Positions 1-64,000 of a stretch of 64,000 nucleotides of DNA are shown here, piece after piece. The stretch spans positions 1 to 64,000 of IMG/VR virus record IMGVR_UViG_3300010354_000044. One strand, given 5' to 3'. This DNA comes from a virus. The notes under the pieces were generated by a model. The model was not told the DNA's origin and did no database searches. It saw nothing but the letters and a program-made list of their open reading frames with translations. Every line of letters begins with the position of its first letter. Within the stretch, counting starts at the first letter, position 1. The translations under genes and the position numbers were made by a program.

Positions 1-3000
1 GTCAGTAATAGTGTTATCAGCAACTACCGTTGCATTAATGGCCCCAGCGGCGAACTTAGCATTAGTGATTGCACCAGAAGCAATGGAGCCAGCGTCAATC
101 GCATTGTCAGCGATCTTAGCGGCGGTAATGGCGTCAGTGGCAATAGCATTTGCCGTGATCGCATTGTTGTTAATGGCGCCTACCGTTACCGCGTTAGACA
201 CACTGTTCACTGCACCAGTTACGCTACCGACCGATCCGGTTGTGCTGAAGCTTTGGGAGCTGGCAAGGTTGAAATTATCCTTGTCTGTCAATGCTCTAGT
301 GGCATGGGTCCAGATCTGGCTAGTCGTGGGAATATCGCTAACGGCAGCGGGCAATGCTGGCAGGTTCGCGGTCTTGCTGTTGATGGCGCCGAGCTGGCTA
401 TCCAGATTGGCGCTAGCCAGCCCTACAGCTTGCCGGATCTCGGGACTGGTCAAACCTGTTGTTGCGCCAGTGCCAAACACATCAGCGTTCAAATTAATCG
501 CATAGCTACTGGCGGCAATTCCAGTACTGGTGCCGGGGAACGTAATACTCCCGCCTGCAATGCTGAGGGGTGTCGTGCTGTTGGTATTTTCAACCTCTAC
601 CCGCCCCGCCTGGTAACTGGTGAACGACAGCGCCTCTAGGGTGTCAAAGCTAGCCAGCCGAATGCCTGCTTCTGTGCTGCGCACCCAGCACCACCAGAGG
701 AAAATATTCTGAATCAACTCCACTCCATCGGTATCGTTTGAGTTGATCTGGAGGGTGCCTACACCTTCTAGGGCGATGGTGAATTGAGATAGGCCAGAGC
801 CCGTATTAGCCGGGGTCAGCAATCCGTATTTGTTACTCTGAATCTCACTAGCTGCGACAATAGCTTCATGGACGGATTCTGGTGCAGTTGGGCCAATGGT
901 GGCCCCTACCGCCAATCCAGCGGTGTCGCTCCAGGTGAGCAAGCTATCACGGCTATCGTAGAATACGCTGGCCGTAGCTGTCCCACTGGACTCCGCCCAG
1001 TAGGTAGCTTTTAGGCGAATGGCAATACCGTTGGACTGTACAAGGGATTGGGAGAGGCCAGCACCACCAGATACCACCGTATTGAATAGCTCAGTCTCGG
1101 CTAACAGGGTGAAGCTTCCTGTCCCTTGGCTGGTGAAGTCTACCGGGGTGCCAATAGTGTTTGGAGGAACGGGAATATTGGCGATAGAGGTATAAAGTCT
1201 ACCCCCACTCCAGTAATAGAAGCCACCATCTTTTAGCACACTGCCGGTTGTTGTAGGCAGGGTGGCCCCACTGTTGAGGCTAAAGCGTACTTGGGTCCAG
1301 GGGGCGGCGGTAGCAAAGGCGGCAGGTCTACCCTGGCTATCGTTGCCCAGGGTAATGGTGTCGGTGCTGGTGTTGATGTCTGTGCTGGCAATAGTAAAAC
1401 TCTGTACCCTAGCCGCATAGGCGCGAGTGTCATTTGCAAAGTTTGGGGCGGTTAATAGCTGAGGCTTGGCAATAATGGTGGGCGCCGGTGAGCCGCTACC
1501 CGTGACATTGGCAACTTGGCTAGGCGCTAGCCATACCGTCACCACTCCACCACTGGTATTGCTGATTGTAGCCCCACTGGTAAAGGTCCATCCTGATAGG
1601 TCGTAGGTGCCAGCGGCAGCAATGGCCACGTTGCCCGTAGCCGGGACAATGCCAGCACTGTAGGTGCCAGTCTGGGATAAGGTGATCGTCCCGGTGGTAG
1701 TTAAAGTGTCAGCGAATGTCGCCGTCCTTACCGTGATCGTATTCGTAGAAGTATTGAAGCCGAAGCCGTTTGTGATGATGTTGGTGCCAACGTTCACATC
1801 GCTGACATTATCGTTAAGGGTGATATTTAACGCTCCAGCATTGAGTAACGTACCTGAGCGGGTTACCAGTACGGCCCCTTGGCGAGAGGTGGGCAGATTC
1901 TCAAAGTTGTCATACCACCAGGATTTCGCCCTATCGTAGAATTGCTCCGCTGTGGTGATCTTCGGGTTGCCAGTAGTGCCATACAGATCTACCGTGGCTT
2001 TAGTGGTCTGAGTGATGCTGGCATCGTTTAAGAGCTGCCAGTTGTTTGTCAGGGTGCCATTGCCGGTTAGAGTTAGCTCCTGCTGCTGGGGAAGGTGCAA
2101 GTAGCTACTGGTGTAGAAGTTAAACCGATCATCGCCCTGAATATTTTGTATAACGACAGGATCGTTAGCTGTGGCATTGCTTTGTAGTGGTGGAGCAATT
2201 GTCACAGTATACTCAACGGCATTGTTAACGATAGCCTGCGTGACATCTGTGATCAAATACGTGTTGTTGTTGTGAACTAATGTTTCATTTATCTGCGGAG
2301 CTTTAGATATGGTTATTGCGGTGTTATCTGCTACGCTGCTCGCTAGTTGTGGGTAAATTCCAATTGTATAATCTGCGGCATTCCTAGTAATTGAGATGAT
2401 GCGGTAGTTAGTGGAGCCTATTCTAAACGAACTATACAGAATAGGATCTCCAGAAGAGAATAGCCCCGAGCCATTATCTATATTTATAGAAGTACTTGCG
2501 GAGGCAAAAGCACCATTTACAAACCCTAGGCGGAGAGTATTAGTAAATGTTCCAGCGTTATTGTCGTAAACAACAAGTGAAGTAGAGGTGGATGGGGTTG
2601 CAATGGTTATTGCATTTTTGATAAAACCAGCAATAGTTGCTCCGTTTCTAATATCGAAGAAATTATTTTGAATTGAAATTGTCTCGTTGTTACTTGTATT
2701 ACTGCTTAAAGCCGGGGAAATGGTTAAACTGCAATCAGTTGTAGGATTTGCAACTGCCGTAATAAGATGACGGGTGCCCTTATATAAAAAGCTCCCATTA
2801 ACTTGCGGACCCAATGCCGCAGATGCAAACTGTGCAGATCCAGTATCAGCTTTTACTTTTAGGCTTGTGCCGCTTGATGTGCCGTTAGCGAAAGCTAGTA
2901 TATTTATGCTTCTTGTATTAGGAGAAGCAAAATAAGCTAATACGACCGACTGAGTTATTGTGGCTCCACTGGCATCAGAAGTCCACAAATAACTTTTTTG

Positions 3001-4464
3001 GGTAGATCCATCCCACCTATTTCCGTCAGTAATCTGGACGCTACTAACGCTGGAAAACCTAGGTGGCCAGTTTATATGCTGACCGTTTAATGTATCTCTA
3101 CACTGAACTTTTGCAGCATTGATCGGAGAATTGCTAATATTGCGAAAATAATGAGAAACCTGTTTGTCTACTAATATAAATCCTCCTTGATCTGAAGCAG
3201 TGTCACCCCTTTGAATGACGAGCAGTCCGCTTCCTCTAGCATTATTGGTGACAAGAACGTAATTTCTACCTAGAGTTTGAAAATTTCTCATCAAAAACTC
3301 GGCAGACATATTTAAGCTTCGATAATCTATAAACGTAAAAATCCATTGTTCGTTGCCAACCAGAAAAGCACTAGCCCCATCAAGCAAGATATTGGATAAC
3401 GTTTGATTGGCAGTATTGCTGTTATTGGAGTAACGATAGCCTATAAATGCTGCGCGATTAAAAGTTGCTCGAAGGCTTATAATTTCACCAGTGGCGGCGT
3501 CGGAGCCATTGGTGTTTATAAACGTAGCATTATTAAGTGTGGTTGTCGCGCTATTTTGAAAGGCGATTGCGCTAGCACCCTGAATGGTGGCATTGTTAAT
3601 CGTTAATAGGGTGCCGGAGAAGTTTGCAACAAAAGGGTTGCCTGAGCTGGAATCTCCCTGAATATTTGAAACTAAGGCAGGTGATGGGCAGATAGAGTTA
3701 CTGCCAGTACCCCAGCCAGATCTGACTCCATTGATAGTGACAGTAGATGTAGCGGCTAATATCAAGGCCGCTAACGTGTTAGAGGTTGAAACAGTTGGGC
3801 AGCTAGATGCTAGTACTAACTGTTCTGCCCAGGCATTCCAAGTAAAGGTGCCAGCAATGTTCACTCGGGTAGAGTTTACCGTGTAAACATCAACTCCGGT
3901 AGCACCGTCACCTCGATTGACCAGTACTCCAGGAGAGATAAATGTAACTGCTGCGCCATTGGCAAGGTTTCCGGAAGTGGGTAACGCCGGACTAAATGTG
4001 ACAGTATTCGTGCTAGAGTTCCAAGCAACTACCCGATGAACCGAATCAGTTGCACTTCTGAAAGTACTTAGTAGTGGTATGGCCTGCACAGGGGCAGAGA
4101 TTGTCATTGTGGTAGCACCAACGGCGACTGCTGCCGTTGTGGTGACGTTGATGACCTCACTCCTGAAGGCTGCTAGGCCAGCGAAGGCTGTCCCGATAGT
4201 AGTGTCTGTCCCCGTTTGCAATAGCGGGTTTTGGAAGGTTAGGGATGTGCCAGAGGCAACAGATGGGACTGCTACGCCGGTCTGGGGGAATAGGGTAACT
4301 GTTGCACTGCTGACGACAGTGACGCTGTAGACGGCAGTGCTAATGACAACCTGAGCCCCGATCTGTAATGCAGGGGTGGCGGTGGCTAAATTGGTAGTGA
4401 AGGTTATATTAGAGCCAGAGCTACTAGAGACCGTAGCGGTGACAGTGGTAAAAGCCCAAGCCAT
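1..4464 (-). CDS. Large tail fibre / virion adhesin-like protein, >=1488 aa, runs off the left edge of the window
   Basis: ATG at 4464 (MAWAFTTVTATVSSSSGSNITF...). The frame reaches base 1 in register (...AINATVVADNTITD) and is absent from the ORF track, consistent with no stop in the window. Thr/Ser/Val-rich, with AITAAKIADNAIDAGSIASGAITNAKF-type repeats typical of phage fibres. Confidence 0.75.
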   Translation of the reverse strand, partial: MAWAFTTVTATVSSSSGSNITFTTNLATATPALQIGAQVVISTAVYSVTVVSSATVTLFPQTGVAVPSVASGTSLTFQNPLLQTGTDTTIGTAFAGLAAFRSEVINVTTTAAVAVGATTMTISAPVQAIPLLSTFRSATDSVHRVVAWNSSTNTVTFSPALPTSGNLANGAAVTFISPGVLVNRGDGATGVDVYTVNSTRVNIAGTFTWNAWAEQLVLASSCPTVSTSNTLAALILAATSTVTINGVRSGWGTGSNSICPSPALVSNIQGDSSSGNPFVANFSGTLLTINNATIQGASAIAFQNSATTTLNNATFINTNGSDAATGEIISLRATFNRAAFIGYRYSNNSNTANQTLSNILLDGASAFLVGNEQWIFTFIDYRSLNMSAEFLMRNFQTLGRNYVLVTNNARGSGLLVIQRGDTASDQGGFILVDKQVSHYFRNISNSPINAAKVQCRDTLNGQHINWPPRFSSVSSVQITDGNRWDGSTQKSYLWTSDASGATITQSVVLAYFASPNTRSINILAFANGTSSGTSLKVKADTGSAQFASAALGPQVNGSFLYKGTRHLITAVANPTTDCSLTISPALSSNTSNNETISIQNNFFDIRNGATIAGFIKNAITIATPSTSTSLVVYDNNAGTFTNTLRLGFVNGAFASASTSINIDNGSGLFSSGDPILYSSFRIGSTNYRIISITRNAADYTIGIYPQLASSVADNTAITISKAPQINETLVHNNNTYLITDVTQAIVNNAVEYTVTIAPPLQSNATANDPVVIQNIQGDDRFNFYTSSYLHLPQQQELTLTGNGTLTNNWQLLNDASITQTTKATVDLYGTTGNPKITTAEQFYDRAKSWWYDNFENLPTSRQGAVLVTRSGTLLNAGALNITLNDNVSDVNVGTNIITNGFGFNTSTNTITVRTATFADTLTTTGTITLSQTGTYSAGIVPATGNVAIAAAGTYDLSGWTFTSGATISNTSGGVVTVWLAPSQVANVTGSGSPAPTIIAKPQLLTAPNFANDTRAYAARVQSFTIASTDINTSTDTITLGNDSQGRPAAFATAAPWTQVRFSLNSGATLPTTTGSVLKDGGFYYWSGGRLYTSIANIPVPPNTIGTPVDFTSQGTGSFTLLAETELFNTVVSGGAGLSQSLVQSNGIAIRLKATYWAESSGTATASVFYDSRDSLLTWSDTAGLAVGATIGPTAPESVHEAIVAASEIQSNKYGLLTPANTGSGLSQFTIALEGVGTLQINSNDTDGVELIQNIFLWWCWVRSTEAGIRLASFDTLEALSFTSYQAGRVEVENTNSTTPLSIAGGSITFPGTSTGIAASSYAINLNADVFGTGATTGLTSPEIRQAVGLASANLDSQLGAINSKTANLPALPAAVSDIPTTSQIWTHATRALTDKDNFNLASSQSFSTTGSVGSVTGAVNSVSNAVTVGAINNNAITANAIATDAITAAKIADNAIDAGSIASGAITNAKFAAGAINATVVADNTITD

Positions 4465-4690
4465 TAGCGCTTACCCCGCTGATTTAGTCTAAATTTAGTC
4501 CACCGATGGCACCACCCCACCACAACCCCCACTACGCAGGGGGTTCGCGGCGTTGAATAGTTGCGGGGAGAGCAGATATTCAATAACATTAAATTAGTGA
4601 AAATTTGCAGAATACAACATATATAGCTAATTTACGAGAGGTATTAGTAGTCAATATGCAAAATGTTGGCCAGTATGAGAAATAAGCTTT

Positions 4691-4999
4691 ATGTATGCTG
4701 TATATAGCTTTTCAGGTCTACTAATGGGTAGTAACTCTAGCGCCTCTAGCGAATCACCCTCGTCTGTGCTCCAATCAAAACTAATCGGTCTACTACAGCA
4801 ATTTGCTGGCTGGGCTATTATTGCTGTTACTGCGTACCAGCTCCAAGCAGCCTTCGCTCTAAAGCAAGCGACTAACGATTTACATAACCTACAGCAAGAA
4901 GTTACTGAACTACAAAAACAGCTAGATACCCAAAATAATCGCCTGACTGTGACTGAGGTTATCATCAATGAGCGTTTCAAAGGTTTGGACAATAAATAG
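4691..4999 (+). CDS. Small membrane protein with coiled coil (possible holin-like); start may be 4724
   Basis: One hydrophobic segment (LIGLLQQFAGWAIIAVTAY) followed by a heptad-rich coiled coil; converges with terminase. Confidence 0.45.
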   Translation: MYAVYSFSGLLMGSNSSASSESPSSVLQSKLIGLLQQFAGWAIIAVTAYQLQAAFALKQATNDLHNLQQEVTELQKQLDTQNNRLTVTEVIINERFKGLDNK

Positions 5000-5000
5000 T

Positions 5001-6752
5001 CTATAGGCCGTCATAAATATCCAAGGGGGCAACGGATGTTTCCCAGACTGTATCTTTATAGCGAGTCTTGCCAAACTCTGAGAAATAAGCCGAGCCTGTA
5101 GCCTTAGTCTGCCGTTTTGTATTAAATACAAGTGGCGCAACGTTATAGTCCACAACTTTACCAGCTAACTGCCAGGCCACCCCAGCTACAGCATCCGCCA
5201 TATCCTTTGTAAAATCCTTGGGGTGGTCTATTTTTCTCCCTTTTATCAGTTGAATTCTAACCAGCTCATCAAGTAATAAGTTTCTATAGGGAGAGTCGTT
5301 AGGCAGTATAAGTCTACCCTCATGCATTAGAAGCCGTAAATTCTCGTACATTTCTAACTGTAGCTTCTGGGAAAAGTATAAGGACTCTGCTTTAATACCG
5401 TAAACGCGAAAGCGCTCCAAGGTTTCCCAGGAGTTATGGTGATCTGCTGTTATCTTACGAAGAGGTCTTTTGAGATTAATGCCCAGTAGTATATCCTGTA
5501 CGTTCGTAATAGATACATTTGTGTAAGCCGTAGGCTGCCAGGCCATTAGACCATCTATAACTACAAAGGTGCTGTCGGAGGCCTCCTTAACATCCCTTCT
5601 TTCAGCATGTCCTATAGCTATAGCATAGGCATCGTTTACAATGGCTGGGTCTAAGTGGGCTACTGAAACTGAGCTTGTGCCTACCAATTTAGTAATTTTA
5701 TGCCGCACCAAATCATCCGATCCTACGTACTGTTCAGTGATGATACAGGCGCGCCCGGTAAAGCACCTTTTTACTTCATCTTGGTCAAAGAAGGAATCCT
5801 CCGACGCACTTCGTATTCCTTCGCACTCTAAGGCCGCCCGCTTGGGATTAGTATTGTATTCTGAGGCAATGATTGGGTTCTCTCGGTGGTATATAGGATT
5901 AACATCCCAAGTCCTAAGCCTGTAACCTAACCATGTTTCGTCAATCTGCGATGATTCATACAATTTTTGTATGGAATCATTCTCGTACCATGCCGAAGAA
6001 ATGGCAATACGTTTAGCATCCGCACCGAAACTGATGCCCGAGATACCAATATTTGACCAAAGTTCAAGAGCATTAGACTCGCCATCTACATCCTTAAAAC
6101 GTGTAGCCTCATCCATAATAAGTAGAATAACGGCCTGCCCAACCTGTGAGGAGGACTGAGAGTTACCAGAGTAGATGTAGAGCATCTTCTCGTCATAGGT
6201 TATAGCTTCTTTTCCTATAAATATTTTCTGTTGGTTGATTAAAGATGTGAAATACCTGCACACCCTAACCATACCTGTTATCTGTGCAAAGATGGTACGC
6301 TTGGCCTGGGACGCAGAGGTAGCCAGCGCTAGTATACTAATAGGAGTAGAAGAGGCTATGCCGTAATATTTCTGAGGTTCTGGTATATGGCACAACCTAT
6401 AAAATTCATAGCAAGCAATAATAGAGCCAATAAGACTTTTACCAGACCGGCGACCAGCTTCAATAACCAAAGAGTTATAAGACCTGGGGGAGTCACCGCA
6501 GGTAGTTCTACTCTGCGCTGCCCAACTCTCCAAGATAGACATTTCATTGTCGCTGAGCTCTAAGCCGTAAAAAGTCTTTAGAATTACCCACTGCTGGATG
6601 TTAAGCTCAATCCCCCAGCGCTCATTGTCAATTTCTGTCTCAATAAATTCAACTATATTCTTTACAGTATCACTACTAGCAAATGCTGAATTTAATTCAA
6701 ATGCTAGGTCTTGAAATAAATTTCCACCTGCTTCAAAAAAGGGTTTAGGCAT
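5001..6752 (-). CDS. terL: Terminase large subunit
   Basis: Walker A GRRSGKS, Walker B LLIMDE, nuclease acidic motifs HLDPA and KDMADAVA. Confidence 0.93.
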   Translation of the reverse strand: MPKPFFEAGGNLFQDLAFELNSAFASSDTVKNIVEFIETEIDNERWGIELNIQQWVILKTFYGLELSDNEMSILESWAAQSRTTCGDSPRSYNSLVIEAGRRSGKSLIGSIIACYEFYRLCHIPEPQKYYGIASSTPISILALATSASQAKRTIFAQITGMVRVCRYFTSLINQQKIFIGKEAITYDEKMLYIYSGNSQSSSQVGQAVILLIMDEATRFKDVDGESNALELWSNIGISGISFGADAKRIAISSAWYENDSIQKLYESSQIDETWLGYRLRTWDVNPIYHRENPIIASEYNTNPKRAALECEGIRSASEDSFFDQDEVKRCFTGRACIITEQYVGSDDLVRHKITKLVGTSSVSVAHLDPAIVNDAYAIAIGHAERRDVKEASDSTFVVIDGLMAWQPTAYTNVSITNVQDILLGINLKRPLRKITADHHNSWETLERFRVYGIKAESLYFSQKLQLEMYENLRLLMHEGRLILPNDSPYRNLLLDELVRIQLIKGRKIDHPKDFTKDMADAVAGVAWQLAGKVVDYNVAPLVFNTKRQTKATGSAYFSEFGKTRYKDTVWETSVAPLDIYDGL

Positions 6753-6753
6753 T

Positions 6754-7548
6754 TTAAATAACTAAGGTGTCTAGCTGATAGGTTAATCTAGCTATATTGA
6801 CCGGCGTAAACAACTGAATATATAAAGCAGAATTTTCTGTAAAGTAATTACCTAGACTCATTGTGGTTATCCCTGTATTAGCTAGGTTTAAATCGCCGCC
6901 TATATAAGTGAAGGCTGTGCTATTAATCGCAAATCTAACTAACACACCACGATTCTGTGCCGTGGTTGTCCATTGTGGGAGTAGATGGAGATTAACTAGC
7001 CTGAGTTTAGGTGTTTTTAGTAGTACTGGAATAGCTTGAGCCGGAGTCACTAGAGGAGACTGATTTAGAATAGCAATTAAGTCCGTAGTACTCTGGGGGT
7101 TTAGTATTAAAGGGTTACTTGTGTTTATATCTATGGTGGTCTGATAGCTTCTAGACTGTCCTGCTTGCTTAGTTTCTGGGCTTAAAAATCCTGATTGGGC
7201 GCTACTTAAAGTAAGGACATTGCTCCCAAATGTTGAGGAAATACTTCTATAGATCTTATTATTGACAATTAGAGTACCTATTCCAGTCTCCTGGGCCTGG
7301 GTACTTATCTGTAGTGTTGTAGCCGATACTGCCGTAACTGTAGGGGTGTTGTTTACACCTGTGTACTGAATAACATTATTGCCATTGATATAAAACTCAA
7401 CGGTATCCCCGACCATAATAGGCTCATACAAGAAACTAGCCAGGCATAAATCATGGACGTGCTGGTTATATTTTCTATAGCCTACTTGTAATGGATCAGC
7501 TCCATAACCGGTTATAGTATCTCCGGTATAGATTGAAGGTGTAACCAT
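6754..7548 (-). CDS. Hypothetical virion protein
   Basis: 264-aa ORF tightly packed in the morphogenesis operon. Confidence 0.6.
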   Translation of the reverse strand: MVTPSIYTGDTITGYGADPLQVGYRKYNQHVHDLCLASFLYEPIMVGDTVEFYINGNNVIQYTGVNNTPTVTAVSATTLQISTQAQETGIGTLIVNNKIYRSISSTFGSNVLTLSSAQSGFLSPETKQAGQSRSYQTTIDINTSNPLILNPQSTTDLIAILNQSPLVTPAQAIPVLLKTPKLRLVNLHLLPQWTTTAQNRGVLVRFAINSTAFTYIGGDLNLANTGITTMSLGNYFTENSALYIQLFTPVNIARLTYQLDTLVI

Positions 7549-7549
7549 A

Positions 7550-7984
7550 TTAACTTTCCCAAATAATTAAAGCACCAGGCCTTATACTGTTATGATTCGA
7601 ATCTAATTTAACGGGCTCTTCAAATGCGGAGTAATATAACAGGTAATCATTAGGGCCGTTACCGCTCCATAACCCAAAGTGAGTTACATACCATTCTTGA
7701 TTACCAGGCGGCACAGGCAAGATGATTTCATCCGTATTGTATACTTTAGCTGCAAAGGTTTGGCCTGAAGAAATAACTGGAGGTACCTTAGTCCAGTTCT
7801 GTATTTCAATTCGGCTACCTACAACATTTAACGCTTGTATTTCCAAATCGGCGGGCACTACTCTAGGGTTTTGCGGAACGGAGGTGTCCTGGAGTAGCTC
7901 TATGTAAATACAGCAGGGGCTATCAAGAGGCTGTTGCTTAAAAATATGGCCGAGCAATAGATCTTCAAACGTCGCTGACTTCAT
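7550..7984 (-). CDS. Small tail/fibre-associated structural protein
   Basis: LLGHIF...YIEL...N...I..P...VTHFGLW...LLYY pattern resembles a common small phage tail protein family. Confidence 0.55.
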   Translation of the reverse strand: MKSATFEDLLLGHIFKQQPLDSPCCIYIELLQDTSVPQNPRVVPADLEIQALNVVGSRIEIQNWTKVPPVISSGQTFAAKVYNTDEIILPVPPGNQEWYVTHFGLWSGNGPNDYLLYYSAFEEPVKLDSNHNSIRPGALIIWES

Positions 7985-8379
7985 AAGGGCGAAGAGTACA
8001 CAAACGAGTTAATAGTAAATGGCTGTCCTTGTATCAAGCTTGCCGTCAAGCCCTGTAATTCACTCAACGTCCAGTCGGCCCCGCTGTTCAGCCCCCCAAC
8101 GCTACCTTTCAACAACAGAGTTGGTGTACTATCTATTGTTTTCATAATACGCCATGCAACAGGGACCCCTGTAACCAATACCTGGGTCGGTGCTATTGTA
8201 GTCGCCGTCATTATGCCGTTATTAGGTGCATTGAAGGCCGGGCTACCTAATGTTAGGCTTACCAATTTTAGGCCTCCGAAATTTATATCGGACCAAATTT
8301 CTAAGGTAGCCCCAGCGGCTAATGTTCTTAGCTGTTCGCAAACAGCGTTTCTAACTATTGTGCCGAATTGAACAGCCAT
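7981..8379 (-). CDS. Small virion structural protein
   Basis: RNA...LEIWS...LVSLTL...AF...G...WRI...GSVG pattern common in small phage structural proteins; overlaps the next gene (ATGA). Confidence 0.55.
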   Translation of the reverse strand: MAVQFGTIVRNAVCEQLRTLAAGATLEIWSDINFGGLKLVSLTLGSPAFNAPNNGIMTATTIAPTQVLVTGVPVAWRIMKTIDSTPTLLLKGSVGGLNSGADWTLSELQGLTASLIQGQPFTINSFVYSSPL

Positions 8380-10551
8380 TTAAGTACTCGCTAGTCTGCT
8401 TGTAGGTTCCAGTAGGTCTAGGATAGGGCTTGCCGTATTACCTGTTATAGTTACAACATGCCCCGGGGGTGTAAAACTGGGCAATTTGTTATAGACCCAT
8501 CCAGTTGATAATTTGCATTGAGCGGAGTAGTTAGATAAAGGCCGGATTAAGTAGTCTCTATCTACAGTGGCCTCCACTGGGTCTGCGACTGTTATTAAAC
8601 TACCAGCATCTACATGATATGAAAATCCTGGTGTACTACGTTCTTCGTATTTGTAAAACGTCAGGGCCTTGTCAGCTTCGGCTAGACTCAAGGGCCGCTG
8701 ATAATAAAATAAATCGTCTGAATCCCTTGGGTTTGCGAAGTCAAACTCTTTTGTAGTCCAAACGGATCTTGATTTAATATCATACGGAAGTTTAGACAAC
8801 CAGTAGGTTAAATACGTATAGTTAGGATTAGTAGAGTACCTATACGTATCTGTAGTTACTTCTAGTAGGTTGGAGGCGTCTATATCCAAATTATTTACAG
8901 TTAGAGGTGTTTCTACTACTGCGTCTAGGCCTAAGTCAACCAGGCCCCAGTGGGTAGCTTTTTGCTCTAGAGTCTTTAGTTGATTGTTTATATAAAGCCA
9001 CGTCGCCCAGTGTTTGTCAGACATTAGAAAAGGCTTTGGCCTATAGTTATCTAACTGGTCCGCCTGCAAGAACTGGACGCGATGACTATCCTGCATTATA
9101 AATGTCTGCAAAACAGCACCATAAGAGCCGTCTGCAACCATTTTTAGTAGGCCGCCAATTAAGCCAGTCGTTAAAGTATTCTCATCAGCCCATAAACGGC
9201 CTGTAGGCCACATATATTTTGCCAATTGGTGTAAGTAGGCAGTATAAGCCTTTGCCTCGTCTGCATAAAGATAAAAAGGTGTTTGCCTAACTAAGCGCTG
9301 TGCCTGGCAAGAGGTTAGTGCAATCTGATGTAGGTTTGCTGGGGTTATTGTGCCTAGATCAGGAAAAGTGATGACCTGTAACCCATTTGCGTTAAATGAC
9401 CTGGTTATTCCCAGGGTCGTGAGCTCTGCTGCAGGCAAAATAGAGGCCCATAACAAACTGGCATCTACATCACACCATTTATGGCTCCTTACGTACTGCA
9501 GTTGTTCTGCTACATCAAGATTGTTAATAACCTTCCACAAATAAGTTGTTGCTTGTAAATAACTTTCGGAAGTTCCGTCCGTCGGATGCATGTCCTCTTT
9601 TATAGCTAAGTAAACCCTAGCTGCAGTTTCATGGGCGCCGCTATCATAAACCAATGACAAGAGCTCCCCTAAGGCTATGGATGCCCAATAGGTAGACTTA
9701 ATAGACGGGTCTGGGTCATACACAAATCCGCTTACAATGTCTACGCGCCCTTGTATCTCCGTAGATAACCAACTCAGCAGTTCTTCAAGGGTGTCTGTTA
9801 TTTCTCCCAAAGACAGGCCTACAGCTATTGGCCTATCGCTGTAGTATTTAATAGCTTGCACTAGGGCGTAACTAAACAGGCTCAAGCTGTAGCAAGACAC
9901 TTCATAATTTAATACTTTAGGTTTATACCGGGTAAACTCACCTGGTAAGTACCCAAATTTAGTAAATAGGTAAGCCGTACTCTTAAACAATTCCCCCAGC
10001 AGTAAATCATTTTCTGTACCTAAAGCGTAAATAAATCCATAAGCAAAATCTATTAACGTCGCAGTGCGGCTATTTAACTCTTTACTGGGTACCGCATAGT
10101 TTTGTACTTCCGCTACTAACGTATTGTTTTGATAAAAGGAGGCTACTATATAACCGTCAGGAACTATAGGTTGATAAAAGGTGTTGCTGTAGTACCGATT
10201 AGAGAATACTGTATTCCTAATCAATCGGTCAGATACCTTGGTGACATTGTCTATTGTGTAAACACTACTGGTTACTAAATCTTCAGCTAGTTGACCTATA
10301 TTTAGAGGTTGTGATGTTGTTAGTCCCTGGATTGTATCTGTTACAGTCTTTATCTCCTCTCTTACGCCATCAATAGTTACCAGCGAATCTGTAGAGTACA
10401 CATCATCTACTTGGAGATTCTTTAGGTACTCTATATTTAACGTAATTGCAGTTTCAGTTTGTGTATCAAGATAATAAGCCGTCCGACCTAAGTCAGGTCT
10501 AACGTCCAAGGTGTCCGTTACTCTTAGGTGCGTAAAATAGTAAAGGCTCAT
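8380..10551 (-). CDS. Hypothetical baseplate/tail protein
   Basis: 723 aa, translationally coupled directly downstream of baseplate J. Confidence 0.55.
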   Translation of the reverse strand: MSLYYFTHLRVTDTLDVRPDLGRTAYYLDTQTETAITLNIEYLKNLQVDDVYSTDSLVTIDGVREEIKTVTDTIQGLTTSQPLNIGQLAEDLVTSSVYTIDNVTKVSDRLIRNTVFSNRYYSNTFYQPIVPDGYIVASFYQNNTLVAEVQNYAVPSKELNSRTATLIDFAYGFIYALGTENDLLLGELFKSTAYLFTKFGYLPGEFTRYKPKVLNYEVSCYSLSLFSYALVQAIKYYSDRPIAVGLSLGEITDTLEELLSWLSTEIQGRVDIVSGFVYDPDPSIKSTYWASIALGELLSLVYDSGAHETAARVYLAIKEDMHPTDGTSESYLQATTYLWKVINNLDVAEQLQYVRSHKWCDVDASLLWASILPAAELTTLGITRSFNANGLQVITFPDLGTITPANLHQIALTSCQAQRLVRQTPFYLYADEAKAYTAYLHQLAKYMWPTGRLWADENTLTTGLIGGLLKMVADGSYGAVLQTFIMQDSHRVQFLQADQLDNYRPKPFLMSDKHWATWLYINNQLKTLEQKATHWGLVDLGLDAVVETPLTVNNLDIDASNLLEVTTDTYRYSTNPNYTYLTYWLSKLPYDIKSRSVWTTKEFDFANPRDSDDLFYYQRPLSLAEADKALTFYKYEERSTPGFSYHVDAGSLITVADPVEATVDRDYLIRPLSNYSAQCKLSTGWVYNKLPSFTPPGHVVTITGNTASPILDLLEPTSRLAST

Positions 10552-11603
10552 CCTATCAGACTCTGGCTATAGCATATGTACAGGTCAGACACCGAGGCCA
10601 GCTCATTAGACCTTAATTGAACTAACCTGTTGGGTTTTGTAATACTAACGGCCCTTACAAAAGGCCTAACAACCGCTGCAATGCTTTCTGGCGTTATGGA
10701 CGCTCCAGGTTGCAGAGTCCCAAAGTAACTCCTTAAAATCTCTGTAAGTCTCTCATCAGTAGTTACGCCCTTGATTGGAACTACATCTAGAGCCATAGCA
10801 ACAGGACGCATTTTTACTTTCTCAAAAGTCGCGTAGGTTCCAGGGGATAGGTAATCCCTAATCAGATTTCTTAGGTTGTTTTCAAAGTCAGGAGTCAGCT
10901 CTGTTGCAGTATCCAAGTAAATGTGGACGAACCCGGGCGCTCTAGGAGCTACCCAGAACCTCTCTAGAGGTAAATAAGCTTCTAGCGTAGATTCTAAAGT
11001 AGGTCCACGCCCTTCCTTGACATCTTCAATACGGGCTCTGAAGTCAAAATCAGATTCGTAATCTCGCCCATCTACTAGATTCCCACAATACTCTCCAGTT
11101 AGAGCACGCTCTGCACCAACAACAAATGACACTAAAGGCAGAGTAAGGCTATATAAAGGAGTCCCTGCAGAAAGGTTACCCGATTCACCCTCGGCTACGG
11201 CGGAAATTTCTATAGGAGTATCCAGCGTGTTAATTATTGAAGCAGATTCTAAGGTTATAAATTGGTTGGCAGTGTTTAAGTCTGTAAGGACCGTTCCTGC
11301 CGGTACCGAAATACTGGCTTCTGAGTTTGTCGTTGCGATGACCTGCCCGCGGGCTACAGAACCTCCTTTGCGTGAGAGATTCATAATAGCAAAAGCATAA
11401 TCGTCTAAATACCCTCCGGTCGCTGTTTGGGGATTAAGATTCTTACGGAGGCTATCTAGTCTGTTTTCCTGCTCTAAAAGAGTAGCGGCTACGGACCTTA
11501 TTAAAGTACTTAATACAGAGCCAGGGCTTAGGTCATTAACATTAGAATTTTCTTTGGCTAAGGCTCCAATTAAAGATTGCTGTATTTCTTCTAATGTTCT
11601 CAT
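10548..11603 (-). CDS. Baseplate J-like wedge protein
   Basis: DLSPGSV..TL, TATGGYLD, VPAGT, A..EG.SGN, GRDYESD..FRAR hallmarks. Confidence 0.9.
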   Translation of the reverse strand: MRTLEEIQQSLIGALAKENSNVNDLSPGSVLSTLIRSVAATLLEQENRLDSLRKNLNPQTATGGYLDDYAFAIMNLSRKGGSVARGQVIATTNSEASISVPAGTVLTDLNTANQFITLESASIINTLDTPIEISAVAEGESGNLSAGTPLYSLTLPLVSFVVGAERALTGEYCGNLVDGRDYESDFDFRARIEDVKEGRGPTLESTLEAYLPLERFWVAPRAPGFVHIYLDTATELTPDFENNLRNLIRDYLSPGTYATFEKVKMRPVAMALDVVPIKGVTTDERLTEILRSYFGTLQPGASITPESIAAVVRPFVRAVSITKPNRLVQLRSNELASVSDLYICYSQSLIG

Positions 11604-12082
11604 AGCGTGTAATTCAGCTGATTTAATTCCTCGGAGTCTTTGACCCTATAGGTAATATTAAAACTCAAGGGCTGAGACGTAGTTATTGGGTTAGCTTGTA
11701 TACTGACAATAGTTATCCGACCATCTTGACTGGCAGCTTCCTGGAGATAGCCTACTATCTCTACAGCCAATTGTTGGTTTTTTAAGGAAGATAGCTTAGA
11801 GTACATATCATTCTCTAAACCCTCCCCACTCATGCTAATACCGGTGCTTGTCCTATACCACCGGGAGTACCCTCCCGTCGGGGTAGCTAGGCGGCGCATT
11901 AATGAATCTACAATAGCCCGCACACCTGTGACTGTTGTTAAGTCGCCATTTGATACAGCTAAATCTAAGATACTAGCTTGATTGTTAAGAGCTAGATCTA
12001 CTCCAGTCCAGTCATCGGGCTGTCGTACTTTATACGGTACTGACTGTTTAGGTAAAGCTGTCGCCTGGCGGTTATAATACAT
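11600..12082 (-). CDS. Baseplate wedge / sheath initiator (gp25/GpW-like)
   Basis: GDLTTVTG...L.RRLATP.G and QDGRI motifs; immediately upstream of baseplate J. Confidence 0.7.
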   Translation of the reverse strand: MYYNRQATALPKQSVPYKVRQPDDWTGVDLALNNQASILDLAVSNGDLTTVTGVRAIVDSLMRRLATPTGGYSRWYRTSTGISMSGEGLENDMYSKLSSLKNQQLAVEIVGYLQEAASQDGRITIVSIQANPITTSQPLSFNITYRVKDSEELNQLNYTL

Positions 12083-12084
12083 AA

Positions 12085-12645
12085 CTAACGGACTTCTATT
12101 CTACCTACAGCTTTACCCATACCAGATTCTAGTAAGGCAGTAGGCTCTAGAACTGTCCAATGTGCAGAACCGCGGCCTATAGTCATATTTAAGTACTGCT
12201 GTTTAATTTCTAGGTAATAAGCCCCCGCTGGGAATAAACCTTCTGTTGTAAACATGCACCAACCAGGGGTCTCCATATCATTGCCCCGAGCAATAAGGCT
12301 TGTATTGAAATAAAGCTCCCAATTTAGGTAACCCTCCTCAGACCTGGCACATTCAGCTTCTAAGCGGCAGGTAGTTTCTGATGCGGTAAATATAGTTGGG
12401 TCGATTACGTAGGTACTTTTATAGCTCTTGCGCCACCAGATTACTGATGCGATACTTTGTGTATCCAGGGTTTGGGGAAGGGTTTTGAAGCGGACCTCAT
12501 ATTGATCTTTCTTACCTAATGGAACTACATAGCCATAGTAGGACTGGAGAGCTAGGTCGTCCACCTTAACCCTAGCCCCTAAACTAAGCGTTTCTGTTGT
12601 AGTAATGAATAAAATGTTATCCAGTCGCTCATTAATTCTAATCAT
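12085..12645 (-). CDS. Hypothetical protein (baseplate cluster)
   Basis: Coupled ORF within the operon. Confidence 0.55.
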   Translation of the reverse strand: MIRINERLDNILFITTTETLSLGARVKVDDLALQSYYGYVVPLGKKDQYEVRFKTLPQTLDTQSIASVIWWRKSYKSTYVIDPTIFTASETTCRLEAECARSEEGYLNWELYFNTSLIARGNDMETPGWCMFTTEGLFPAGAYYLEIKQQYLNMTIGRGSAHWTVLEPTALLESGMGKAVGRIEVR

Positions 12646-13792
12646 TTAAATTAGGCCTTGTAATAACATCCGGATACTCCATAGAGTTTGGTTTAGGATA
12701 AGCCTTAACGGTTTGATTTTTGTTCCTAGGCTTCTTTTTCGTCTCTATGCCCGACGTGCCTTGCGGGGGTAAAGCTACCTTAACGCCGCCCATGTCTATA
12801 CCAACGGCCTCCTGTGTAGACAAAAGATTGGCCTTAGGGTAGTCTGGCGGGAACTCAAAGTCTTTGATACTTACTTCAGCTGCTGGTCTCTCTATAGGTC
12901 GGCTGGCCCTAGCAACACTGCCCCCTAGAAATACCAGGCCGCCGCCGACTCTGACGGTGTTACCACTTAAATTAAGAATAGTGCCTGATACTTTTGTAGA
13001 TGCGCCGCCTAAGTTGAGATCTTGAGCGTACAGTCTATATTGTTGGGCTGTATGGTCTACCGTTGCACTCTTAATGTAAAGAGCCTCAGAATCTAACTTT
13101 AATTCTGCTGTCTTAATACTTAAGCCCCCCGAGCTTGCGGCGGTATAACCTTTTGTTCCTACTTCTAGCGTAAATCTATCGGCATAAACCTCTGCCGTAC
13201 CAAGCTGCTCTAATTTATTCTCAGCACTTAACTCAAACGATTTACTTTGTTGAGTTAGGTGTTTACTCTGTACATAGGTAGCTTCCGCTCTAATATACTG
13301 CTGCTGAGTAATTATCTGATGTAAGTCTGTTATTGTATGGCTGTAGGCTGACTGTAGCAAGTGCTGCTTAGCTGTTACTAAAGCTATGCCTGTCTCTAAC
13401 GTATAGTTGGTAGTTGATACCCCGTAGATTGATGCGCTAACTCTTATATCTGCCGCAGCTGTATTGATGTGCCTGCCAAAGCCGTAATCCTGAATGGTTC
13501 GGCAAGCCTCCGTTAGATGCAAAGCAGATTTAGTTAATAACTCTTTGTAGTTACTTACGTCAGCCTTAACGCTCTTACTAAGGCTTTGAATATCTTTGTC
13601 ATAGTGACATTCCCTCAATATACCTTTTATAGTGCCAACTAGCCTATCTAGACTTTGAGTGTTCTGGTACTGTACACTAGACTGGGCTGTGCTAGTTTGT
13701 AAATTACTCGTAAGTAACCCAACTTGGAATGGGTTTACTAACCCATAGTTTGCGTAATTAGAGTCAATAAAACTAACTTTATCCTCTAGCAT
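12638..13792 (-). CDS. Putative baseplate spike (beta-helix, gpV/gp5-like)
   Basis: Periodic short beta-strand segments (LSIKTAELKLDSEALYIKS...LNLSGNTVRVGG) and baseplate context. Confidence 0.5.
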   Translation of the reverse strand: MLEDKVSFIDSNYANYGLVNPFQVGLLTSNLQTSTAQSSVQYQNTQSLDRLVGTIKGILRECHYDKDIQSLSKSVKADVSNYKELLTKSALHLTEACRTIQDYGFGRHINTAAADIRVSASIYGVSTTNYTLETGIALVTAKQHLLQSAYSHTITDLHQIITQQQYIRAEATYVQSKHLTQQSKSFELSAENKLEQLGTAEVYADRFTLEVGTKGYTAASSGGLSIKTAELKLDSEALYIKSATVDHTAQQYRLYAQDLNLGGASTKVSGTILNLSGNTVRVGGGLVFLGGSVARASRPIERPAAEVSIKDFEFPPDYPKANLLSTQEAVGIDMGGVKVALPPQGTSGIETKKKPRNKNQTVKAYPKPNSMEYPDVITRPNLND

Positions 13793-13793
13793 C

Positions 13794-15155
13794 CTAAGGT
13801 ATTACCAATAATGAATTAGCTTCAAAAATAATTGTATTAGATACAACCGCGCCGTCCACCATTAATAAAGCGTAACCTACCATAGGCTCAGCAACCGGCA
13901 CGCTAAATTTAGTGCTCCCTAGTGGGCTTAATAAAATGCTATCTAGATAGGTATCTTTATTCTGATTAAAGTAATCTCCTACAACTAAGACTACCTCAGT
14001 GTAAGCCCGCGATAGCGGTAATATCGTTAGGTCTAAAGTGTCTAAGATTCTTGTATTTGCGGGGGTTAGTAAGATTGATATCGCCGAACTTTCCTCTGGT
14101 AAAGGTAAATCATGCTCTAAGTAATTGGTAGTTAGTAAACGGTAATCCTTATAATCTGGTTTACTATCAATAGAAGACTCAACCCCCAGAATGTGGGCCC
14201 AGGTCTTAATTATTGTACGGTACCTTTTATAATAGCTTTCGGCATAATCAACGCTGCGGTGCCTATCTAATATAGAAAAGGCATCACATATAGAATACAG
14301 CCTTAACAAGCCCCCCTCCGTAGGCATGCTCTCTAGGCTAATACCGTCGGGTATACTCTTATATAATCCAACAAGCTGTTGTACAATTAAGGCCTGGTAA
14401 AATAGAACTGGCCCAGCCGTATAGCCAAAGGATAAAGTTGGATTCAATAACTGGTAAATAAAGCTTGTAGGGTAGGTGGGTAGCTGTCTATTAAGGGAGT
14501 TTGACAAGGCCTGGAAATACTCTATAACTGCTGTTAGATTACTAGAGTACGCGCCTAATAGTAACCGATACTTAAGGTCAGATACCGAGCCTAAAATAAG
14601 GTTATAGACTGAAAGGAGTGGGTTACTATAGCCGACTGCTGCTTGCAGCAAATCCTGTAGTTGGTCAATATACTCCGAGTGTTGGCTAAAGTTTAGATTG
14701 CTAAGTAACTGGGATTCCTGCAGCTTAGGGTTATTTTGCTGGATGGAGTGCTCTCTAAAAAACTCGTCAATGATAATCTCCAGAGCTTCTAGAGGCTCTG
14801 CTATTACCTGTTGTTTAGACGATATATAGCCTAAGGAACCTAAATGGCCAGCAAAGGTTGGTGTTTCAGTTAAGGTCAACCGGTACTGCCGATGGGGGTA
14901 GGCTGCCAAACTTCTTGCGTGGTGCGCGGTCTCCTTGTTATTGTTGACTGCTAAGGATCTAATAACGAGTTCTATGCTAGTTGCTAGTAACCCATTTTTA
15001 AAGTCTGTACTATTTTCAATAGTGGCTGGCCTTAACTGTTTAATAAGCTTTTGGGCCCGCAGCCTGGACTGCTGTACATGTAAATGCGTCCTGAACTGCG
15101 TGGGGTCTTTACTACCACCTAGCTTAATGGTCAATGGGTCAATTAGGTAAATCAA
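13794..15155 (-). CDS. Hypothetical baseplate-region protein
   Basis: 453-aa ORF within the operon. Confidence 0.55.
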   Translation of the reverse strand: MIYLIDPLTIKLGGSKDPTQFRTHLHVQQSRLRAQKLIKQLRPATIENSTDFKNGLLATSIELVIRSLAVNNNKETAHHARSLAAYPHRQYRLTLTETPTFAGHLGSLGYISSKQQVIAEPLEALEIIIDEFFREHSIQQNNPKLQESQLLSNLNFSQHSEYIDQLQDLLQAAVGYSNPLLSVYNLILGSVSDLKYRLLLGAYSSNLTAVIEYFQALSNSLNRQLPTYPTSFIYQLLNPTLSFGYTAGPVLFYQALIVQQLVGLYKSIPDGISLESMPTEGGLLRLYSICDAFSILDRHRSVDYAESYYKRYRTIIKTWAHILGVESSIDSKPDYKDYRLLTTNYLEHDLPLPEESSAISILLTPANTRILDTLDLTILPLSRAYTEVVLVVGDYFNQNKDTYLDSILLSPLGSTKFSVPVAEPMVGYALLMVDGAVVSNTIIFEANSLLVIP

Positions 15156-17874
15156 AATAGCTGTTTATATAGTTTCTAAGTTGTGTATCACTATCTGGGG
15201 AATTAGGTATATAAATTTCACCCTTGGTCATAAGAAGAATAAGATTGACAAAGAAGTCATAAAGCTCTCCATAGACAAGTGTTTCCACAACAGTACTAAG
15301 CCTAGGCTCTACGTCATTGATCCAGTTAACTAAATAACCTGGATAATCTGTAATATCTAAAACTCCTACAGGGTTAGTTACCACATAGGCTGGTGCCGTA
15401 CATAGAGCTAGCTCTGGCGGGTAAACATCATCTAAAGCCCTATTCAGTTGGTTCTGAGTAGGTACAGATGATACGGATGCCACCAACTCAATCAACGGTA
15501 CCACAGAGTTGGTCTGGTCTATCTGCTCAATTTTCTCTAGAATGTATTGACTGTTCGTTACTCCTAGATTCTCTAGGAAGTTTGCAAAGTCACTCTCAGG
15601 ATTTCGCCCATATAAATAACTATATTCAGGGTTACTTATTACAGAGTCCGTTGCGGTTAATTTAGTTTCTAGTAATTGGGTCATAATATCTGGATAAGTA
15701 CTAGCATCAGCTAAATCTATTATACTTTCAGTTGGATTTAGGGCTACAATATTATCTACTATTGTACTTAACTCCCGCCGTCTTTCTACCTCTTCATCAT
15801 AACAATAAACGTTAGTAGGTATAGATTGTGGGTAATCTGTTTGCGGGATTGCAATTTTTGAAGTATTGTTCTGGCCTAAGGGGGCCAGGCATCCTAAGGT
15901 AGATAGGACCATGGGCAGCGGGGACCCTTTGACCGAATTTACTAGATTTAATTCATTAATAGATTCTATATACCCCCCTTGATTAATCGTCCTACTATCA
16001 GACGACGCTTCCACAGTTATGTTATTCAGTGGAAGCGTTAAATCCAGATCAACTTTATCTAGTAGCTGACGAATCTTATCGTTAGGTATAGCCGGTATAT
16101 TAGCAATAATCTTGAGAGCGCCTACCAGGTTATTAGGATTTACCCCTAGATTAATAGTATCTGCGCCTATAGAAGCCTCAATAGGCCCTAACTGCACAGC
16201 CTTTAGCTTATTATCTTCTATCTGTACAGCTAGCTGTAATTGCTTTGGAAGATATTCATTGATTGTATTAACCCCGAAGTTTAGAAAGGCTTCAGGGTTA
16301 ATTCCAAATTCTTCATTATTGAATACAATAAAATTTTTTAATTCGCCTGGTAATTGCTGTGTAAGTTTAGTAACCGCAGTAACAGGGTCTTGCACGACAC
16401 CTATTAGCTGCTGCAGAGATTGCAGGAAGGCCTCTGTATTTACTGGCTGGCTTCTAAGCTGCCGGTCTGTATACTGTAAACCTAGTAATTCGTTTGTTTC
16501 CGCCGGCAGGTTACACTTAAGGCTGCTCAACGCAACTTCTATAGGGTTACCAACCTTATTTTCTAGTCTAAGCGCTCTTCCCTCAGAAATATAAAGACCT
16601 GGGATGATGCGTACAGCTGTAATACGACCAGCTCCATAGGTTTTAAATTTAAGTTCTGTAGGTAATTGAGCATTAAGCCGGCTCAGACAACTCAATACCT
16701 CTTGTGGAATTACTTCATAGGTTTGTTCTGTAGTTATCTCTAAATCGCAGAGCCTTAGCCCATTACTATCTAACTCAATAGGTTGAGTAAAGTAAGTATT
16801 AAGCGAGCGTAATGATTCGTTTAGGTCAATCGTTATATCTAGAGAGTTAATATCTAGGTGAGCGTTTCCGACCGTTAAATTAGCTGCGCGGTCTGTAAAG
16901 AGGAGGTCTTTGACCTTTAGTGCTACCGGTAACCATTTATTGACCTGCTGAACGACTTTAGTAATTTCCTCCGTCGGTAAGTTTAAGCCAAGGGTTCCCC
17001 CCAAATCTGTTATAGCGTTGTCGCCAATACCAGACCAAGCCTGTTCAGCTATTTGCTGGAGAGAACAGTAAACGGCTTCCCTATAAGCTTCGCTTCCTAT
17101 AGGTAAATCTAAGAGCCCTTCTAGTTTGTCTAGCCAGTTAGGGTTAATATCTGTCTCTAAGATAGAGGCAGAGCTAGGTGCATCTTCTAATACGTTTACG
17201 CTTTGATTAGGGTCAGCCGTTAGTTGCCTTTCGTAGGCCTCCTTGGCCCCTTCTAAGCTGATTTCACCCAGCAATCGCTCTGTAGTAGTGGCCAAGGCCC
17301 CTTGCTGTACTTGGCTGGTAAGGTTCGTACTAAATACAGAGCTACCTATGTTAATACTATAGTTAGTCGCTGTTCTATTCTCAAATACAACCTGGTTGGC
17401 CGGAAATTCAGCATTACCTATTGGTATATATGAAATTATAGAAAATGCATCTAGGTTAGTCGCAGACGGGGCAATCCAAGGGGCGGATACTACTGGAATT
17501 CCAGTGTACTGCTGCGTAGCTTGTGGACCTATTTCACCAACACCCCCATGTTGGTAGACCTCCCCTAACCTAACTGAAACACTCTGCCCAATCTCTCCAG
17601 TAATTATATGAGAACCAGGCCTAGGAGGAGGAAATAAAACCCCACCTCCATTAAATAAACCAAAGCCGGTTTGATTAACCTGTCTTAAGCCATAAGGAGG
17701 TTCTGTAGCTAAATATTTGCCATAATAGATATGGTCTGGGGCCTGATAAGCATAAGCTTCCTTGATATGTAAAGGATAATGCTGGCCTAATAAAGCGTTA
17801 TTCTGCCTTACTTTCTGGTAGTAATACAGATTATTACCGCCCGCAGCCCGCTGGCTATCTCCAATAGAAGGCAT
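15139..17874 (-). CDS. Large hypothetical baseplate-region protein
   Basis: 911 aa; N-terminal GVLFPPPRPGSHII segment is reminiscent of gpV/gp5 OB-fold; lies between hub and spike genes. Confidence 0.55.
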   Translation of the reverse strand: MPSIGDSQRAAGGNNLYYYQKVRQNNALLGQHYPLHIKEAYAYQAPDHIYYGKYLATEPPYGLRQVNQTGFGLFNGGGVLFPPPRPGSHIITGEIGQSVSVRLGEVYQHGGVGEIGPQATQQYTGIPVVSAPWIAPSATNLDAFSIISYIPIGNAEFPANQVVFENRTATNYSINIGSSVFSTNLTSQVQQGALATTTERLLGEISLEGAKEAYERQLTADPNQSVNVLEDAPSSASILETDINPNWLDKLEGLLDLPIGSEAYREAVYCSLQQIAEQAWSGIGDNAITDLGGTLGLNLPTEEITKVVQQVNKWLPVALKVKDLLFTDRAANLTVGNAHLDINSLDITIDLNESLRSLNTYFTQPIELDSNGLRLCDLEITTEQTYEVIPQEVLSCLSRLNAQLPTELKFKTYGAGRITAVRIIPGLYISEGRALRLENKVGNPIEVALSSLKCNLPAETNELLGLQYTDRQLRSQPVNTEAFLQSLQQLIGVVQDPVTAVTKLTQQLPGELKNFIVFNNEEFGINPEAFLNFGVNTINEYLPKQLQLAVQIEDNKLKAVQLGPIEASIGADTINLGVNPNNLVGALKIIANIPAIPNDKIRQLLDKVDLDLTLPLNNITVEASSDSRTINQGGYIESINELNLVNSVKGSPLPMVLSTLGCLAPLGQNNTSKIAIPQTDYPQSIPTNVYCYDEEVERRRELSTIVDNIVALNPTESIIDLADASTYPDIMTQLLETKLTATDSVISNPEYSYLYGRNPESDFANFLENLGVTNSQYILEKIEQIDQTNSVVPLIELVASVSSVPTQNQLNRALDDVYPPELALCTAPAYVVTNPVGVLDITDYPGYLVNWINDVEPRLSTVVETLVYGELYDFFVNLILLMTKGEIYIPNSPDSDTQLRNYINSYFDLPN

Positions 17875-17906
17875 AATTTGTACCCTTATTTATTATTTTA
17901 ACTATA

Positions 17907-18053
17907 ATGACTATCCGTGATTTAACTCTAAAGCTATCAACTAATACATTGACGACAGAGGAAAGGACTCTCTTGCATCAACTATTAGAAGAAAAGGATA
18001 TTAAGCCAATTATTAAACAGGCTAATACGGCGCTAGAAGGACCAGTTCAGTAA
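17907..18053 (+). CDS. Small antisense-oriented hypothetical protein (48 aa), not in the ORF track
   Basis: MTIRDLTLKLSTNTLTTEERTLLHQLLEEKDIKPIIKQANTALEGPVQ fills the only sizeable gap in the baseplate operon. Confidence 0.4.
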   Translation: MTIRDLTLKLSTNTLTTEERTLLHQLLEEKDIKPIIKQANTALEGPVQ

Positions 18054-19905
18054 GCCAGCCCTGCTGTCCCCCTGAGTTAAGGGTGTGCCGTACACCCTCA
18101 ATACGCCACATAGACTGAGGTTCCTTTTTGAAACCTGACTTCCGCCAGTAGTTATCTCCTTCCCAACCTTGGTTGCCTTCAACAACGGTTGCCGTCTCGG
18201 GATTAGTAACAGAACAGTAAACGTCTTCAGCAGAATCCTTAAATTCAGCTTGGCGCCCCTTAAATTGGTACGTCTGATCCGGCCTCTCTAAGTCTGTACC
18301 TGGGTCCTCTGCTGAGTAGTTACCTTTGATAGGTGCTGACTCTTCGTTCTGGTCATTGATACCTTTCCTTGTTACGTCCACGACACTCATGTAGTGGGCC
18401 CGGGTCATAGCCTCATACTCCTTTACAGCCTCCCGCTCATCTATATAGCGCTGTAGTGACTGTGGATATAGAGGTGAGTTTATTATCTGTACTAACTCCC
18501 CAGCCGTCAGAGAAGGGTCCCCTAAGACCGTGCAGGACGCCTGGCGCAGTTCTTTAGCGTAGAGGCGTGCTGCAGAGGCCGCTACCGCGGCGGCTTCTCC
18601 TATACTTTTAATAGTTGGGTCCTCAATGTAAATATTTCGCCCTCCTAGTTCAACCCCTCTTAGAAAGGCAGGCCGAGCTGCCATGTGCATAATTATGGCA
18701 TTGCCAGCAGTTGTACCATTAGGGGACTGATTAGCAATAAAGAAATTGGTTTTCATGCCATGGGTAGACTGCTCCTCTTTGAAGTTAATTAACATTTGGT
18801 TGTAGTCTACTTCGGCAAAAATTGCTTCATAATCAAAGTTTGGAATCAATTGGCAGTCCAAGCCGGAGCGTTCTGTTAGTTCGCCCTCTATATTCTGGGC
18901 TTCAAAGGTTGGTTTAATAGATTCTACGGAAACCTCCCCGGGAATAGTTCTGTAGTAATAAGTCCGGTAGAAGCGTTTAGAATCCGCTAACCCGCTGACG
19001 TCATTAACTCTTGGGCTGTAGTATAAATTACCGTCCAGGTGGTTTTGAAATAGCTCTGTAGGGTAGGGCTCTTGAGCTGCTAAAAATCTAATAAACTCTA
19101 CGGGGATTTGCTTCTCAATAGTAAAGTCTTTAGATATAACATCTACTGAGAAGGGTAGCCGCCCTGTAATAACATTGAAGTAAATAGTAGGCTCTATGTC
19201 CCATAGCTCCTTAGGGTTACTTGTTCGGCCTTGAACAGGGATAACACCTTTTGAGTAATCATTTTTGCATCTATAAAAGAAATCTACAGGAACTAAAGTA
19301 TTGTTCAGGTCTTGCAGAATTTCTTTAATGCCGGTTCTTTGCCCAAATAGGTCAAATAGAAACCCTCCGCCTCCTTGCGGTAAAACGCTGGGGTTAATAC
19401 CACTGTCCCGCAGAAACTGAATAGCCCTATTATAATGGGGCCCTCTCTGAAACCTGCTTGCGGCATTCCGGACAGTTGTATCATTGCTATCCGGGATGTC
19501 CCAAGCCAAACGTCCTTTACTGTCCCTATAATTCTCGTTAGCCGTACCTACTAAAATAGCGGAATAGGCATGCCTAATATCATGTTGACCGGGCTTGAAT
19601 CCTCTGTCTCTTAGGTACCTAACTACCGCAGGCATTTGCTCGCTAATAGACTGCTGACCGCCTGTTCCGTATTTGCGTTGATTATCTGGGCTAAATTGAA
19701 TTAAGCCTTTATATCTATAGTAATCACCTCCCATAAGATTTGGGTTTAACGTACCGGCGCTTTCAAAAGACATTAGAGCAGTAAACTCAACCACATTTAG
19801 TTGAAGAGCAGCAGCTGCCTGTTGAATAACCAAAGCTCCTGCAGGGTCTTTCTGTACCCGCTCTGCCGTACCTACACGGCCACCTCTAGGTCTATATTGA
19901 GCCAT
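18022..19905 (-). CDS. Baseplate hub C-terminal part with N-terminal lysozyme/transglycosylase-like domain
   Basis: LMSFESAGTLNP...GLIQF...EQM..V.RYL...YSAIL lysozyme-like motif; C-terminal GDPSLTAGELVQI and WRIEGVRHTL hub (gpD/gp44-like) motifs. Confidence 0.75.
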   Translation of the reverse strand: MAQYRPRGGRVGTAERVQKDPAGALVIQQAAAALQLNVVEFTALMSFESAGTLNPNLMGGDYYRYKGLIQFSPDNQRKYGTGGQQSISEQMPAVVRYLRDRGFKPGQHDIRHAYSAILVGTANENYRDSKGRLAWDIPDSNDTTVRNAASRFQRGPHYNRAIQFLRDSGINPSVLPQGGGGFLFDLFGQRTGIKEILQDLNNTLVPVDFFYRCKNDYSKGVIPVQGRTSNPKELWDIEPTIYFNVITGRLPFSVDVISKDFTIEKQIPVEFIRFLAAQEPYPTELFQNHLDGNLYYSPRVNDVSGLADSKRFYRTYYYRTIPGEVSVESIKPTFEAQNIEGELTERSGLDCQLIPNFDYEAIFAEVDYNQMLINFKEEQSTHGMKTNFFIANQSPNGTTAGNAIIMHMAARPAFLRGVELGGRNIYIEDPTIKSIGEAAAVAASAARLYAKELRQASCTVLGDPSLTAGELVQIINSPLYPQSLQRYIDEREAVKEYEAMTRAHYMSVVDVTRKGINDQNEESAPIKGNYSAEDPGTDLERPDQTYQFKGRQAEFKDSAEDVYCSVTNPETATVVEGNQGWEGDNYWRKSGFKKEPQSMWRIEGVRHTLNSGGQQGWLTELVLLAPY

Positions 19906-19910
19906 ATCTT

Positions 19911-21191
19911 TTAAAAGTATTTTTTACTGTCGTCACGTAAGTGAAATATTTGCATTACAACACCGTCCGGAAATCGGATTGTGCTTAAGTTACCCGCCCC
20001 TAAGTTATAACCAGGGACGTAGCTAATTCCCTTTACAGGAACAGTAACTGTGATTCTAGCCCCTGAAGGGCAGCCAAAGTCTATGCCATAATGCATTCTG
20101 CCCCAACGCGGGCCATATCCAGATGTTTTAGGCCAACTGGTTAATACACGCCCATTTACAGCAAATCGGGCCATATGAGACGATAGTGGAGGAGGTGCCC
20201 CCTTCTGTTTGTGTAAAGTTTTATGGTATTGAATATGAACGTGAGGCCCTTTAGATGCTCCCGTATTCCCTACTAAACCTACAAAAGCCCCAGGTGCGCC
20301 AGTTGTACCTGTATCTACTAAGTCTGAACTATCGCCAGACGTAACTTCTCCACTCTCGTTTGTAAGGTAAGTACCTAAATCCTGGACATAACCTGGTTTA
20401 ATAATGCGGCCATTAATGTTGCAAGGTTCTGCATCTGCCCCTACATCAACATAACCTATACCTAATTGTGCGGCTTTTACTATTAAAGACGACCGTAGGA
20501 TATTCTCACCGTCCTTAGAAAACGCTTTTGCCAGAGTACTAACATTTTTGTCAGAGTAACTCGGGTCAAAACTTACCTCTGTATCCTGCAGATAGCGCAT
20601 TCTATCTCGGCATTGGATACTAGCTGTTACTCCCTTACTCGTCCCTACAGTAGAGATTGTATCTACAATACCCACAAATATACGGGTTAGGCGATTACTC
20701 TCTATATCATCAACTGTAATAGGTCTCATTACAGGAATATAGCCAGCCCATATAGATATCTCTGACTCAGCCTGGAACTGCAGGAGTTTCCGCTCCTGCG
20801 TTTGTGCGGGTACTTGGTTAACATTCAGTGCGTTTAGTATTCCACTTGCTTGAAAGGGTGTTGGGGTATTACGTGATTGAGGCTCCTCTTTTATTACATC
20901 CGGTTCGGGCGGAGTTACGCCCTGATAATAAAGAGGAAATGGTGGTGGCACGTCATGAACAGTTGGTAACGAGCAACTAAGATGAATAGTAGCTGTGGAT
21001 GATGCCCAAAAGCGTTGTTGGTAAACAGTTCCACCCGTAATAACCCAGACCCTAGGTTCTGTACCTATGTTAGAGAACAGTATTTGTGTATGGTCTAGTG
21101 CCGTTATGCACCAGACGGGAAATTGCCCCTGGTCTCTCATTTGACAAGGGGCACCCATGGCAGGCGAAAAACGTGGTTCAGGTATAGACAT
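19911..21191 (-). CDS. Baseplate hub N-terminal part with C-terminal M23 peptidase domain
   Basis: IFVGIVDTI...IQCRDRMRYL hub motif; GNTGASKGPHVH and TSGYGPRWGRMHYGIDF M23 motifs. Confidence 0.75.
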   Translation of the reverse strand: MSIPEPRFSPAMGAPCQMRDQGQFPVWCITALDHTQILFSNIGTEPRVWVITGGTVYQQRFWASSTATIHLSCSLPTVHDVPPPFPLYYQGVTPPEPDVIKEEPQSRNTPTPFQASGILNALNVNQVPAQTQERKLLQFQAESEISIWAGYIPVMRPITVDDIESNRLTRIFVGIVDTISTVGTSKGVTASIQCRDRMRYLQDTEVSFDPSYSDKNVSTLAKAFSKDGENILRSSLIVKAAQLGIGYVDVGADAEPCNINGRIIKPGYVQDLGTYLTNESGEVTSGDSSDLVDTGTTGAPGAFVGLVGNTGASKGPHVHIQYHKTLHKQKGAPPPLSSHMARFAVNGRVLTSWPKTSGYGPRWGRMHYGIDFGCPSGARITVTVPVKGISYVPGYNLGAGNLSTIRFPDGVVMQIFHLRDDSKKYF

Positions 21192-21259
21192 AAAAGCCTG
21201 GTTTTAGTACCAGGCTAGTCTAAGTCCTATTTGTAAATGTAGTCAGCTTTAATAGTTTA

Positions 21260-21982
21260 TTAAGCTACCGCCCAGCCTGGTTGTCCGTTATTAATTGGAT
21301 TCAGAGTAGGTCTTGCCGAGTCACCTTCATAAGAGCCGTAAACCCGTAGGTTACCCTCAGAGTCGCCAAGAGTTGTCCCTGCATAGACAGAGCTTTGGTC
21401 AATATAGGTAATACCTTCAGCTAGCCCTTCCCATCGCACAGCAATCACAGAACGACCCGCCATTGCGCCAATCGTCATGCTATCTACCTTACAGTAGCTA
21501 AGCCGGTACTGACCTGTACTATGCCGACGATTAGCAAAAGTTTGATTGGTAATTAGTTCTCCCAAAGCGGAGTTTCGCATGCTAGATTCACTTACAGTTA
21601 AGCCACGCTCATCTAGCTCAGGAGCATTCAAGTCAAATGTGATTAGAAAACGGGGGGAGCGGGAAATCCGCATTTCCCGTCGGATGTCGTCGAATCCAAA
21701 GGTCTGCTGAATTACCCGAGTATCTAGGAGGCCCCGCTCCAAAACCCAACCAAACTGGAATTCACCATCCAGCATACGAGGTACACGCTGGTTAAATTCC
21801 ATGTAAGGCTCTGTCGCATTGCGGACAGTTAACTGAATGGAGGTAAATCGGCCTACGTGGACTTGGTTGCCGGTGGCTTGGTCCACCATCCAGACATCAG
21901 CGTCAAAGCCCTGTAAAGGGTCTCTAATTGCATTATTAACGGCGGCGCCGTTAGCGGAATCTACAGTCTTGTATAAAGCCAT
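21260..21982 (-). CDS. Tail tube protein
   Basis: 240 aa directly downstream of sheath; beta-rich tube-like pattern. Confidence 0.7.
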   Translation of the reverse strand: MALYKTVDSANGAAVNNAIRDPLQGFDADVWMVDQATGNQVHVGRFTSIQLTVRNATEPYMEFNQRVPRMLDGEFQFGWVLERGLLDTRVIQQTFGFDDIRREMRISRSPRFLITFDLNAPELDERGLTVSESSMRNSALGELITNQTFANRRHSTGQYRLSYCKVDSMTIGAMAGRSVIAVRWEGLAEGITYIDQSSVYAGTTLGDSEGNLRVYGSYEGDSARPTLNPINNGQPGWAVA

Positions 21983-21998
21983 TGTCTCTTAGCTCAAA

Positions 21999-24900
21999 TT
22001 ATAAGGTTTGGATAGATAGACTATCTTCAATTTCACGAGTTACATTTACACGAATGTAATCAGCAGGGAATACCGGCGTGTAGAAGATTGCAATATTTAG
22101 AACGCCTTGAGCTACTGTATTTGAAGGATTATTAGACTCGTTACAAAGGGTAGGTCTATAAGCAATAATCCGCTCTTCTCTTTGTAGGTTTTGAAGATAA
22201 GCATCTACAGCGGAGGCTACTCGGCTGCGCAATCCTTCTGTATTCCGGTTTGACCGAACCCAGATAAGGTTACTGTATAGATCATGTAGAATCTGGTCGC
22301 CCATGCGGCGGATAGATACATAGCGATCGTTGTATAAGGACGTGGTACTAATCCCATTTAGGAACTTGAATGTTCTCAGGCCCGCGTCATAATACAAAAC
22401 CTCGGCTCTGGCTCGGGTTACCGCATCCAAATAAGTAGTCGTGGTAGGGGTATCTACAGAAATAACACCATTAGGAATCATCCCTTCCCCTGCGGCTGCT
22501 GGGGAGATTTCTGGATTCTTACTTGCTAGCAGTCCTACATAAAGACCAGCTGCTGGGGTATTGTTAAATCCAGGAACCCCTTGCATTGTAATGTGGCCGC
22601 CAATTAGTACAACCCTAGGGTTATCTAGACCAGCGGCTAATACTTGAGCCTGACTCTCAGATAGATTTTGAGGCGCCTGAATAACGGCAGTACGAAGTCC
22701 CGTCATTACATTGGCGCGGTTAACCTGCCCAACCATTTCTTCTACTACAGAAGAGTAGTTTTGGTCTCCTGCTGTAAAGCCAGCGCAGTATAGCAAGGAA
22801 ATATCTTCTGATTCCAGAGCTTGTACCGCTTGTCTTAGGATAACAGCACGTTCTGCAGAGGATAGACTAGAGATGCTAGCATCACTGCCTCCCTCCAGAT
22901 AAACATTCTGTAAGTAAGGAGAGCCTACAGCTCCTTGGGCATAGACGGGTAAACTGTACGAGGCGGTAGAGCTAGACGCTACATTCAATACAGGGATTCG
23001 GTCGCCGTAAGAGGGTGCTTGCCTCATAGGTACCTTATCCAGCTCGGCTTCCGTGAGTATCTGCCCAGCAACTACAGGAAGATAGAAGACTCGGATTAGC
23101 CGGCTGTTAGCCGAGGCGTTAAATAAACCATTGGTGGCTACGTCCCGGGTGGATAAAGTTAAGGTCTCAGACGTGGGGGTGCTCAGGTAATCTCCACTAT
23201 CCTCGTCTACAACAAACAGCGTAAACTGACCGTTTGCTTGCGGTGTAAGAGTAACCTTTAGCTTATTGCCATACACCCCATCAGACAGAGCTAGGACACG
23301 GATTAGAGCATCCGAATCAATAGAGTAGAAGTCTTTAAAAGCTGGTCTAGATCCAACCGTGGCCCCTGCAAACGTTTTGATAGACGTAGATAGCCAGTTG
23401 GTATTAGAATCTGGTAGGTTCGTAGCATTCAATAGAAAGTCTTCGGCTACCACACTACCAGTAGTGCCCGAGACCTGCCTAGTCAATACAGCTTTTAGGC
23501 GGTTTGCGTCCGAACCGGTATAGTTGGATTTTAGGGTTAGGCTGGGAGGGTTTAAAGTGACTGACAGCTCTGGTTCCGCCAACATGCCTAGCATGTTAAC
23601 ATCAGCCTCAATCGCGGCTTTCAATTGGCTTAAAATCTGACCGGCCCCAGTACCTACACTAAAGTTACTCTGGCCTGCGACTGAACCGATACCAACTGAA
23701 GCGTAGGCTACAGGCACCCGAAAGGTACCGCCCAGAAGGAACGCAATCTTGTTGGAACTTTCAATGCCTGGTAGGTCTACAGTAATACCAGAAGGGATAG
23801 CAAAAATAACACCATCACTGCGCTCGAACAGTAATTGATGGTTAAAATTATCTTGCTTAACAGCTTCATCTGAAACTACATAAGAATCTACAACCGCCGA
23901 ACGTAAATCGGATTCAAATTGTGTTTGCAAATAGCTGTAGGTCATAGGGTCACTTAGTACCCCTTGGCTGTTGGCAGGAATATTACCGCTTAGAGTCCCG
24001 TTAACTGTTACATTGCTCGCGCTAGCTGCAGCTTGGGTCCCTACTACAAAATACCCGTTAACCCCAAAATCAATAATAAACCCACGGTCTACACGGTAAG
24101 GCAAGGATGTTAGTTGAATAGAAGTAGCGCCATTGGTGTGCGCACTATTACCGGTAGTGACCGTTGAGTTAGCTTTTTTCTTGTACTGAGGTAAAGACCC
24201 AGAATTTACCCTGAATGTTGAAGAAAATACATACTTATTAGTAGCCACCTCGTACAGACTAACAGGGGCGTTAGAAAGAGCTGCCGAGATATTACCCTGC
24301 ACTAAGAATCTGACCATCGTAGGACTAGTGGGGTCCTGGCTGGCGTTAGATAGAACTACCAAGGGCTTCCCAGTGCTGGGGTTAAAAGCAGTGGCAGAAT
24401 TAGAGTAGATTAACCGCCCGGGCTTTAAGTTAGAGATGAAAGCTTGGTTAGCCGTAAGGGTCTGGTCCGCCTGTACCCACTGGATCTGAGCCTCTAAAGC
24501 AGGAGTTCCGCCGGTTTCCGGTACGTAGGTTTGAGGAGCTGTGACCAGGGCATTAGTAGTAATTACAGGCTCTACAGTCGGCTGAGTATTTTGTAAGATG
24601 GTTACCGTAGGGGTTGCAGAGGTCAATAAACCACTGAGGGCAACCGAAGTGTTAGAGCGTAAAGCATCGTTTACGAGCTTAAAGGTGGCGTTAGGAAAGT
24701 ACAGGTAAGAGCCGGCCCCTAGGTTAGTTGCTAGACTGGTGACCGTTAACGTCTTAACTTGTACGGCGGAGACAGTACCAGCTTCTAACGTGCCAGGGTT
24801 CTTAGATACAGTAGCCGTTACAGCAGGGGTTATAGCTGTAATCGTGACCTGCATGTTGTTGCTAGAGACTGAGTAAATCTCATTAACAGCAGGAGTAGCT

Positions 24901-25550
24901 CCCTGTGGGTTAGTTAAGGTTAGGGTCTGGTTTAACGCATAGGTTGTAGTTGAAGCTACGTCAAAAGAAATAGTCTTAGATACGTTAGATACCGGCGCAG
25001 CTACGGTTACTTGAACGCTGCTTTGCAGATAATCCTCTACAACATATTCAAATAAACCTAGGCCTGTATAATCAATAGAGGTAGGTAAAGCAGAGGCCGC
25101 AGATACCGAAAATGTACCTGCTGCCCTAGTAGACTCAATAGCTTCGCCAACATAACGAATGTCAAGCTTAAGTCCAGTTGTTTGAACCTGCGCGCCGTTG
25201 TTAAATTGTTGAATATTCCCACTGTAGCCTACACGAGCTTCGTTCGTAGGTAGCAGGCTGGAGAGACTGATTTTATAACTAGATTCAGTAGATTGAGGAG
25301 TAGCCCTAGAAATAATTAAATCAGTGGCCCCTTGTAGAATCGCTTGTCTTACGGCTACAGCCCCGGGAGAGTTATCATCTCCATAGAGATAAGCCGCGTC
25401 TTGGCGGTTGGTAACCCGAGTAGCTCCTCTAGGGCCCCGTCGGAACACACCAGCAACCCCAATCCGATTGCGGTATGTAGTAGTAAAAGGAATAGGCCCT
25501 ACAAGCGTTTCACTAAAAGAAACATTAGGAAAAGAGAATTGCTGCGCCAT
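21999..25550 (-). CDS. Contractile tail sheath protein
   Basis: N-terminal FPNVSFSE...GVAGVFRRGP; C-terminal YVSIRR...ESNNP...GVLNIAIFYTPVFPADYI. Confidence 0.92.
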   Translation of the reverse strand: MAQQFSFPNVSFSETLVGPIPFTTTYRNRIGVAGVFRRGPRGATRVTNRQDAAYLYGDDNSPGAVAVRQAILQGATDLIISRATPQSTESSYKISLSSLLPTNEARVGYSGNIQQFNNGAQVQTTGLKLDIRYVGEAIESTRAAGTFSVSAASALPTSIDYTGLGLFEYVVEDYLQSSVQVTVAAPVSNVSKTISFDVASTTTYALNQTLTLTNPQGATPAVNEIYSVSSNNMQVTITAITPAVTATVSKNPGTLEAGTVSAVQVKTLTVTSLATNLGAGSYLYFPNATFKLVNDALRSNTSVALSGLLTSATPTVTILQNTQPTVEPVITTNALVTAPQTYVPETGGTPALEAQIQWVQADQTLTANQAFISNLKPGRLIYSNSATAFNPSTGKPLVVLSNASQDPTSPTMVRFLVQGNISAALSNAPVSLYEVATNKYVFSSTFRVNSGSLPQYKKKANSTVTTGNSAHTNGATSIQLTSLPYRVDRGFIIDFGVNGYFVVGTQAAASASNVTVNGTLSGNIPANSQGVLSDPMTYSYLQTQFESDLRSAVVDSYVVSDEAVKQDNFNHQLLFERSDGVIFAIPSGITVDLPGIESSNKIAFLLGGTFRVPVAYASVGIGSVAGQSNFSVGTGAGQILSQLKAAIEADVNMLGMLAEPELSVTLNPPSLTLKSNYTGSDANRLKAVLTRQVSGTTGSVVAEDFLLNATNLPDSNTNWLSTSIKTFAGATVGSRPAFKDFYSIDSDALIRVLALSDGVYGNKLKVTLTPQANGQFTLFVVDEDSGDYLSTPTSETLTLSTRDVATNGLFNASANSRLIRVFYLPVVAGQILTEAELDKVPMRQAPSYGDRIPVLNVASSSTASYSLPVYAQGAVGSPYLQNVYLEGGSDASISSLSSAERAVILRQAVQALESEDISLLYCAGFTAGDQNYSSVVEEMVGQVNRANVMTGLRTAVIQAPQNLSESQAQVLAAGLDNPRVVLIGGHITMQGVPGFNNTPAAGLYVGLLASKNPEISPAAAGEGMIPNGVISVDTPTTTTYLDAVTRARAEVLYYDAGLRTFKFLNGISTTSLYNDRYVSIRRMGDQILHDLYSNLIWVRSNRNTEGLRSRVASAVDAYLQNLQREERIIAYRPTLCNESNNPSNTVAQGVLNIAIFYTPVFPADYIRVNVTREIEDSLSIQTL

Positions 25551-25616
25551 GGTGTGGAGTTTTAGGTTAGTACCTGTATAGCAAAGTAAATCTGATTATG
25601 ACTGTTCAATATTTAG

Positions 25617-26540
25617 CTACCCTATTGAGGCCGTAATAGTTACCGAAGAAATTGCTGAGTGGTAAAGCCTAATAGGGTCTTGTAATGTAGTTGTAGCCGA
25701 GACATAAGACTTGGTAGTATGCAATATAGCTTCAGGGCTGACCAATAATTCATAATTATTTGGGTCTTCCACATCCAACTCAGGATTTTTATAGGTATCC
25801 AGAGTTTTAATAAACTCTACTAAATAAAACTCGTTTAAGTCCCTAGCTTGATTTGTCTGATAAATATCAAACTCAACAGCTATGTGAGCCCGATGAAACA
25901 GTAGGTTCTGACCCTCCGTTTGGGATATAGTGTCAGAGCTTGGGTAGTTAGTGTATAAAATACTAGGGTTTCTTAGTCCATAAGGTAAAAAGACCTGTTG
26001 GTCCTTAATTACCATACGAAGCAGGGTCATATAGTCTCTCAGAATTTCCTCGGCTGGAACTATATAAAGCTCTACCGATTGATTGCTATTTACTAAAGGG
26101 TCCTGCGTTGCTGTTTCAATATGGCTTATGTTGTAACCCTGGGGTAATTCAGTATTCGGCACTAAGTAATACTCTACTTGTACCGGTATATCAAACGAAG
26201 ATTCAGTTAGTAAAGCTTCTATAGTTAGGCGAAACTTTAGTCTATCTAAGTACTCGCCAGGTTCCGGCCTCCCTAAGGTATAGTGCTCGTGCTCAATAGC
26301 ATTTCTAGACTCATTAGTACTCCCTCCTGTTGGATATACCGAAATGGTTAGGCCTTGTTCGGGTAATTCCAAACCTGCATAAGTTCTGAATTTTCTTATA
26401 AATATCTGCTCAGGCTCTGCCCCGACTGGGGTTGCTGGATTAAAAACCGGTGGGTTTTGGATAAGAGGGTGCGCCTGTATAGCTAGCGCAACCGCTAGGC
26501 AGACTTGCCTATCTGTCGGGTAGTAACGCCTTACCGCCAT
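25617..26540 (-). CDS. Putative tail completion/terminator protein
   Basis: Position just upstream of sheath. Confidence 0.5.
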   Translation of the reverse strand: MAVRRYYPTDRQVCLAVALAIQAHPLIQNPPVFNPATPVGAEPEQIFIRKFRTYAGLELPEQGLTISVYPTGGSTNESRNAIEHEHYTLGRPEPGEYLDRLKFRLTIEALLTESSFDIPVQVEYYLVPNTELPQGYNISHIETATQDPLVNSNQSVELYIVPAEEILRDYMTLLRMVIKDQQVFLPYGLRNPSILYTNYPSSDTISQTEGQNLLFHRAHIAVEFDIYQTNQARDLNEFYLVEFIKTLDTYKNPELDVEDPNNYELLVSPEAILHTTKSYVSATTTLQDPIRLYHSAISSVTITASIG

Positions 26541-26548
26541 AATACCCT

Positions 26549-28126
26549 CTAGTAAAAGTAAGTTTGGTCGTGTAATTCCTGGAAGTGGCGGTTAGCATCG
26601 TTTAATTCGTCTAGTAACCTAGAGCGCGCAAAACCGACCATCTTAGGGGTCCCACTTAAGTCCAGCTGATTCTCATTAGTCGGCGTTACACTCAGCTCAT
26701 ACGTTGATTTTACCTTGACGGACCTGGCCCTATTGGAGTACAGGGAATAGGTCTGACTATAATCGCCCAGGGAGATTAGTAAGTCGTTAGGTACGCTCAG
26801 AATATCAAGGATTAGTGTAATCTGCGGGTTGGTAACAGACCAAGCAAAAAGCTCTACTACTGCAATTGGATCGTCAACGCTTGGAGGGTCATTCCTAACA
26901 ATTGCCGCAACCATGTAACTTGAATCTTTATTTGCCGTAATTGTATTAACTAAAGATTCTGCGAACTGAGCTGGCCTAGATTTATCCAAAACAGTTTGCT
27001 CTGCGCCTGTTAGTCTGTTAAACGTCGTAGTGATTGCAGCGTCTGATGTTACTGGGAATCGGATTGTATAGTTAGACGCACCTGGGGGTGTAATAGTTGT
27101 ATCTCGTTTTATATACAGAATTACGGGCGATTTTGTGCTCTCGGCGTCTCCTACGCGGCTAGATACAAAGTAATTCGAGCGGACTAATAAAAGAATACTA
27201 TTTAAAGGGTAAGTACTCAGATTACTTGAATCAACACCCCACCTAAACGGCAGTTGGAGGGTACTGTAGCCAGCGTTGGTAGAGGATTTAAACTGAATCG
27301 TCACCAGGTACGCTGTTCTATCCGCGACCGCTGTACGAGGACTAAGTTCTAAATAATGGGTACTCTCTTCACCCGATAATACCGGGGCAGCTAGGATATT
27401 AACAGTAGTATCTGTTAAAGAGGCTTCATTAACTTTGTCGGCAATGTCATTAACAATCCTGGCCGTAGATAAGCTACCAGCGCTATACACAATTGGCGTT
27501 AATGTTACAGCGGTGCCTGGAAAGCTCACATAGAGATATAGTGTATTGGTTAATGTAAAGCTTAGCTGTTCAAAGTAGAGCTGCCCTTTGACTTCAGACT
27601 CATCCGTTGTAGGAGAGGGCTCGCTTGTATTGATAGTAGCAACATCTATCAATAGTTTCAGCTCAGCCATAGCCTTATCTTTTAAGGCTTCTGCATGGTT
27701 TAACTGTTCCTTTAGGGTGGCATAGGCAGATATTAATTCTGCCGCCGCTAGAGCAGAGCTTATACGCCGGATACCTTCAGCAAATTTATTTCGCTCCTCA
27801 TTTAACAGGTTGCCGCTCGGGGGCGAGAACATAAATTTCTTGACATCAGCCGTATTAGGGTAACGCCAGCTGCCGTCACTGTTTTTTGCCGTACTAATAA
27901 TAAGAGCTATTTCTGGGTCGGCATGGTCAGTGATAGCATAATATACCTCTTTGACCGCTGTGTTTTTTAGCAATACAGAGAACCGCCGCACCATCCTAGC
28001 CATGTTGGCTAACTCCGGCGAGGCGGTTATCATTTGCTGGTCCGTAGCGTTTTCTATCCCTGCATTTTCAATAGCCGTAAATGCAGCGTTATTAAAAGAG
28101 AAGCGGTCTCCAAAGGAAAATTGCAT
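26549..28126 (-). CDS. Putative neck / head-tail adaptor protein
   Basis: Position between head and tail genes; helical N-terminus (IRRISSALAAAELI...AMAELK) resembles gp36-type adaptors. Confidence 0.5.
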   Translation of the reverse strand: MQFSFGDRFSFNNAAFTAIENAGIENATDQQMITASPELANMARMVRRFSVLLKNTAVKEVYYAITDHADPEIALIISTAKNSDGSWRYPNTADVKKFMFSPPSGNLLNEERNKFAEGIRRISSALAAAELISAYATLKEQLNHAEALKDKAMAELKLLIDVATINTSEPSPTTDESEVKGQLYFEQLSFTLTNTLYLYVSFPGTAVTLTPIVYSAGSLSTARIVNDIADKVNEASLTDTTVNILAAPVLSGEESTHYLELSPRTAVADRTAYLVTIQFKSSTNAGYSTLQLPFRWGVDSSNLSTYPLNSILLLVRSNYFVSSRVGDAESTKSPVILYIKRDTTITPPGASNYTIRFPVTSDAAITTTFNRLTGAEQTVLDKSRPAQFAESLVNTITANKDSSYMVAAIVRNDPPSVDDPIAVVELFAWSVTNPQITLILDILSVPNDLLISLGDYSQTYSLYSNRARSVKVKSTYELSVTPTNENQLDLSGTPKMVGFARSRLLDELNDANRHFQELHDQTYFY

Positions 28127-28145
28127 TAACGTCCATTAAGCAAAC

Positions 28146-28598
28146 TTAGGCGTCTTTAGCGTATACGGCTAGAATGCGATCGCACTCTGTAACAACAGAC
28201 TTGTACTGCGAGAATTTTTCTTTAACTGCTTTGACCTTAGCTAGGTCTGGTGGAATTGTCTCCTCCAAGTCTAGGACGTAGGATTTAACAGTACTGTGGT
28301 GCGCGTCATCGCTTAATGGCAGGATGACGACATCAGTTTTGTTCTCCGCCTGTAGGGTACTGTCAATTTGAAGCTCAGCGACTACTTTAGTTTCTTCACT
28401 AGGCTCCACAACCGCTGTCTCTACATTCTCCGCGTTATCATAACGCCGATGGCTGTAAAACGACGAAGCGTATTGAGTTAGTAAGCGTTCTGCTTCCATA
28501 TCCGGCACATCACGAAGGACATCACCGGTGTAATATGTTTTATAGCCGCCTGATTTCAGCGGTACTGAAACATTTCCTTTGCAAATTAAAATATACAT
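28146..28598 (-). CDS. Hypothetical protein
   Basis: 150-aa ORF after the capsid genes (Y..GDVL...EAERLL). Confidence 0.55.
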   Translation of the reverse strand: MYILICKGNVSVPLKSGGYKTYYTGDVLRDVPDMEAERLLTQYASSFYSHRRYDNAENVETAVVEPSEETKVVAELQIDSTLQAENKTDVVILPLSDDAHHSTVKSYVLDLEETIPPDLAKVKAVKEKFSQYKSVVTECDRILAVYAKDA

Positions 28599-28621
28599 AC
28601 ATACACTAAAAAAGTTATGAG

Positions 28622-28646
28622 TAGGGGCTGTTGTAAGCAGCCCCTA
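28622..28646 (-). terminator. Stem-loop after the capsid decoration gene
   Basis: TAGGGGCTG/CAGCCCCTA inverted repeat; T-run about 8 nt downstream on the minus strand. Confidence 0.5.
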
Positions 28647-28652
28647 TTAAGC

Positions 28653-29318
28653 CTAAACAGGCGCGGTAACTTCGTCGTAAGTAATAGTGCTGGTGACAGA
28701 TGCCCCGTTAGCCGCTACCGTTACTACATAAGTAGCAAACTTGAATGCGGCGTCATATCGCACATAATGGTCAGCGGGCTGGGAGACAAAGGGTACAGAG
28801 GCCGTCTTGTTATAGACCATCTTATCGGTTTCAAAGCCGATAGTAGCTGCGGTAATTTCGTTATGAATTAGATTACCGTAGTCTTCGGTCGGTGGATCAA
28901 AAATAGGATCGTGAACAGCCCAAGCACTATTAGCGTATTTATAGAAGTTTACTAATTTAAAGTAGTCTCCCATATCAGTACAGTACAGGCGGTAGTTTCC
29001 AGTACCTCCAGCAGGAGCGCTGGAGGGGACTGAAGTTACTACAGCATTCAGGTAGGTGGGCTTTACGAATAACTCGTAGGTATAAGTTGTGCTATTTGCC
29101 AGACCAGTACGGGTAACATTGCCGGAAGCAATGCTATACTGCTTCCCATCTAGCCGGACGACGCCAGCTGCATATGGAATCGTCAGTGTACCGGTAGCAA
29201 TAGTCGCGTTAGATAACGCTAGGCCGGATACAATCCCGCCATAAGGGTAGGTACGCATCCCACCGCGCAATGCCTGCGGGAAGCGATCAAAATCAAATTG
29301 TTGGCCAACGCCGGGCAT
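28653..29318 (-). CDS. Putative capsid decoration / minor head protein
   Basis: Directly downstream of the major capsid gene, with similar codon style. Confidence 0.55.
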   Translation of the reverse strand: MPGVGQQFDFDRFPQALRGGMRTYPYGGIVSGLALSNATIATGTLTIPYAAGVVRLDGKQYSIASGNVTRTGLANSTTYTYELFVKPTYLNAVVTSVPSSAPAGGTGNYRLYCTDMGDYFKLVNFYKYANSAWAVHDPIFDPPTEDYGNLIHNEITAATIGFETDKMVYNKTASVPFVSQPADHYVRYDAAFKFATYVVTVAANGASVTSTITYDEVTAPV

Positions 29319-29352
29319 AATCTTTCCTTCAACTTTACGCGGTAAATAATGC

Positions 29353-29376
29353 AGCGGGGGTATTGATACCCCCGCT
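29353..29376 (-). terminator. Stem-loop 3' of the major capsid gene (terminator or mRNA stabiliser)
   Basis: AGCGGGGGTA-TTGA-TACCCCCGCT perfect 10-bp stem. Confidence 0.5.
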
Positions 29377-29384
29377 TAGGGTCC

Positions 29385-30731
29385 TTAGAAGGTGCCGTAA
29401 CCTTCCATAGATTTGATGACCAGGGTGTCGCTGAGTTCTTCAGGCTCACAGACAGTAAGAATAGAAATCCACTCAGGATACTTAGCAAAGGGCAAGAAGC
29501 TATCACCCATCTGCATGGTCCGACCGGGAGGAGACGGAGGTTGTTGGTCAGGGCCAGTCCGCATCCACAAACCAGGAGAGCCGTCTGGAGATTCAGCTAC
29601 GCAGTGGTGGGTAAGGCCCAGGGTTTCCGACGCATCCAAGTAATGCCGAGGGGCAATTAAAGCTACCTTGTTAGCAGGCCAGTAGTTAGTGATTTCGTTG
29701 GTTTGAGGATGACGGAATAGGCCGTCCAGCACTCGGATGCGGACACCAGCGATGGCTTGAATATCCCCGCCGGGCCCATAGGAGATAAACTGAGGACTGG
29801 CTTGAGCGCCTACACCCGAGACGGTTAGTTGACGACCGCCATCACCGGTACCACCGGTCATGGGGTAGTTACCAAAGAGCCCCAGTTGGCCACTGTAAGC
29901 CTTAACGTACTCATTCTCCATTAGGACGGTGTAGAGCTCAGAGCTCATCACCATTTCGGTGAACTGATTCTTATTAGTCTTCCAAAGGAAATGCTTAATA
30001 AAACGCAGGCAGCGAACAATGTCAGCTTGGGGATGCGTCCAGGGAACCCCTACGCGATTCTGCGCGTCCGCGAACAGAATAGCTTCCTTACGTCCTTTGT
30101 CATTAATAAGAGCCTTCGCAGCTGTATAGTTAGTTCCAGGAACAGCAGCGTTAGCAGCTAAGGTCTCAGAGTAGCCATCATAGCTAAACAGGTTATGAGT
30201 AGGAATATGGGTAGAGACGTCAATGCTCTGCCGAGTACGGGGGTCAGTGTAGTTAATACGGCCAAGCAGAACCTGGGCCCGGAAAAAGTCCATTGTCCGC
30301 TTATGATAGTTAATCATTTTACGGACACGGTCAGCCACAATCTGCTCGGGCCGATACTGCTCGTTGTAGGTGCCGGCGCGGCGTAGTTGGTTGATAAGCC
30401 CTTGGTCTAGAAAATCGTCCATACGGACGATAGCTGGGCTTACTTGACGCCGACGGATACGTTCGTTTTCAGTGAAATTCCCGGCAGGGACGCCAAATCG
30501 GACGATAGGCATAATCCCGAGACCTTCTACCATCTGTTCAATGGTAATCGTCCGCTCAGGGATATCTTGAGATGGGAAAATATCATCTAGAGAGCCTACC
30601 TCAATTTGCTCATAAGAGCGGGCAAGCATGGTTAGGTTAAGTGAACCGAGCGCTGTTACATCACCGATGTATTCATAATTACTCGATGAAGGAACAAGTT
30701 CAGGGTGCTGGGGTTTAGTGGGTAAGGGCAT
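29385..30731 (-). CDS. Major capsid protein (HK97 fold, lambda E-like)
   Basis: LDDIFPS...GIMPIVRFG...AQVL.G.I.Y...W....ADI...YWPANKV...LP pattern; follows the protease gene. Confidence 0.85.
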   Translation of the reverse strand: MPLPTKPQHPELVPSSSNYEYIGDVTALGSLNLTMLARSYEQIEVGSLDDIFPSQDIPERTITIEQMVEGLGIMPIVRFGVPAGNFTENERIRRRQVSPAIVRMDDFLDQGLINQLRRAGTYNEQYRPEQIVADRVRKMINYHKRTMDFFRAQVLLGRINYTDPRTRQSIDVSTHIPTHNLFSYDGYSETLAANAAVPGTNYTAAKALINDKGRKEAILFADAQNRVGVPWTHPQADIVRCLRFIKHFLWKTNKNQFTEMVMSSELYTVLMENEYVKAYSGQLGLFGNYPMTGGTGDGGRQLTVSGVGAQASPQFISYGPGGDIQAIAGVRIRVLDGLFRHPQTNEITNYWPANKVALIAPRHYLDASETLGLTHHCVAESPDGSPGLWMRTGPDQQPPSPPGRTMQMGDSFLPFAKYPEWISILTVCEPEELSDTLVIKSMEGYGTF

Positions 30732-30751
30732 AAAATTAAATCAAACCTGTA

Positions 30752-32044
30752 TTAATAAACCTGAGCGGAACGAGCTGCACGTTGTTCCAACACGGACTTG
30801 TTTCTCATAAGGAGGGACTGATAGGGGTTATCGTCGGAATATTCCTGACGATTACTATCCTCTGCATTCTGCGCGGACGTGTTATCTTCCTGAGAACCTT
30901 GCTGATTAGTTAACAGCTGTGTGTACTGATCCGATAGCTCTGTAAGTGCGGTAAAAATAAGGGCCTCTTGCTCTGCAGGTAGCCCTGATTCCAACATGGG
31001 CCGGAAGGACGCCTTCACAGACTCAGACAGATTCAAGACCTCTAGACGCCCCAGTTTCTGATTTAAGCGTTGCGCTTCCAGCTGCTTGGTCGCTTCATCT
31101 GCGGCTCGCTTGGCTTTTTCAGTTTCAATACGTTGTGATTCTACTTGCTGCGCCAACATAATGAACTGTTCAGCCAACGACTGTACCTCAGTGGGCGGTT
31201 GAGGAGTGGCTGTAGCGTTCTGAGGCGCAGGAGTAGGAGATGAGTTTTGCGTAATTGAGTCGGTCATACTTTGATTAAAATCTCCAGTCTGTAGTAATGG
31301 AATCAGAAAATGTGTGCGGGTGTCTGTCCAACTTGAAAACATTTCGGTAAGCGCTTTAACCTTGGGCATTCTTGTTAGAAAAGGCCGGTTAGTTAAAGCG
31401 CACCCTACTAGCAAAGTACCAATAGGTTCTCCGCTTTCTTTAGATACGGCATTACGGACTACTTCAGCAGAGCTATACCGGTAGGATTCATTCTGAACCT
31501 CTGTATAAGCTTCAGCTCTTACATCAAATTCTCCATATAGTACGTCCTCATCTTCGTAAAGCGAAGTAAGGAAACCAACAGCAGGTGCGCTACCTGGAGC
31601 CTCAGACTCAAGGGGATGGCCATAGAATAACGGGGGTTCAAAACCACTGACATTCTCCTCAAAGTTTCGTATCATTTGTGCAAAATCTTGCTGAGTAAAT
31701 TCAACATCCCCGTATTGCGGATGTTGCCAACTACCCAGCACGGCAATAGGCACCCTGAGTTTAAACTTAGTTCCTAGAACAGGACCACTTTCTAGTTTAA
31801 ACTCATCTGATAATTCAATGTTTATATTACGCTGATCTGGGTCCGAATAACTTTCAGCAGAGCCCTCAAAATCTTCAAGGTCCTCCGCCCCATCTTCTAA
31901 ACCTAAATCTTCCAGATCTTCAATATCTTCTCGGGCGATTGCTTCAAGCTCTTCTGCTGTTGGGCCTTCCAAATCCTCTAGGTTAGTAAAGAGGTTGTCT
32001 AGCTCTTCATCAAAAGCCGCATCAATTTCAAATTCTGTTAGCAT
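30752..32044 (-). CDS. Prohead protease/scaffold (Mu gpI-like)
   Basis: GSWQHPQYG, FYGH, PAVG, YRYSSAE, GCALTNRPFL; coiled-coil scaffold-like C-terminus; very acidic N-terminus. Confidence 0.85.
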   Translation of the reverse strand: MLTEFEIDAAFDEELDNLFTNLEDLEGPTAEELEAIAREDIEDLEDLGLEDGAEDLEDFEGSAESYSDPDQRNINIELSDEFKLESGPVLGTKFKLRVPIAVLGSWQHPQYGDVEFTQQDFAQMIRNFEENVSGFEPPLFYGHPLESEAPGSAPAVGFLTSLYEDEDVLYGEFDVRAEAYTEVQNESYRYSSAEVVRNAVSKESGEPIGTLLVGCALTNRPFLTRMPKVKALTEMFSSWTDTRTHFLIPLLQTGDFNQSMTDSITQNSSPTPAPQNATATPQPPTEVQSLAEQFIMLAQQVESQRIETEKAKRAADEATKQLEAQRLNQKLGRLEVLNLSESVKASFRPMLESGLPAEQEALIFTALTELSDQYTQLLTNQQGSQEDNTSAQNAEDSNRQEYSDDNPYQSLLMRNKSVLEQRAARSAQVY

Positions 32045-32047
32045 AAT

Positions 32048-33574
32048 TTATACAGTACTACTAGGAGTTCCAAACCCTTTGTTTTTATTTTTGTAAGGAG
32101 GTGACCCATCCGACATCATTTTCTTTTTCTTATAGTTAGCGTACTTATTACTCTTTTGCATCGTGGGTTGCCCCGTAAATGGAGGTTTATCTCCGTATTT
32201 ACGTTTGTACTCTTTCTTATAAGCAAGAACTGTATAAGCCGCCTTATCCTGTTCTGTCATATTTTTCTTGGCTTTAACCAACGCTGCGATGTTGGCGTAT
32301 AAGCGCTTATCACTAGGTTCAACAGTGGAGTAGTTTTCGCCGTCTTTAGCTTCTGCCTGTTCAGACTCCGCAGTCTCCTTATAATCTTTAGTAGTTTGAC
32401 TCAGGGCTTCCTTAGATTCTTGATTTGCATAACTACTACTCGTGGGAGCCTGAAAGGCTACGTACTTATCGCATATGTAGCTACTGAGGATTGGTACGTT
32501 ATATATCTGACAGACGGCCGTTTGGTACTCTATGTTCCACATAGATGCAGCACATGTTGCGCAAGCCGGGCCGGGCCTATAATTAGGGATTGAACTGTCA
32601 TCGTCACTTAATTTCTGTAGGCTGGCCTGTTGCTGAAATGCTTTAATTACGTCGTTTAGATTAGTCCACTTAGAGCTAGTCGGCATACTTTCATCATTAA
32701 GATCACAATACTCCTCATAGTCATCAGATGCATGTACGTCATCAGATGTAGAGGTTGATTTAGAGGGGTTGTAAGCCCAGTTCTTCAGAGATATATCTCT
32801 TTTGCTGGGGCATCCTTCAGATACAGGACTACCCTGCTCCATACCCCTCATCCGACTCACGAAAGAAATAGTCCTATTGGCCCAAGTAACATGCTTAGCT
32901 GTCCAGTTTGCCTTTTCTGTTTGCAGCAGCTCTAGATTACGATTAATAGGGCCCCGGCCTAAACTGGCTTTTGAGCTGCACGGATTGTCCGCCCACCGCT
33001 TCAGTTCACTAGCCGACATATTAACGGTAGCTCTATATTTCTTGTAGACTTCGTCTACGTTGTCAGCGTAGTGTTGTACATCGTCTAGCTCGGCTAAATC
33101 TTCTTCCTCTAGGTAATCCATAGAGTTAGATTCTTTTGGTGCTTGAATCTTCTGTAAGGTGCCACCTTTATGGCCTACTAACGTATCAGTGGCCTCACCT
33201 TCTCTGTAAATCCTAATTTGATAAGCGGGGTCTTCTGGTGTGCCTGTAACTTTAGCGTCAATGTTAGGGACTGTACCGTTGGTTATCTTCTTAGTAATTC
33301 GGCCTCTAGCTGTTCCACCACTAGCTTGCCAACTTACATAATCGCCTACCTTAAAGCTCTTAGGTTCAGCATACGTTTCTGCGCTAGAATTAGTAGAGAC
33401 ATCTACCTCCGGCAGCGGCGTAGTTTCAATGTTAATCCGATCGTCACCCGGATCTACAGACTGAGGAATATCCGCCAACCTCTGAATTGGCGGACTTCCC
33501 TGCTCTTTTCTATAGATATTAACAGAATCAAGCAATAAAGAGTTAATTAGATTGGCTGACAACGATTTTCCCAA
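32048..33574 (-). CDS. Multidomain head-associated protein (Hva1/DUF2945 Tudor-like, DUF3140-like, Cys4 module, basic tail)
   Basis: FKVGDYVSW...ARGRIT; VNMSASELKRW...SLKNWAYNP; CATC...C...C; Lys-rich C-terminus. Confidence 0.6.
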   Translation of the reverse strand: MGKSLSANLINSLLLDSVNIYRKEQGSPPIQRLADIPQSVDPGDDRINIETTPLPEVDVSTNSSAETYAEPKSFKVGDYVSWQASGGTARGRITKKITNGTVPNIDAKVTGTPEDPAYQIRIYREGEATDTLVGHKGGTLQKIQAPKESNSMDYLEEEDLAELDDVQHYADNVDEVYKKYRATVNMSASELKRWADNPCSSKASLGRGPINRNLELLQTEKANWTAKHVTWANRTISFVSRMRGMEQGSPVSEGCPSKRDISLKNWAYNPSKSTSTSDDVHASDDYEEYCDLNDESMPTSSKWTNLNDVIKAFQQQASLQKLSDDDSSIPNYRPGPACATCAASMWNIEYQTAVCQIYNVPILSSYICDKYVAFQAPTSSSYANQESKEALSQTTKDYKETAESEQAEAKDGENYSTVEPSDKRLYANIAALVKAKKNMTEQDKAAYTVLAYKKEYKRKYGDKPPFTGQPTMQKSNKYANYKKKKMMSDGSPPYKNKNKGFGTPSSTV

Positions 33575-33623
33575 AATCTAGTCCAAACTTAGTCTTTTAG
33601 TTATATTCCTTTGTGTTCAATAT

Positions 33624-34181
33624 ATGGCTATACCTTCTTTGGCTTATCTACTCTCGGTCCAGAAGCTACTGGAAGTTTATGTGAAAGAGTCTCTTGTAGA
33701 CCTAACTAAGCCTCAGTGTAATATCAGAATTCCAGGCTTACCCGCTCGCATGGTTTGTAGCCAGCAGCTTCTAAATCTGAGTGATTTTAACTGGGACTTT
33801 AGTAATTATGATTTCTGTCTGTCTATCTTAGAATTGGAAGAGTCTATCGCTGACTCAATAGCACACGCTCAGATAAGTAATAATAACCTTTTTATTATTA
33901 TGAACGACTTTAAGTCGTATAACTTCCTAGTACCTAACTATCCAGCGCTTTATGATAAGCTTGTAGCCGCCCAGATGATTCGCCTAGGTTGTACCTTAAG
34001 AGAGTACCCGGGCAGATATATTGTCATAAAGGACATCTCTACAAAACTATTTGAAACAAATGGTATAGCCTGTAGCTGTGAAGCGCCTCTATGTAACCAC
34101 AGAACGCTGGCTAATGTTTACATCAATAATTCCAAGCTGTTGCAACCTATTGTAAGTGCCAGCATGCCTGGTTATTTCTGA
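33624..34181 (+). CDS. SWIM-type zinc-finger protein
   Basis: CSC-x4-CNH (CxCxnCxH) near the C-terminus; opposite strand to its neighbours. Confidence 0.55.
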   Translation: MAIPSLAYLLSVQKLLEVYVKESLVDLTKPQCNIRIPGLPARMVCSQQLLNLSDFNWDFSNYDFCLSILELEESIADSIAHAQISNNNLFIIMNDFKSYNFLVPNYPALYDKLVAAQMIRLGCTLREYPGRYIVIKDISTKLFETNGIACSCEAPLCNHRTLANVYINNSKLLQPIVSASMPGYF

Positions 34182-35599
34182 TTTAACTTCCCACTAGGTT
34201 TACGCCCAGATACTGGTCTAGGTTTATCCAAAGGGGTAGAAACGCCTACGGGTCTGCCCGGCTGTACCTCTTCCAGCAATACCTTCTTGATAAAGTCTAC
34301 GTCCTTCTTATCGTGCGGCCTGTCTAAAGCTCTTACCATCTGCCGGACCATCTGGTGGTCAGTCGGATTCAAGGGGTTAAAGTAGCCAGACTTTGTCATA
34401 CCAGTGACGACTTGCATCATAGCCACACGATCTTCAGCCCGATCACTATAGACCCGAGAGAAGCTGGCTGCATACCGGGTTGATTCACGGTTGAAGTTAT
34501 ACTCAATTAGCCTTGAGAAGGCTTGGCGGGCAATAGGCTGTAGCAATAGATTCCTGTAGTGCTCCATATTGCCATAGTACAGCTCCATACGGCGCTCTAC
34601 CCCTTGTTCATTGTTATTCAATTCATTGGTAATAAGGAAAGGCGGGATACCCAGTGGTAAGATTTCTTGCTCAGTTACAAACCTAATAGCATCTATAAAC
34701 GTACTGCCGATATTATTTCCGGTGGTGAGAGAACCTACTTCAGGCTTATTCGCCCCATCCTGTTGGGGTAGGAATAGGATGTTACCGTTGGTATCTAAAT
34801 TCTGTATGGTCTCTTGAAATACATCCTGAGTGGTTAAACTACGCTCCTCGCCAGTAGCAGGGTCAATGGTAGTTTGATTGGTTGGGTAAACAGGCATCTT
34901 GACATATAGCAATGGATTACCATAACGGTCTAAAGCCACTGCCATCATGTCAATCAAGGCATCCTTTAACCTATGCCATTTATAACAAGGAGCTACCGCT
35001 GAATAACCATAATAATTACCAAATGCAGCATTATTAGCAACGTAGATGATCTTCCAGAAGGGCAGCTGCTTCTCGGGTCTAAATCTATTAGGTGTTTGAT
35101 AAATTCCTGATTTCCAGTACCCACCGGGCGTAGGTTTATTCTCGGTTAACATCCCGTTAACATCTGGGCGGATAATGATAGTGTTCGGCGGGTATGTCAC
35201 AATACCATCTAGGAACAGCGTACCCATGTCCAGATTATACAGATTCTCTGATACAGAGAACCCGGCCCACAAAGTCGTAAATATAGCTTGAAATAGTATT
35301 TCGTTTAGGTTCTGGTTGGTCTTATCCTGAAGTTTCTGAACGTTGTATTGTAGGAACTCTTTTATCTCTGGGTCCGGATGATAAACCGTACCAACAGTAG
35401 ATAAGATACTCTTTACCATTATATTGAGGGCAGTAAAGAGCGTTGTATCCTGATAGACCATCTGCTCGTAAGTTTTTAGCTTCTGGAGCGATGGGCGTAA
35501 GGTTCCTACTGGGATAGACCCTTGCTGCCTGGATGCACCCCGTATTTGACGCCTGCTCTCAAAGCGTCTATCTACTGTATAAAGGGTAGATGGGGCCAT
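34172..35599 (-). CDS. Portal protein (Mu gp29/DUF935-like)
   Basis: WAGFSVSE, FGNYYGYS...Y, ALDRYGNP, LIEYNF motifs. Confidence 0.88.
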   Translation of the reverse strand: MAPSTLYTVDRRFESRRQIRGASRQQGSIPVGTLRPSLQKLKTYEQMVYQDTTLFTALNIMVKSILSTVGTVYHPDPEIKEFLQYNVQKLQDKTNQNLNEILFQAIFTTLWAGFSVSENLYNLDMGTLFLDGIVTYPPNTIIIRPDVNGMLTENKPTPGGYWKSGIYQTPNRFRPEKQLPFWKIIYVANNAAFGNYYGYSAVAPCYKWHRLKDALIDMMAVALDRYGNPLLYVKMPVYPTNQTTIDPATGEERSLTTQDVFQETIQNLDTNGNILFLPQQDGANKPEVGSLTTGNNIGSTFIDAIRFVTEQEILPLGIPPFLITNELNNNEQGVERRMELYYGNMEHYRNLLLQPIARQAFSRLIEYNFNRESTRYAASFSRVYSDRAEDRVAMMQVVTGMTKSGYFNPLNPTDHQMVRQMVRALDRPHDKKDVDFIKKVLLEEVQPGRPVGVSTPLDKPRPVSGRKPSGKLNQK

Positions 35600-35613
35600 T
35601 GCGTACCTGTACC

Positions 35614-35805
35614 TTAATTACTTTCTGAGCTGTCTGGATCTTCTTGAGGGTCGGCTTCCGGTGGAGAAACATCCAGCTTTGCTGGGTCTAAGTAAGCCTG
35701 CTTATACTCAATAACGGCCTTGGTAAGCTCCGAAGTAATCTCATTGTTACCTTGATCAACTGGCATTTGTAGACTACCAATGAAAAGCAGTGTATAGAAT
35801 AACAT
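35614..35805 (-). CDS. Small hypothetical protein
   Basis: 63-aa ORF between chaperone and portal. Confidence 0.4.
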   Translation of the reverse strand: MLFYTLLFIGSLQMPVDQGNNEITSELTKAVIEYKQAYLDPAKLDVSPPEADPQEDPDSSESN

Positions 35806-35810
35806 CTTAG

Positions 35811-37006
35811 TTAAGTTAAAAACCGCGCAATACTAGAGCCAGGGTCTCTCGGGAATTGCAGCTTAGACTGATTTTCAGCTCTAATCATATCCAGCTTCTT
35901 CTCCTGTTCCCTAGCTGCCCGCTCCCGAGCTCTGACAACTTCTTCTACTTCCCAAGCGATAGCCTTTTTGATTAGGTCATCCAGGCCATGATCTTGCATC
36001 CATGGGTCTCGGCCTAACCAGTCTTGTATGGGTAGATACGTAATCTGGTTGATAGCCACCCAAGAGGCTATGTCATACTTCTTAGCTACTGCCTGTACTA
36101 AATCCTGCTGATCGTTAAAGTCGCTAAAAAATGCTTGTTCGTCCGAGGTGTACTCAAATCTAATCAAGAAATCAACAGCTGTTGAAGCTAAGGCGCCCAG
36201 TAAGTAATATAACGGTTCAAAAACCTCTACTCTATAAATTGGATAGTTGTCTAAGAAACAGTGGCTTTGCGGGATTGTACTGGCGTAGTAGCTTCTGTCA
36301 AGTCTTTGGGACCTGAGGATAGCTGCTGCCTCAGATCGCCAGCTAACTTTTTTGCGTCATCCATATCAGTATCGCCAATAGTAAACATATTGATGAACAC
36401 CGTAGCTGCAAACTGGACATCAGCAATATCCCAGCTATCTAGAATAGAGATAACATCCTTTGGCTTTTCTACCTCTACGTCATTGACAGTAGCTAAGCAG
36501 TACGATAATAGAAACTCTTCTAACGAACATCCAGTTTCAGCCATGCCATTATACTTTTTGTCTGCCTGAAACTGTACGCCGGTAGAAGGGGTATTGAACT
36601 CAATAGTAAGGTTTGGGTTTGGCATAGACCCTTTCGGAATTCTATACCGGGGTTGGTACTGCTTAGACAGGTTCTCTGCAATTTCCTTTGCACTTTGAGC
36701 TTGTTCCTTAGATAGAAACAGCAAGTCTGTCATAGCGATTGTTAGAAACTGTCGGTCCCGAATAGGAAAAGGCTCTAGTCTATCAACGAGGTCCCGGGGC
36801 TGACTATCAAAGGGCTTATCATCTACCTCTTTCATAGCAATAGCCAAAAGCAGCTCTTCCACCGAATAAGGCATACGCTCCTGTTGAGGGTAACGGCGGC
36901 GTGCGCTTCGGTACATACTATACGTCGGAATTTCCAACGTCAGTGAATATAGTTGAGACGGGATCTGGCTTTTGTCAATCCGCAGAGTCTTTACATCAAT
37001 AGCCAT
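35811..37006 (-). CDS. Tail assembly chaperone, frameshifted long form (G-T-like); contains track ORF 35811..36167
   Basis: The -1 frame is open from the slippery A AAA AAG (36353-36347) into the 35811..36167 ORF, which itself has only a weak TTG start. Confidence 0.7.
36251..37006 (-). CDS. Tail assembly chaperone (short form)
   Basis: Two similar internal halves (...EELLLAI/EEFLLSY...D.QF); slippery site near the 3' end. Confidence 0.7.
   Translation of the reverse strand: MAIDVKTLRIDKSQIPSQLYSLTLEIPTYSMYRSARRRYPQQERMPYSVEELLLAIAMKEVDDKPFDSQPRDLVDRLEPFPIRDRQFLTIAMTDLLFLSKEQAQSAKEIAENLSKQYQPRYRIPKGSMPNPNLTIEFNTPSTGVQFQADKKYNGMAETGCSLEEFLLSYCLATVNDVEVEKPKDVISILDSWDIADVQFAATVFINMFTIGDTDMDDAKKLAGDLRQQLSSGPKDLTEATTPVQSRKATVS
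36347..36353 (-). promoter_or_regulatory. Programmed -1 ribosomal frameshift site A_AAA_AAG
   Basis: In-frame GCA AAA AAG; TGA in the -1 frame just upstream; 9-bp hairpin GATCTGAGG/CCTCAGGTC starting 9 nt downstream. Confidence 0.75.
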
Positions 37007-37117
37007 ATACTAAGGAGAAGATGTTGTTATTATCAATAGTCTCCATCATTGTTAACGGATTGTAGAGTTTGTAAGTAGCCAACTTTGAGTTCCGTCGTAT
37101 TGAGTAGTATCTAACTA

Positions 37118-37354
37118 ATGGTTTATGGCAAGCTTTTACTAGTTACTATTTTTGCTATGCTTTACCAACGATCTAAGGCTTCTAATCTGGCCCTACAACT
37201 TACATTGGTGTACATTATTGTAACTCTGAATTTTATATCAGCCGGTATTACTAATGCCGCGGCCACTAAAATAACAGCAGAACGTATGACGGGCCGGCCA
37301 TCGACCAATGAAGCTGTTACCTACAGGCATAAAACCACAACTCCTGCGTATTAA
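37118..37354 (+). CDS. Small hydrophobic protein
   Basis: Stop overlaps the giant gene's start (TAATG), suggesting translational coupling. Confidence 0.35.
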   Translation: MVYGKLLLVTIFAMLYQRSKASNLALQLTLVYIIVTLNFISAGITNAAATKITAERMTGRPSTNEAVTYRHKTTTPAY

Positions 37355-40300
37355 TGTCTTTATTCCCCGAGTACAATATATACGGGCCAGATAGTCTTGG
37401 GCGTGATGTACAAAGGTTAATAGATTCAGAAGCTGACCCTGAAAGTATTGCCCGACGTCAACTAACTTTGCCTAACCTAGAGGCAGAACGTGAAGTTGCA
37501 GCTTTTAGGTTAAACTACGGTGAGGTTCATACAAAGCCTGGGAATCGTTACAACATACTGGGCCAAAAGCTATATGACCCTTTACCTACTGCAGTAGAAG
37601 GTCGGTTGGCTACTGGCAATTTGCAGGCAAATATCACGCAAGATAGAACGATTCAATTAAGAGGGTTAGAGGTTATCAACACCCTTAACTCCGGGCTAGG
37701 GGGTACAGCAGCCCCCGCTCTTAGTAATCGCCAGGGTTCTATGGCAAATCGTTTTACTAAGACGACAGTTTTTGATAGCCTTGTAGGCCCTAGTGATACT
37801 AATATTTTACGGGGTCTTGTTAATAGTCCGGTATTTGAAGAGCCGGTTACTGTAAGGCCTACAACTCAAGATATATCAAACCAATTAGTCTTTCCGACTC
37901 AACAACGCACTAATTATAGTTCCCATTTAGGGGCCTTTGCTCATAAAAATGTTAATGAACAAGGGGTGCAGGAATTATACAATAGCGTTGTCAACCTACA
38001 AAATAGTCTGGGTAATGCTATTACGTCTATAGAAAGACAGTATGCCCAGCAAATGGTTAATGGCCGCATTGAACGAGTACTAGTCGGCGTTCGTGTAGGC
38101 ATTCGTAATTATAACGATTTATACGATGGCCTAGGTTTATATAGTCAGGCATCTTATCCCGGTGTACAGCGGGCGCACTATTTCAATTTCACAGTTAATA
38201 GAAACAACCAGGTTATAGAGACCAGTACTAATAGACTTATTACAGGCTCTCTAATCTCTCAAAACTCTGGTCATATCTCTAATATGGGGGGTCGCAATAG
38301 CGCTTATAACACCGTACTGGGTTTACTTTCTAGCTATGCTAGGTCGGCTGAAATTGAGGCTAAGTACGGAGTTACTCATAGTCTATTTAATATCATGGTT
38401 GCGAGGCAAGACTATAGCTCGTTAGGGCGGGTCTTTGCTGAAATGCTAATTCAACGTGACCAAAGTACTATTGTTAACCAGGGTAATAAGTTCAGGGAAA
38501 CGCTGGAGCTTTTACTAAGCACGACAAATAATAAGGGCCTATCGTCCATTGTAGAAAATACGGTTGATAGGATCGCCAGACAAGGTCTAGATTACTATAC
38601 AACCATTGGGGCTCTATTAGATAAAGATGTACTAGAGCAGCAAATTAATAAACTTTATAGTTATAGGAAGCAGCAGCTACTAAAGGCCTTTGAACCTATT
38701 ACGTCCCATGTAGGTGGGATTAACGAGACGTTTGGTCTAGCTGTAGATACAACTTTACGCAACCTCAATGAGCTTGTAGCTAACGATGCCGAGCAGTTTT
38801 CTATTCCTATAAACGGGCGGCGGGTCACTATTGCCGGGTTTGAAGACCTGAAAATGGCTGCGTTGTCCCTCAGTCCATCGGAGCACGCTCATTATGATTT
38901 TAGAAAGAATCAAGCGAGTAGTTCCATATTGCAGCTTTTGATGTCGCCGTTTCTAATGCCGCACGAAACAGGCTTCAGCGGCTCCCAGGCTGCCGCTCGG
39001 CTTGGTTTCTACCACATGGTAGAAACTAGGGGTGGGCGTAATATGTATGAAATATACCCTGCAGTCTACCGGCATGGTTTCGGCGGCACAAAACCTGGGG
39101 AGTACATTAAATTAATCTCAGCACAGTCCGCTAAGTCCAGCTTATTTAAATACACCTCCCATTTATATAACTTTACCGGAGCCAAGAAAGTCGTAGAGTT
39201 CTTTGAAACTCGTACAGTCTTTGAAGGTATGCCCGCCTTGCGCTATAGCTCCCTCAAAGAAGTAAGGGAACACTTGCAGAGTATCAACTATACAAGCGCT
39301 GATGAGATTATAAAAAATTACAAGACTCGGATGCATCTTGGGGCGGATGAGGAGGATGACACTGAGATTCTACTACTGCCCTTTAGAAAGGCCGAGCAGA
39401 TTAGCCAGCGGTTAAAGAATCTACTAGGCGGGCGTCCTATGCTAGAACTTAACACAACCTTCCGCCAAGCTATTCTGAAGCAGGATAAAGAGGCTCTGCT
39501 TAACTTGTTTGAGCGTAATGAGTTCGGGGATTTGTATCTAAGCGCGAACGCCCTGGCCGGTGAAGTGCCCGCTAATCTAAACAAGATACAATATGACCGT
39601 CTTATTCTAGAACGGAATCGTATCATAAAACGTCTAGGCTACGAAGGTAGGGCTTTAAGTGATAGCGAAAAACTCATACTATCCACCGAGCTTGTTAAGG
39701 CCATGCGGGCAGCAGAGCTTGATATATTTGACGGAGGCGGTTTTGTACAAGGTCGCCGGACCCGGCGAGTTGCTGTAGCAATGGGTGTGAACACCCTTAG
39801 CGACTTCATGCTTGTTAATAATGATTACTTGCAAGCATCGTCTTTTGGGTACATGCATGTTAGTAACCAAAAAATTGCTATTACGCATACCCTTAAAACA
39901 GATAAAGTCGGTACGATACGGCAGCCTGACCCTTTATTTGATGCAAAGGTCAACTTTATTGCTAGCGCATTTAGGCCAGGGACTATTGTCTACTTACAAC
40001 CAAAGGCTTTAGAGAATGAGAAGGTAAAGGATAGCTTAAGCAGATTAGCGGCTAAGTTACGCAGTGAATATCTGGCCAAGAATTTAGACAGCCGCTATTT
40101 AGATGCGCAGGTTACGCAAGCTTTACTACAGTCTTTCCCTGCTCTTGATTCAGTTAGCTTTACTGATGGTGAGTTAACCACAGTAATGCTCAAAGCTGGT
40201 GCATATCAGTTTACTAATGACTCCATTAACTTCCTAGGGGCTCTGGAAGGAAGCAGAATCCGACTAGGATTAATGAATAAAGGGGGGCGCTTTAATCTAA

Positions 40301-43300
40301 CCACTGGCCCTAGCTCAGAGCCTGGCACTGAGTTCTTCGAAATAAAAGTACCTGGAGAAGTCCGTAAGTACACAGGAGGTATGCTAGCTGTTGCCGGGCC
40401 TACCAAAGCAAAGCCAGGTCAGGGCGGCGGCCTAGAGCTAGAAATCCCCTGGTTAATAGAAACAGGAATTGGAGGTACAAGCCGGTCATCTTCCCTGACT
40501 AAGGGGCCTTGGTTAATGTACGACGGCGCCGGATTTGAAGCCTTTGGCACGGCTTTCAAAGCCAATTCTATGCTTTCACATCTCCAGAATGACAGCATCT
40601 TTGCCGTGATGAACCCGGGCGTTTTCAAGGCTTATAATTATGAATCTGGGCTGTCTATTCTACGGGATACTGCGTCTAGGCAAAGTCTACTGAATTTAAG
40701 TAGCGGCGATTTAAGTTTGATTCTGGGTATCGCGTTTTTACAAAAGAACACGGATACCCGTCTTCGGCAAGCCCTGGTCAATTACCTAGACAGTAACTCC
40801 AGTTCACTAGCAGTAAGCCCTTACTTACGAACGCTTATTCAAGATAAATCCTTTGGATCATCAGCGGCTAAGTTAGAAAACCTCTTACTAACAGCTCCTG
40901 ACTTAGCTACCTTAGTAGATAGTCCAACCCTTAGAGACTTTGGAGATAAATTAGCTGAGCAATTTGAGAGTGGGACTTTTGATATACAGAGCCGACTTGA
41001 AGCTATTGTTAATAGGGCTCTTAAAGGGTCTACGACTATTTATGAACAGATAGAAGGGGATGTACGGGGCATTCGCACGTTTGACGAGCGAAACTTTAGT
41101 GTACGTAGTGCCGGCATTTTAGCTGATATTATTCATACAACACAACAAACAATAGACCCAAGCCGTACTTTAGGTCGTATAACAGGCAGTAAACCCTTAA
41201 CAGGCCTTAACTTTATAGATGATCAAGGCCGCCCTAACGTTAGAAAATTTATAGATAACCGCGATTTCCGGGCTGCATCGTTAGACATGGCGCAAAAACT
41301 AAGGGTGCGCTCTCTGTTGCCCAATCAGAGTATTTTAGAGAGCTCTTTAAGTCAGCTCAGGGAGGGGGATGCTCTTTATAAGGACATAGAGAACCTGCTC
41401 TATGTTATCCATAGTTCGTTAATGGCGTCTCCCTACATTGAACGAGCCATTAATTTACTACCTAGTCGTGTTTTATACCCGGCAGGCTCTGAGGACGCTG
41501 TAGGCCTAGAATACCATTATTCTTTAAGCCTTAGTAAAAAAGAGTTTGCGGCCTTACGGGGGCAGGGGCTTGATATGGAAAGGTTCACCCAAGCCCAAGC
41601 TGCTTATAGCACTGTTGTAACCCATAGTGGTGTTAATGAAATTAGCCGTAGGATGGAGATTATATCTCCATTTGGTGTAGACCCAGCGCAGCGGAATTTA
41701 GGTCGTATCGTCTCGGCGCTTATACAGAATTACAATGAGATATCGGGTAAAGCTCAGTTTATTGGTAATGATAACCTTAGCCCCTTAGATGCTATTGTCC
41801 GTAGTATAAGCGCCGGGGATGAGACTGAGCTAAATAGCTTAATGTCCCGGTATCAACTTATTAATCAAGCCGTAAGGTATCATCGCGGCGTAGGCCCCTC
41901 TGACCAACAAAGTGCGGTTAATCTGATAAGTGCGGTTAATCTGATAACTGCGCTTAACCCGAGTCGGCTTGATTTAAGTCAAGCCACTGACGAGCAAATT
42001 AGAACCTTAGGAGCTTTATATAACCTAAGGGGCGATGTTACTACTATCCGGCAAAGGTTGTCGGAGTTAGGCCCTACGTTGGGCCGAGGTCTGCTTTATT
42101 TAGACCGCAGTGACAATCTATTTAGTGAAAGGCGCTTGGCTTTGTCTAAAGCCATTATAACCTACTCGGAGTTAAGACGAAATAAGGGGCTTACTGACTT
42201 AAGTTACAACCTAAGTCCTTATGCTGCTGACGTACAGTCTGCATTAGTAACTTCAAATGTTAATAGCTACAATATTGGGTTTCTTGAGTTTGAGCAGGCC
42301 TTAAATTTAGTCACAGACCAGTCCTCCGGACGCCTTGATGTTAGATACGCCGATAATAGGTCTACAAAGATACTTAATGTAGCCAGTAAATTGCAAGCTA
42401 ATGACGCTTTTGTAGAACGGCTAGCGTTGAACGCCGCGGGTACTAGCACTACAGATACGTTTATTAATTCTCTACAGCGAATAGTAGCCGGTACAGAGAA
42501 TATTCTTAAATTCTATGGAAAGGAGACTGAACAAGCCCAGAGAGCACTAAAACTTCGTAGTGAAGTTTACGATACAAAAACGTTGCTCCTACCTGCTATT
42601 GAAACATATACAGCGGGAGACGGGACTATTATAAAACTAGCTGAGTCAGATAGTAACGGAAAAGTACAGTATACAGATACTCCCGTAGTTCAACTAGGGT
42701 TGGATGTTCTAAGTCAAATACCTACTAGATTTGAATCTTACATTAATGAAGTTGTGGAACGCCAGCAACGTATTCGTGAGCTGATTCCTAAATTCCAGGA
42801 AGTGGTTAACCAATTACAGAAGGGCTTCATCTCTAATGCATCTGTCAGCGATATCAGCATTATAGAAGAGATGCAGCGATTAGCTTACGAAAGTCAACAT
42901 GATTTAGAATCTATTTTAACGTCTGTTCTGCAGCAGAATGCTGAGAACGAGAAGCGTAAATACCCTGGGGTGGCGTTTACAGCAGTAGCTGATTACTTAG
43001 CTACACCTACAGAGGCTTTTGTCGGTAAGCGAGTTACCTCCACTGGGTTAAACCAGGTAGTTAGGGATGCGAAAGCTACTTTAAACTCCCCGGAGCTGTC
43101 CAAGGTAGAAGTAGAAGCACTACAACGTATCGGCCAGTTAACCGGGTATGTCAACAGGGCTGGGGGCTTAAGCGGAGCAAGCCAGTCTACTAACATGCTC
43201 CATGATGTTAAGTCTCAGGCTATTCTAAAAGAACGTGGTCAGCTAGAGAATAATCAATTACAGCTATCTCTACAGGGTAATGAAACAGCCTTGATTGTTT

Positions 43301-46300
43301 CTATGTACGGACGATTCGGGGTCCATGGCGGTGACTTTGATGGTGACTCTTATCAGCTGATATTCGGATTTAGGGATATCCAAGAAAGCCTTGTCAAGGC
43401 TATTCAGCACCGCGATGCTATCCGTAATAGCCTGCTAAACCTACAGAGTCAATCTACTCTAAATTCAGATTACAATGTCGCTATTCAAGGTAGGATATCC
43501 AATCTACAGACAGCCCTTACCGCCAGCCAGCAGGACGTAGATAGGTTAATTACTGAGGTAGATAATCTAAGCACCATTACCGCCGACCGGGTTAAAGAGG
43601 GTATGCGTAGGCACGTAGCTGCTTTTACGGGTATTCCCTTGTCTTTGGCTCTAAAACCGGAATATTACAGCGATGAAGAAATCGCGTACATGATTGAACA
43701 GCAGCGAGGGGTTACTCCGGGTTTGACTGACGCCGGCGAGAAGTATGGCGATCAAATAACAAAGTTTACTCAGCTGTTTAACAGACTTAATCCAACCACT
43801 CTCGCTAGTGCCTCGGATGAGATTATTGATTCTGAAGCTAGCCGACTCAAGTTCAGCGCAGAGGAGCTTAGTCTCTTCAAGGAGTTTGCCCGCCAAGATA
43901 ATTTGTACGCGGACAATCTAACGGCTTCGGACCGTAACCGTTTATTTACCGAATCTATCACGTCTTATTTTAACCTGCACATGGGTTTATCTGAAGGGAA
44001 TAAATTTGCCCAGGCCGCCGCAGGTTCTGTATTGGATTTAGGAACCTTTGAGGTTCTCCAGACGGTAGTAGGTAATGTAGGGACATCCTTAATTGGTGAA
44101 GGCTATAACGCTATCACGACACTTATTGGCCGCAGTGTTCTAGCTAGAACTATGGGGCAGGCCTTAAATGACCCTACTACAAATATAGGCGAGGGAATCG
44201 TTCAAGCGCTGGATACCCTAAATACCAATAATACTTTAGACGATAATGTAACCCGTATCAAAGACTTATTTTCAGAAGGGCGATTAAAGCAAACGGCGGC
44301 GTTTGCCGAGTCCCGGGCCCAGCAGTTACAAATGAATTTAGGGCTTATCCAGCAAATCATCCGGGACTCGCTAAAGCCAAAACAAGAGGGAGGGACTATT
44401 GCGGCCATTGCGGAGCAGATGGGCGATGAAAGCTTTAAGACTAAGTTCCTTAACGAGCAAGATACGGACACGCGCATGGAGTTGTTGCGCAACTTCGTGT
44501 CCACCAGAGCGGTGACAACCATGGTTGGGAGTCAGACCTCTGGTAATACTTCCCTTATCAATACCTTCGGGGCTATCTTTTTATTAGCTGACTATACAAA
44601 GCTAGAGGACCCTACCTCTATGCTACGTAGTGATAGCCCTCGGTACGATACGCTGCGCCGCACCCAGCAACTATACAAATCAGCCGCAGAAGGGCTTGAC
44701 GTTAATCTTGAAAGTTTAGACGTTATCAGCCGCTTGAGACTCAAAGACAAAGAGTTTGTGGCCCGGATGGCGACAGATGAAGAATTTTTGGTACGTCAGA
44801 CAATAACTGATCTGATCAATACAGCGGTAGCTGAGGAGGCTTTCAATAAGTACTATGCTTATGGTCAAAGTGACGAATCTCTAATAAGCCGAGCTAACAT
44901 TGAGCGAGATAACTATATTAAAGCGTTATCCGACTCTAACCTTACAGGGGATAGCGGGCTGTACTTCAAGAACGAGCAGCACAGAGAAGCCGTCAGGAGA
45001 AGCCTCCATATAGATGGAAATACCGATGACTTTTTCTTTACGGCAGAGACGGCCCGGCAGTCCTTGTTAGACATAACTCTGGTGCGTAAAACCTTCCTGG
45101 GCATGACTGAGAGCGATGTAGAGTTCTCCCGGAAGGTCAATAGGGCCGGGTCCATTCTATCGCAGCCTGACATTAGTGCCAGTTTTGCCCCTTTTGCCAG
45201 TGCCCAGGCCGAGAACCTTGTAGCTATCCAACAATGGGCTAAGCGTGGTCGTATGGACGACCCTAGAGCCATGACTACATTTGAGATTGGTTCATCCGCA
45301 CGTTTATTTGACGCAATAGACCAGGTCCACCAGAATCTGACGGAGGAGTTTGGTTCTCTAGAAAACGCATTATCTAAACAGGAAGTATACGCAGCCTATT
45401 CTCAGATGGCCGAGCTCGCCGGCGTGTTTGATATTAGCAGGGAGGATAGTAATATTCTAAGCTTGGCGCTTCAGACAAGAGTTGAGGGCCGGCAGTCTAT
45501 ATTCTCAGAGTTAGCTAATTACAATGCCGGACTTGCTTATATGCAGGAACGTATTAACCAGCAACAGGATATTATTTCAAAAGGTACCTTAACTGATGCA
45601 GACGAAAGTCGGTTAAATACCCTTTACGCAGACCTAGAAGCTTTTGCCACCGGCTTAGATGCTAATGCCAATCAGAACGAGGCCTTCAGAGCTAAGGTAA
45701 GAGAGATTGGCGAGTTTCAGCGCTCCTTAAAAATGGACCAGGCTCAGCAGAGAAAGGCCACCTACGCCAATATTATTAATACAAAAATACATACACCTAC
45801 CTCCCTAGATGTTACTGGGTATGGGTTTAATAACACCTTGGAATTGTTTGCGGCCCCTATTATTGGGGCTGCGTTAATCCAAGGGGGACTTGACGAGCGG
45901 TTAGTCTCTGGGACTTACGATTTACTGCAGGGTCTGTCTACCGTTGAGGGTTCGGCCGGCAATGTAAGAGCACTAGAAGCTGACCGGTTATTTAGGTTGG
46001 CGCGCTTTAAAGAGCAAATGTTACAAGGGGAAAGTTTGCTTTTAGGTGCAACTCAAGCCCTAGCTGCCGAGACATTTTTCATGGGAACTGCGTCTTTAAT
46101 TGCCTCCAAATTACGTTCCCCCAACTCCCCCTCCCCTAACTCCCCTAACAATCGGCAGTCTGGTTTAAGTGGAATTATGGCCGAGGCAGTGGTTACAGCT
46201 GCTGCCTTGGCTTTTACTCGCCGGAACAACCAATATGGTATTGACGGAGAACCTTACCGAAATCTCGCTGCAGAGGCTCTATTACAGACAGCGGAAGCAA

Positions 46301-46509
46301 TAGAATCTAGCACCAGCGAATGGTTAGAACGTGCTATGGATATCCAGGTAGAAACGGAAGATCAAATTGTTACCTTTGATTTTGATCCTTCCATTGCCCC
46401 TAGTAGCTATGAAGAGCGTATTGTAACTGGCTGGATTGAGATGAGCATAGAAAACTCTGACGAATTTGCTAATGCTTATTATGAAACTGGGAATTATATT
46501 GATGGGTAA
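37354..46509 (+). CDS. Giant protein with single-chain two-barrel RNA polymerase motifs (putative virion RNAP, possibly tape-measure-fused)
   Basis: GGDFDGDS (DFDGD at 43333-43347) preceded by VNRAG and KRKYPG; upstream R..TKG and VMNPG; downstream LIGEGYN and IRDSLK. Confidence 0.8.
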   Translation: MSLFPEYNIYGPDSLGRDVQRLIDSEADPESIARRQLTLPNLEAEREVAAFRLNYGEVHTKPGNRYNILGQKLYDPLPTAVEGRLATGNLQANITQDRTIQLRGLEVINTLNSGLGGTAAPALSNRQGSMANRFTKTTVFDSLVGPSDTNILRGLVNSPVFEEPVTVRPTTQDISNQLVFPTQQRTNYSSHLGAFAHKNVNEQGVQELYNSVVNLQNSLGNAITSIERQYAQQMVNGRIERVLVGVRVGIRNYNDLYDGLGLYSQASYPGVQRAHYFNFTVNRNNQVIETSTNRLITGSLISQNSGHISNMGGRNSAYNTVLGLLSSYARSAEIEAKYGVTHSLFNIMVARQDYSSLGRVFAEMLIQRDQSTIVNQGNKFRETLELLLSTTNNKGLSSIVENTVDRIARQGLDYYTTIGALLDKDVLEQQINKLYSYRKQQLLKAFEPITSHVGGINETFGLAVDTTLRNLNELVANDAEQFSIPINGRRVTIAGFEDLKMAALSLSPSEHAHYDFRKNQASSSILQLLMSPFLMPHETGFSGSQAAARLGFYHMVETRGGRNMYEIYPAVYRHGFGGTKPGEYIKLISAQSAKSSLFKYTSHLYNFTGAKKVVEFFETRTVFEGMPALRYSSLKEVREHLQSINYTSADEIIKNYKTRMHLGADEEDDTEILLLPFRKAEQISQRLKNLLGGRPMLELNTTFRQAILKQDKEALLNLFERNEFGDLYLSANALAGEVPANLNKIQYDRLILERNRIIKRLGYEGRALSDSEKLILSTELVKAMRAAELDIFDGGGFVQGRRTRRVAVAMGVNTLSDFMLVNNDYLQASSFGYMHVSNQKIAITHTLKTDKVGTIRQPDPLFDAKVNFIASAFRPGTIVYLQPKALENEKVKDSLSRLAAKLRSEYLAKNLDSRYLDAQVTQALLQSFPALDSVSFTDGELTTVMLKAGAYQFTNDSINFLGALEGSRIRLGLMNKGGRFNLTTGPSSEPGTEFFEIKVPGEVRKYTGGMLAVAGPTKAKPGQGGGLELEIPWLIETGIGGTSRSSSLTKGPWLMYDGAGFEAFGTAFKANSMLSHLQNDSIFAVMNPGVFKAYNYESGLSILRDTASRQSLLNLSSGDLSLILGIAFLQKNTDTRLRQALVNYLDSNSSSLAVSPYLRTLIQDKSFGSSAAKLENLLLTAPDLATLVDSPTLRDFGDKLAEQFESGTFDIQSRLEAIVNRALKGSTTIYEQIEGDVRGIRTFDERNFSVRSAGILADIIHTTQQTIDPSRTLGRITGSKPLTGLNFIDDQGRPNVRKFIDNRDFRAASLDMAQKLRVRSLLPNQSILESSLSQLREGDALYKDIENLLYVIHSSLMASPYIERAINLLPSRVLYPAGSEDAVGLEYHYSLSLSKKEFAALRGQGLDMERFTQAQAAYSTVVTHSGVNEISRRMEIISPFGVDPAQRNLGRIVSALIQNYNEISGKAQFIGNDNLSPLDAIVRSISAGDETELNSLMSRYQLINQAVRYHRGVGPSDQQSAVNLISAVNLITALNPSRLDLSQATDEQIRTLGALYNLRGDVTTIRQRLSELGPTLGRGLLYLDRSDNLFSERRLALSKAIITYSELRRNKGLTDLSYNLSPYAADVQSALVTSNVNSYNIGFLEFEQALNLVTDQSSGRLDVRYADNRSTKILNVASKLQANDAFVERLALNAAGTSTTDTFINSLQRIVAGTENILKFYGKETEQAQRALKLRSEVYDTKTLLLPAIETYTAGDGTIIKLAESDSNGKVQYTDTPVVQLGLDVLSQIPTRFESYINEVVERQQRIRELIPKFQEVVNQLQKGFISNASVSDISIIEEMQRLAYESQHDLESILTSVLQQNAENEKRKYPGVAFTAVADYLATPTEAFVGKRVTSTGLNQVVRDAKATLNSPELSKVEVEALQRIGQLTGYVNRAGGLSGASQSTNMLHDVKSQAILKERGQLENNQLQLSLQGNETALIVSMYGRFGVHGGDFDGDSYQLIFGFRDIQESLVKAIQHRDAIRNSLLNLQSQSTLNSDYNVAIQGRISNLQTALTASQQDVDRLITEVDNLSTITADRVKEGMRRHVAAFTGIPLSLALKPEYYSDEEIAYMIEQQRGVTPGLTDAGEKYGDQITKFTQLFNRLNPTTLASASDEIIDSEASRLKFSAEELSLFKEFARQDNLYADNLTASDRNRLFTESITSYFNLHMGLSEGNKFAQAAAGSVLDLGTFEVLQTVVGNVGTSLIGEGYNAITTLIGRSVLARTMGQALNDPTTNIGEGIVQALDTLNTNNTLDDNVTRIKDLFSEGRLKQTAAFAESRAQQLQMNLGLIQQIIRDSLKPKQEGGTIAAIAEQMGDESFKTKFLNEQDTDTRMELLRNFVSTRAVTTMVGSQTSGNTSLINTFGAIFLLADYTKLEDPTSMLRSDSPRYDTLRRTQQLYKSAAEGLDVNLESLDVISRLRLKDKEFVARMATDEEFLVRQTITDLINTAVAEEAFNKYYAYGQSDESLISRANIERDNYIKALSDSNLTGDSGLYFKNEQHREAVRRSLHIDGNTDDFFFTAETARQSLLDITLVRKTFLGMTESDVEFSRKVNRAGSILSQPDISASFAPFASAQAENLVAIQQWAKRGRMDDPRAMTTFEIGSSARLFDAIDQVHQNLTEEFGSLENALSKQEVYAAYSQMAELAGVFDISREDSNILSLALQTRVEGRQSIFSELANYNAGLAYMQERINQQQDIISKGTLTDADESRLNTLYADLEAFATGLDANANQNEAFRAKVREIGEFQRSLKMDQAQQRKATYANIINTKIHTPTSLDVTGYGFNNTLELFAAPIIGAALIQGGLDERLVSGTYDLLQGLSTVEGSAGNVRALEADRLFRLARFKEQMLQGESLLLGATQALAAETFFMGTASLIASKLRSPNSPSPNSPNNRQSGLSGIMAEAVVTAAALAFTRRNNQYGIDGEPYRNLAAEALLQTAEAIESSTSEWLERAMDIQVETEDQIVTFDFDPSIAPSSYEERIVTGWIEMSIENSDEFANAYYETGNYIDG
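41911..41946 (+). repeat. 18-bp tandem duplication (SAVNLI x2) inside the giant gene
   Basis: AGTGCGGTTAATCTGATA twice, followed by a degenerate third copy. Confidence 0.8.
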
Positions 46510-46722
46510 ATGTCAGACCTAAATTATTGACTATACTATTTATTTATTACTTACTATTATCTATTTATTATGATTTGGTCTAGCACGTCTTGGCTTATTT
46601 TTGGCTTTACGTTATATCTCATGACTTTGAAATTATTCCTTTAGCCGAAGGCGGCTGTACGCTCGGCTTCTTTATTTGCAGATCGCATACTTTGCTTAAA
46701 TCCTCTTTGATAAAATGGGTTC

Positions 46723-47631
46723 ATGGTAAGAACTACATTTAGTGGGACTGCGCGGCAAATTACACGTTTTCTAAAGGATGGCGTGCATCTAATTGCTGTG
46801 GGTAATACCAACACAGCATTTAGTTCCGGGGCGTGGCCTATCAACACTAGCCCACCGCCAGTCCCAGTTAGCCTAGCATCATTAGAAAATATCTGTGGTT
46901 ACGTACCGCTAAAACGTGTAACTCCAGTAGTCGAGTATGCGGCGGGTAATCTAACCTTAGCAGACGGCTCTATATGGTTAGATTTTCCCTATTACACCGA
47001 AGACATTCTAATATCAGCAGCCTGTGACTCTGTCCTTGTTGAAGCTTCTATAGACCATAATGCTCTGCCGGTTGAGGTGGATAGGTATCACTCATTGGGT
47101 CTTTACGTTGGCTGTACGGTCAAGCAGCCAATAAACGAAGCTACAAAATTTATACCTAAGGACCAAGTCATAGGTTATTTGGATACAGCCTGGTACTTTC
47201 CAAAAGTTGTTAAGAATACTAACTATGTTCAAAACATCCAACTGATTAGAAAGTTTTCGTCTGTTCCTCGTGAGCAAGGGTTTAACCCTTATTTAGTTCA
47301 AGTAGATTCAGTAACTGACAGTAGTGTAACCTTATCAATCTCTACTACTCCGGCTAAGTTATACTCCATTGTTCTTCCAGCTAACTCTCCAGCTCCAACT
47401 GTTGCAGAAGTTATTAACGCTGCAAACTCATTAAGAGGTGTTTTCACAAGAACCACGACATTTGTAGGATTGGATAGTTTAACTCTATACGAGTTTTATA
47501 CGGTACTAGAAGATATTTACGGTAATTTGTCTACTTTACGAAAGAATACTGCGGCCACATCAAGGAGCCCAACGTTAGGGCTTCAATTATTTAGACCCGA
47601 AAACGCTATACAACTTGGGATGCCTATCTAA
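46723..47631 (+). CDS. Baseplate/fibre-attachment structural protein
   Basis: HLIAVGN...W....PPP...GY...Y..LGLY pattern of myovirus baseplate proteins; C-terminal Fn3-like segment. Confidence 0.55.
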   Translation: MVRTTFSGTARQITRFLKDGVHLIAVGNTNTAFSSGAWPINTSPPPVPVSLASLENICGYVPLKRVTPVVEYAAGNLTLADGSIWLDFPYYTEDILISAACDSVLVEASIDHNALPVEVDRYHSLGLYVGCTVKQPINEATKFIPKDQVIGYLDTAWYFPKVVKNTNYVQNIQLIRKFSSVPREQGFNPYLVQVDSVTDSSVTLSISTTPAKLYSIVLPANSPAPTVAEVINAANSLRGVFTRTTTFVGLDSLTLYEFYTVLEDIYGNLSTLRKNTAATSRSPTLGLQLFRPENAIQLGMPI

Positions 47632-47632
47632 G

Positions 47633-48484
47633 ATGCCACTTAAAGGTAAAGACGGTTCACAGACCGACTATTTTATTAAGACAGAGAGTGATGTTTTTAA
47701 TAACAGTAATGACGGGGGTTCCGCGCCTACAGCGACGGCCACTATTGTTGCAAGTCCTGATCTAGGTCGGCAGAGTGATTCCGCAGCTACTAGCAATACT
47801 GGATCGTTTAGTATTGTCGCTCTACTAAAGCGTCTACTAGGGACTACCTTAGTAGACGTTTCTAGTAACCTTACATCGTTACGCTCAGGGGTTAATGATG
47901 ATCTAGGGCGGAGGGCTGATACAGCAGCCACAAGCAACACAGGAGAATTTAGTGTTGTGGCGCTTCTGAAGCGTCTGCTAAACACTACGCTGGCTGATGT
48001 GGCTACTAATGTATCCGCCTTGCGTACTGGCGTTAATAATGACCTTGGCCAAAGAAGCGACTCAGCAGCTACTACCAATACAGGAGAATTTAGTGTTATA
48101 TCCCTGTTAAAGCGGTTGTTAGATACAACCCTTAGTAATGTTTCTACCAATATTGCGGCATTACGTCTAGCTGTTAATAACGATAATAGGGTTCAGGCCC
48201 AAATCTTAGGCTCTATTCCCTTACCCATAACTGATAACGGCAGCAGTGTTACTGTAGATAATAATGGCACGTTTCCGGTACAGGTCAATAACCAAGTTAG
48301 TCTGAATGCTGTTTGGGGTATTCCAGCCTTTGATAGAATTGCACTAACTTACGACGGACAGAATAACGTCACGTCTATTACCTATGGTCGGGGCAATAAT
48401 ACCAATATAGCCACGCTGAGTATTACCTACAGTGGGGGGAACATCGCTACGATTATACGAAATCCTGCCCTAAGTAATCTGTAA
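47633..48484 (+). CDS. Fibre-like protein with three 47-aa repeats
   Basis: DLGRQSDSAATSNTGSFSIVALLKRLL... repeated; ATG at 47633 preferred over the track start 47615. Confidence 0.7.
   Translation: MPLKGKDGSQTDYFIKTESDVFNNSNDGGSAPTATATIVASPDLGRQSDSAATSNTGSFSIVALLKRLLGTTLVDVSSNLTSLRSGVNDDLGRRADTAATSNTGEFSVVALLKRLLNTTLADVATNVSALRTGVNNDLGQRSDSAATTNTGEFSVISLLKRLLDTTLSNVSTNIAALRLAVNNDNRVQAQILGSIPLPITDNGSSVTVDNNGTFPVQVNNQVSLNAVWGIPAFDRIALTYDGQNNVTSITYGRGNNTNIATLSITYSGGNIATIIRNPALSNL
47759..48181 (+). repeat. Three tandem 141-bp coding repeats
   Basis: Units start at 47759, 47900 and 48041. Confidence 0.85.
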
Positions 48485-48532
48485 ATTCTAGAAAGTTATG
48501 CCATACATTATACTTGGGAGAGGGTAATTTAA

Positions 48533-49591
48533 ATGCCCGCAGGCTTCAATTTTATTACTGGCGATTTTACTGTAACCCCATCTATTGCACTTAATGACTT
48601 AAACCCTAGTCTAAGGGACAGGATTAAGTTATTTGGGGGTAGTGGGGGTCAAAACGGCACAACAGATTTTGTAGCTACCGCAGATACGACATTAGATCAA
48701 GGTTTTTACTTCTTTCGTAATTTTACAGTTACTGAATGTACAGTAACTATTAATAAATTTGCCTATATTTTCTGCACGGGTAATGTACTGATCAACCAAG
48801 GTCAATTGTTTGTAACCCCCGCCGCTCCTGGGGGTACACCTGGTTACCTGGACCTCGCAGCCGCAACTGGTGCCGCTTTCGGTGGTAGGCCGGGCTTCGG
48901 GGCAGGCACTACAGAAGTAGAAGTTATAAGCCAGCCTAGATACGGTGTTCCAGGTACTGCTTATCCTTGGACACTCCAGCCCTTCGGCAGCGGCGGCAGT
49001 GCTGGTTATGTGACCGGTACTAGTGGGGACGTGAGGGCGGGTAATGGCGGTGCTGGGGGTGGGGGCTTAATCATTGAGGCAATTGGCTCAATTACGATCA
49101 TTCCTGCAGCGGGTTTACCAGGGTCAAGGTCAGCGATCGCAGCTGATGGTGTAGCAGGCACTAATGGCTTTATTGGCGTAGGCGCCGTTGGTGCTGCTTC
49201 CGGTGGTGGGGGCGGTAGTGGCGGATTAGTTAAGTTGTCTAGTCTAACGTCTATCGTCTTTAATGCTGGCTCATCAGGCAATTTTTGCATCTCCGCTCAA
49301 GGTGCCGATGGCGGGGACGGAGTTGCTAGTGACGGACTTGATGCTGGCGGAGGTGGTGGCGGTGGCGGAGGATGGGTGCTACTAACCGCACCTAGCCTTA
49401 CGTTTAATGGAGCATCCAGGGTCCTCCCTGGGCTTATTGGTACTACAATTGGCACACTTGGTGCCAGTCCTGGTGGTGGCTACGGGGGCGCTTTTGGTGG
49501 CAATGGCGGGTCAAATACTGAAGCTACCAATCCAATTATTGATGCGGCCCGCGTCGGGCGGTATATTAGCCGTACTTGGAGAGAGTTTTAG
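48533..49591 (+). CDS. Glycine-rich tail fibre protein
   Basis: GGAGGGGLII / GGGGGSGGLV repeats typical of phage Gly-rich fibres. Confidence 0.75.
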   Translation: MPAGFNFITGDFTVTPSIALNDLNPSLRDRIKLFGGSGGQNGTTDFVATADTTLDQGFYFFRNFTVTECTVTINKFAYIFCTGNVLINQGQLFVTPAAPGGTPGYLDLAAATGAAFGGRPGFGAGTTEVEVISQPRYGVPGTAYPWTLQPFGSGGSAGYVTGTSGDVRAGNGGAGGGGLIIEAIGSITIIPAAGLPGSRSAIAADGVAGTNGFIGVGAVGAASGGGGGSGGLVKLSSLTSIVFNAGSSGNFCISAQGADGGDGVASDGLDAGGGGGGGGGWVLLTAPSLTFNGASRVLPGLIGTTIGTLGASPGGGYGGAFGGNGGSNTEATNPIIDAARVGRYISRTWREF

Positions 49592-49593
49592 TA

Positions 49594-50097
49594 ATGCAAT
49601 ATTACGTTGACAGTAGCAGCGGTGCCGTTATTGGCGTTCACTACGGAGAGCCTGTAGAACCCCCTGACGGGTGGTTATTAATTGAAGGCCCCGACGGTAA
49701 CCCTACTGATGTCTTTTACGACGAGACGGGTATTCAGTTAAAGCCCGAGAAGCCTACCGTAACAGCTTATTGGCATAGTGAGCTTAAAGAGTGGCGGGAA
49801 CCGGAACCTCTGCCCGAACCTCCAAAACCTCCTAGCTGGGGTGGCTTCTATAAGGACTTCTTAACAACGGCAGCCTACTCAGTAATCCTAGAAGTATCCG
49901 CTCAGAGCTTAGAAGCCAACACAGTCTTTACTAACCTTAGTAACGCTTTGTTATTGGCCTCTCAAGGGTTTGCAAATATAAATGCCATTCAGTCTGCATT
50001 TGATTCTTTGTTATCTCTTACAGAATTTACAGAGGATGATAAGCTGGAGGTTCTGGACTTAGTTGAACAGCATTCTGTTAGCCTGAACGTTCAGTGA
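49594..50097 (+). CDS. Tail fibre assembly/chaperone-like protein
   Basis: Follows the fibre gene; KP.KP....W......W motif. Confidence 0.55.
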   Translation: MQYYVDSSSGAVIGVHYGEPVEPPDGWLLIEGPDGNPTDVFYDETGIQLKPEKPTVTAYWHSELKEWREPEPLPEPPKPPSWGGFYKDFLTTAAYSVILEVSAQSLEANTVFTNLSNALLLASQGFANINAIQSAFDSLLSLTEFTEDDKLEVLDLVEQHSVSLNVQ

Positions 50098-50098
50098 G

Positions 50099-51712
50099 AT
50101 GGTGCTCTTTAATTTTGACTTAGGGCGGACCTTAGACGCATTAGATGTAGGGGCTAATAATCTACAGAAAATCCGAGATGCCTGGAATTTAAGTAGTCAA
50201 GAGGAGCGCGAAGCTACTGCGCAGAAGGCTATATTAGATGACCTGAGTCCGTTTCTTTCTCTAAATCCAGAGAATACACAGTCCGGGTTTTTATCTACTG
50301 AACTAATAAGCGGGCCAGCTAGTAACCGTATTTCACAGGCTATAGAGCAGCAGTTCTACCAACGTACTGATTATTTCTCTATCACTTACTATGACAAGTA
50401 TGTAGGAAAAGCCAGAAATTTTGCTTTTTCTTTGCTGCCTGCAATTGAAAATAGTATTAGGCCTAATATCCCGGGCCAGACAGTACCTGGTGTGATGCCG
50501 GGTATTATGATACATACCAAAATGAGGCACCGAGCGGTCCTTATACCTGGTGGGACTCCGGTCTATCAAAGCATAGGGCTTGAGGCTGTTGAAATAAGAT
50601 TATGTGGACTGTTTACCGGAAATGAAAATGCACTTGCGCCGAAAGGTAAATCAGCGCTATTTACGGACTCTCCAGAACTTAATGTCGTTAGTGGCTATGA
50701 TGTAGCGCAGTTCTTTCGGGAGAATATTGTTATACCTGGGACGCCGGTTGAATTAGATATCTTTGCGTCTAATGGTCACATAGATGTAACCGGAGACTCT
50801 TTATCTGAATTAGAACAGCGAGCAGGGTTAGTCCGCATCACCGGGACATTATTAATTAATGAGTTACGTACCTTCAGCGCTAGGGCCTCCCGGGATTACT
50901 ATTGTATTGATGGTTATCTAATTAACTATAAATTAGAGAAGCGCGCCGATCCAGAAGGTTCTGGAGCTGCTGCGGATATCAAGGCTTGTCTACAAAAAGC
51001 TGAAGAGTATAAAAAGAATAAGGCTTCGGCTAAAGAGGCTGCCAAGTCTCAAACTCAAGCCTTAGCAGGACCTGGGCTAGTAGTTTTACCAGAATCCGAA
51101 TACCGCCGGGCTTTAGATATCTACACCGCCGAGGTTAAAAGTGGCCCTGGCGCTCAGTTTCCAACCGTAGGTCGGGCTAAGCAGGGTGATAGCCTTCAGT
51201 TGACAGGTCGGCTTGATAATGGCTGGGCGGAGCTAGCGGACGGTAACTGGATACAAGCCACCTATGTGAAATTCAGTGCTCCGAATGTAGGTCCTGGTGT
51301 TATAGGAACAGGATCTACTCCTTTCCCGCCGTTTGACCCAAATTGCATGCGTATCCTTAAAAATGCGAATGTAGATGTGTCTCAGTTAAATAATGATTTA
51401 GAGGAACCTCTTGCAGAAAGGCCCCCAGCTAACGAGCTGGACGGAGATGGTAGCTCTAAAGTAATTAAAGGCGTAGGGCCTTTTAGTCTGAACGTCATGA
51501 AAAGCGGGCTTGACTCTAATCAAGTTTCGGAGCAGTTAAAGCGCTTAGGGACCGAGGCTGGATTAATAAAGGTTATTTCTGGCCAAAGTGTCTCAGTAGG
51601 TCCATTAGATAATACAACCGCCAACCTATTGTATGGCCGGTATAAAGAAGCACAGTTCACTATTTATACCTACACTAGTGAACCTGGCGGTACCCCTTCA
51701 GCTGCGCGGTAA
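50099..51712 (+). CDS. Tail/baseplate protein with bacterial SH3 domain
   Basis: VKSGPGAQFPTVG...GWAELADGNWIQATYV (SH3b); N-terminal IPGGTPVYQSIG...I.L.G.F resembles tube-initiator proteins. Confidence 0.65.
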   Translation: MVLFNFDLGRTLDALDVGANNLQKIRDAWNLSSQEEREATAQKAILDDLSPFLSLNPENTQSGFLSTELISGPASNRISQAIEQQFYQRTDYFSITYYDKYVGKARNFAFSLLPAIENSIRPNIPGQTVPGVMPGIMIHTKMRHRAVLIPGGTPVYQSIGLEAVEIRLCGLFTGNENALAPKGKSALFTDSPELNVVSGYDVAQFFRENIVIPGTPVELDIFASNGHIDVTGDSLSELEQRAGLVRITGTLLINELRTFSARASRDYYCIDGYLINYKLEKRADPEGSGAAADIKACLQKAEEYKKNKASAKEAAKSQTQALAGPGLVVLPESEYRRALDIYTAEVKSGPGAQFPTVGRAKQGDSLQLTGRLDNGWAELADGNWIQATYVKFSAPNVGPGVIGTGSTPFPPFDPNCMRILKNANVDVSQLNNDLEEPLAERPPANELDGDGSSKVIKGVGPFSLNVMKSGLDSNQVSEQLKRLGTEAGLIKVISGQSVSVGPLDNTTANLLYGRYKEAQFTIYTYTSEPGGTPSAAR

Positions 51713-51715
51713 GTT

Positions 51716-52633
51716 ATGGTCCCAATTGAGCTGCAGAACCATCTATCTACTATCGGGGCCCAGTTTGGAGGGTTTGATACGATCGCTGAGCTTCTGCCGG
51801 CCTCCGATATTTACTACCTATCTACCTTCCCCGGGTCATTCTTTGTCGTAACACCGTGGACTATTAACCTAGAAGGTTATAAAGTTGATTTCTCCTATGC
51901 CGGACATTTGGCAGGTAGACCTTACAAGGTATTCAATAAAGAGTTTATCTATCTACACAGTAATACTAGCTTAATCTTTGAGGGTACAGAAGCTGAAGCT
52001 CTGTTAGCCTCAGCGTACCATGGCGAGTATTTTCATATACAACTGGCAACTAAGAATGGGCTTGAACTTGTTATCCTATGGGTTTGTAAAAGAGTCGCGC
52101 CTGTTGTAATTGATAATACATTACGCCAGTTACGCAACCAAATTAAACCCGTTGTAGAGCAGCCGCATCAACTTATTCTTGATTGCCGGGGTCTAAGTCT
52201 TTCTATTTACATTGGTTACGGCAATAATCTTACTGTTCAGGACTTAATTGTAAATGGCCAGATAGTTGAGGTCTCAGACCGTATTATACGGTTAACACCT
52301 ACTCAGTCTACCTGGTATGGATTTAAGTCTGAAGATATTTGGTACACAGTTACCCTAAGTGGCGACCAAGCTGACCGTTGGCGGCAGATTGGTGAGCTAC
52401 ATTATTTCAAAGCTACTAATAGTTATATCCCTAGGGTTGATACCCTAACTACCCGAAATTTCTCACTAGCCAAATTGGGGCGGGCAAATTTATACGGTAG
52501 ACCTAAGGCTATTGAATACATCCGAGGCCAGTCGTATGTTATTTGTAGAGTAAACTACGAGCCTGAGTTCATTAACTTAAACTTTGACTTTTCTATACCG
52601 TATAGTTCTATTATGTTTAAACAGTACATGTAA
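51716..52633 (+). CDS. Hypothetical protein
   Basis: 305-aa coupled ORF. Confidence 0.55.
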   Translation: MVPIELQNHLSTIGAQFGGFDTIAELLPASDIYYLSTFPGSFFVVTPWTINLEGYKVDFSYAGHLAGRPYKVFNKEFIYLHSNTSLIFEGTEAEALLASAYHGEYFHIQLATKNGLELVILWVCKRVAPVVIDNTLRQLRNQIKPVVEQPHQLILDCRGLSLSIYIGYGNNLTVQDLIVNGQIVEVSDRIIRLTPTQSTWYGFKSEDIWYTVTLSGDQADRWRQIGELHYFKATNSYIPRVDTLTTRNFSLAKLGRANLYGRPKAIEYIRGQSYVICRVNYEPEFINLNFDFSIPYSSIMFKQYM

Positions 52634-53238
52634 TGCCTGCAGGACACCTTCCGGCTAGAGATGCCAATAATCAAATTATTTATATTAAAAGCACTAAAGC
52701 TAACTCACAAGCAGAACCGGCGCTTAGTCAGGAAGATGTAGTAACAGCTTTAGGTCTTGAAACTAATACTAGCGCCCCGGCTAGTGATACGGCTGCTGCT
52801 AGTTTAAACGGGCGTTTAGTCCGGCTAGCGCAGCAGTTTACGACTTTGCTGAGCCTCTTGCCGGCATCACTAGGGCAAAAAACGAGCGCGGCTAGCCTTC
52901 CAGTAGTAATAGCGAGCAATCAACCAAGTCAGCCCGTAACAATGACTCCTATTACATTGTCGTCGGTATCAGGCGACCAGACGATCGTTTCCCCAACTGC
53001 TGGCAAGGCCTTACGTATCTATAGCATTGTATTAAGTAACCCTTCTGCAGCGACTAGTTTCATACTGAAATCTGGTACAGCCGCTCAAGGTCAGACAACT
53101 CTTAGCAGTACAATAGTTGCCCACGATTATGCTGGAGATTTTAAACATCCCTTGGGTCTGCTTGCAGACCGGAGCCTTGTTATTAATCTGCCGGTTAGTG
53201 GTTCCCTTAGTGGTTATGTCACCTGGAGGGAAGAGTGA
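52633..53238 (+). CDS. Virion fibre-associated protein
   Basis: SLGQKTSAASLPVVIASNQ motif common in phage fibres; TAATG coupling. Confidence 0.55.
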   Translation: MPAGHLPARDANNQIIYIKSTKANSQAEPALSQEDVVTALGLETNTSAPASDTAAASLNGRLVRLAQQFTTLLSLLPASLGQKTSAASLPVVIASNQPSQPVTMTPITLSSVSGDQTIVSPTAGKALRIYSIVLSNPSAATSFILKSGTAAQGQTTLSSTIVAHDYAGDFKHPLGLLADRSLVINLPVSGSLSGYVTWREE

Positions 53239-53612
53239 GTTCTATTCAAAGTCAAACATTTGGGGGCACCTTTATTAACATGGGAGTACAAGGTATTGGG
53301 CCCACCTCGCCCCTTAACAGTATTACACCCGTAACTACTCATTCACTTTATGTGCAAAGGACTACAAGCTTAGCTGACCCTCAAGGAGCCCGAGAAGTTC
53401 TTTGGGTTGCAGCAGGGGCGACATCAGCTGGGTGGGTTGTAGCCTCCGCTACACCTATTCGGCGATATAGCGTTAATAACCCTGCCGGGACAGTGATAGC
53501 TGACTTTGTAGGGCAGTCTTTGATTAATTACTCTATAGACGAATACGGGAACTCAAGCACCGCAACCCTTTATATATCTGGGAGTGGGAGTACCTCATGG
53601 TATGCCGTATAG
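53235..53612 (+). CDS. Hypothetical virion protein
   Basis: GTGA overlap with the upstream gene; N-terminus shared with the 54554 ORF. Confidence 0.5.
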   Translation: MSSIQSQTFGGTFINMGVQGIGPTSPLNSITPVTTHSLYVQRTTSLADPQGAREVLWVAAGATSAGWVVASATPIRRYSVNNPAGTVIADFVGQSLINYSIDEYGNSSTATLYISGSGSTSWYAV

Positions 53613-54511
53613 CATTTCTTCGGCCTCCATTAGTAGACAACCGCGTGGCTGGCCGACATATCTCAACCCTAGAGCTTGTCAAAGGTCTAAGAAGTATTGG
53701 TGTTAACGCCGTTTACACACATAACCTAAAGGCCAAGGCAGACTACTATGCCGTTGACTGTTTAGAAGATATCCGATGGCTGCCCGATGTAGCTCCAGCC
53801 AGGCGAATTGCTTGGATTAGGCGTGATGTCTATAAGCAGGTACAACGTCCTGTTATTGAAGGTGTTGGGCATTTATTCGCAAGCAGCCAGTTTGTCGCCC
53901 GGGCGTGGAAAGAGTACCCAGTGACAGTCCTACCCGATGCCGTATATCTACCCGCTTGGATACGTCCTCATGTTCGCCACCGTTTACTCTACGTTGGCAG
54001 GGTCTGCCGAAGTAAAGGTATACCCTTATTACTCCAAGCTATGAAGTTCCTGAATTATCGTTGGCATCTAACAATAGCTGGGCCGATTCTTGCAGATTTT
54101 GGCCCAATGGTAGAAAACTATAATATTAAATATCATGTTAAATTTACCGGGGAGCTGCCTTACTGGCGCATTGGTCAGTTATACCGGCAAGCAGAATGTG
54201 TCATAGTCCCGAGCCATAATGAGCCCTTTGGCCGCGCTGTTGTTGAGTCTTGGGCAAATGGATCTACCCCGATCGCTATCGCTGGTAGTGGGGGCCCAGA
54301 GGAAACGCTACAGCAGGTTTCATTAGCAAAGTTCCCTTATTTAGTTCCGCATAACCCTAAGCAGATTGCTAAAGCTATTCGCTGGGTAACCGAGTCTGAT
54401 GGCGATGGTATCCCCTATCGTCTTGATTATGAACACTGCCGAGAACTGGCTAAACCTTATGATAGGCGGTCTATTGCTAAACAATTTATGGAGCATTTAA
54501 CTAATGCTTAG
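53597..54511 (+). CDS. Glycosyltransferase, GT-B fold (GT4-like)
   Basis: LLYVGR...KG...LL.A; F.G; VPSHNEPFGRAVVE (E-x7-E). Confidence 0.9.
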   Translation: MVCRIAFLRPPLVDNRVAGRHISTLELVKGLRSIGVNAVYTHNLKAKADYYAVDCLEDIRWLPDVAPARRIAWIRRDVYKQVQRPVIEGVGHLFASSQFVARAWKEYPVTVLPDAVYLPAWIRPHVRHRLLYVGRVCRSKGIPLLLQAMKFLNYRWHLTIAGPILADFGPMVENYNIKYHVKFTGELPYWRIGQLYRQAECVIVPSHNEPFGRAVVESWANGSTPIAIAGSGGPEETLQQVSLAKFPYLVPHNPKQIAKAIRWVTESDGDGIPYRLDYEHCRELAKPYDRRSIAKQFMEHLTNA

Positions 54512-54553
54512 TAGTTATTTGCTTGTTACCTACCTTGTCTGGAGAGTACGTCG

Positions 54554-55411
54554 GTGAGTTACATTCAAAGTCAGACATTCTTACCTTCCGGCGGTGGCTT
54601 TAGCTTTAAGTACACCTTCAGCGATAGCACCAGCAGCGGGCCATCGGCGGGGCAGGTGCGGCTCAATAATGCAGCCTCCGCCAGCGCTACTCAAATATTT
54701 ATCAGCGAGACAGACCGCAACAGCAAAAATATGGCAGCCTTGCTGGACTTGGTTGCCGCCAATACTGGCTTGTTGTTGACCAGCGAGGCGGACCCTAGCC
54801 GGTACGCTTACTATGTTGTCACTGGCAGCACCGACAATAGTAGCGATCGCACCTTGGCGGTAACCCATGTGGCCAGCAGTAGCACGCTGACTGGGAACGT
54901 GACCATATCCGTTGCTGGGGGTGGTGGGGGTAGTGGTGGTGCCTCATTGACGCTAACAGAGCAAGCGCAGATCCCAAGCACAAGCGGTGATGAAATCAAG
55001 TTAGCCAACGTCAGTAATAACTTTCAATGGCGGTTAGAAAGCAACGGTCTTACCTACACCGCAGCCGCTACCAACCGAAGCCAGTCCTATACTGGAGCTC
55101 AGACAGTTTCGAGCATCAGTTTAATAGACACATTTACTATTAGTACAAACGCGAGTCAAGGGAACGTTTTTACTGTTACATTATTTGGAAATAGAACATT
55201 AGGAGCTCCCACTAATCTACAGGCTGGGGGAACCTATTTATGGATCATAACTCAAGGAAGTAGTTCCAGAACTCTGCAATATAATTCAATATTTAAATTC
55301 CCTAACGGTTTAGTGCCTGAATTAAGTACTGCAGCTAACGCAATTGATGTTCTGACCTGTGTATATAACGGGACTGCCTTATTGTGTAACTTAGTTAAGG
55401 ACTTTAGGTAA
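54554..55411 (+). CDS. Tail fibre protein
   Basis: C-terminal VTL.GNRTLGAPTN...IITQ...KFPNG..P.LSTAANAIDVL domain common in phage fibres. Confidence 0.75.
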   Translation: MSYIQSQTFLPSGGGFSFKYTFSDSTSSGPSAGQVRLNNAASASATQIFISETDRNSKNMAALLDLVAANTGLLLTSEADPSRYAYYVVTGSTDNSSDRTLAVTHVASSSTLTGNVTISVAGGGGGSGGASLTLTEQAQIPSTSGDEIKLANVSNNFQWRLESNGLTYTAAATNRSQSYTGAQTVSSISLIDTFTISTNASQGNVFTVTLFGNRTLGAPTNLQAGGTYLWIITQGSSSRTLQYNSIFKFPNGLVPELSTAANAIDVLTCVYNGTALLCNLVKDFR

Positions 55412-57948
55412 TGTTTACGTTCCCTACTGGATTATTTGCAGGGGCCCGTCCCGACTACGGAGACAACCTAGCTTTAATTGTTGAGACGGATAATATACCA
55501 TTTTCCAGTGGCAGTCCATCAACAAGTGTACAATTTAGGTTACCTTTAGCATTTCAAACCAGTTACAATTTTACTATTGATTGGGGGGATGCCGTTGTAG
55601 AAACTATTGTAACAAGTGGTATAAGCTCACAACCGGTTCATACCTACCCTAGTGCGGGTGTTTATACTATAAAAATTAGAGAAAACGTTACTAATGGATT
55701 TCCTACGTTAAGGTTTACTAATACTGGTGACCGATTTAAATTAATTGAACTTGCTAATTGGGGTAACTGTACCTGGACTACATTTGAATCAGCGTTTTAC
55801 GGGTGTGCAAACCTCGTCATTACTGCTTTAGATAGCCTAACAGCAAAAACAGGACTCGTTACAAGTTTTAGAGACGCGTGGAGGGGGTGTACTAATTTAA
55901 GAACATTTCCGAATATTGATGTATCAAGTGGTACAAACTTTAGAGATGCTTGGTCCGGTTGTAATAAATTAATTGAATTTCCTGCTCTTAATTTTGTCTC
56001 AGGGGTAGACTTTAGGGGTACTTGGTGGGGTTGTCGGGGATTAACTACATTTCCAACTGTTAATTTTCCGGCAGGGGTGGATTTTAGTAATGCTTGGTAC
56101 GATTGTCAAGGTCTACTCAACTTTCCGAATATTTCGTTTCCAGTGGCAACTGTGTTTACCGCAGCCTGGAAATTTTGCTCTAATCTAGTTAGCTTTCCAA
56201 TCACTGATTTTCCGTCTGGTATATTATTTACTGAAGCTTGGAGTCATTGTTATTTCTTAAGCAGTTTCCCGTCTGCTAACTTCCCAAATGCTACTGATTT
56301 TAAGTATGCATGGTATAGTTGCTATAGATTACAGAGCTTTCTTACCACTAATTTTCCTGCCGCTATAGATTTTAACCGGGCATGGGCTTATTGTGGTCTC
56401 TTGCCAGACTTTCCTCTTATAAATGTACCTAACGCTTCGGGTTTTCAATTAACATGGTTCAACTGCACTAGTTTAACTACTTTCCCGCCCATTAGCTTTC
56501 CTAAAGGTACTGAATTCTCCAACGCTTGGGGTGGTTGTACTGGACTAACGAGCTTTCCTGCCCTTAACTTTCCAGTTGCCACAAATCTTGCCGGCGCATG
56601 GTCTGAGTGTACTAGCCTAACTAGTTTTCCTGTTATTACAGCTCCATTAGCTACTACATTTAATTATGCCTGGGCAGATTGCAGCAGCCTAACCAGCTTT
56701 CCCATTATCGAGTTTCCTCAAGCGACTATCCTTTCACGCGCTTGGCTTAACTGCACTAGTTTAACTACTTTTCCAACTCTTAACTTTCCTGTAGCTACCG
56801 ATTTTGTAGAGACGTGGAGAAACTGTAGTAGTTTAGCAACGTTTCCACTTATTAGTTTCCCAGCGGCTATAAGTTTCTACAGAGCATGGAGTCTCTGTAC
56901 TAGCCTTACAACCTTTCCCGCAATTGATTTCGCTACAGCTACGAGTCTTGATGAGGCGTGGGCAGGATGCACAAGATTAACAAGTTTCCCTCTAATTAAT
57001 ACCCCTAATGTTAGTGGCTTTAGTAGTACATGGGTTGACTGCACAGGTCTAAACAACATTGACTTTCCACTTATTAACATGGGAGTTATGATATCCGGAT
57101 ATGACTGCTTCACCGGCGTCAGTCTATCAACCCAGTCCTACTCCAATTTGTTAATTGACATTAACACTAGAAATAGCCGATCAAATGTTAGCTTTGATGC
57201 CGGCGGCAGCACGTACAATACGAACGCAGCTACCGCCCGCGCTGCTTTAGTCTCCCGTGGGTGGTTGATAACTGACGGAGGGCCTATTGATCCAGATCCT
57301 TTTTATGACAATGTTTCGTTGCTATTGCTTGGAAATGGTACTAACAATCTAGCTAATTTCAGAGATTCAGGGCCGGCGCGTAGATCCGTGACCGTATCCA
57401 GCGGGAATCCAGTAATTACTACCTCTCAATTCAAATATGGCAATGGGTCTATAACCGGCGGTAGGATTGAAGTCCCGTATAGCCCCGCCTTTGATTGGGG
57501 GACTGGAGACTTTACCATTGAATTTTGGTTCAGATGGAGCGGAACGCTCAGTTCTGAGTTTAGGTTCTGCGTAGGCGGTACTCCTCCCTGTTTCGGCTTT
57601 GGAAGTAGAAGCTCTGGAGGCCGTGTCATCGGCCTAGTTCAAGAAAATGTGGCGTGGGATGTTGAGATCCCATGGACTCCAGTAGGGTCAGGTACTTGGT
57701 TCCATCTTGCCCTAGTTAGGGCAAATGGTGTTGTAACTATCTTCCAGAATGGCGTAAGTATCGGATCTCAGGCTAATACCCGAAACTGGACTATGAACAA
57801 CAGTGTATTTGTTATAATGCCTGATACGCTCATAGCCTCTAGCGGCGCCTGGTTTGATGACTTCAGAGCAACCGAAGGCGTAGCCCGGTACACGTCAAAC
57901 TTTACACCACCGAGTACAGAGTTACCCGACGAGGGTGATTTACCTTAG
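55411..57948 (+). CDS. Receptor-binding protein: PKD-like + BspA/DUF285-type leucine-rich repeats + LamG/ConA domain
   Basis: IDWGD...HTY...GVYTIKI; about 17 repeats of 24 aa (FPxINFPxATxFxxAWxxCTSLTS); GTGDFTIEFW...WFHLALVR...DDFRAT.GVARY. Confidence 0.85.
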   Translation: MFTFPTGLFAGARPDYGDNLALIVETDNIPFSSGSPSTSVQFRLPLAFQTSYNFTIDWGDAVVETIVTSGISSQPVHTYPSAGVYTIKIRENVTNGFPTLRFTNTGDRFKLIELANWGNCTWTTFESAFYGCANLVITALDSLTAKTGLVTSFRDAWRGCTNLRTFPNIDVSSGTNFRDAWSGCNKLIEFPALNFVSGVDFRGTWWGCRGLTTFPTVNFPAGVDFSNAWYDCQGLLNFPNISFPVATVFTAAWKFCSNLVSFPITDFPSGILFTEAWSHCYFLSSFPSANFPNATDFKYAWYSCYRLQSFLTTNFPAAIDFNRAWAYCGLLPDFPLINVPNASGFQLTWFNCTSLTTFPPISFPKGTEFSNAWGGCTGLTSFPALNFPVATNLAGAWSECTSLTSFPVITAPLATTFNYAWADCSSLTSFPIIEFPQATILSRAWLNCTSLTTFPTLNFPVATDFVETWRNCSSLATFPLISFPAAISFYRAWSLCTSLTTFPAIDFATATSLDEAWAGCTRLTSFPLINTPNVSGFSSTWVDCTGLNNIDFPLINMGVMISGYDCFTGVSLSTQSYSNLLIDINTRNSRSNVSFDAGGSTYNTNAATARAALVSRGWLITDGGPIDPDPFYDNVSLLLLGNGTNNLANFRDSGPARRSVTVSSGNPVITTSQFKYGNGSITGGRIEVPYSPAFDWGTGDFTIEFWFRWSGTLSSEFRFCVGGTPPCFGFGSRSSGGRVIGLVQENVAWDVEIPWTPVGSGTWFHLALVRANGVVTIFQNGVSIGSQANTRNWTMNNSVFVIMPDTLIASSGAWFDDFRATEGVARYTSNFTPPSTELPDEGDLP

Positions 57949-58250
57949 GTAAGGCCAATCCTATCGTCTATGGCCTGCAGTAATGTATAGAGCACTGAAA
58001 GCTGGTTTATCTCAAACGGAGTTAGGCCGCGATCGTACATCGCCCTAATCTGATGAATGACGAGGTCTAGCCGTTGCATCGTATAGAATTCAATCAAAAG
58101 CTGAACAGCCAGATCCTGCGTTAGGCCATGGGTCTCGGATAACTGCTTGAGGGCTGTGAACGTAGGGCTGGTGAGTGCCAGTCGGTCATACTCGTACCTA
58201 CCGTTTGTCTTGCTTCTTGCTAACCGCTGTGGTTTTCCTGTTGCAGCCAT
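57945..58250 (-). CDS. Small putative DNA-binding protein (RHH-like)
   Basis: RLALT..TF.ALK.LS..HGLT....V.LLI pattern. Confidence 0.45.
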   Translation of the reverse strand: MAATGKPQRLARSKTNGRYEYDRLALTSPTFTALKQLSETHGLTQDLAVQLLIEFYTMQRLDLVIHQIRAMYDRGLTPFEINQLSVLYTLLQAIDDRIGLT

Positions 58251-58462
58251 ACTTGCTCCTCCTCTTCTTCAGTTCCTACAAAAGACTCATCGCAGTTTAA
58301 ATAAACATTCCTACCATCTATACGAATATCACCGGCGCTTTTAATGGTTATATGCGCACGGTCTATGATTATCTGTGTAGAGCTATTTTGTATGCAAAGT
58401 GTATGCTTATGTACGCGCACATAGTCTAATAAACGCCACAATCTTATTACTTTCTGTATCAT
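58220..58462 (-). CDS. Small spike-like beta-strand protein
   Basis: IIIDRAHITIKSAGDIRIDGRNVYLN resembles gpV/gp45 spike C-termini; adjacent to PAAR. Confidence 0.45.
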   Translation of the reverse strand: MIQKVIRLWRLLDYVRVHKHTLCIQNSSTQIIIDRAHITIKSAGDIRIDGRNVYLNCDESFVGTEEEEEQVWLQQENHSG

Positions 58463-58471
58463 GTTATATGC

Positions 58472-58726
58472 TTATTGTACAAAAACTGTATTAGAGCCTT
58501 GGATGCAAACGCCGCCCCCACTATTCCTATCCATCTTCCGATGCGCCCGCCGACCTTCTATGTAAACCCGGCTTGATCCTGTGGTAGCTACAAAGCGCAC
58601 AAGCCTATCGCCTACCGTAGCCGCTTTGCGGTTATTGACAAAGGTGCGTTTGCTTCTGCATCGGGTAATAGGTCTAATCCCGCGCCAGGTTACCTCTAGG
58701 TCCCCTAATCTAGCTTGTGGTTTCAT
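58472..58726 (-). CDS. PAAR-like spike tip protein (T4 gp5.4-like)
   Basis: QARLGD...TFVNNRKAATVGD...GSSRVYIEG...GSNTVFV; ATG at 58726 preferred. Confidence 0.8.
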   Translation of the reverse strand: MKPQARLGDLEVTWRGIRPITRCRSKRTFVNNRKAATVGDRLVRFVATTGSSRVYIEGRRAHRKMDRNSGGGVCIQGSNTVFVQ

Positions 58727-59546
58727 TTTGTATAGGTTGGTATAGAGTATTATCAATTAGATTTTGAAGGGCTATTGATTTACATTCCTCAATTAGCCGA
58801 CTCTCTAGGCTGAGATCAATGGTAGGGATATCTCGGTGCTCATAGTTATCCAAATCAGCGGACCAATAGTCTCCTATCTCTTGATCCGTTGCCAAGGTCT
58901 GAATAGATGTTAGGGCAAATTGTTCTACGGTCTGCGTCGTTTGGGTAACTCCGTAAATAACCCTATTAGGTAATTTCCGGATAGTCGCTAGACTCAAGGG
59001 TCTATAGAGGGCTATGTTTGCAGGCGTCTCCTGGGCTGGTACAGTATCACTTAGTAACGTCCGCCTGCGCTGCTCTGCTAGGATAGCCTCTTTTTCGTCT
59101 GCATAGGGCTGTCCAGAATACCCAAAAGAGTAATGCTTTAAGTTTAGTGTCTGACTCTCATAGACAACATCAGTATCTGCCCAGAGTTCGTTAAGCCCTC
59201 GCCCATTAACCCTTCCTGTGTAGGCTTCTTCAATTAAACTCTCGGGCGCGGTAATAGGTTCAGTAAATACAGAGGCACTGCTTGTAAAATAAAATAGCCG
59301 AATATCTAAGTTACCAATGTTTAGAGTTAATTTAGGAATAAACGGTCTATTGGCTAAGCGATCGTAGGATTGGATTCGGACGATAGCGCCCTGCTCAAGA
59401 CGGAGTTCAAACTGCATCTGCTGGTATACTAACCCCCCGCCATATTGCTCTTGTTGGCTATACAGCGGGCGGGCTAAGTCCGGCAGATTCAAGTCCTTGG
59501 TTACAATAATCATATAGAAATATCTGCGGTACTTTGGGTTTAGCAC
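58710..59546 (-). CDS. Hypothetical protein
   Basis: 278-aa ORF upstream of PAAR. Confidence 0.55.
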   Translation of the reverse strand: MLNPKYRRYFYMIIVTKDLNLPDLARPLYSQQEQYGGGLVYQQMQFELRLEQGAIVRIQSYDRLANRPFIPKLTLNIGNLDIRLFYFTSSASVFTEPITAPESLIEEAYTGRVNGRGLNELWADTDVVYESQTLNLKHYSFGYSGQPYADEKEAILAEQRRRTLLSDTVPAQETPANIALYRPLSLATIRKLPNRVIYGVTQTTQTVEQFALTSIQTLATDQEIGDYWSADLDNYEHRDIPTIDLSLESRLIEECKSIALQNLIDNTLYQPIQNETTS

Positions 59547-59572
59547 CGCAGATATAACGCAGACTATCCAAC

Positions 59573-59887
59573 TCAGAAGTCTAATTCCTGAGCCGCTGGA
59601 AGTGTAACCCCCTTGGAGGCCTTTACGGACTTATCCGCAACAGGCCTTGGCGTCTCTTTTACTACCGGCTCTTGTATAGCAACGGTGCTGCTGCGCGATC
59701 GCTCCACCGCGGCGTTAGTAGGAGGGGCTGTTGACTGAGGTTTATCTAAATAATCCCACGAGACCGTAAGCATAAACTCAAAGACATCGGCCCAGTTTAG
59801 CCTGGCGCGGCGCCTGTTTTCTTGCAGCCGGGTTTTTAATGCTTTTAAACCCTCTACAATCTTTAGGTCCGATATCCTATAGTTCAT
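59573..59887 (-). CDS. Putative ParR-like adaptor
   Basis: Small gene coupled (ATGA) downstream of parM; helical N-terminus, low-complexity tail ending ELDF. Confidence 0.45.
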   Translation of the reverse strand: MNYRISDLKIVEGLKALKTRLQENRRRARLNWADVFEFMLTVSWDYLDKPQSTAPPTNAAVERSRSSTVAIQEPVVKETPRPVADKSVKASKGVTLPAAQELDF

Positions 59888-60972
59888 CCTACCATGACTC
59901 CTACGCGCTGGTTGCTTAGCCTATACAGGGCATGTACATTGCTGAGCTCGGGTTGATCAGGGATATAGATTTCAAAATTCTTCAAAGGGGCGCGCAGAAT
60001 GTTAGCTCCACCGCCGAAGAACATAATACCACTCATCCCTTCACTGCCCGTAGAACCTTTAAATCTATTACTGCACTTAGACTGAATCTCTAGATAATAC
60101 GAGCGAGCTACTTTCCTAAAGATATCAGAAAAGTCAAAGCGCTGATTATTATCCAAGGGGTACTCATATCGCGGTTTGCCGTCATGGCCAATCACCGGGC
60201 GGCATAAAGCATCCATAATAATACCAGAATTGGGAATACCAGTTACTGCATTACGAAATTCTGGGTTATCTGCCAATTGGCTTGTAATAGCGACTACGCC
60301 CGCCAAGGGTGAGCCATTAGAGCCATTATAAGATTCGCGGTCTAGTAGGGTGTTGTCACTATCTAAGGTCACCATCTCAACGGTGCCCCCGCCAATATCC
60401 ACACCTAAAACAGTTCCATATTCCGATAGGTAACCATCTTCCCGCGCAAATACAACAGCATCTAAGCCCTCCGGGCGGCAAACCTTAGGCTTAATAGCAA
60501 CCGTCATATCATAGGCGCCGCTATGGTCCGTATAGGTATACCGGAAAGTCCGCGCGAGGGCCCGCTCCAATCGCTCAGCGACGGTCATCGTAATCTCTTC
60601 ACCCACGTCATCGCGCCCGCGGCAAATTAAACTAGGTTCAGGAAGACTCCAATAAAGTTCTACCTCATAGGAGCAGACTCGCTTACTTAAAGGCCCTAGT
60701 GTAGATAAAACCATAGGCACATAATTTTCAGGCTCAAGCTTGTTTAAGTCCATCAGCTCATGGGCCGCCGCCCCATACTTACGAGCCTGATGCCCAATAT
60801 GCCACGCCCCATATTCATTAGATTCAATAATTACATTATCTGGCTTTACTTCAATCCGGCGGCCAATTAGCTGAGCCATAACTGACTTGCGAGTCCTCGG
60901 CGCCGTCTCATCATCACGTAGTCCATAAGTTGTGTAATTACCAACGTCAATAGCTTGACTAATCGTAGGCAT
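59884..60972 (-). CDS. parM: Actin-like ATPase, ParM/StbA family
   Basis: Phosphate-1 AIDVGNYTT, connect PEG, phosphate-2 GVDIGGGTVE, adenosine FFGGGA, N..A connect. Confidence 0.85.
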   Translation of the reverse strand: MPTISQAIDVGNYTTYGLRDDETAPRTRKSVMAQLIGRRIEVKPDNVIIESNEYGAWHIGHQARKYGAAAHELMDLNKLEPENYVPMVLSTLGPLSKRVCSYEVELYWSLPEPSLICRGRDDVGEEITMTVAERLERALARTFRYTYTDHSGAYDMTVAIKPKVCRPEGLDAVVFAREDGYLSEYGTVLGVDIGGGTVEMVTLDSDNTLLDRESYNGSNGSPLAGVVAITSQLADNPEFRNAVTGIPNSGIIMDALCRPVIGHDGKPRYEYPLDNNQRFDFSDIFRKVARSYYLEIQSKCSNRFKGSTGSEGMSGIMFFGGGANILRAPLKNFEIYIPDQPELSNVHALYRLSNQRVGVMVG

Positions 60973-61055
60973 ATATATATATAACTGAATTCGACTTATT
61001 AGAGTATACCTAAATTACCTAAAACTTGCACCTTACTTACATACAAAACTCACCC

Positions 61056-61078
61056 AGCCGCTCTTGAGCGGCTTTTTT
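61056..61078 (+). terminator. Intrinsic terminator
   Basis: AGCCGCTC-TT-GAGCGGCT followed by TTTTT. Confidence 0.7.
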
Positions 61079-61397
61079 ATTTGTACTTGCCCAACTTGTA
61101 TGGGTACAAATTTCCAGCATTAACCCTACAAAGAGAGATGGCTGCGACCAGCAGGGTAAAGGGGCAAAGGAGTAAAGCTAGTTGCACTCTTACAACTACC
61201 GAGGAATCGTCGGTAGTTAACCCCCCATCTGCTGGTAAAGGAGGGTGGAGTAAAGAGATTAAAAAGACTAAAGAGACTAAGTATAAATACCTAGAAGGCG
61301 CTATAGCGAAAAAATGGCGCGGATTTTAAGTGGGTAGTTATGGGTCTAATGGACATCCCCCCTCGGGTGTGGAATGAGAAATGAAGACCTGCTTCAA

Positions 61398-61431
61398 AAG
61401 ACCTTGCCGAGTGGTCTTAAAAAATGCTCGG
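61398..61431 (+). ncRNA. H-type pseudoknot, divergent relative of the repeated module A
   Basis: S1 AAGACC/GGTCTT, S2 CCGAGT/GCTCGG, A-rich loop AAAAAAT. Confidence 0.5.
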
Positions 61432-61485
61432 ACGGTTTGCCTAGTCCGCTAAAGCTAGGTTGCTGTCGATTCCCAAGGAGGGAAT

Positions 61486-61668
61486 ATGTCTAAAGTAACT
61501 CTAACTGCCGCAACTCTCGTAGTCCTTCTAGGGCTAGGAGGTTGTATGGAGCAGGAGTCTAGCTCCTGCTCGGTCAACGAGCAGGGGGCAGTAGTGAGCG
61601 AGGGGCACGACTGCCCCTCCTCCCATGACCGATTCCCCCGGCGCCGCCAAGGGCCTGGGACCTGGTAA
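61486..61668 (+). CDS. Small lipoprotein
   Basis: AAGGAGG SD; signal peptide with lipobox LGLGG-C. Confidence 0.65.
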   Translation: MSKVTLTAATLVVLLGLGGCMEQESSSCSVNEQGAVVSEGHDCPSSHDRFPRRRQGPGTW

Positions 61669-61674
61669 CTAAGA

Positions 61675-61859
61675 TGACCTACTACAGGGGTCATTAAATA
61701 AGCTGTAGTTCCCTACCCTGGTGGGCTTGGTGCGGTCCGATTCCGCACTAGGGTTTTGCCTTGAATTTCTTTCTCCAAGGATATTCACACAGGTACTTAG
61801 AGTACAGGCGAAATCTTGTGTATGGATGCCTTTATGCCTACACAAGCTAGGAGAAAAAG
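61675..61859 (+). ncRNA. Intergenic RNA cassette 1: pseudoknot (61675-61709) + tRNA-like element (61710-61754) + leader (61758-61859)
   Basis: Repeated modules; stems read directly from the sequence. Confidence 0.8.
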
Positions 61860-62189
61860 ATGGATTTCAACTTCGTTGACTATAACGGTGCCGACCTCGC
61901 TGGTGAAGACCTCACCGGCGCCAACCTCGTCTGCGCCAACCTTAGCGGCGCCGACCTTACCGGTGCCGACCTCAGCGGTGCCGACCTCGGCGGCGCCAAC
62001 TTTGACGGTGCCAACCTCACCGGCGCCAACCTCACCGGTGCTGACCTCTTTGACACTGTCATCACTAACGCGAACTTTAGCGGTGCTAACCTCAGCGGTG
62101 CTAACCTTAGCCTCGTTGATTTTATTAACTGCAATCTGGTTGGCACCAATTTCGCCGGTGCCAACCTCTACGGCCTCCGCGTTAGCTAA
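61860..62189 (+). CDS. Pentapeptide repeat protein
   Basis: Tandem A(D/N)LxG repeats; AGGAGA SD. Confidence 0.9.
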   Translation: MDFNFVDYNGADLAGEDLTGANLVCANLSGADLTGADLSGADLGGANFDGANLTGANLTGADLFDTVITNANFSGANLSGANLSLVDFINCNLVGTNFAGANLYGLRVS

Positions 62190-62194
62190 CTAAA

Positions 62195-62336
62195 CGACCT
62201 ACTACAGGGGTCACTAAATAAGCTGTAGTGCCCTACACCCAATACAAGGGGGTGCCTGGTAGGTTCGACTCCTACCTAGGGTCTGTCAACAATGCTCTTC
62301 GTTTTGTTGACGATTTTTTAACCATAAGGAGGAAAT
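62195..62336 (+). ncRNA. Intergenic RNA cassette 2: pseudoknot (62195-62229) + tRNA-like element (62230-62282) + hairpin/T-run leader
   Basis: Canonical T-loop GG-TTCGACT-CC; GTCAACAA/TTGTTGAC hairpin, then TTTTTT and AAGGAGG. Confidence 0.8.
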
Positions 62337-62738
62337 ATGGCAAGTGTTGACTCTTGGGCTGCAGAGATGCAGTTCAAGGCCCTGTGCAAAAAACGGGGCA
62401 TTAAGTTAGTGGCGATATCTGCAAAGGTATTGCCACAGGGGTTACGGTTTGTCGGAAAGCGTAAGCTAGAAAACGCTTTCCGACATTTAAGACTTGCTCA
62501 CCCGAGTGGGCAATTTCCAGCCGGCGAGGTCCTGGACCTCGTCTTTTCTCTGGACGCGGTTATCCAGTACCGCGGTCAGGTAATTGGGGTTGATGTGACG
62601 ATGGACCCCAGCCAGGTTGCAGCTAAAGAAGAGAAGCTGCGCTCTTTGGCCAAAGCGCACGCTGCGATCGGGATTCAACGCTCAGTGACTTACTGCAGCA
62701 CGATTGAATCCTTTGACGAATGGCTGCTGCGCCTATAA
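62337..62738 (+). CDS. Hypothetical protein, possible PD-(D/E)XK-like nuclease fold
   Basis: E...LD...LDAVI...IGVDVT...K pattern; strong SD. Confidence 0.55.
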   Translation: MASVDSWAAEMQFKALCKKRGIKLVAISAKVLPQGLRFVGKRKLENAFRHLRLAHPSGQFPAGEVLDLVFSLDAVIQYRGQVIGVDVTMDPSQVAAKEEKLRSLAKAHAAIGIQRSVTYCSTIESFDEWLLRL

Positions 62739-62885
62739 CCCTGCCCCGGTGGGCTACTCATGGTTCAACTCCATGACAGGGCATTGCCTTGAATTCCTTT
62801 CTCCAGGAATTTTCACTCAGGTACTTAGAGTACAGGCGCAATCTTGTGTATGGATGCCTTTATGCCTACACAAGCTAGGAGAAAC
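62738..62885 (+). ncRNA. Intergenic RNA cassette 3: tRNA-like element (62738-62782) + leader, no pseudoknot
   Basis: CCCTG/CAGGG, CCC-CGGT-GGG, TCATGG-TTCAACT-CCATGA; leader near-identical to cassette 1. Confidence 0.8.
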
Positions 62886-63488
62886 ATGGCTGTACGTCGC
62901 GAATTTCAAGTCCTCTCTGCCATTAGCAGTGAAGAGGACGTGTTCGACAATCTCCTGCCCGTGCGGGATATAATCTCAGGCCTAGAAGGCCTGCTATTGT
63001 GTAGTGAGGCCTGTACGTGGCCTCAGGATTTGGTTTACGAAGCAACCTGGCTTGAGGGGTGCTATACTCCTCGGGCAGTTAAGGATGACCCTAGGCTGGC
63101 ACTAGGGTTTCATCCCTATACCGAGACACGGTGGAAATACCACTCAGGCGTCTTACGCCTGAGTACGCAGACTACGGAGGGGTGGATTTCGGTTATCAAA
63201 CGTACTAAACGGGCCATGATGGCCTATCTGGAAGGTATTCATCTTCCAGAGGTAGACCTCTGCGGGGTAGACCTTTGGAAGGCTGACCTTCGGGGGGCAA
63301 ACCTTCAGGGGGCAGACCTCAGGGGAGCTGACCTCCGAAGGGCTAACCTTCAAGGGGCTGACCTTCAAGGGGCTGACCTTCGAGGAGCTAAGCTTCTAGA
63401 GGCCAACCTTCTAGAGGCTGACCTTCGGGGAGCCGACCTTTGGGGGGCTTTAGTAGAGAAGGCCACCCTACAAAAGGCGAAGACCTAA
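62886..63488 (+). CDS. Protein with C-terminal pentapeptide repeats (true start 62886, MAVRREF...)
   Basis: ADLRGANLQG repeats; SD AGGAGA precedes ATG 62886, whereas the track start 62844 lies in the repeated leader. Confidence 0.85.
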   Translation: MAVRREFQVLSAISSEEDVFDNLLPVRDIISGLEGLLLCSEACTWPQDLVYEATWLEGCYTPRAVKDDPRLALGFHPYTETRWKYHSGVLRLSTQTTEGWISVIKRTKRAMMAYLEGIHLPEVDLCGVDLWKADLRGANLQGADLRGADLRRANLQGADLQGADLRGAKLLEANLLEADLRGADLWGALVEKATLQKAKT

Positions 63489-63503
63489 AGTTACTTCCCT
63501 GCT

Positions 63504-63685
63504 TGACCTACTACAGGGGTCATTAAATAAGCTGTAGTGCCCTACTCTGGTGAGCTAGGTGCGGTCCGATTCCGCACTAGGGTTTTGCTTTGTCTATTTA
63601 TCTCCATTTAGACACACAGGTACTTAGAGTACAGGCGCAATCTTACTTGGGACGCCTTTATGCCCTTGTAAGCTAGGAGAACATC
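63504..63685 (+). ncRNA. Intergenic RNA cassette 4: pseudoknot (63504-63538) + tRNA-like element (63539-63583) + leader (63587-63685)
   Basis: Same modules with compensatory changes. Confidence 0.8.
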
Positions 63686-64000
63686 ATGTCTATTATCAAA
63701 CAGACTTCTTCAGTAGTCCCGACTATTGAGGAAGCAACTGCCCTAGCATGCACCCTACGGATGCAGGGGATACCCTGCTATGTGGGGAAAGTTGGAACCC
63801 ACTACCGGGTAGACCCGGCTCTTCCCAAGCAGTACAAGAAACGGGCTAGTAAGAGACCTGCCCGGGACTACATTTCCCTCCTAGGAGGGGATGACTGGTG
63901 CCTTAAGGCGCCGACCAAAGTCCCAAAAACGGGAGACTGGGTGGATTGTACCCCCGAAATGGGGGTGGCGGCCTGCCAGGCCGCTTTGGCAGAGAGGGAC
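63686..64000 (+). CDS. Hypothetical protein, runs off the right edge of the window
   Basis: AGGAGA SD, then ATG 63686 (MSIIKQTSSVVPTIEEA...), open to the window end. Confidence 0.7.
   Translation, partial: MSIIKQTSSVVPTIEEATALACTLRMQGIPCYVGKVGTHYRVDPALPKQYKKRASKRPARDYISLLGGDDWCLKAPTKVPKTGDWVDCTPEMGVAACQAALAERD

Follow-up and report, generated by a model that had tools for sequence, protein, structure and literature searches.

A giant protein encoded beside the portal gene of a Ma-LMM01-like phage as a probable single-chain RNA polymerase

The stretch of viral DNA analyzed here (64,000 nt, hereafter the window) belongs to a 172-kb record from an uncultured phage that is related to Ma-LMM01, a cyanophage of Microcystis. 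It contains a giant open reading frame (37354..46509, plus strand), already marked in a first-pass annotation of the sequence, which encodes a protein of 3051 aa without interruption. It is very probable that this single chain holds a whole RNA polymerase (RNAP) core of the cellular type, in which we infer the fold of the beta-prime half. Considered jointly, the findings are best explained, with a probability of about 0.6, by a single-chain two-barrel RNAP that is packed in the phage head, is ejected and transcribes the first phage genes.

According to this proposal, a beta equivalent (residues ~500-1400) and a beta-prime equivalent (~1400-2400) would be fused head to tail, with family-specific N- and C-terminal regions flanking the polymerase core. 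In a single active center shared by the two modules, R1044, K1050 and K1092 would be the basic residues contributed by the beta-like part, and R1935 and a Mg-binding triad (D1994/D1996/D1998) would come from the beta-prime-like part. Synthesis of the protein would coincide with that of the virion proteins; it would be stored in the head close to the portal, enter the host with the DNA by way of the contractile tail and there transcribe the first phage genes. Its role could then pass to another candidate polymerase, which is fused to a helicase and encoded at 65.4-73.9 kb of the record.

A large environmental family of giant phage proteins

The protein belongs to a family of about 120 giant phage proteins of 3000-5400 aa, which form ~120 clusters at 50% identity and are carried on contigs of 50 to 580 kb. 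Gp080 of Ma-LMM01 (YP_851094, 3562 aa) is a member of this family (profile E 1e-180 and 7e-48; BFVD structural match E 6e-11). Blastn and tblastn searches with three parts of the protein against 50,697 phage records gave no match even though Ma-LMM01 is among these records, and a profile search was needed to reach it. Gp080 is ~500 residues longer than the window protein and shares ~25% local identity with it (tblastn). It is annotated as hypothetical and named 'PLD phosphodiesterase domain-containing protein' in UniProt; it reportedly has a PLD-type HKD motif, whereas the window protein has no HxK(x)4D. As gp080 is uncharacterized, it provides a name but no function.

All motifs that the first-pass annotation had quoted as polymerase-like are in place (Table 1) and, as sequence patterns, they far exceed chance. 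In an alignment of 52 family sequences (13-49% identity to the query; mean column identity 12%), only 16 columns are invariant, i.e., N689, K1050, K1092, G1872, R1935, G1993, D1994, D1996, G1997 and D1998, followed toward the C-terminus by G2248, Y2251, Q2334, R2337, D2338 and K2341. R1044 and N2252 are nearly invariant, and N689 is the sole invariant column outside the quoted motifs. The pattern GD[FYW]DGD occurs once per protein in 109 of the 126 proteins collected and is absent from the rest, which are mostly short entries.

General searches with the whole protein gave no match in Pfam, PHROGs or the PDB (phmmer), and three family profiles yielded coiled-coil noise only in the PDB and Pfam. 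The Pfam families RNA_pol_Rpb2_6 and RNA_pol_Rpb1_2 did not match at E up to 1-10. Among the sequence-profile methods applied (Pfam, PHROGs, PDB phmmer/hmmsearch), none ties the protein to any polymerase family at significance.

Table 1. Features of the giant protein and of its surroundings in the window (motif numbering refers to protein residues).
Feature	Position	Strand	Basis or remark
Contractile-tail module, separate	8380..25550	-	Sheath 21999-25550, tube 21260-21982, M23 peptidase protein 19911-21191, baseplate wedge 10548-11603; also a gp093-like 627 aa protein and a 911-aa protein (module listing)
Portal protein	34172..35599	-	Homologue next to the giant gene in 14 related loci; likewise gp083 in Ma-LMM01
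251-aa protein, divergent neighbor	36251..37006	-	Homologue adjoins the giant gene in 14 related loci
78-aa hydrophobic ORF, stop overlapping the start of the giant gene (ATGA)	37118..37354	+	ORF list
Residues ~620-1380, predicted C-terminal half of an RNAP beta/Rpb2 fold (hybrid-binding/DPBB region)	39211..41493	+	AF2 model and fold matches
TSR1044SSSLTK1050GP, nearly invariant Arg and invariant Lys-Gly-Pro	40477..40509	+	Conservation
AVMN1087PGVFK1092AYNYESGL, invariant Lys	40603..40653	+	Conservation
KRKYPG1872...E1887AFVG1891KR1893	42952..43032	+	G1872 invariant
YVNR1935AGG, invariant Arg, aligned to the Arg of beta-prime NRAP	43147..43167	+	hhalign
GD1994FD1996GD1998SYQLI, invariant metal-binding-type triad, aligned to beta-prime NADFDGD	43330..43362	+	hhalign, conservation
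Residues 2007-2092, predicted long helical hairpin that follows the acidic loop	43372..43629	+	AF2 model helices 268-295 and 302-353 (model numbering)
Residues 2224-2254 (G2240, G2243, G2248, Y2251, N2252; includes LIGEGYN2252), candidate bridge-helix equivalent ~250 residues after the triad	44023..44115	+	Conservation
Residues 2329-2343 (QQxxRDSLKPK; here QQIIRD2338SLKPK), candidate trigger-loop-base or NTP-contact element	44338..44382	+	Conservation
Residues 2820-2960, C-terminal region with hydrophobic stretches, strongest at 2936-2955	45811..46233	+	Sequence

Two halves of a putative polymerase core

For the beta-like half, an AF2 model of residues 500-1420 was obtained with a pTM of 0.62. 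The top 50 Foldseek matches of this model in the PDB are all beta, Rpb2 or phiKZ nvRNAP subunits (E 0.0065-0.09). In BFVD, the Ma-LMM01 family member comes first, with the E-value given above, and is followed by giant-virus and jumbo-phage RNAPs, while the top cluster in the ESM Atlas is a phage RNAP cluster with PF00562 in 92% of its members. VIA-align places model range 118-885 on Rpb2 ~750-1100, E. coli-type beta ~689-1305 and phiKZ nvRNAP chain C 10-583. These predictions support a beta/Rpb2-type fold for residues ~500-1420. The assignment of individual residues is less firm. By eye, the family pattern G-x-[RK]-x2-G-x4-K-G-[PV] around R1044 and K1050 seems to correspond to beta GDKxAGRHGNKGV, which holds two catalytic-site lysines. 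The block around K1092 may resemble either beta DIVLNPLGVPSRMN, in a collinear register, or beta WNGYNFEDS, in the register preferred by hhalign, although not significantly. An hhalign comparison of the beta-like motifs with a beta profile was not significant and did not confirm the mapping of R1044, K1050 and K1092 to the beta lysines.

In the beta-prime-like half, the KRKYPG1872 block resembles, by eye, beta-prime KRVDYSGRS...GLP, a segment that forms the first strands of the catalytic barrel. An eight-sequence alignment shows G1891 and R1893 without variation, and a second alignment, of 18 sequences, has G1891 in at least 17. Further downstream, an NR.G motif lies 59 residues upstream of the GD[FYW]DGD triad, both being invariant. 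With hhalign, the family profile around the triad was compared with a beta-prime profile built from E. coli, archaeal A' subunits and seven jumbo-phage subunits. The two aligned over 72 columns (P = 1.1e-4), with R1935 on NRAP and GDFDGD on NADFDGD, at a score of 31.7 compared to at most 15 in forty column shuffles and 21.6 for the reversed template. Most of this signal stems from the DFDGD motif itself, as P rises to 0.25 without the DFDGD columns; with an earlier, archaeal-dominated profile, the motif alone was aligned by hhalign.

An AlphaFold model of residues 1740-2420, based on an 18-row alignment, has a mean pLDDT of 60. It falls below 50 over residues 1860-2005, around the triad, the region in which the first-pass annotation had looked to a predicted structure for a check on the barrel. 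Foldseek and VIA-align searches with this model returned helical hairpins only. The motifs therefore carry the case for a beta-prime-type barrel, so that from the claim of a two-barrel RNAP the beta-type half is supported, with beta/Rpb2 chains as first matches, and the second barrel is suggested at the motif level. A feature search of the ESM Atlas with residues 1840-2420 gave no usable match. A complex prediction for residues 925-1400 with 1855-2130 scored 0.08, with the verdict 'no answer', which is evidence neither way. The hairpin of residues 2007-2092 matched generic helical hairpins only. The conserved blocks 2224-2254 and 2329-2343 sit where a bridge helix and a trigger loop are expected, without a profile or fold match. 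A bridge-helix role for the former is suggested by its position, and the latter could form a trigger-loop base or contact the NTP; an hhalign comparison of residues 2205-2420 with the beta and beta-prime profiles was not significant.

The spacing of the motifs bears on the lineage of the enzyme. K1050 and D1994 are 944 residues apart, and K1092 and G1872 ~780, whereas a fused E. coli beta-beta-prime would have a spacing of ~730 (GNKG at 1071 of 1342; NADFDGD at 458) and the connector between the barrels in QDE-1 and gp66 counts ~140 residues. A likeness to single-chain enzymes of the QDE-1/YonO type, which had been proposed at first, is not borne out: the barrels would lie ~940 residues apart, the nearest structural neighbors are beta/Rpb2 subunits of the multisubunit type, and none of QDE-1, RDR, PolD and gp66 is among the listed structural matches of the beta-like half. 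The architecture looks like a fused beta-beta-prime rather than like QDE-1/YonO, with a barrel spacing that fits a beta C-terminus joined to a beta-prime N-terminus.

Genomic context, expression and competing explanations

The giant gene is syntenic with portal, protease and capsid genes, and the portal gene and the 251-aa neighbor adjoin it in 14 of the 19 related loci searched. Ma-LMM01 has the same gene order, with gp080 upstream of and divergent from the portal/head/sheath module. Gp080 RNA measures 0 at 1 h and increases over 3-6 h, along with the structural genes (class B5); the gene is transcribed with the virion genes and not early. This co-expression, together with the position of the family gene beside the portal gene in the structural module, makes a virion-delivered polymerase plausible. 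In the C-terminal region, P2835 and E2906 are nearly invariant and E2944 is conserved in smaller alignments. A single weak hydrophobic 19-mer lies near the C-terminus, and the region may act as a membrane-active or ejection element. No virion proteomics for any family member was found in the literature, and the paper on MaMV-DH01 states that mass spectrometry is still needed.

Besides the giant protein, the record encodes another DFDGD protein, which carries a VRAP motif and lies just outside the window (65.4-73.9 kb). In this genome it is fused to a helicase and two ADP-ribose erasers. BLASTP detected no similarity beyond the motif when it was compared with Ma-LMM01 gp064 and with the 3051-aa protein, and Pfam at an E of 10 gave no polymerase family in either this second giant or gp064. 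On the basis of its motifs, it is a candidate polymerase. Searches of the 172-kb record for further RNAPs of the Rpb1, Rpb2 or T7 type gave none. For the T7 type, PF00940 had no match in the genome, which says little because the same search matched none of the control genomes.

Published work on Ma-LMM01 and its relatives holds that these phages have no RNAP and rely on host SigA in all three temporal classes; sigma-70-like (SigA-like) promoters have been reported for the early genes of Ma-LMM01, by in-silico prediction only. The same papers are puzzled how timing arises while host transcription is unchanged. A phage-borne polymerase, possibly two, would explain this. It is tentatively proposed that Ma-LMM01-like contractile-tailed phages run host-independent transcription with two so far unrecognized enzymes, i.e., a head-packaged beta-beta-prime fusion of 3000-5400 residues ejected through the contractile tail and an intracellular single-chain polymerase. 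Ma-LMM01 is the only long-studied lytic Microcystis phage. The idea is testable in culture, with Ma-LMM01 on Microcystis aeruginosa.

A real two-barrel polymerase might instead work inside the cell in the middle or late phase, on late genes or in an RNA-primed process, with the host polymerase starting the infection. The predicted SigA-like early promoters and the undisturbed host transcription would agree with this rather improbable scenario, as would the appearance of gp080 RNA at 3 h, still early enough for an enzyme that acts inside the cell, and the missing proteomic evidence for packaging. However, adjacency to portal and head-morphogenesis genes is kept across the family, extreme size and a conserved hydrophobic C-terminus are typical of ejected proteins, and the second candidate polymerase, lying in a non-structural part of the genome, suits an intracellular role better. 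It is likewise unlikely that the protein is a giant internal head or ejection protein built on an inactive, polymerase-derived scaffold, with the acidic loop in another metal-dependent or structural role. Calcium-binding repeats also have GDFDGD-like loops, the crystal structure of crAss gp66 shows even its triad in an inactive conformation, modeling of the second barrel did not succeed and profile methods detect no polymerase. Against this, the invariant residues are exactly those expected for catalysis on both barrels (the triad, the NR arginine and three basic residues) and are kept down to ~13% identity. Within a protein, the motif appears a single time, and what comes after it is S/T-[FY]-Q instead of the repeat-type G-x-x-D.

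RNA-dependent RNA polymerases and archaeal PolD are likewise built on the two-barrel fold. Nevertheless, an enzyme of other specificity, either a QDE-1-like RNA-dependent polymerase or a PolD-like DNA polymerase, is very improbable, given that among the matches listed the neighbors of the beta-like half are all subunits of DNA-dependent multisubunit RNAPs, with no QDE-1, RDR or PolD chain. A fusion of a tape-measure protein (TMP) with a polymerase, of the kind known from gp96 of Thermus phage P23-45 and suggested in the first-pass annotation, has this precedent and the hydrophobic stretches in the C-terminal 230 residues in its favor. The window indeed contains no recognizable tape measure: no TMP family match was found anywhere in it, the tail-module proteins gave only a weak match to TMP families, over the peptidase part of a 426-aa protein, and the 911-aa tail protein had no usable match in an ESM Atlas feature search. 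The fusion is nonetheless highly unlikely. The idea is left unsupported by the location of the tail module, which occupies 8-26 kb of the opposite strand, away from the giant gene; this module is complete in outline and holds large unassigned proteins able to measure the tail. The giant gene is situated beyond the portal gene and divergent from the head genes, a position kept in Ma-LMM01 and most relatives. Its product has no TMP match in PHROGs or Pfam, its polymerase core would extend to residue 2400 of 3051, and the M23 metallopeptidase that such tape measures typically contain is encoded by a gene of its own. The supposed frameshifted tail chaperone next to it, an ORF pair at 46723-47631 and 47615-48484, has no chaperone match, and no slippery heptamer was seen in the overlap. 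A virion-packaged, single-chain RNAP is the reading preferred here.

Comparison with known phage polymerases

The virion RNAP of coliphage N4 (3500 aa) is a giant, packaged and ejected enzyme that transcribes early genes. It has a T7-like single-subunit (right-hand) fold and not two barrels. In the virion and non-virion RNAPs of phiKZ and AR9 (PDB 7OGP/7OGR, 7S00), beta and beta-prime are split over four or five polypeptides recognized by Pfam, whereas the 3051 aa of the window protein form a single chain, which no Pfam model matches. Closer in outline is gp66 of the crAss-like phage phi14:2 (PDB 6VR4), which is also a large single chain of mostly unknown fold encoded among structural genes. 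This virion RNAP has both barrels and a DFDxD motif, while the second barrel of the window protein is suggested by motifs. Moreover, gp66 counts 2180 aa, belongs to a podovirus, has the short connector and is closest to QDE-1. No sequence similarity to gp66 was seen: tblastn of the window protein against the phage records gave no match, and the tblastn matches of gp66 itself are crAss-like and Flavobacterium phages.

Gp96 of Thermus phage P23-45 is likewise a giant virion protein with a hidden two-barrel polymerase, at first recognizable only by DFDGD, and this phage has a second polymerase as well, the non-virion RNAP gp64 (PMC10770324), comparable to the second candidate described here. Gp96 is a true tape measure from a siphovirus tail operon, with the polymerase in its N-terminal 1540 residues (PMC10770324); the window protein has a central core, its gene is a neighbor of the portal gene, and the phage has a contractile tail. 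If the proposal is true, a large environmental family joins the short list of virion polymerases, and a polymerase exists in phages to which the literature ascribes none. The protein would also provide a natural single-chain beta-beta-prime fusion for the study of a minimal cellular-type polymerase and a case for how a protein of at least 340 kDa passes a contractile tail. Beside the split subunits of phiKZ, crAss gp66 and the P23-45 fusion, it would represent a further, independent way to package a cellular-type polymerase.

A family of giant phage proteins

The giant gene is an uninterrupted reading frame of 3051 codons; the IMG/VR virus record whose opening 64 kb form the window measures 171,984 bp, with an estimated completeness of 87%. 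Its product, P0001, has no match in Pfam, PHROGs or PDB sequences. The protein is not an orphan, as it belongs to a family of giant proteins. A word-indexed search returned seven relatives of 3048–3862 aa, pattern scans led to 10 viral, 8 metagenomic and one MAG locus, each with a giant ORF, and, among 1.84 billion representatives, an exhaustive HMM search identified 122 family clusters (109 with E < 1e-30), nearly all of 3000–5400 aa. Among cultured phages, Ma-LMM01 encodes a member, gp080 (3562 aa), which both family profiles recover (E 1e-180 and 7e-48). At locus L011, one in-frame stop codon (between 6640 and 6644), immediately upstream of the beta-like barrel, splits the gene into ORFs of 1471 and 2231 aa, the second of which includes both barrels; natural splitting, read-through and a sequencing error are all possible explanations. 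Two further members lie on a 582-kb contig (ERZ1066139.2 NODE-2, 581,901 bp) and on a 7.8-kb contig binned with a MAG labelled Halobacteria archaeon. The family may exceed the Ma-LMM01-like cyanophages in size range and host range, or the binning may be wrong.

The motifs listed by the first-pass annotation are each found at their residues in the ORF, and their conservation throughout the family is far beyond chance. In an alignment of 52 sequences (13–49% identity to the query), 16 columns are invariant, and all but N689 fall inside these motifs: K1050, K1092, G1872, R1935, G1993-D1994-x-D1996-G1997-D1998, G2248, Y2251, Q2334, R2337, D2338 and K2341. R1044 and N2252 are nearly invariant.

The beta-like and beta-prime-like halves

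Residues 500–1420 were folded with a 16-row alignment from the loci (pTM 0.62, pLDDT 67). In a Foldseek search of the PDB, the best 50 matches to this model are all second-largest RNA polymerase subunits, comprising bacterial beta, Rpb2 of Pol I–V and phiKZ nvRNAP chain C (E 0.0065–0.09, none below 0.001). In BFVD, the first rank goes to a segment of the Ma-LMM01 protein A0A7J4 (E 6e-11, 819 columns); RNA polymerases of giant viruses and jumbo phages come next. The ESM Atlas cluster that matches best is a phage one, named 'DNA-directed RNA polymerase', with PF00562 in 92% of its members (417 residues aligned). Since four libraries agree uniformly over long alignments, despite modest individual scores, a beta/Rpb2-like fold is the clear reading of the predicted structure for residues ~620–1380, in line with the beta-type half of the two-barrel polymerase proposed earlier. 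Within this module, most members (alignment A3) contain the pattern G-x-[RK]-x2-G-x4-K-G-[PV], which by eye would correspond to GDKxAGRHGNKGV of beta. The next block, AVMNPGVF-K1092-AYNYES, has two candidate beta registers, DIVLNPLGVPSRMN, which is collinear, and WNGYNFEDS, which hhalign prefers (E 0.3); because the profile comparison favours neither decisively, we infer the mapping of these motifs onto beta.

On the beta-prime side, the proposal is supported at the level of the motifs, and the barrel remains a candidate fold. For residues 1740–2420 (18 rows), the model is of low quality (pLDDT below 50 over 1860–2005), and fold searches with it returned helical hairpins only, for residues 2007–2092. 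The invariant R1935 of YVNRAGG lies 59 residues upstream of the invariant GDFDGD, and the preceding block, [KR]-x4-G-x-[SA]...E-x2-(L)G-x-R, resembles by eye KRVDYSGRS...GLP of beta-prime. A 124-sequence family profile was compared by hhalign with a beta-prime profile that combines rpoC of E. coli with archaeal A' subunits and seven subunits from jumbo phages. The resulting alignment spans 72 columns (P = 1.1e-4); it pairs R1935 with the arginine of NRAP and superposes the acidic triads. The real score is 31.7, against 7–15 for 40 column-shuffled templates and 21.6 for the reversed template. Without the DFDGD columns, the register is unchanged and P is 0.25. At the level of sequence profiles, the likeness is a real signal, although it comes mostly from the DFDGD motif. 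A calcium-repeat motif was rejected as the identity of the acidic loop, which occurs once per protein and is directly followed by [SAT]-[FY]-Q. As a fold, a two-barrel RNA polymerase core in P0001 has a probability of roughly 0.75–0.8.

Genomic context and possible virion role

According to PHROG and Pfam scans, the minus strand carries the large terminase, a baseplate wedge, two unassigned proteins of 911 and 627 aa, the M23-peptidase protein, tube, sheath (1183 aa), major capsid protein, protease and portal. On the plus strand, the giant gene follows a hydrophobic ORF of 78 aa and precedes virion and baseplate-like proteins.

Features of the window, the remaining record and related phages
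Feature	Position	Strand	Description
Low-charge ORF, at least 1488 aa	1-4464	-	extends past record start; very rich in Thr, Ser, Ala, Asn; few charged residues; higher G+C (0.54); no family match
426-aa protein	19911-21191	-	directly after tube gene; M23 peptidase domain; weak endolysin and tape-measure PHROG matches
78-aa ORF	37118-37354	+	two hydrophobic stretches; stop overlaps giant-gene ATG (ATGA)
Giant gene (P0001)	37354-46509	+	3051 aa
ORF pair	46723-47631 / 47615-48484		no chaperone match; no slippery heptamer seen in overlap
Second giant gene	65363-73939 of whole record (L091:1363-9942)	+	2859 aa; just past window end
Split giant gene	L011:2228-13336 (IMGVR_UViG_3300040801_003693)		in-frame stop
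Ma-LMM01 gp064	43811-48832 of NC_008562 (L092)	-	1673 aa, hypothetical; directly upstream of early cluster gp054-gp063
Salmonella phage Arash 'RNA polymerase subunit beta'	130093-134670 of OQ632216 (L084)		1525 aa; beta-prime DYDGD barrel near C-terminus

The 78-aa ORF may be co-translated with the giant gene or encode a small membrane partner, and the low-charge ORF is probably a fibre or adhesin. The 426-aa protein, whose counterpart is the metallopeptidase gp095 of Ma-LMM01, may be a cell-wall-piercing tail component.

A fusion of the polymerase to a tape-measure protein had been proposed, next to a frameshifted tail chaperone; the ORF pair concerned does not bear out the latter. As had been remarked, no other tape-measure gene is recognised in the window by the PHROG and Pfam scans. 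However, a portal homologue adjoins the giant gene in 14 of 19 related loci, as does a homologue of the 251-aa neighbour (14/19), and homologues of the 537-aa protein encoded downstream are adjacent in 11. Conserved in its place within the head/virion module, the giant gene lies outside the tail operon, which removes the positional argument for the fusion and makes it unlikely.

The gene order of Ma-LMM01 (NC_008562) mirrors that of the window, with gp080, annotated as hypothetical, divergent from gp083 (portal-like), gp085, gp086 (capsid), gp091 (sheath), gp092, gp093 and gp095. In the Ma-LMM01 transcriptome, gp080 belongs to class B5 (Table S3, PMC5780444); its log2 counts rise from 0 at both of the earliest time points to 7.3 (3 h) and 8.5 (6 h), like those of many structural genes, and the early genes gp054–gp063 reach 7–8 already at 1 h (PMC5780444). 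A polymerase produced late but required early would need to be carried within the virion. Virion packaging of the giant protein is plausible, with about even chances, and the whole statement, a two-barrel core delivered by the virion, is somewhat favoured. Both the transcriptome study and the paper on the MaMV-DH01 genome describe these phages as lacking a polymerase and using host SigA throughout. In the literature searched, no mention of gp080 was found, and the P0001 family is absent from reviews of jumbo-phage and two-barrel polymerases.

Other candidates and probable polymerase type

No Rpb1-, Rpb2- or T7-type polymerase was found in the rest of the record. The second giant gene encodes an SF1 helicase (AAA_30, UvrD_C_2, PIF1), a middle part without family assignment, and NADAR and Macro domains. 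The middle part contains VRAPMTRS...NLGDFDGDG, with 41 residues between VRAP and GDFDGD. The gene is a candidate second (non-virion) polymerase; its product has no Pfam polymerase match and no similarity to P0001 beyond this motif. Likewise, gp064 may be another unrecognised polymerase, judging from IQRTPMG...NEGDADGDQ, a pair like the NR.P and DxDGD motifs of beta-prime.

The likeness to QDE-1/YonO-type enzymes that had been suggested is not supported by the architecture. In QDE-1 and crAss gp66, a ~140-residue connector joins the barrels, whereas K1050 and D1994 of P0001 are 944 residues apart; for E. coli beta and beta-prime placed head-to-tail, the corresponding spacing is ~730 residues. 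Moreover, the structural neighbours of the beta-like model are of the multisubunit type, and none of the QDE-1, gp66 or P23-45 chains is among those listed. Because of this spacing and these neighbours, the evidence points to a fused beta-beta-prime derivative. The Arash gene, a partly fused beta-beta-prime-N in a cultured 181-kb phage, is a useful comparator for such forms. As a probable polymerase, P0001 represents a new architectural variant and a new family within a known kind.

What the first reader, a model, noticed from the sequence alone, without database searches (positions are those of the whole stretch)
61398..63685. Modular RNA cassette (pseudoknot, tRNA mimic, RBS-locking leader) between every accessory gene: candidate mRNA processing system
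Seen: four consecutive intergenic spaces are built from three modules in fixed order: A+B+C (61675), A+B+other (62195), B+C (62738), A+B+C (63504). Module A begins 5-15 nt after the upstream stop, B abuts A with no spacer, and C ends at the next SD/ATG. Established: RNase P and RNase Z recognise a ~12-bp acceptor/T-arm helix; in eukaryotic MALAT1 a tRNA-like element directs cleavage that leaves a structure-protected 3' end. Inference: host RNase P/Z cut the polycistronic transcript into single-gene mRNAs, each ending in a protective pseudoknot and starting with a regulated leader, and release ~45-53-nt tRNA mimics. The repeats could also serve as recombination joints that shuffle cargo genes. 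I do not recognise this tripartite arrangement as a described bacterial or phage system.
Basis: partly seen in the sequence, partly recalled or inferred. Interest (0 to 1): 0.92.

Follow-up and report, generated by a model that had tools for sequence, protein, structure and literature searches.

The report
RNA punctuation cassettes in cyanophage operon
The gaps between the small accessory genes of an uncultured freshwater cyanophage are built from a kit of conserved RNA folds: a compact pseudoknot, a tRNA look-alike without an anticodon arm, and a leader that can hide the ribosome-binding site. These folds most likely control where the long message is cut, how long the pieces last and how they are translated, but no RNA data yet prove this.

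Summary
The system runs from a conserved promoter-like motif (61281) to the start of a giant gene (65417), beyond the window end.

All three modules are sense-strand RNA structures kept by compensatory changes. They recur in a relative whose neighbouring ParM-like protein is only 47-49% identical, and none of its cargo genes resembles g1-g7. No Rfam family, tRNA finder or paper in the searched library (open-access PubMed Central and bioRxiv) describes them.

B has the 11-12 bp acceptor/T-arm stack and T-loop that RNase P and RNase Z recognise. The phage's real tRNA genes lack encoded CCA, and the phage encodes a CCA-adding-type enzyme.

A is not tied to B: A+B occurs only in this phage, the relative has B+C without A, and four A copies sit directly before another leader type. 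A also resembles the T4 gene 32 operator pseudoknot in topology.

Earlier agents of this scan noted tRNA-like minihelices between genes in at least eight other phage genomes. This is therefore a new cyanophage variant of a recurring, apparently unpublished class.

Interest is high. The mechanism is about 45% likely.

The parts
61281..61296 (+). Conserved promoter-like motif (TATAAAT core) at the head of the array
   Evidence: Near-identical in the window, L021 and L023. It has a single good copy in the genome. Promoter function is inferred.
61399..61431 (+). Module A variant (H-type pseudoknot) in the leader of g1
   Evidence: S1 is GACC/GGUC plus an A-U closing pair. S2 is CCGAG/CUCGG. Conserved in L021.
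61429..61485 (+). Leader type C' ending in the SD and ATG of g1
   Evidence: Four copies in the genome: 61433, 64246, 64692 and 65359. Its hairpin shows three double changes between copies (read).
61486..61668 (+). g1, 60 aa, lipoprotein-like signal
   Evidence: ORF list. There is a homologue in L021. No Pfam or PHROG family.
61675..61709 (+). Module A copy 1: pseudoknot with S1 of 5 bp, S2 of 7 bp and a UUAAAUA loop
   Evidence: S2 of 7 bp; shuffle p 0.002.
61710..61754 (+). Module B copy 1: tRNA-like three-way junction (acceptor-like stem, mini hairpin, T-arm)
   Evidence: The T-loop has C at position 55. A competing terminator-like fold exists.
61755..61859 (+). Module C copy 1: P1-P2-P3 junction plus P4 hairpin, then the SD
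   Evidence: The P2 loop UCUCC is complementary to GGAGA of the SD.
61860..62189 (+). g2, pentapeptide-repeat protein, 109 aa
   Evidence: Pfam PF00805, E 1.8e-31.
62195..62229 (+). Module A copy 2
62230..62282 (+). Module B copy 2, with a canonical T-loop and a 6+6 bp stack including G.U at 1-72
   Evidence: (27.9 bits).
62285..62319 (+). Terminator-like A/T-rich hairpin plus T-run, the 'other' module before g3
   Evidence: Read. Function is inferred.
62337..62738 (+). g3, 133 aa, ORFan
   Evidence: No homologue other than itself among 5.8 billion proteins.
62738..62782 (+). Module B copy 3, overlapping the stop codon of g3; no A upstream
62783..62885 (+). Module C copy 2
62886..63488 (+). 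g4, 200 aa, with C-terminal pentapeptide repeats
   Evidence: Pfam PF00805, E 9.9e-32.
63504..63538 (+). Module A copy 3
63539..63583 (+). Module B copy 4; its mini hairpin carries a compensatory change relative to copy 1
63584..63685 (+). Module C copy 3
63686..64000 (+). g5 (runs to genome position 64084). The array continues to 65416 with A copies at 64093, 64212, 64658 and 65325, the D element, long hairpins and C' leaders.

Best explanation
The stretch is one co-oriented early or accessory operon of a freshwater cyanomyovirus: a promoter-like motif at 61281, seven small genes, then a giant helicase/NADAR/macro gene. Its spacers are assembled from portable cis-acting RNA modules.

B is a tRNA mimic with an 11-12 bp acceptor/T-arm stack, a T-loop and no anticodon arm. 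It most likely serves as a punctuation mark. Host RNase P would cut at its 5' edge and RNase Z, or another 3' maturation route, after its discriminator base. That would split the polycistronic RNA into single-gene messages.

Where A lies flush against B, the upstream message would end inside the 3' strand of a compact H-type pseudoknot, leaving 3'-to-5' exonucleases no single-stranded end to start on. Where A lies directly before a leader, the same knot would cap the 5' side or bind a regulator.

C and C' are translational leaders. In C the loop of hairpin P2 is complementary to the SD, so the fold can hide or release the ribosome-binding site.

Because the modules are repeated and outlast their cargo, they also act as homologous joints at which genes are swapped.

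Shown: the positions, the folds, their covariation, the strand bias and the conservation across unrelated cargo. Inferred: every enzymatic step.
For: Structure of B:
- 83 of 84 stem cells are standard pairs, and 7 of 14 pairs show changes on both sides.
- 5 of 6 copies fold by MFE into the same three-way junction.

Structure of C:
- All 5 copies give the same P1/P2/P3+P4 architecture with different stem sequences.
- The anti-SD:SD pairing is chosen by RNAalifold in 5 of 5 copies.

Structure of A:
- The fifth S1 pair occurs as U-A, C-G, A-U and G-C.
- S2 has five different sequences.
- I read the 65325 copy as keeping S2 only through G.U pairs (from the sequence).

Strand: + strand folds are more stable in 7 of 8 gaps, sum -527 against -483 kcal/mol, with 59 against 37 G.U pairs.

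Conservation:
- L023, whose ParM-like protein is 47-49% identical, carries B+C twice and A plus the gap-5 element once.
- None of its five array proteins matches g1-g7.

tRNA context:
- All five real phage tRNA genes lack encoded CCA.
- The phage encodes a PolyA_pol/CCA-adding-type protein at 78611-79321.
- Cyanobacteria possess RNase P, Z, E, J, PNPase and RNase II/R (PMC10989914).
- The base before B is U in the three A+B copies. U at -1 is the preferred base for bacterial RNase P (own knowledge).

Not a tRNA fragment: the 24-nt 3' half shared by B2 and L023 B2 occurs in none of 185,579 species genomes.
Against:
- A and B are separable. L023 has B without A, and four A copies precede C' in fixed register.
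- The A+B junction is effectively one or two independent observations, because the three copies are near-identical.
- B1 and B4 have C where tRNAs have U55.
- B1 has a competing hairpin plus U-run fold that scans as a terminator.
- A cut at B3 would fall at the g3 stop codon.
- Only two relatives carry recognisable modules, so covariation rests on 5-10 sequences, many of them paralogues.
Confidence: 0.45

Rival explanations
1. A, and perhaps B and C, are operators for a phage RNA-binding regulator. A would work like the T4 gene 32 operator, in which a 5' pseudoknot nucleates binding next to UUAAA repeats and the RBS. Alternatively it would work like a nut/put-type antitermination site that lets RNA polymerase read through the terminator-like hairpins to the giant gene. 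No cleavage is needed.
For: - S1 and the UUAAAUA loop of A are nearly invariant while S2 varies freely, which is typical of sequence-specific recognition on a structural scaffold.
- The T4 leader read here has the same H-type topology: S1 of 4 bp, a 1-nt loop and S2 of 7 bp, followed by UUAAA repeats and the SD (PMC535899).
- Four A copies lie about 55 nt before start codons in fixed register with C'.
- Terminator-like hairpins lie in gaps 2 and 7.
Against: - No gp32 family protein in the genome, although that search's controls were blank.
- Eight copies before unrelated genes is unlike an autoregulatory site.
- Three copies lie 6-15 nt after a stop codon and about 150 nt from the next start.
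- This reading does not explain the tRNA-like shape of B.
Confidence: 0.2
2. The modules matter mainly as DNA. They would be repeated joints for homologous recombination that shuffle cargo genes, as PeSL cassettes do in T4-type phages, and their RNA folds would be secondary.
For: - The modules are conserved between phages whose cargo genes are all unrelated.
- Copies within the genome are far more alike (A 97-100%, C 84-93%) than copies between phages, which indicates concerted evolution.
- The contig of the 92% relative breaks inside A.
- PeSL precedent: PMC2839356 and PMC4122927.
Against: - Recombination needs identity, not base pairing. It does not explain the compensatory changes, the G.U bias to one strand, the T-loop consensus or the anti-SD loop.
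- No sigma-70-type promoter is found in the spacers on the + strand, so they are not PeSLs in the defined sense.
- This reading is compatible with the best explanation as a side effect.
Confidence: 0.12
3. A is a promoter for a phage-specific polymerase, or a weak host promoter, with TGACC as the upstream element and TTAAAT as the -10-like element. B plus its U-run is a terminator. Each gene would then be its own transcription unit.
For: - TTGACC followed by 15 nt and TAAATA occurs at 63503 and 65324.
- B1 and B4 are followed by UUUUGC and scan as terminators.
- An earlier first-stage note (e1-5731867) read the A copies before the giant gene as promoter-like palindromes.
Against: - The spacing and hexamers are poor for sigma-70, and the scan finds none.
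- The -35-like TTGACC is present in only 2 of 9 copies.
- The S1 closing pair and S2 covary, and I read one S2 as needing G.U pairs, which a duplex promoter does not need.
- The U-run after B is absent in B2, B3 and both L023 copies.
Confidence: 0.08
4. B elements are decayed tRNA genes or attP-like tRNA fragments with no present function.
For: The T-arm and acceptor features are tRNA-derived in appearance. The phage carries real tRNA genes elsewhere.
Against: - Both strands of the acceptor-like stem are kept with compensatory changes.
- A fixed position directly before C is kept in 5 of 6 copies in two phages.
- No match of the 3' half in 185,579 genomes.
- ARAGORN and the Rfam tRNA model find nothing.
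Confidence: 0.03

Closest known systems
t-elements of plant mitochondria and haloarchaea; the mitochondrial tRNA punctuation model
   Same: tRNA-like folds (or tRNAs) lie between coding regions of one transcript and are taken as cut sites for RNase P and RNase Z, which defines mRNA ends (Forner et al. 2007, PMC1920247, listed; the rest is own knowledge).
   Different: Here the setting is a phage of bacteria, the elements have no anticodon arm, they are repeated four times in 2 kb, they are combined with a pseudoknot and a leader, and cleavage is not shown.
MALAT1 / MEN-beta 3'-end module (triple helix plus mascRNA-type tRNA-like element)
   Same: A compact, A-rich-loop tertiary structure lies directly upstream of a tRNA-like element. 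An RNase P cut would therefore leave a structured, protected 3' end and release a small tRNA mimic (own knowledge; no phage example found).
   Different: The protective fold is an H-type pseudoknot, not a U-rich ENE with an A-tract triple helix. The host is a bacterium. A is separable from B. The phage also encodes its own CCA-adding-type enzyme.
PeSL regulatory cassettes of T4-type phages
   Same: Short conserved composite cassettes lie between small non-essential genes of a plastic region, flank unrelated cargo and are implicated in modular shuffling (PMC2839356, PMC4122927).
   Different: PeSLs are a sigma-70 early promoter plus a terminator stem-loop. Here no promoter is detectable in the spacers, and the modules are covarying RNA folds, one of them tRNA-like.
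T4 gene 32 translational operator
   Same: H-type pseudoknot of the same size and topology, with the UUAAA motif and a downstream RBS (PMC535899).
   Different: In T4 the UUAAA repeats follow the knot, whereas here the motif is the knot's third loop. There are eight copies before unrelated genes, and no gp32 homologue was found.
Upstream pseudoknot domain plus tRNA-like structure at the 3' end of tobamo/tymovirus RNAs
   Same: Pseudoknot(s) lie immediately 5' of a tRNA-like structure at the end of a coding region, stabilising the RNA and engaging tRNA enzymes (own knowledge).
   Different: Those are RNA-virus genome termini with aminoacylatable CCA ends. Here the elements are internal to a DNA-phage transcript and lack CCA.

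Membership tests
Genuine tRNA gene | Cloverleaf with D arm and anticodon arm, recognised by tRNA finders | tested here: not met
   ARAGORN finds none in the window or in L021-L023 and L044. The Rfam tRNA model gives no hit even at E<=10.
tRNA-like processing signal (t-element type) | Coaxial acceptor/T-stem stack of about 12 bp | tested here: met
   5-7 bp acceptor-like stem plus 5-6 bp T-stem gives 11-12 bp in all six copies.
tRNA-like processing signal (t-element type) | 7-nt T-loop of tRNA consensus closed by G-C | tested here: met
   Four of six copies have the U-U-C-R-A consensus. Two have C at position 55.
tRNA-like processing signal (t-element type) | Lies between cistrons of one co-oriented transcript | tested here: met
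   All genes from 61486 to 73942 are on the + strand, with one promoter-like motif upstream. Co-transcription itself is inferred.
tRNA-like processing signal (t-element type) | Cleaved by RNase P and/or RNase Z in vivo or in vitro | not testable with these tools
No biochemical tool is available.
MALAT1-type 3'-end module | U-rich ENE and A-rich tract forming a triple helix | tested here: not met
   Module A is an H-type pseudoknot with a UUAAAUA loop. No U-rich internal loops are present.
MALAT1-type 3'-end module | tRNA-like element immediately downstream of the protective fold | tested here: met
   Zero spacer between A and B at 61709/61710, 62229/62230 and 63538/63539. The three copies are near-identical, and the junction is absent in L023.
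PeSL cassette | Strong sigma-70-like early promoter inside the cassette | tested here: not met
   No + strand promoter-like site in the spacers.
PeSL cassette | Conserved cassette flanking unrelated, swappable genes | tested here: met
   Modules are shared with L023, while all cargo proteins are unrelated.
T4 gene 32-type operator | Pseudoknot plus UUAAA element upstream of the RBS | tested here: inconclusive
   The topology and motif are alike, but the motif lies inside the knot and only 4 of 8 copies are near an RBS.
T4 gene 32-type operator | Cognate gp32-family protein encoded by the phage | tested here: not met
   PF08804 is not found in the 172-kb record. The controls were also blank, so this is weak evidence.
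Intrinsic terminator | G+C-rich hairpin followed directly by a U-run, conserved among copies | tested here: not met
   Only B1 is listed as terminator-like by the scan. B1 and B4 carry UUUUGC, and the U-run is absent after B2, B3 and the two L023 copies.
Any Rfam family | Match at or near the gathering score | tested here: not met
   No hit at gathering score in the window. The best hit at E<=10 is 21.6 bits against a cut-off of 70.

The most novel reading that the evidence does not exclude
A bacteriophage uses a portable 'end-maker' cassette analogous to the eukaryotic MALAT1 system. Host RNase P cuts at a tRNA mimic and leaves each accessory-gene mRNA capped by a flush pseudoknot. RNase Z releases the 45-65-nt mimic, which the phage's own CCA-adding-type enzyme may tag. 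The downstream message begins with a switchable leader. Any cargo gene dropped between two cassettes then acquires defined ends, stability and translational control.
Probability: 0.3. Interest if true: 0.9.

Novelty: new variant of a known kind. Interest (0 to 1): 0.78.

Why it matters
If the cuts occur, this would extend the tRNA-punctuation logic of mitochondria and the RNase P-made protected 3' ends of MALAT1 to phages of bacteria. It would show that phages recruit the host's tRNA-maturation enzymes to process mRNAs.

It would also define a compact, portable set of parts (end-maker, stabiliser, translational switch) for expressing arbitrary genes in cyanobacteria.

The modules are better conserved than the genes they flank. 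They therefore offer a handle for finding fast-evolving accessory or anti-defence gene arrays in uncultured cyanophages. They also add at least three structured-RNA families that are absent from Rfam.

Together with the similar elements noted by this scan in other phage lineages, it suggests a widespread mode of phage gene expression that I did not find described in the papers searched.

Tried and rejected
- Rfam at gathering score and at permissive E-values on the window, the downstream 2 kb and the relatives gave nothing.
- ARAGORN gave nothing.
- Pattern scans for A, C, C' and the gap-5 element gave only chance hits. These covered IMG/VR, JGI metagenomes (one plant-like chance hit) and 185,579 species genomes. 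The 18 hits are 17 copies of one unrelated sequence plus one other unrelated sequence.
- blastn against 50,697 phage records matched only the pentapeptide-repeat coding region.
- The covariance model of B found nothing in Ma-LMM01 or the Microcoleus phage.
- Protein routes to more relatives:
  - The ParM-like protein gave L021, L022, L023 and L044. L022 has no array next to the gene, and the upstream region of L044 is not recognisably similar.
  - g3 is an ORFan.
  - The N-terminus of the giant protein returned only generic RecD-like helicases.
- Stop-codon read-through or frameshift stimulation by A is rejected, because the next in-frame stop follows two codons after the g1 stop.
- An integron attC reading is rejected. 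No core-site motif was seen after the stop codons, and neither flanking gene (ParM-like, giant helicase gene) is an integrase. The rest of the genome was not searched for one.
- A MITE or dispersed-repeat reading is rejected, because the modules occur on one strand in one operon only.
- The phage encodes no RNase Z-like protein.
It was repeated by reference.
Full report
**Context.** The window is the first 64 kb of a 171,984-bp IMG/VR virus record. Its major head protein is about 30% identical to those of the Microcystis phages Ma-LMM01 and MaMV and of a Microcoleus phage. Structural genes have PHROG matches. The cyanobacterial HIP1 octamer is about fourfold enriched, and two array genes encode pentapeptide-repeat proteins. 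I read it as an uncultured freshwater cyanomyovirus.

The finding lies in a + strand array:
- g1: 61486-61668
- g2: 61860-62189
- g3: 62337-62738
- g4: 62886-63488
- g5: 63686-64084
- g6: 64299-64526
- g7: 64750-65175
- a 2,841-codon gene: 65417-73942

 Pfam finds an SF1 helicase, NADAR and a macro domain in the giant gene. Upstream, on the other strand, lies a ParM/Alp7A-like gene.

**Observation.** The repeat finder and direct reading confirm the modules, their order and their junctions.
- A is a 35-nt H-type pseudoknot. S1 is four invariant pairs plus a covarying fifth. One nucleotide separates S1 from S2. S2 is 4-7 bp. The third loop is nearly invariant and A/U-rich.
- B is a 45-65-nt three-way junction. 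It has an acceptor-like stem, a small hairpin, and a 5-6 bp T-stem with a 7-nt T-loop.
- C is about 100 nt. A closing stem P1 encloses hairpins P2 and P3. Then come hairpin P4 with a conserved loop, the SD and the start codon.

The elements are confined to 61.3-65.4 kb. Loose motif scans of the whole genome find A only there, apart from one loose match on the opposite strand near 73.7 kb. T-arm-like hairpins are found there and in the five real tRNA genes, with 7 other weaker matches in the rest of the genome. A covariance model of B finds exactly the four copies in 172 kb.

Beyond the window the same kit continues. Gap 5 has A, a further conserved element ('D'), a second A and a different leader, C'. 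Gaps 6 and 7 have very stable long hairpins (z -6.8 and -8.9), then A, then C'. The leader of g1 is also A plus C'.

**Are they RNA structures?** Yes, with good support.
- **B:** 83 of 84 stem cells are standard pairs. Seven of 14 pairs show double-sided changes, with three different T-stem sequences. Five of six copies fold on their own into the same junction.
- **C:** All five copies give the same architecture with different P2, P3 and P4 sequences. The P2 loop is complementary to the SD in all five, and RNAalifold selects that pairing.
- **A:** The fifth S1 pair occurs as U-A, C-G, A-U and G-C. S2 has five unrelated sequences. By my reading of the sequence, one copy keeps S2 only through G.U pairs and one has an A.C mismatch.
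- **Strand:** The + strand folds better in 7 of 8 gaps and uses more G.U pairs.

**Relatives.** Pattern scans of IMG/VR, JGI metagenomes and 185,579 genomes found no relatives. Homologues of the ParM-like protein led to three useful contigs.
- **L021** (92% identical) has the same promoter-like motif, the A+C' leader and g1. It breaks inside the next A.
- **L023** (47-49% identical) has an array of five small genes. Its gaps are B+C, B+C, and A plus the D element plus a clear intrinsic terminator.
- **L044** (38% identical) is not recognisably similar upstream.

None of the L023 array proteins resembles g1-g7, and g3 has no homologue anywhere. The spacers are therefore better conserved than the genes. 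They behave as a scaffold into which cargo is swapped.

**What B looks like.** The acceptor-like stem and T-stem stack to 11-12 bp, the length that RNase P, RNase Z and CCA-adding enzymes measure on tRNA (established knowledge). Four T-loops are canonical, and two have C at position 55. Five of six copies carry a GG a few nucleotides before the T-stem, which could mimic the D-loop contact. That point is speculative.

There is no encoded CCA, and the phage's five real tRNA genes lack it too. This fits the RNase Z plus CCA-addition route of 3' maturation (own knowledge). Cyanobacteria carry RNase Z (PMC10989914), and the phage encodes a PolyA_pol-family nucleotidyltransferase. The 3' half of B2 is not a copy of any sampled tRNA gene, and tRNA finders reject all copies.

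**Mechanism.** I favour tRNA-type punctuation, at about 45%. RNase P would cut before B and RNase Z after it. The upstream mRNA would end 0-45 nt after its stop codon. Where A is present, that end would sit inside a helix of a compact knot. The downstream mRNA would begin with C, whose anti-SD loop can mask the SD.

- A and B are separable.
- The flush A-B junction is seen only in near-identical copies of one phage.
- Half of the A copies sit in fixed register before C', like a 5' UTR element.
- A cut at B3 would fall at the g3 stop codon.

**Rivals.**
1. **A as a protein operator or antitermination site.** The T4 gene 32 leader, read here, has the same knot topology followed by UUAAA repeats and the RBS. 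No gp32 homologue was found.
2. **DNA recombination joints of the PeSL kind**. This fits the cargo turnover and the within-genome homogenisation of A and C. It does not explain the pairing constraints, and no promoters are found in the spacers.
3. **Promoter plus terminator units.** The hexamers and spacing are poor, the U-run is not conserved, and covariation argues against it.
4. **Decayed tRNA genes.** Selection on both stem strands and the fixed position argue against it.

**Novelty.** I found no paper describing tRNA-like punctuation in phage operons. The large survey of viral structured RNAs mentions tRNA-like candidates only generically (PMC10690425). Earlier agents of this scan noted anticodon-less tRNA-like minihelices between genes in at least eight other phage genomes. 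I could not check those notes. If they hold, this is a cyanophage variant of a recurring, unpublished class. It is distinguished by the flush pseudoknot, the switch-like leader and the demonstrably unrelated cargo.

Noticed in passing
window 61281-61296; L021 about 413-398 (-); L023 about 2537-2522 (-): A 16-nt motif with a TATAAAT core is conserved at the head of the array in three phages whose flanking sequence differs. It is probably the operon's promoter. It has only one good copy in the genome.
   Followed up: partly
window 61130-61280: The region upstream of that motif carries several GTAAAG-type repeats and a long imperfect hairpin. The 92% relative has a different sequence there, also with TAAAG repeats. 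It may be an upstream regulatory or protein-binding region.
   Followed up: no
window 61052-61079: A + strand intrinsic-terminator-like hairpin with a T-run lies between the ParM-like gene and the array, although no + strand gene lies just upstream. It is conserved in L021.
   Followed up: no
genome 64093-64212 (L020:4093-4212); L023 about 1226-1095 (-): The 'D element' is an A-type pseudoknot followed by three hairpins and an invariant 12-nt single-stranded stretch starting with TTAAAT. It is conserved with compensatory changes between two phages downstream of unrelated genes, and has no Rfam match.
   Followed up: partly
genome 65417-73942 (L020:5417-13942): One 2,841-codon ORF with an SF1B helicase near the N-terminus and NADAR plus macro domains at the C-terminus. 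About 1,800 central residues have no Pfam match. An earlier first-stage note proposes a two-barrel RNA polymerase there.
   Followed up: partly
genome 78611-79321 (L020:18611-19321): The phage encodes a PolyA_pol-family (CCA-adding-type) nucleotidyltransferase of 236 aa. All five phage tRNA genes (94-120 kb) lack encoded CCA.
   Followed up: partly
genome 74873-75283 (L020:14873-15283): A 400-nt non-coding stretch after the gene that follows the giant ORF. It contains a 19-nt segment nearly identical to the 5' half of module B (74974-74992) but has no T-arm, and it also carries terminator-like hairpins.
   Followed up: no
genome 64527-64657 and 65176-65315: Gaps 6 and 7 share a CTGCGCC-containing module and form very stable long hairpins (z -6.8 and -8.9). 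The one in gap 7 is followed by a U-rich tract, like a strong terminator, just before the giant gene's A+C' leader.
   Followed up: partly
window 37354-46509: A 3,051-codon ORF on the + strand next to the structural module. It was not examined.
   Followed up: no
window 57945-59887 and L021, L044: The genes downstream of the ParM-like gene (about 100 aa, about 270 aa, a PAAR-motif protein and two small ORFs) keep their order in relatives down to 38% ParM identity, while the divergent array on the other side is replaced.
   Followed up: no

Follow-up and report, generated by a model that had tools for sequence, protein, structure and literature searches.

A conserved structured leader RNA with a candidate anti-SD loop upstream of three accessory genes in an uncultured freshwater phage

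Introduction

In Staphylococcus aureus, the icaR mRNA carries in its 3'-UTR an anti-SD motif that pairs with its own SD, represses translation and recruits RNase III. The phage element described here would make a similar use of a distant pyrimidine motif within one mRNA, but the motif is found in the 5' leader rather than in the 3' UTR. The E. coli rpsO (S15) leader occurs in a two-hairpin form or as a pseudoknot, the choice being made by a protein, and the pseudoknot pairs a hairpin loop with ribosome-binding-site sequence (PMC3985624). Among phages, the early promoters of N4, which has a giant polymerase, are three clustered hairpins with 3-nt loops in the early region (PMC4496689), while the PeSL of T4-type phages, consisting of a sigma70 promoter and a terminator stem-loop, are short repeated regulatory modules that flank non-essential genes, and recombination alters gene content between close relatives (Arbiol et al. 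2010, PMC2839356).

The DNA analyzed here (the window) is a stretch of 64,000 nt, positions 1 to 64,000 of IMG/VR record IMGVR_UViG_3300010354_000044, and comes from an uncultured freshwater phage. It contains a repeated intergenic element, module C, that shares some features with each of these systems. Pairing between a hairpin loop and the ribosome-binding site recalls rpsO; however, there is no sequence or Rfam relation, the genes that module C would regulate are phage accessory genes, and the partner of its loop would be the SD itself, ~75 nt away and beyond two further hairpins. Module C also differs from PeSL in lacking a sigma70 promoter or terminator, and looks like an untranslated leader. 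The initial annotation of this DNA had described a riboswitch-like leader; a structured, conserved element on the coding strand is indeed present before three start codons, and is probably an undescribed translation-control RNA, while the ligand-binding riboswitch part of that interpretation was not upheld (see later).

Results and Discussion

Copies of Module C and Their Downstream Genes

Exactly three copies of module C were found in the whole 171,984-bp record (~172 kb), all on the coding strand, and each is a conserved leader of ~100 bases ending in the SD and ATG of a downstream gene. Copy 1 (61753..61862, + strand) precedes a 109-aa pentapeptide-repeat gene. Its P1 helix is formed by 61757-61761 with 61806-61810, hairpin 1 occupies 61762-61787 with the anti-SD UCUCC at 61772-61776, and these are accompanied by the invariant hairpin 2 (61793-61805), hairpin 3 (61815-61846), the SD GGAGA (61850-61854) and the ATG (61860). 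Copy 2 (62781..62888, + strand) is the leader of a 200-aa gene with a unique N-domain and pentapeptide repeats, and has P1 at 62785-62789 with 62834-62838, the hairpin 1 stem at 62792-62798 with 62805-62811, UCUCC at 62800-62804, hairpin 2 at 62821-62833, hairpin 3 at 62843-62874, the SD at 62878-62882 and the ATG at 62886. Copy 3 (63582..63688, + strand) leads into a 132-aa orphan gene; its P1 (63586-63590, UGCUU, with 63633-63637) includes two G.U pairs, hairpin 1 lies at 63591-63614, UCUCC at 63601-63605, hairpin 2 at 63620-63632, hairpin 3, with two U.U mismatches, at 63642-63672, the SD at 63676-63680 and the ATG at 63686.

The coordinates and motifs first reported were all correct, with TCTCC at 61772, 62800 and 63601, GGAGA at 61850, 62878 and 63676, hairpin 1 stems of TGAAT/ATTCA, AATTCCT/AGGAATT and TGTCTA/TAGACA, and hairpin 3 stems of CTTGTGTA/TACACAAG or CTTAC..GTAAG. 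The identical 21-mer CAGGTACTTAGAGTACAGGCG was likewise recovered at 61790, 62818 and 63617; it occurs three times in the window (0 in 100 shuffles), and these are the only three in the whole record.

The products of the 109-aa and 200-aa genes match Pfam Pentapeptide (E=1.8e-31 and E=9.9e-32, respectively), and the genes downstream of module C specify two pentapeptide-repeat proteins and one orphan, none of them metabolic. Pentapeptide-repeat proteins are suspected, as a class, of acting in counter-defence. An exhaustive HMMER search with the 132-aa protein returned one real relative, and a protein search with a 133-aa gene retrieved its own cluster only.

Secondary Structure and Covariation

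Two further variants of module C were detected in related freshwater phage contigs, giving five distinct variants in total; orthologues of copy 3 lie at L252:226-330 and L248:2855-2962. Across the three copies, the proposed pairs form in 96% of cells and five pairs are altered on both sides, a number reached by 1/500 shuffles. With all five variants, 95% of the proposed pairs form, compared with 26-54% when the partners are slid, and the changes on both sides of a pair number two in hairpin 1 and three in hairpin 3. In L252, the two U.U mismatches of copy 3 are replaced by G-C and U-A, and one G-C has turned into G.U. The compensatory changes in two stems, and a conservation far above that of the flanking genes, bear out the view that a structured element is being conserved here on the coding strand. 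Folding energies are ordinary (z = -1.1, -0.2 and -0.4 for copies 1-3), so the case rests on covariation and conservation and not on stability, and the plus and minus strands fold about equally well, which makes strand asymmetry uninformative. The effective sample behind these counts is small, since module C is carried by only three phage lineages and recombination can make the copies of one genome more alike.

The stem of hairpin 1 varies freely in sequence while its loop always carries UCUCC. Hairpin 2 (GTACT-TAG-AGTAC), with a 5-bp stem and a 3-nt loop, is invariant in all five variants. Hairpin 3 has the conserved loop AYGCCUUUAUG and ends 3 nt before the SD, which lies within the invariant CUAGGAGAA. 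An upstream ORF starting at the AUG of this loop was considered and rejected, as it runs to different stops in the copies and the AUG is not kept in L254, a more distant contig.

Two pseudoknots had been proposed initially, one between the hairpin 1 loop and the SD and one between AGGCG and YGCCU in the hairpin 3 loop, and both fit 5/5 variants, with invariant columns. There is, however, a second perfect partner for AGGCG at the 5' edge of the element, UGCCU/UGCUU (UGCYU), and ViennaRNA prefers that helix in 4/5 variants. This predicted helix (P1) is the closing stem of a three-way junction whose other arms are hairpins 1 and 2, and as a nested pairing that is equally good in the five variants it may be said to rival the second pseudoknot. 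The two partners are perfect and mutually exclusive in every variant.

Such an arrangement could represent a true riboswitch, the junction binding a small molecule that would toggle AGGCG between its partners and thereby the anti-SD. The multi-stem junction has invariant junction nucleotides, and alternative folds lie within 1.4-4.1 kcal/mol, which would suit a switch of this kind as much as the paired alternatives of AGGCG do. Against this, a second 5-nt partner is fairly often expected by chance, no link to metabolism is seen for the regulated genes, the element does not extend beyond one small phage lineage, and no Rfam match was obtained even at E up to 10. The ligand-binding claim is for these reasons not sustained, and a riboswitch in the strict sense is regarded as very improbable. 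Rfam 15 at gathering thresholds gave 0 matches over the whole window; with E up to 10, over 60900-64000, nothing fell within module C except the 3' end of a RAGATH-36 match, which scored 21.6 bits against a gathering score of 70 and whose aligned part is a T-arm-like hairpin upstream of module C. A self-cleaving ribozyme was also discounted, as no Rfam ribozyme family matched.

Proposed Pairing of the Hairpin 1 Loop with the SD

Loop-SD complementarity is kept in 5/5 variants (UCUCC and GGAGA, ~75 nt apart). In copies 1 and 2 the two strands match over 7 nt (UUUCUCC/GGAGAAA), as they do in 3/5 variants overall, and in copy 3 over 5 nt. The anti-SD loop is predicted to be open (P unpaired > 0.9 in 4/5 variants), and the predicted energy of the loop-SD duplex is -7.9 to -9.9 kcal/mol. 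A nested alternative fold with UCUCC-SD pairing lies 1.4-4.1 kcal/mol above the minimum, by a folding tool that scores no loop-to-SD pseudoknot, and in the minimum-energy folds the SD is paired instead with non-conserved coding sequence. No change is seen among the five variants in the five core columns of either strand, and covariation lends this pairing no support. The probability that a random conserved loop hexamer would complement the invariant SD window is about 0.007, and shuffles of the loop that preserve composition give P = 0.025, 0.10 and 0.04 for the loop-SD match; a 5-nt complement somewhere in the 90 nt upstream is found in 35% of shuffles. The hairpin loop of a neighbouring leader (62298-62316) was tried as a second loop-displayed anti-SD, and did no better than shuffled loops (P = 0.49).

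More distant contigs provide a further comparison. In L254, L257, L258 and L259, the leaders of homologous N-domain pentapeptide genes all fold into a hairpin that buries the SD (z = -2.3 to -5.1), and the upstream strand matches the flanks of each leader's own SD (CUCCUUGAG/CUCRAGGAG, UCCUCCAG/UUGGAGGA and UUUCUCC/GGAGAAA). As in module C, an SD-complementary pyrimidine tract lies upstream, just before the start codon of homologous genes. In these leaders, however, a single long hairpin sets the anti-SD, as its 5' arm, directly against the SD, and the anti-SD is preceded by an intrinsic terminator. Module C leaves its SD out of hairpin 3 and presents the anti-SD on a different hairpin, in the loop of one of those that make up the three-way junction. 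Matching anti-SD/SD variants thus occur only in non-homologous leaders of related genes. Since all of the distant leaders sequester the SD with a matching upstream pyrimidine tract, the idea of SD masking by module C gains indirect support.

The same recurrence makes a purely coincidental anti-SD less likely. If the match were nevertheless fortuitous, module C would be a structured leader acting as a protein-binding operator and/or a stabiliser of the 5' end, in which the UCUCC loop, hairpin 2 and the hairpin 3 loop serve as contacts, for example for a phage translational repressor, for ribosomal protein S1 or for a nuclease guard. Hairpins recognised by proteins classically keep the loop while the stem is free to vary, the loop-SD match is only moderately improbable, and for hairpin 2 and the loop of hairpin 3, both conserved, there is no convincing RNA partner; the position of P1, 3-4 nt after a tRNA-like element (described below), would suit a 5' stabiliser. 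In addition to the masked SD in every distant leader of the homologous genes, it weighs against an operator that nothing near the locus emerged as a candidate RNA-binding protein. This alternative is considered unlikely.

Flanking Modules and a Proposed Mechanism

Each copy of module C is preceded by a tRNA-like, Y-shaped element (module B), identified by folding at 61711..61753 (+ strand), with equivalents at 62739-62781 and 63540-63582. It consists of an acceptor-like stem of 5 bp, a small hairpin and a second, T-arm-like hairpin whose loop has 7 nt, and ends 3-4 nt before P1. Compensatory differences are seen between its copies, and ARAGORN predicted no tRNA in it. Upstream of module B is a candidate H-type pseudoknot, module A (61676..61709, + strand; also 62196-62229 and 63505-63538), in which GACC..GGTC is interleaved with CTACAG..CTGTAG and the loop RTTAAATA is A-rich. 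Variants with other second stems occur at 61399, 64093, 64667 and 65337 of the record, and in L252 module A has TTACAG/CTGTAA in place of CTACAG/CTGTAG and GACT in place of GACC. The compensatory changes in modules A and B are of the RNA type, and suggest that the whole spacer, module C included, is probably transcribed. Between the genes there is no sigma70-like promoter on the + strand, and no U-tract follows hairpins 1-3.

Our preferred reading, to which we give a probability of about one half, is that module C acts in cis as a 5' leader RNA, masking the SD in three accessory-gene cassettes and probably capping a processed 5' end. The exposed UCUCC loop would pair with GGAGA(AA) ~75 nt downstream, either as a loop-to-strand pseudoknot or in the nested alternative fold, and by competing with 16S rRNA would restrict the downstream gene to low or conditional translation. 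The balance would be set by a phage or host protein, for which hairpin 2 and the loop of hairpin 3 are the likeliest contacts. As the leader starts 3-4 nt past the tRNA-like element, RNase P/Z-type cleavage of the polycistronic transcript would place P1 at the resulting 5' end, and P1 could then also protect the mRNA; the position of P1 fits a stabilising stem-loop only if the tRNA-like element is cleaved. The conserved structure of module C is well supported and this mechanism is plausible.

The invariant core might instead function as DNA, either as a promoter hairpin for one of the phage's own giant RNA polymerases or as an operator for a dimeric protein, with transcripts starting downstream and hairpin 1 not part of the mRNA. 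GTACT-TAG-AGTAC does have the features of an N4-type hairpin (a conserved 5-7 bp stem with a 3-nt loop), its three copies are clustered in the same direction beside the polymerase gene, and N4 likewise has three early hairpin promoters (PMC4496689). Both giant proteins of the phage carry the DFDGD catalytic motif, and the missing sigma70-like promoter and the equal folding of the two strands also agree with a promoter. However, N4 promoters have a GC-rich heptamer centred at -11 (PMC4496689), and the core hairpin here is AT-rich, with 5 G/C in 13 bases. The N4 hairpins are read by a T7-like single-subunit enzyme, whereas the DFDGD motif is of the two-barrel type, and the early transcripts of the two-barrel virion polymerase of a crAss-like phage had no common upstream motif. 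The hairpin is absent from more distant relatives, the flanking modules and the pairs around the core behave like RNA, and a promoter would leave unexplained both the pairing of hairpin 1 upstream and a P1 that spans the core with G.U pairs. A role as promoter or DNA operator is accordingly judged doubtful, and distinctly so.

A more speculative proposal joins the leader to the tRNA-like element. Module C would be a sensor in which an infection signal, such as a defence nucleotide messenger or an early phage protein, swaps the partner of AGGCG and frees the SD, alongside mRNA cutting guided by the tRNA mimic. The chances of this are slim, but if true, pentapeptide-repeat genes, with their possible counter-defence roles, would be translated only when needed.

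Should SD masking be confirmed, module C would be an undescribed phage leader-RNA motif controlling the translation of fast-evolving accessory genes, and a bacterial-virus case in which punctuation by a tRNA mimic is coupled to a translational lock. Pseudoknot, tRNA mimic and leader would together make up an unusual set of RNA modules punctuating an operon that runs into a giant polymerase gene.

Conservation and Recombination among Related Phages

The intergenic region carrying modules A, B and C is 90.6% identical between two phages, compared with 71-72% for the flanking coding DNA, and this excess is read as purifying selection acting on the region, judging from sequence identity. L248 is without both pentapeptide genes and has a single module C, an exact hybrid of two copies: its hairpin 1 is that of copy 2, its hairpin 3 that of copy 3, and the join between them falls in the invariant core. 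The gene between copies 2 and 3 is missing from L248, which fits recombination between these copies. We infer that the invariant core serves as a homologous crossover point for the gain and loss of cassettes, independent of regulation, and such repeats double as sites for swapping gene cassettes.

It could be argued from the hybrid and the loss of both pentapeptide genes that the repeats are kept chiefly as scaffolds for recombination, or as cassette boundaries by which accessory genes are moved, and have no regulatory role of their own, much as the PeSL cassettes of T4-type phages behave (PMC2839356). Recombination needs identity and not maintained pairing, however, and the compensatory changes, the occurrence of one loop on three different stems and a conservation above that of coding DNA would all go unexplained. 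As the main reason for the persistence of module C, recombination seems scarcely credible, and its part as a crossover point is compatible with the SD-masking leader preferred above.

Distribution

Searches of IMG/VR, JGI and GTDB, scans from which near relatives of the window's own record may be left out, add nothing to this record and the two groups of related freshwater contigs, a distribution that appears very narrow. Neither the exact 21-mer, nor a pattern of the hairpin 3 loop plus SD, nor the L254 leader gave a match in IMG/VR, and a search there with the N-terminus of the helicase-polymerase found no relatives. Scans with 14- and 15-mers returned about 240 loci, all attributable to chance, and the best nhmmer hit (E = 0.016) was in a coding region. 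The 18-mer core had one match in JGI metagenome contigs, a chance occurrence inside a gene, and no match in GTDB genomes, where eight scattered matches to the L254 motif were also judged to be chance. Among GenBank phages, similarity by blastn was limited to pentapeptide-repeat coding sequence. The inner hairpin loop of the L254 leader, AUGCUUUUACUG, resembles the hairpin 3 loop of module C, and a common origin of the two is possible.

Copies and distribution of module C

Module C is a real, conserved and structured leader without a previous database entry. Its three copies lie on the plus strand at 61753-61862, 62781-62888 and 63582-63688, and all coordinates reported for it in the initial annotation proved correct on re-checking. 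Copy 1 precedes the gene for a 109-aa pentapeptide-repeat protein, copy 2 that for a 200-aa protein with a unique N-domain and pentapeptide repeats, and copy 3 that for a 132-aa orphan. All three copies finish with the invariant CUAGGAGAA, and the ATG follows 4-6 nt past GGAG. The window contains the 21-mer core three times (0 in 100 shuffles), and the core is absent elsewhere in the 171,984-bp virus record, of which the window is the first 64 kb, by pattern, nhmmer and covariance-model searches. No real homologue emerged when IMG/VR, JGI metagenomes and GTDB genomes were scanned for DNA patterns. A covariance-model search had been proposed to find homologues; in the phage's own record it returned nothing beyond the three copies, and the relatives came from protein look-ups. 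The 132-aa protein has two (74-77% identity), and module C is present on their contigs. The related contigs are of freshwater metagenome origin.

Predicted structure and covariation

ViennaRNA folds gave the same architecture in four of five variants (the three window copies and two distinct versions from related contigs). In the predicted fold, P1 (UGCYU with AGGCG) closes a three-way junction from which hairpin 1 and the invariant hairpin 2 (GUACU-UAG-AGUAC) extend; hairpin 3 and then the SD follow. The pairing suggested previously, between AGGCG and YGCCU in the loop of hairpin 3, fits all of the sequences, but the P1 partner UGCYU fits them equally well; the two are mutually exclusive and the data favour neither, and either partner has changed only once, on one side (C to U, or U to C, giving G.U or G-C). 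Among the three window copies, pairing holds in 96% of cells, with five pairs changed on both sides. Across the five variants the value is 95%, against 26-54% for slid-partner controls, and ten cells are changed on both sides, a number reached by none of 500 shuffles. The folding energies of the window copies are ordinary (z = -0.2 to -1.1) and the minus strand reaches similar stability to the plus, so that thermodynamics alone says little.

It is possible that the invariant palindrome is a DNA promoter or operator, given the precedent of the three early hairpin promoters of N4, which have 3-nt loops (PMC4496689). The N4 hairpins, by contrast, have a GC-rich heptamer centred at -11 (PMC4496689), there is no common early motif for the one studied two-barrel virion polymerase, and such a role leaves the maintained hairpin 1 and P1 pairing around the palindrome unexplained. 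Nothing supports a ligand-sensing riboswitch, and that label, used as 'riboswitch-like' in the initial annotation, is not justified by present evidence: module C matches no Rfam family, the downstream genes have no metabolic link, and its distribution is tiny.

Anti-SD loop and proposed masking of the SD

The anti-SD UCUCC is carried on three different stems, in a loop that is predicted to be open (P unpaired > 0.9 in four of the five variants). It is complementary to the SD over 7 nt in variants like copies 1 and 2, and over 5 nt in those like copy 3, with computed duplex energies of -7.9 to -9.9 kcal/mol. The chance that a random conserved loop hexamer matches the invariant SD window is about 0.007, and composition-preserving loop shuffles gave P = 0.025-0.10 for the loop-SD match; some 5-nt SD complement anywhere in the 90 nt upstream is common (35% of shuffles). 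Covariation is no test of this pairing because UCUCC and GGAGA are both invariant across the variants. Most likely, module C acts as a translational lock on accessory-gene cassettes and doubles as a marker of their recombination boundaries, by a mechanism that is plausible but unproven. The strongest rival, compatible with this lock, is a protein-binding operator or stabiliser that has no anti-SD role.

Indirect support for an anti-SD role comes from more distant relatives of the 200-aa gene (44-62% identity) on contigs L254-L259. There, an intrinsic terminator and, after it, an SD-burying hairpin lie ahead of each copy of the gene, and the hairpin's upstream strand fits the SD flanks of its own leader (CUCCUUGAG/CUCRAGGAG, UCCUCCAG/UUGGAGGA and UUUCUCC/GGAGAAA). 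Shuffled versions fold much less stably (z = -2.3 to -5.1 for the leaders). In L254 the inner loop, AUGCUUUUACUG, is similar to the hairpin 3 loop of module C, AUGCCUUUAUG, and the covariance model matches these sites weakly (E = 0.011-0.03). Judging from these leaders, SD masking looks like a conserved requirement of the gene cassettes, and module C would meet it in a more elaborate way, with the anti-SD relocated to a hairpin loop. At L254 1-6806 (with L255, L256 and L257), no fewer than six genes follow one another, most of them with pentapeptide repeats, and the same unit of about 90 nt, comprising terminator and SD-burying hairpin, stands before each; with a terminator before each gene, downstream genes would be expressible only through read-through.

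Conservation and recombination of the cassettes

Contigs L252 and L253 carry orthologues of copy 3. One of the differences is an unpaired base close to the ATG; the other four fall in the hairpin 3 stem, where they replace the two U.U mismatches with G-C and U-A and convert a G-C pair to G.U. The whole spacer, including the upstream modules A and B, is 90.6% identical to that of the window, versus 71-72% in the coding DNA on both sides; on sequence evidence it is under strong purifying selection, with RNA-type compensation.

Contigs L248-L251 represent a phage about 90% identical to that of the window but without both pentapeptide-repeat genes. Its only module C joins hairpin 1 of copy 2 to hairpin 3 of copy 3, fused in the invariant core, and recombination via the repeat has therefore removed or added the gene that lies between copies 2 and 3. 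The first pentapeptide gene is flanked on both sides by module A repeats, and the junctions of gene absence (window 61676-62336 and 62739-63688 versus L248 2241-2962) lie inside the repeated modules A and C; the accessory genes thus act as exchangeable cassettes, with homologous recombination taking place between the RNA-module repeats. Module C as purely a recombination scaffold would account for the hybrid copy but leaves the compensatory changes unexplained. At L248 2745-2810, about 22 nt of the 133-aa gene's 3' end (GAATCCTTTGACGAA...) are repeated directly before the tRNA-like element there; the duplication looks like a scar of rearrangements at that junction.

Upstream modules and proposed transcript processing

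Module C starts 3-4 nt past a Y-shaped tRNA-like element (module B) consisting of a 5-bp acceptor-type stem, a small hairpin and a T-arm-like hairpin, the stems of which vary between copies in a compensatory manner. Upstream of this is a pseudoknot candidate (module A), with a second stem that covaries between copies and between phages. No sigma70-like promoter was found on the plus strand between the genes. The simplest reading is of one long transcript cleaved at the tRNA mimics, whereby each downstream mRNA would acquire a 5' end at P1. Ahead of the 133-aa gene, the spacer (62290-62336) has modules A and B, lacks module C, and carries a terminator-like hairpin (GTCAACAA..TTGTTGAC and a T-run) beginning 3 nt past the tRNA-like element, so that all four such elements are directly followed by a stable stem-loop.

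Genome setting and a second leader type

A run of small plus-strand ORFs begins at about 61.4 kb and runs up to a 2,841-aa helicase/NADAR/macro protein (record 65417-73942). This protein and a 3,051-aa protein (37354-46509) each have a single DFDGD (residues 2027 and 1994, respectively), the motif of the two-barrel RNA polymerase catalytic loop, which fits the earlier suggestion of phage-encoded polymerases of this type. Pfam recognised neither polymerase part; its only matches in the 2,841-aa protein are to the helicase, NADAR and macro regions. The first ORF of the operon (60 aa, 61486-61668) has no family match; with an N-terminal signal-peptide-like hydrophobic stretch followed by GGC, it resembles a small lipoprotein. 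An Alp7A-like actin gene lies on the minus strand at 59884-60972 (Pfam Alp7A_like_C; PHROG partition protein), and the divergent spacer beside it (window 61100-61290; L248 1690-1870) has short iterated motifs, GTAAAG-type in the window and GTAAGT-type in L248, that could be a centromere or operator of the partition system. A TATAAAT box at about 61283 opens a block nearly identical between the window phage and L248, and may be the operon promoter.

A second type of leader is found at 61399-61485 and, beyond the window in the same record (64089-65416), at L007 4089-4300, 4667-4750 and 5337-5416, before four other genes, one of them the giant helicase-polymerase ORF. Its parts, in order, are the module A pseudoknot, interleaved stems (CGGAC..CCTAG..GTCCG..CTAGG; CCAGC/GCTGG in variants) and TTCCCAAGGAGGGAA, in which UUCCC is able to pair with GGGAA of the SD. 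This leader's first stem shares bases with the 3' strand of module A's second stem (CTCGG versus CGGAC), and formation of one may therefore preclude the other.
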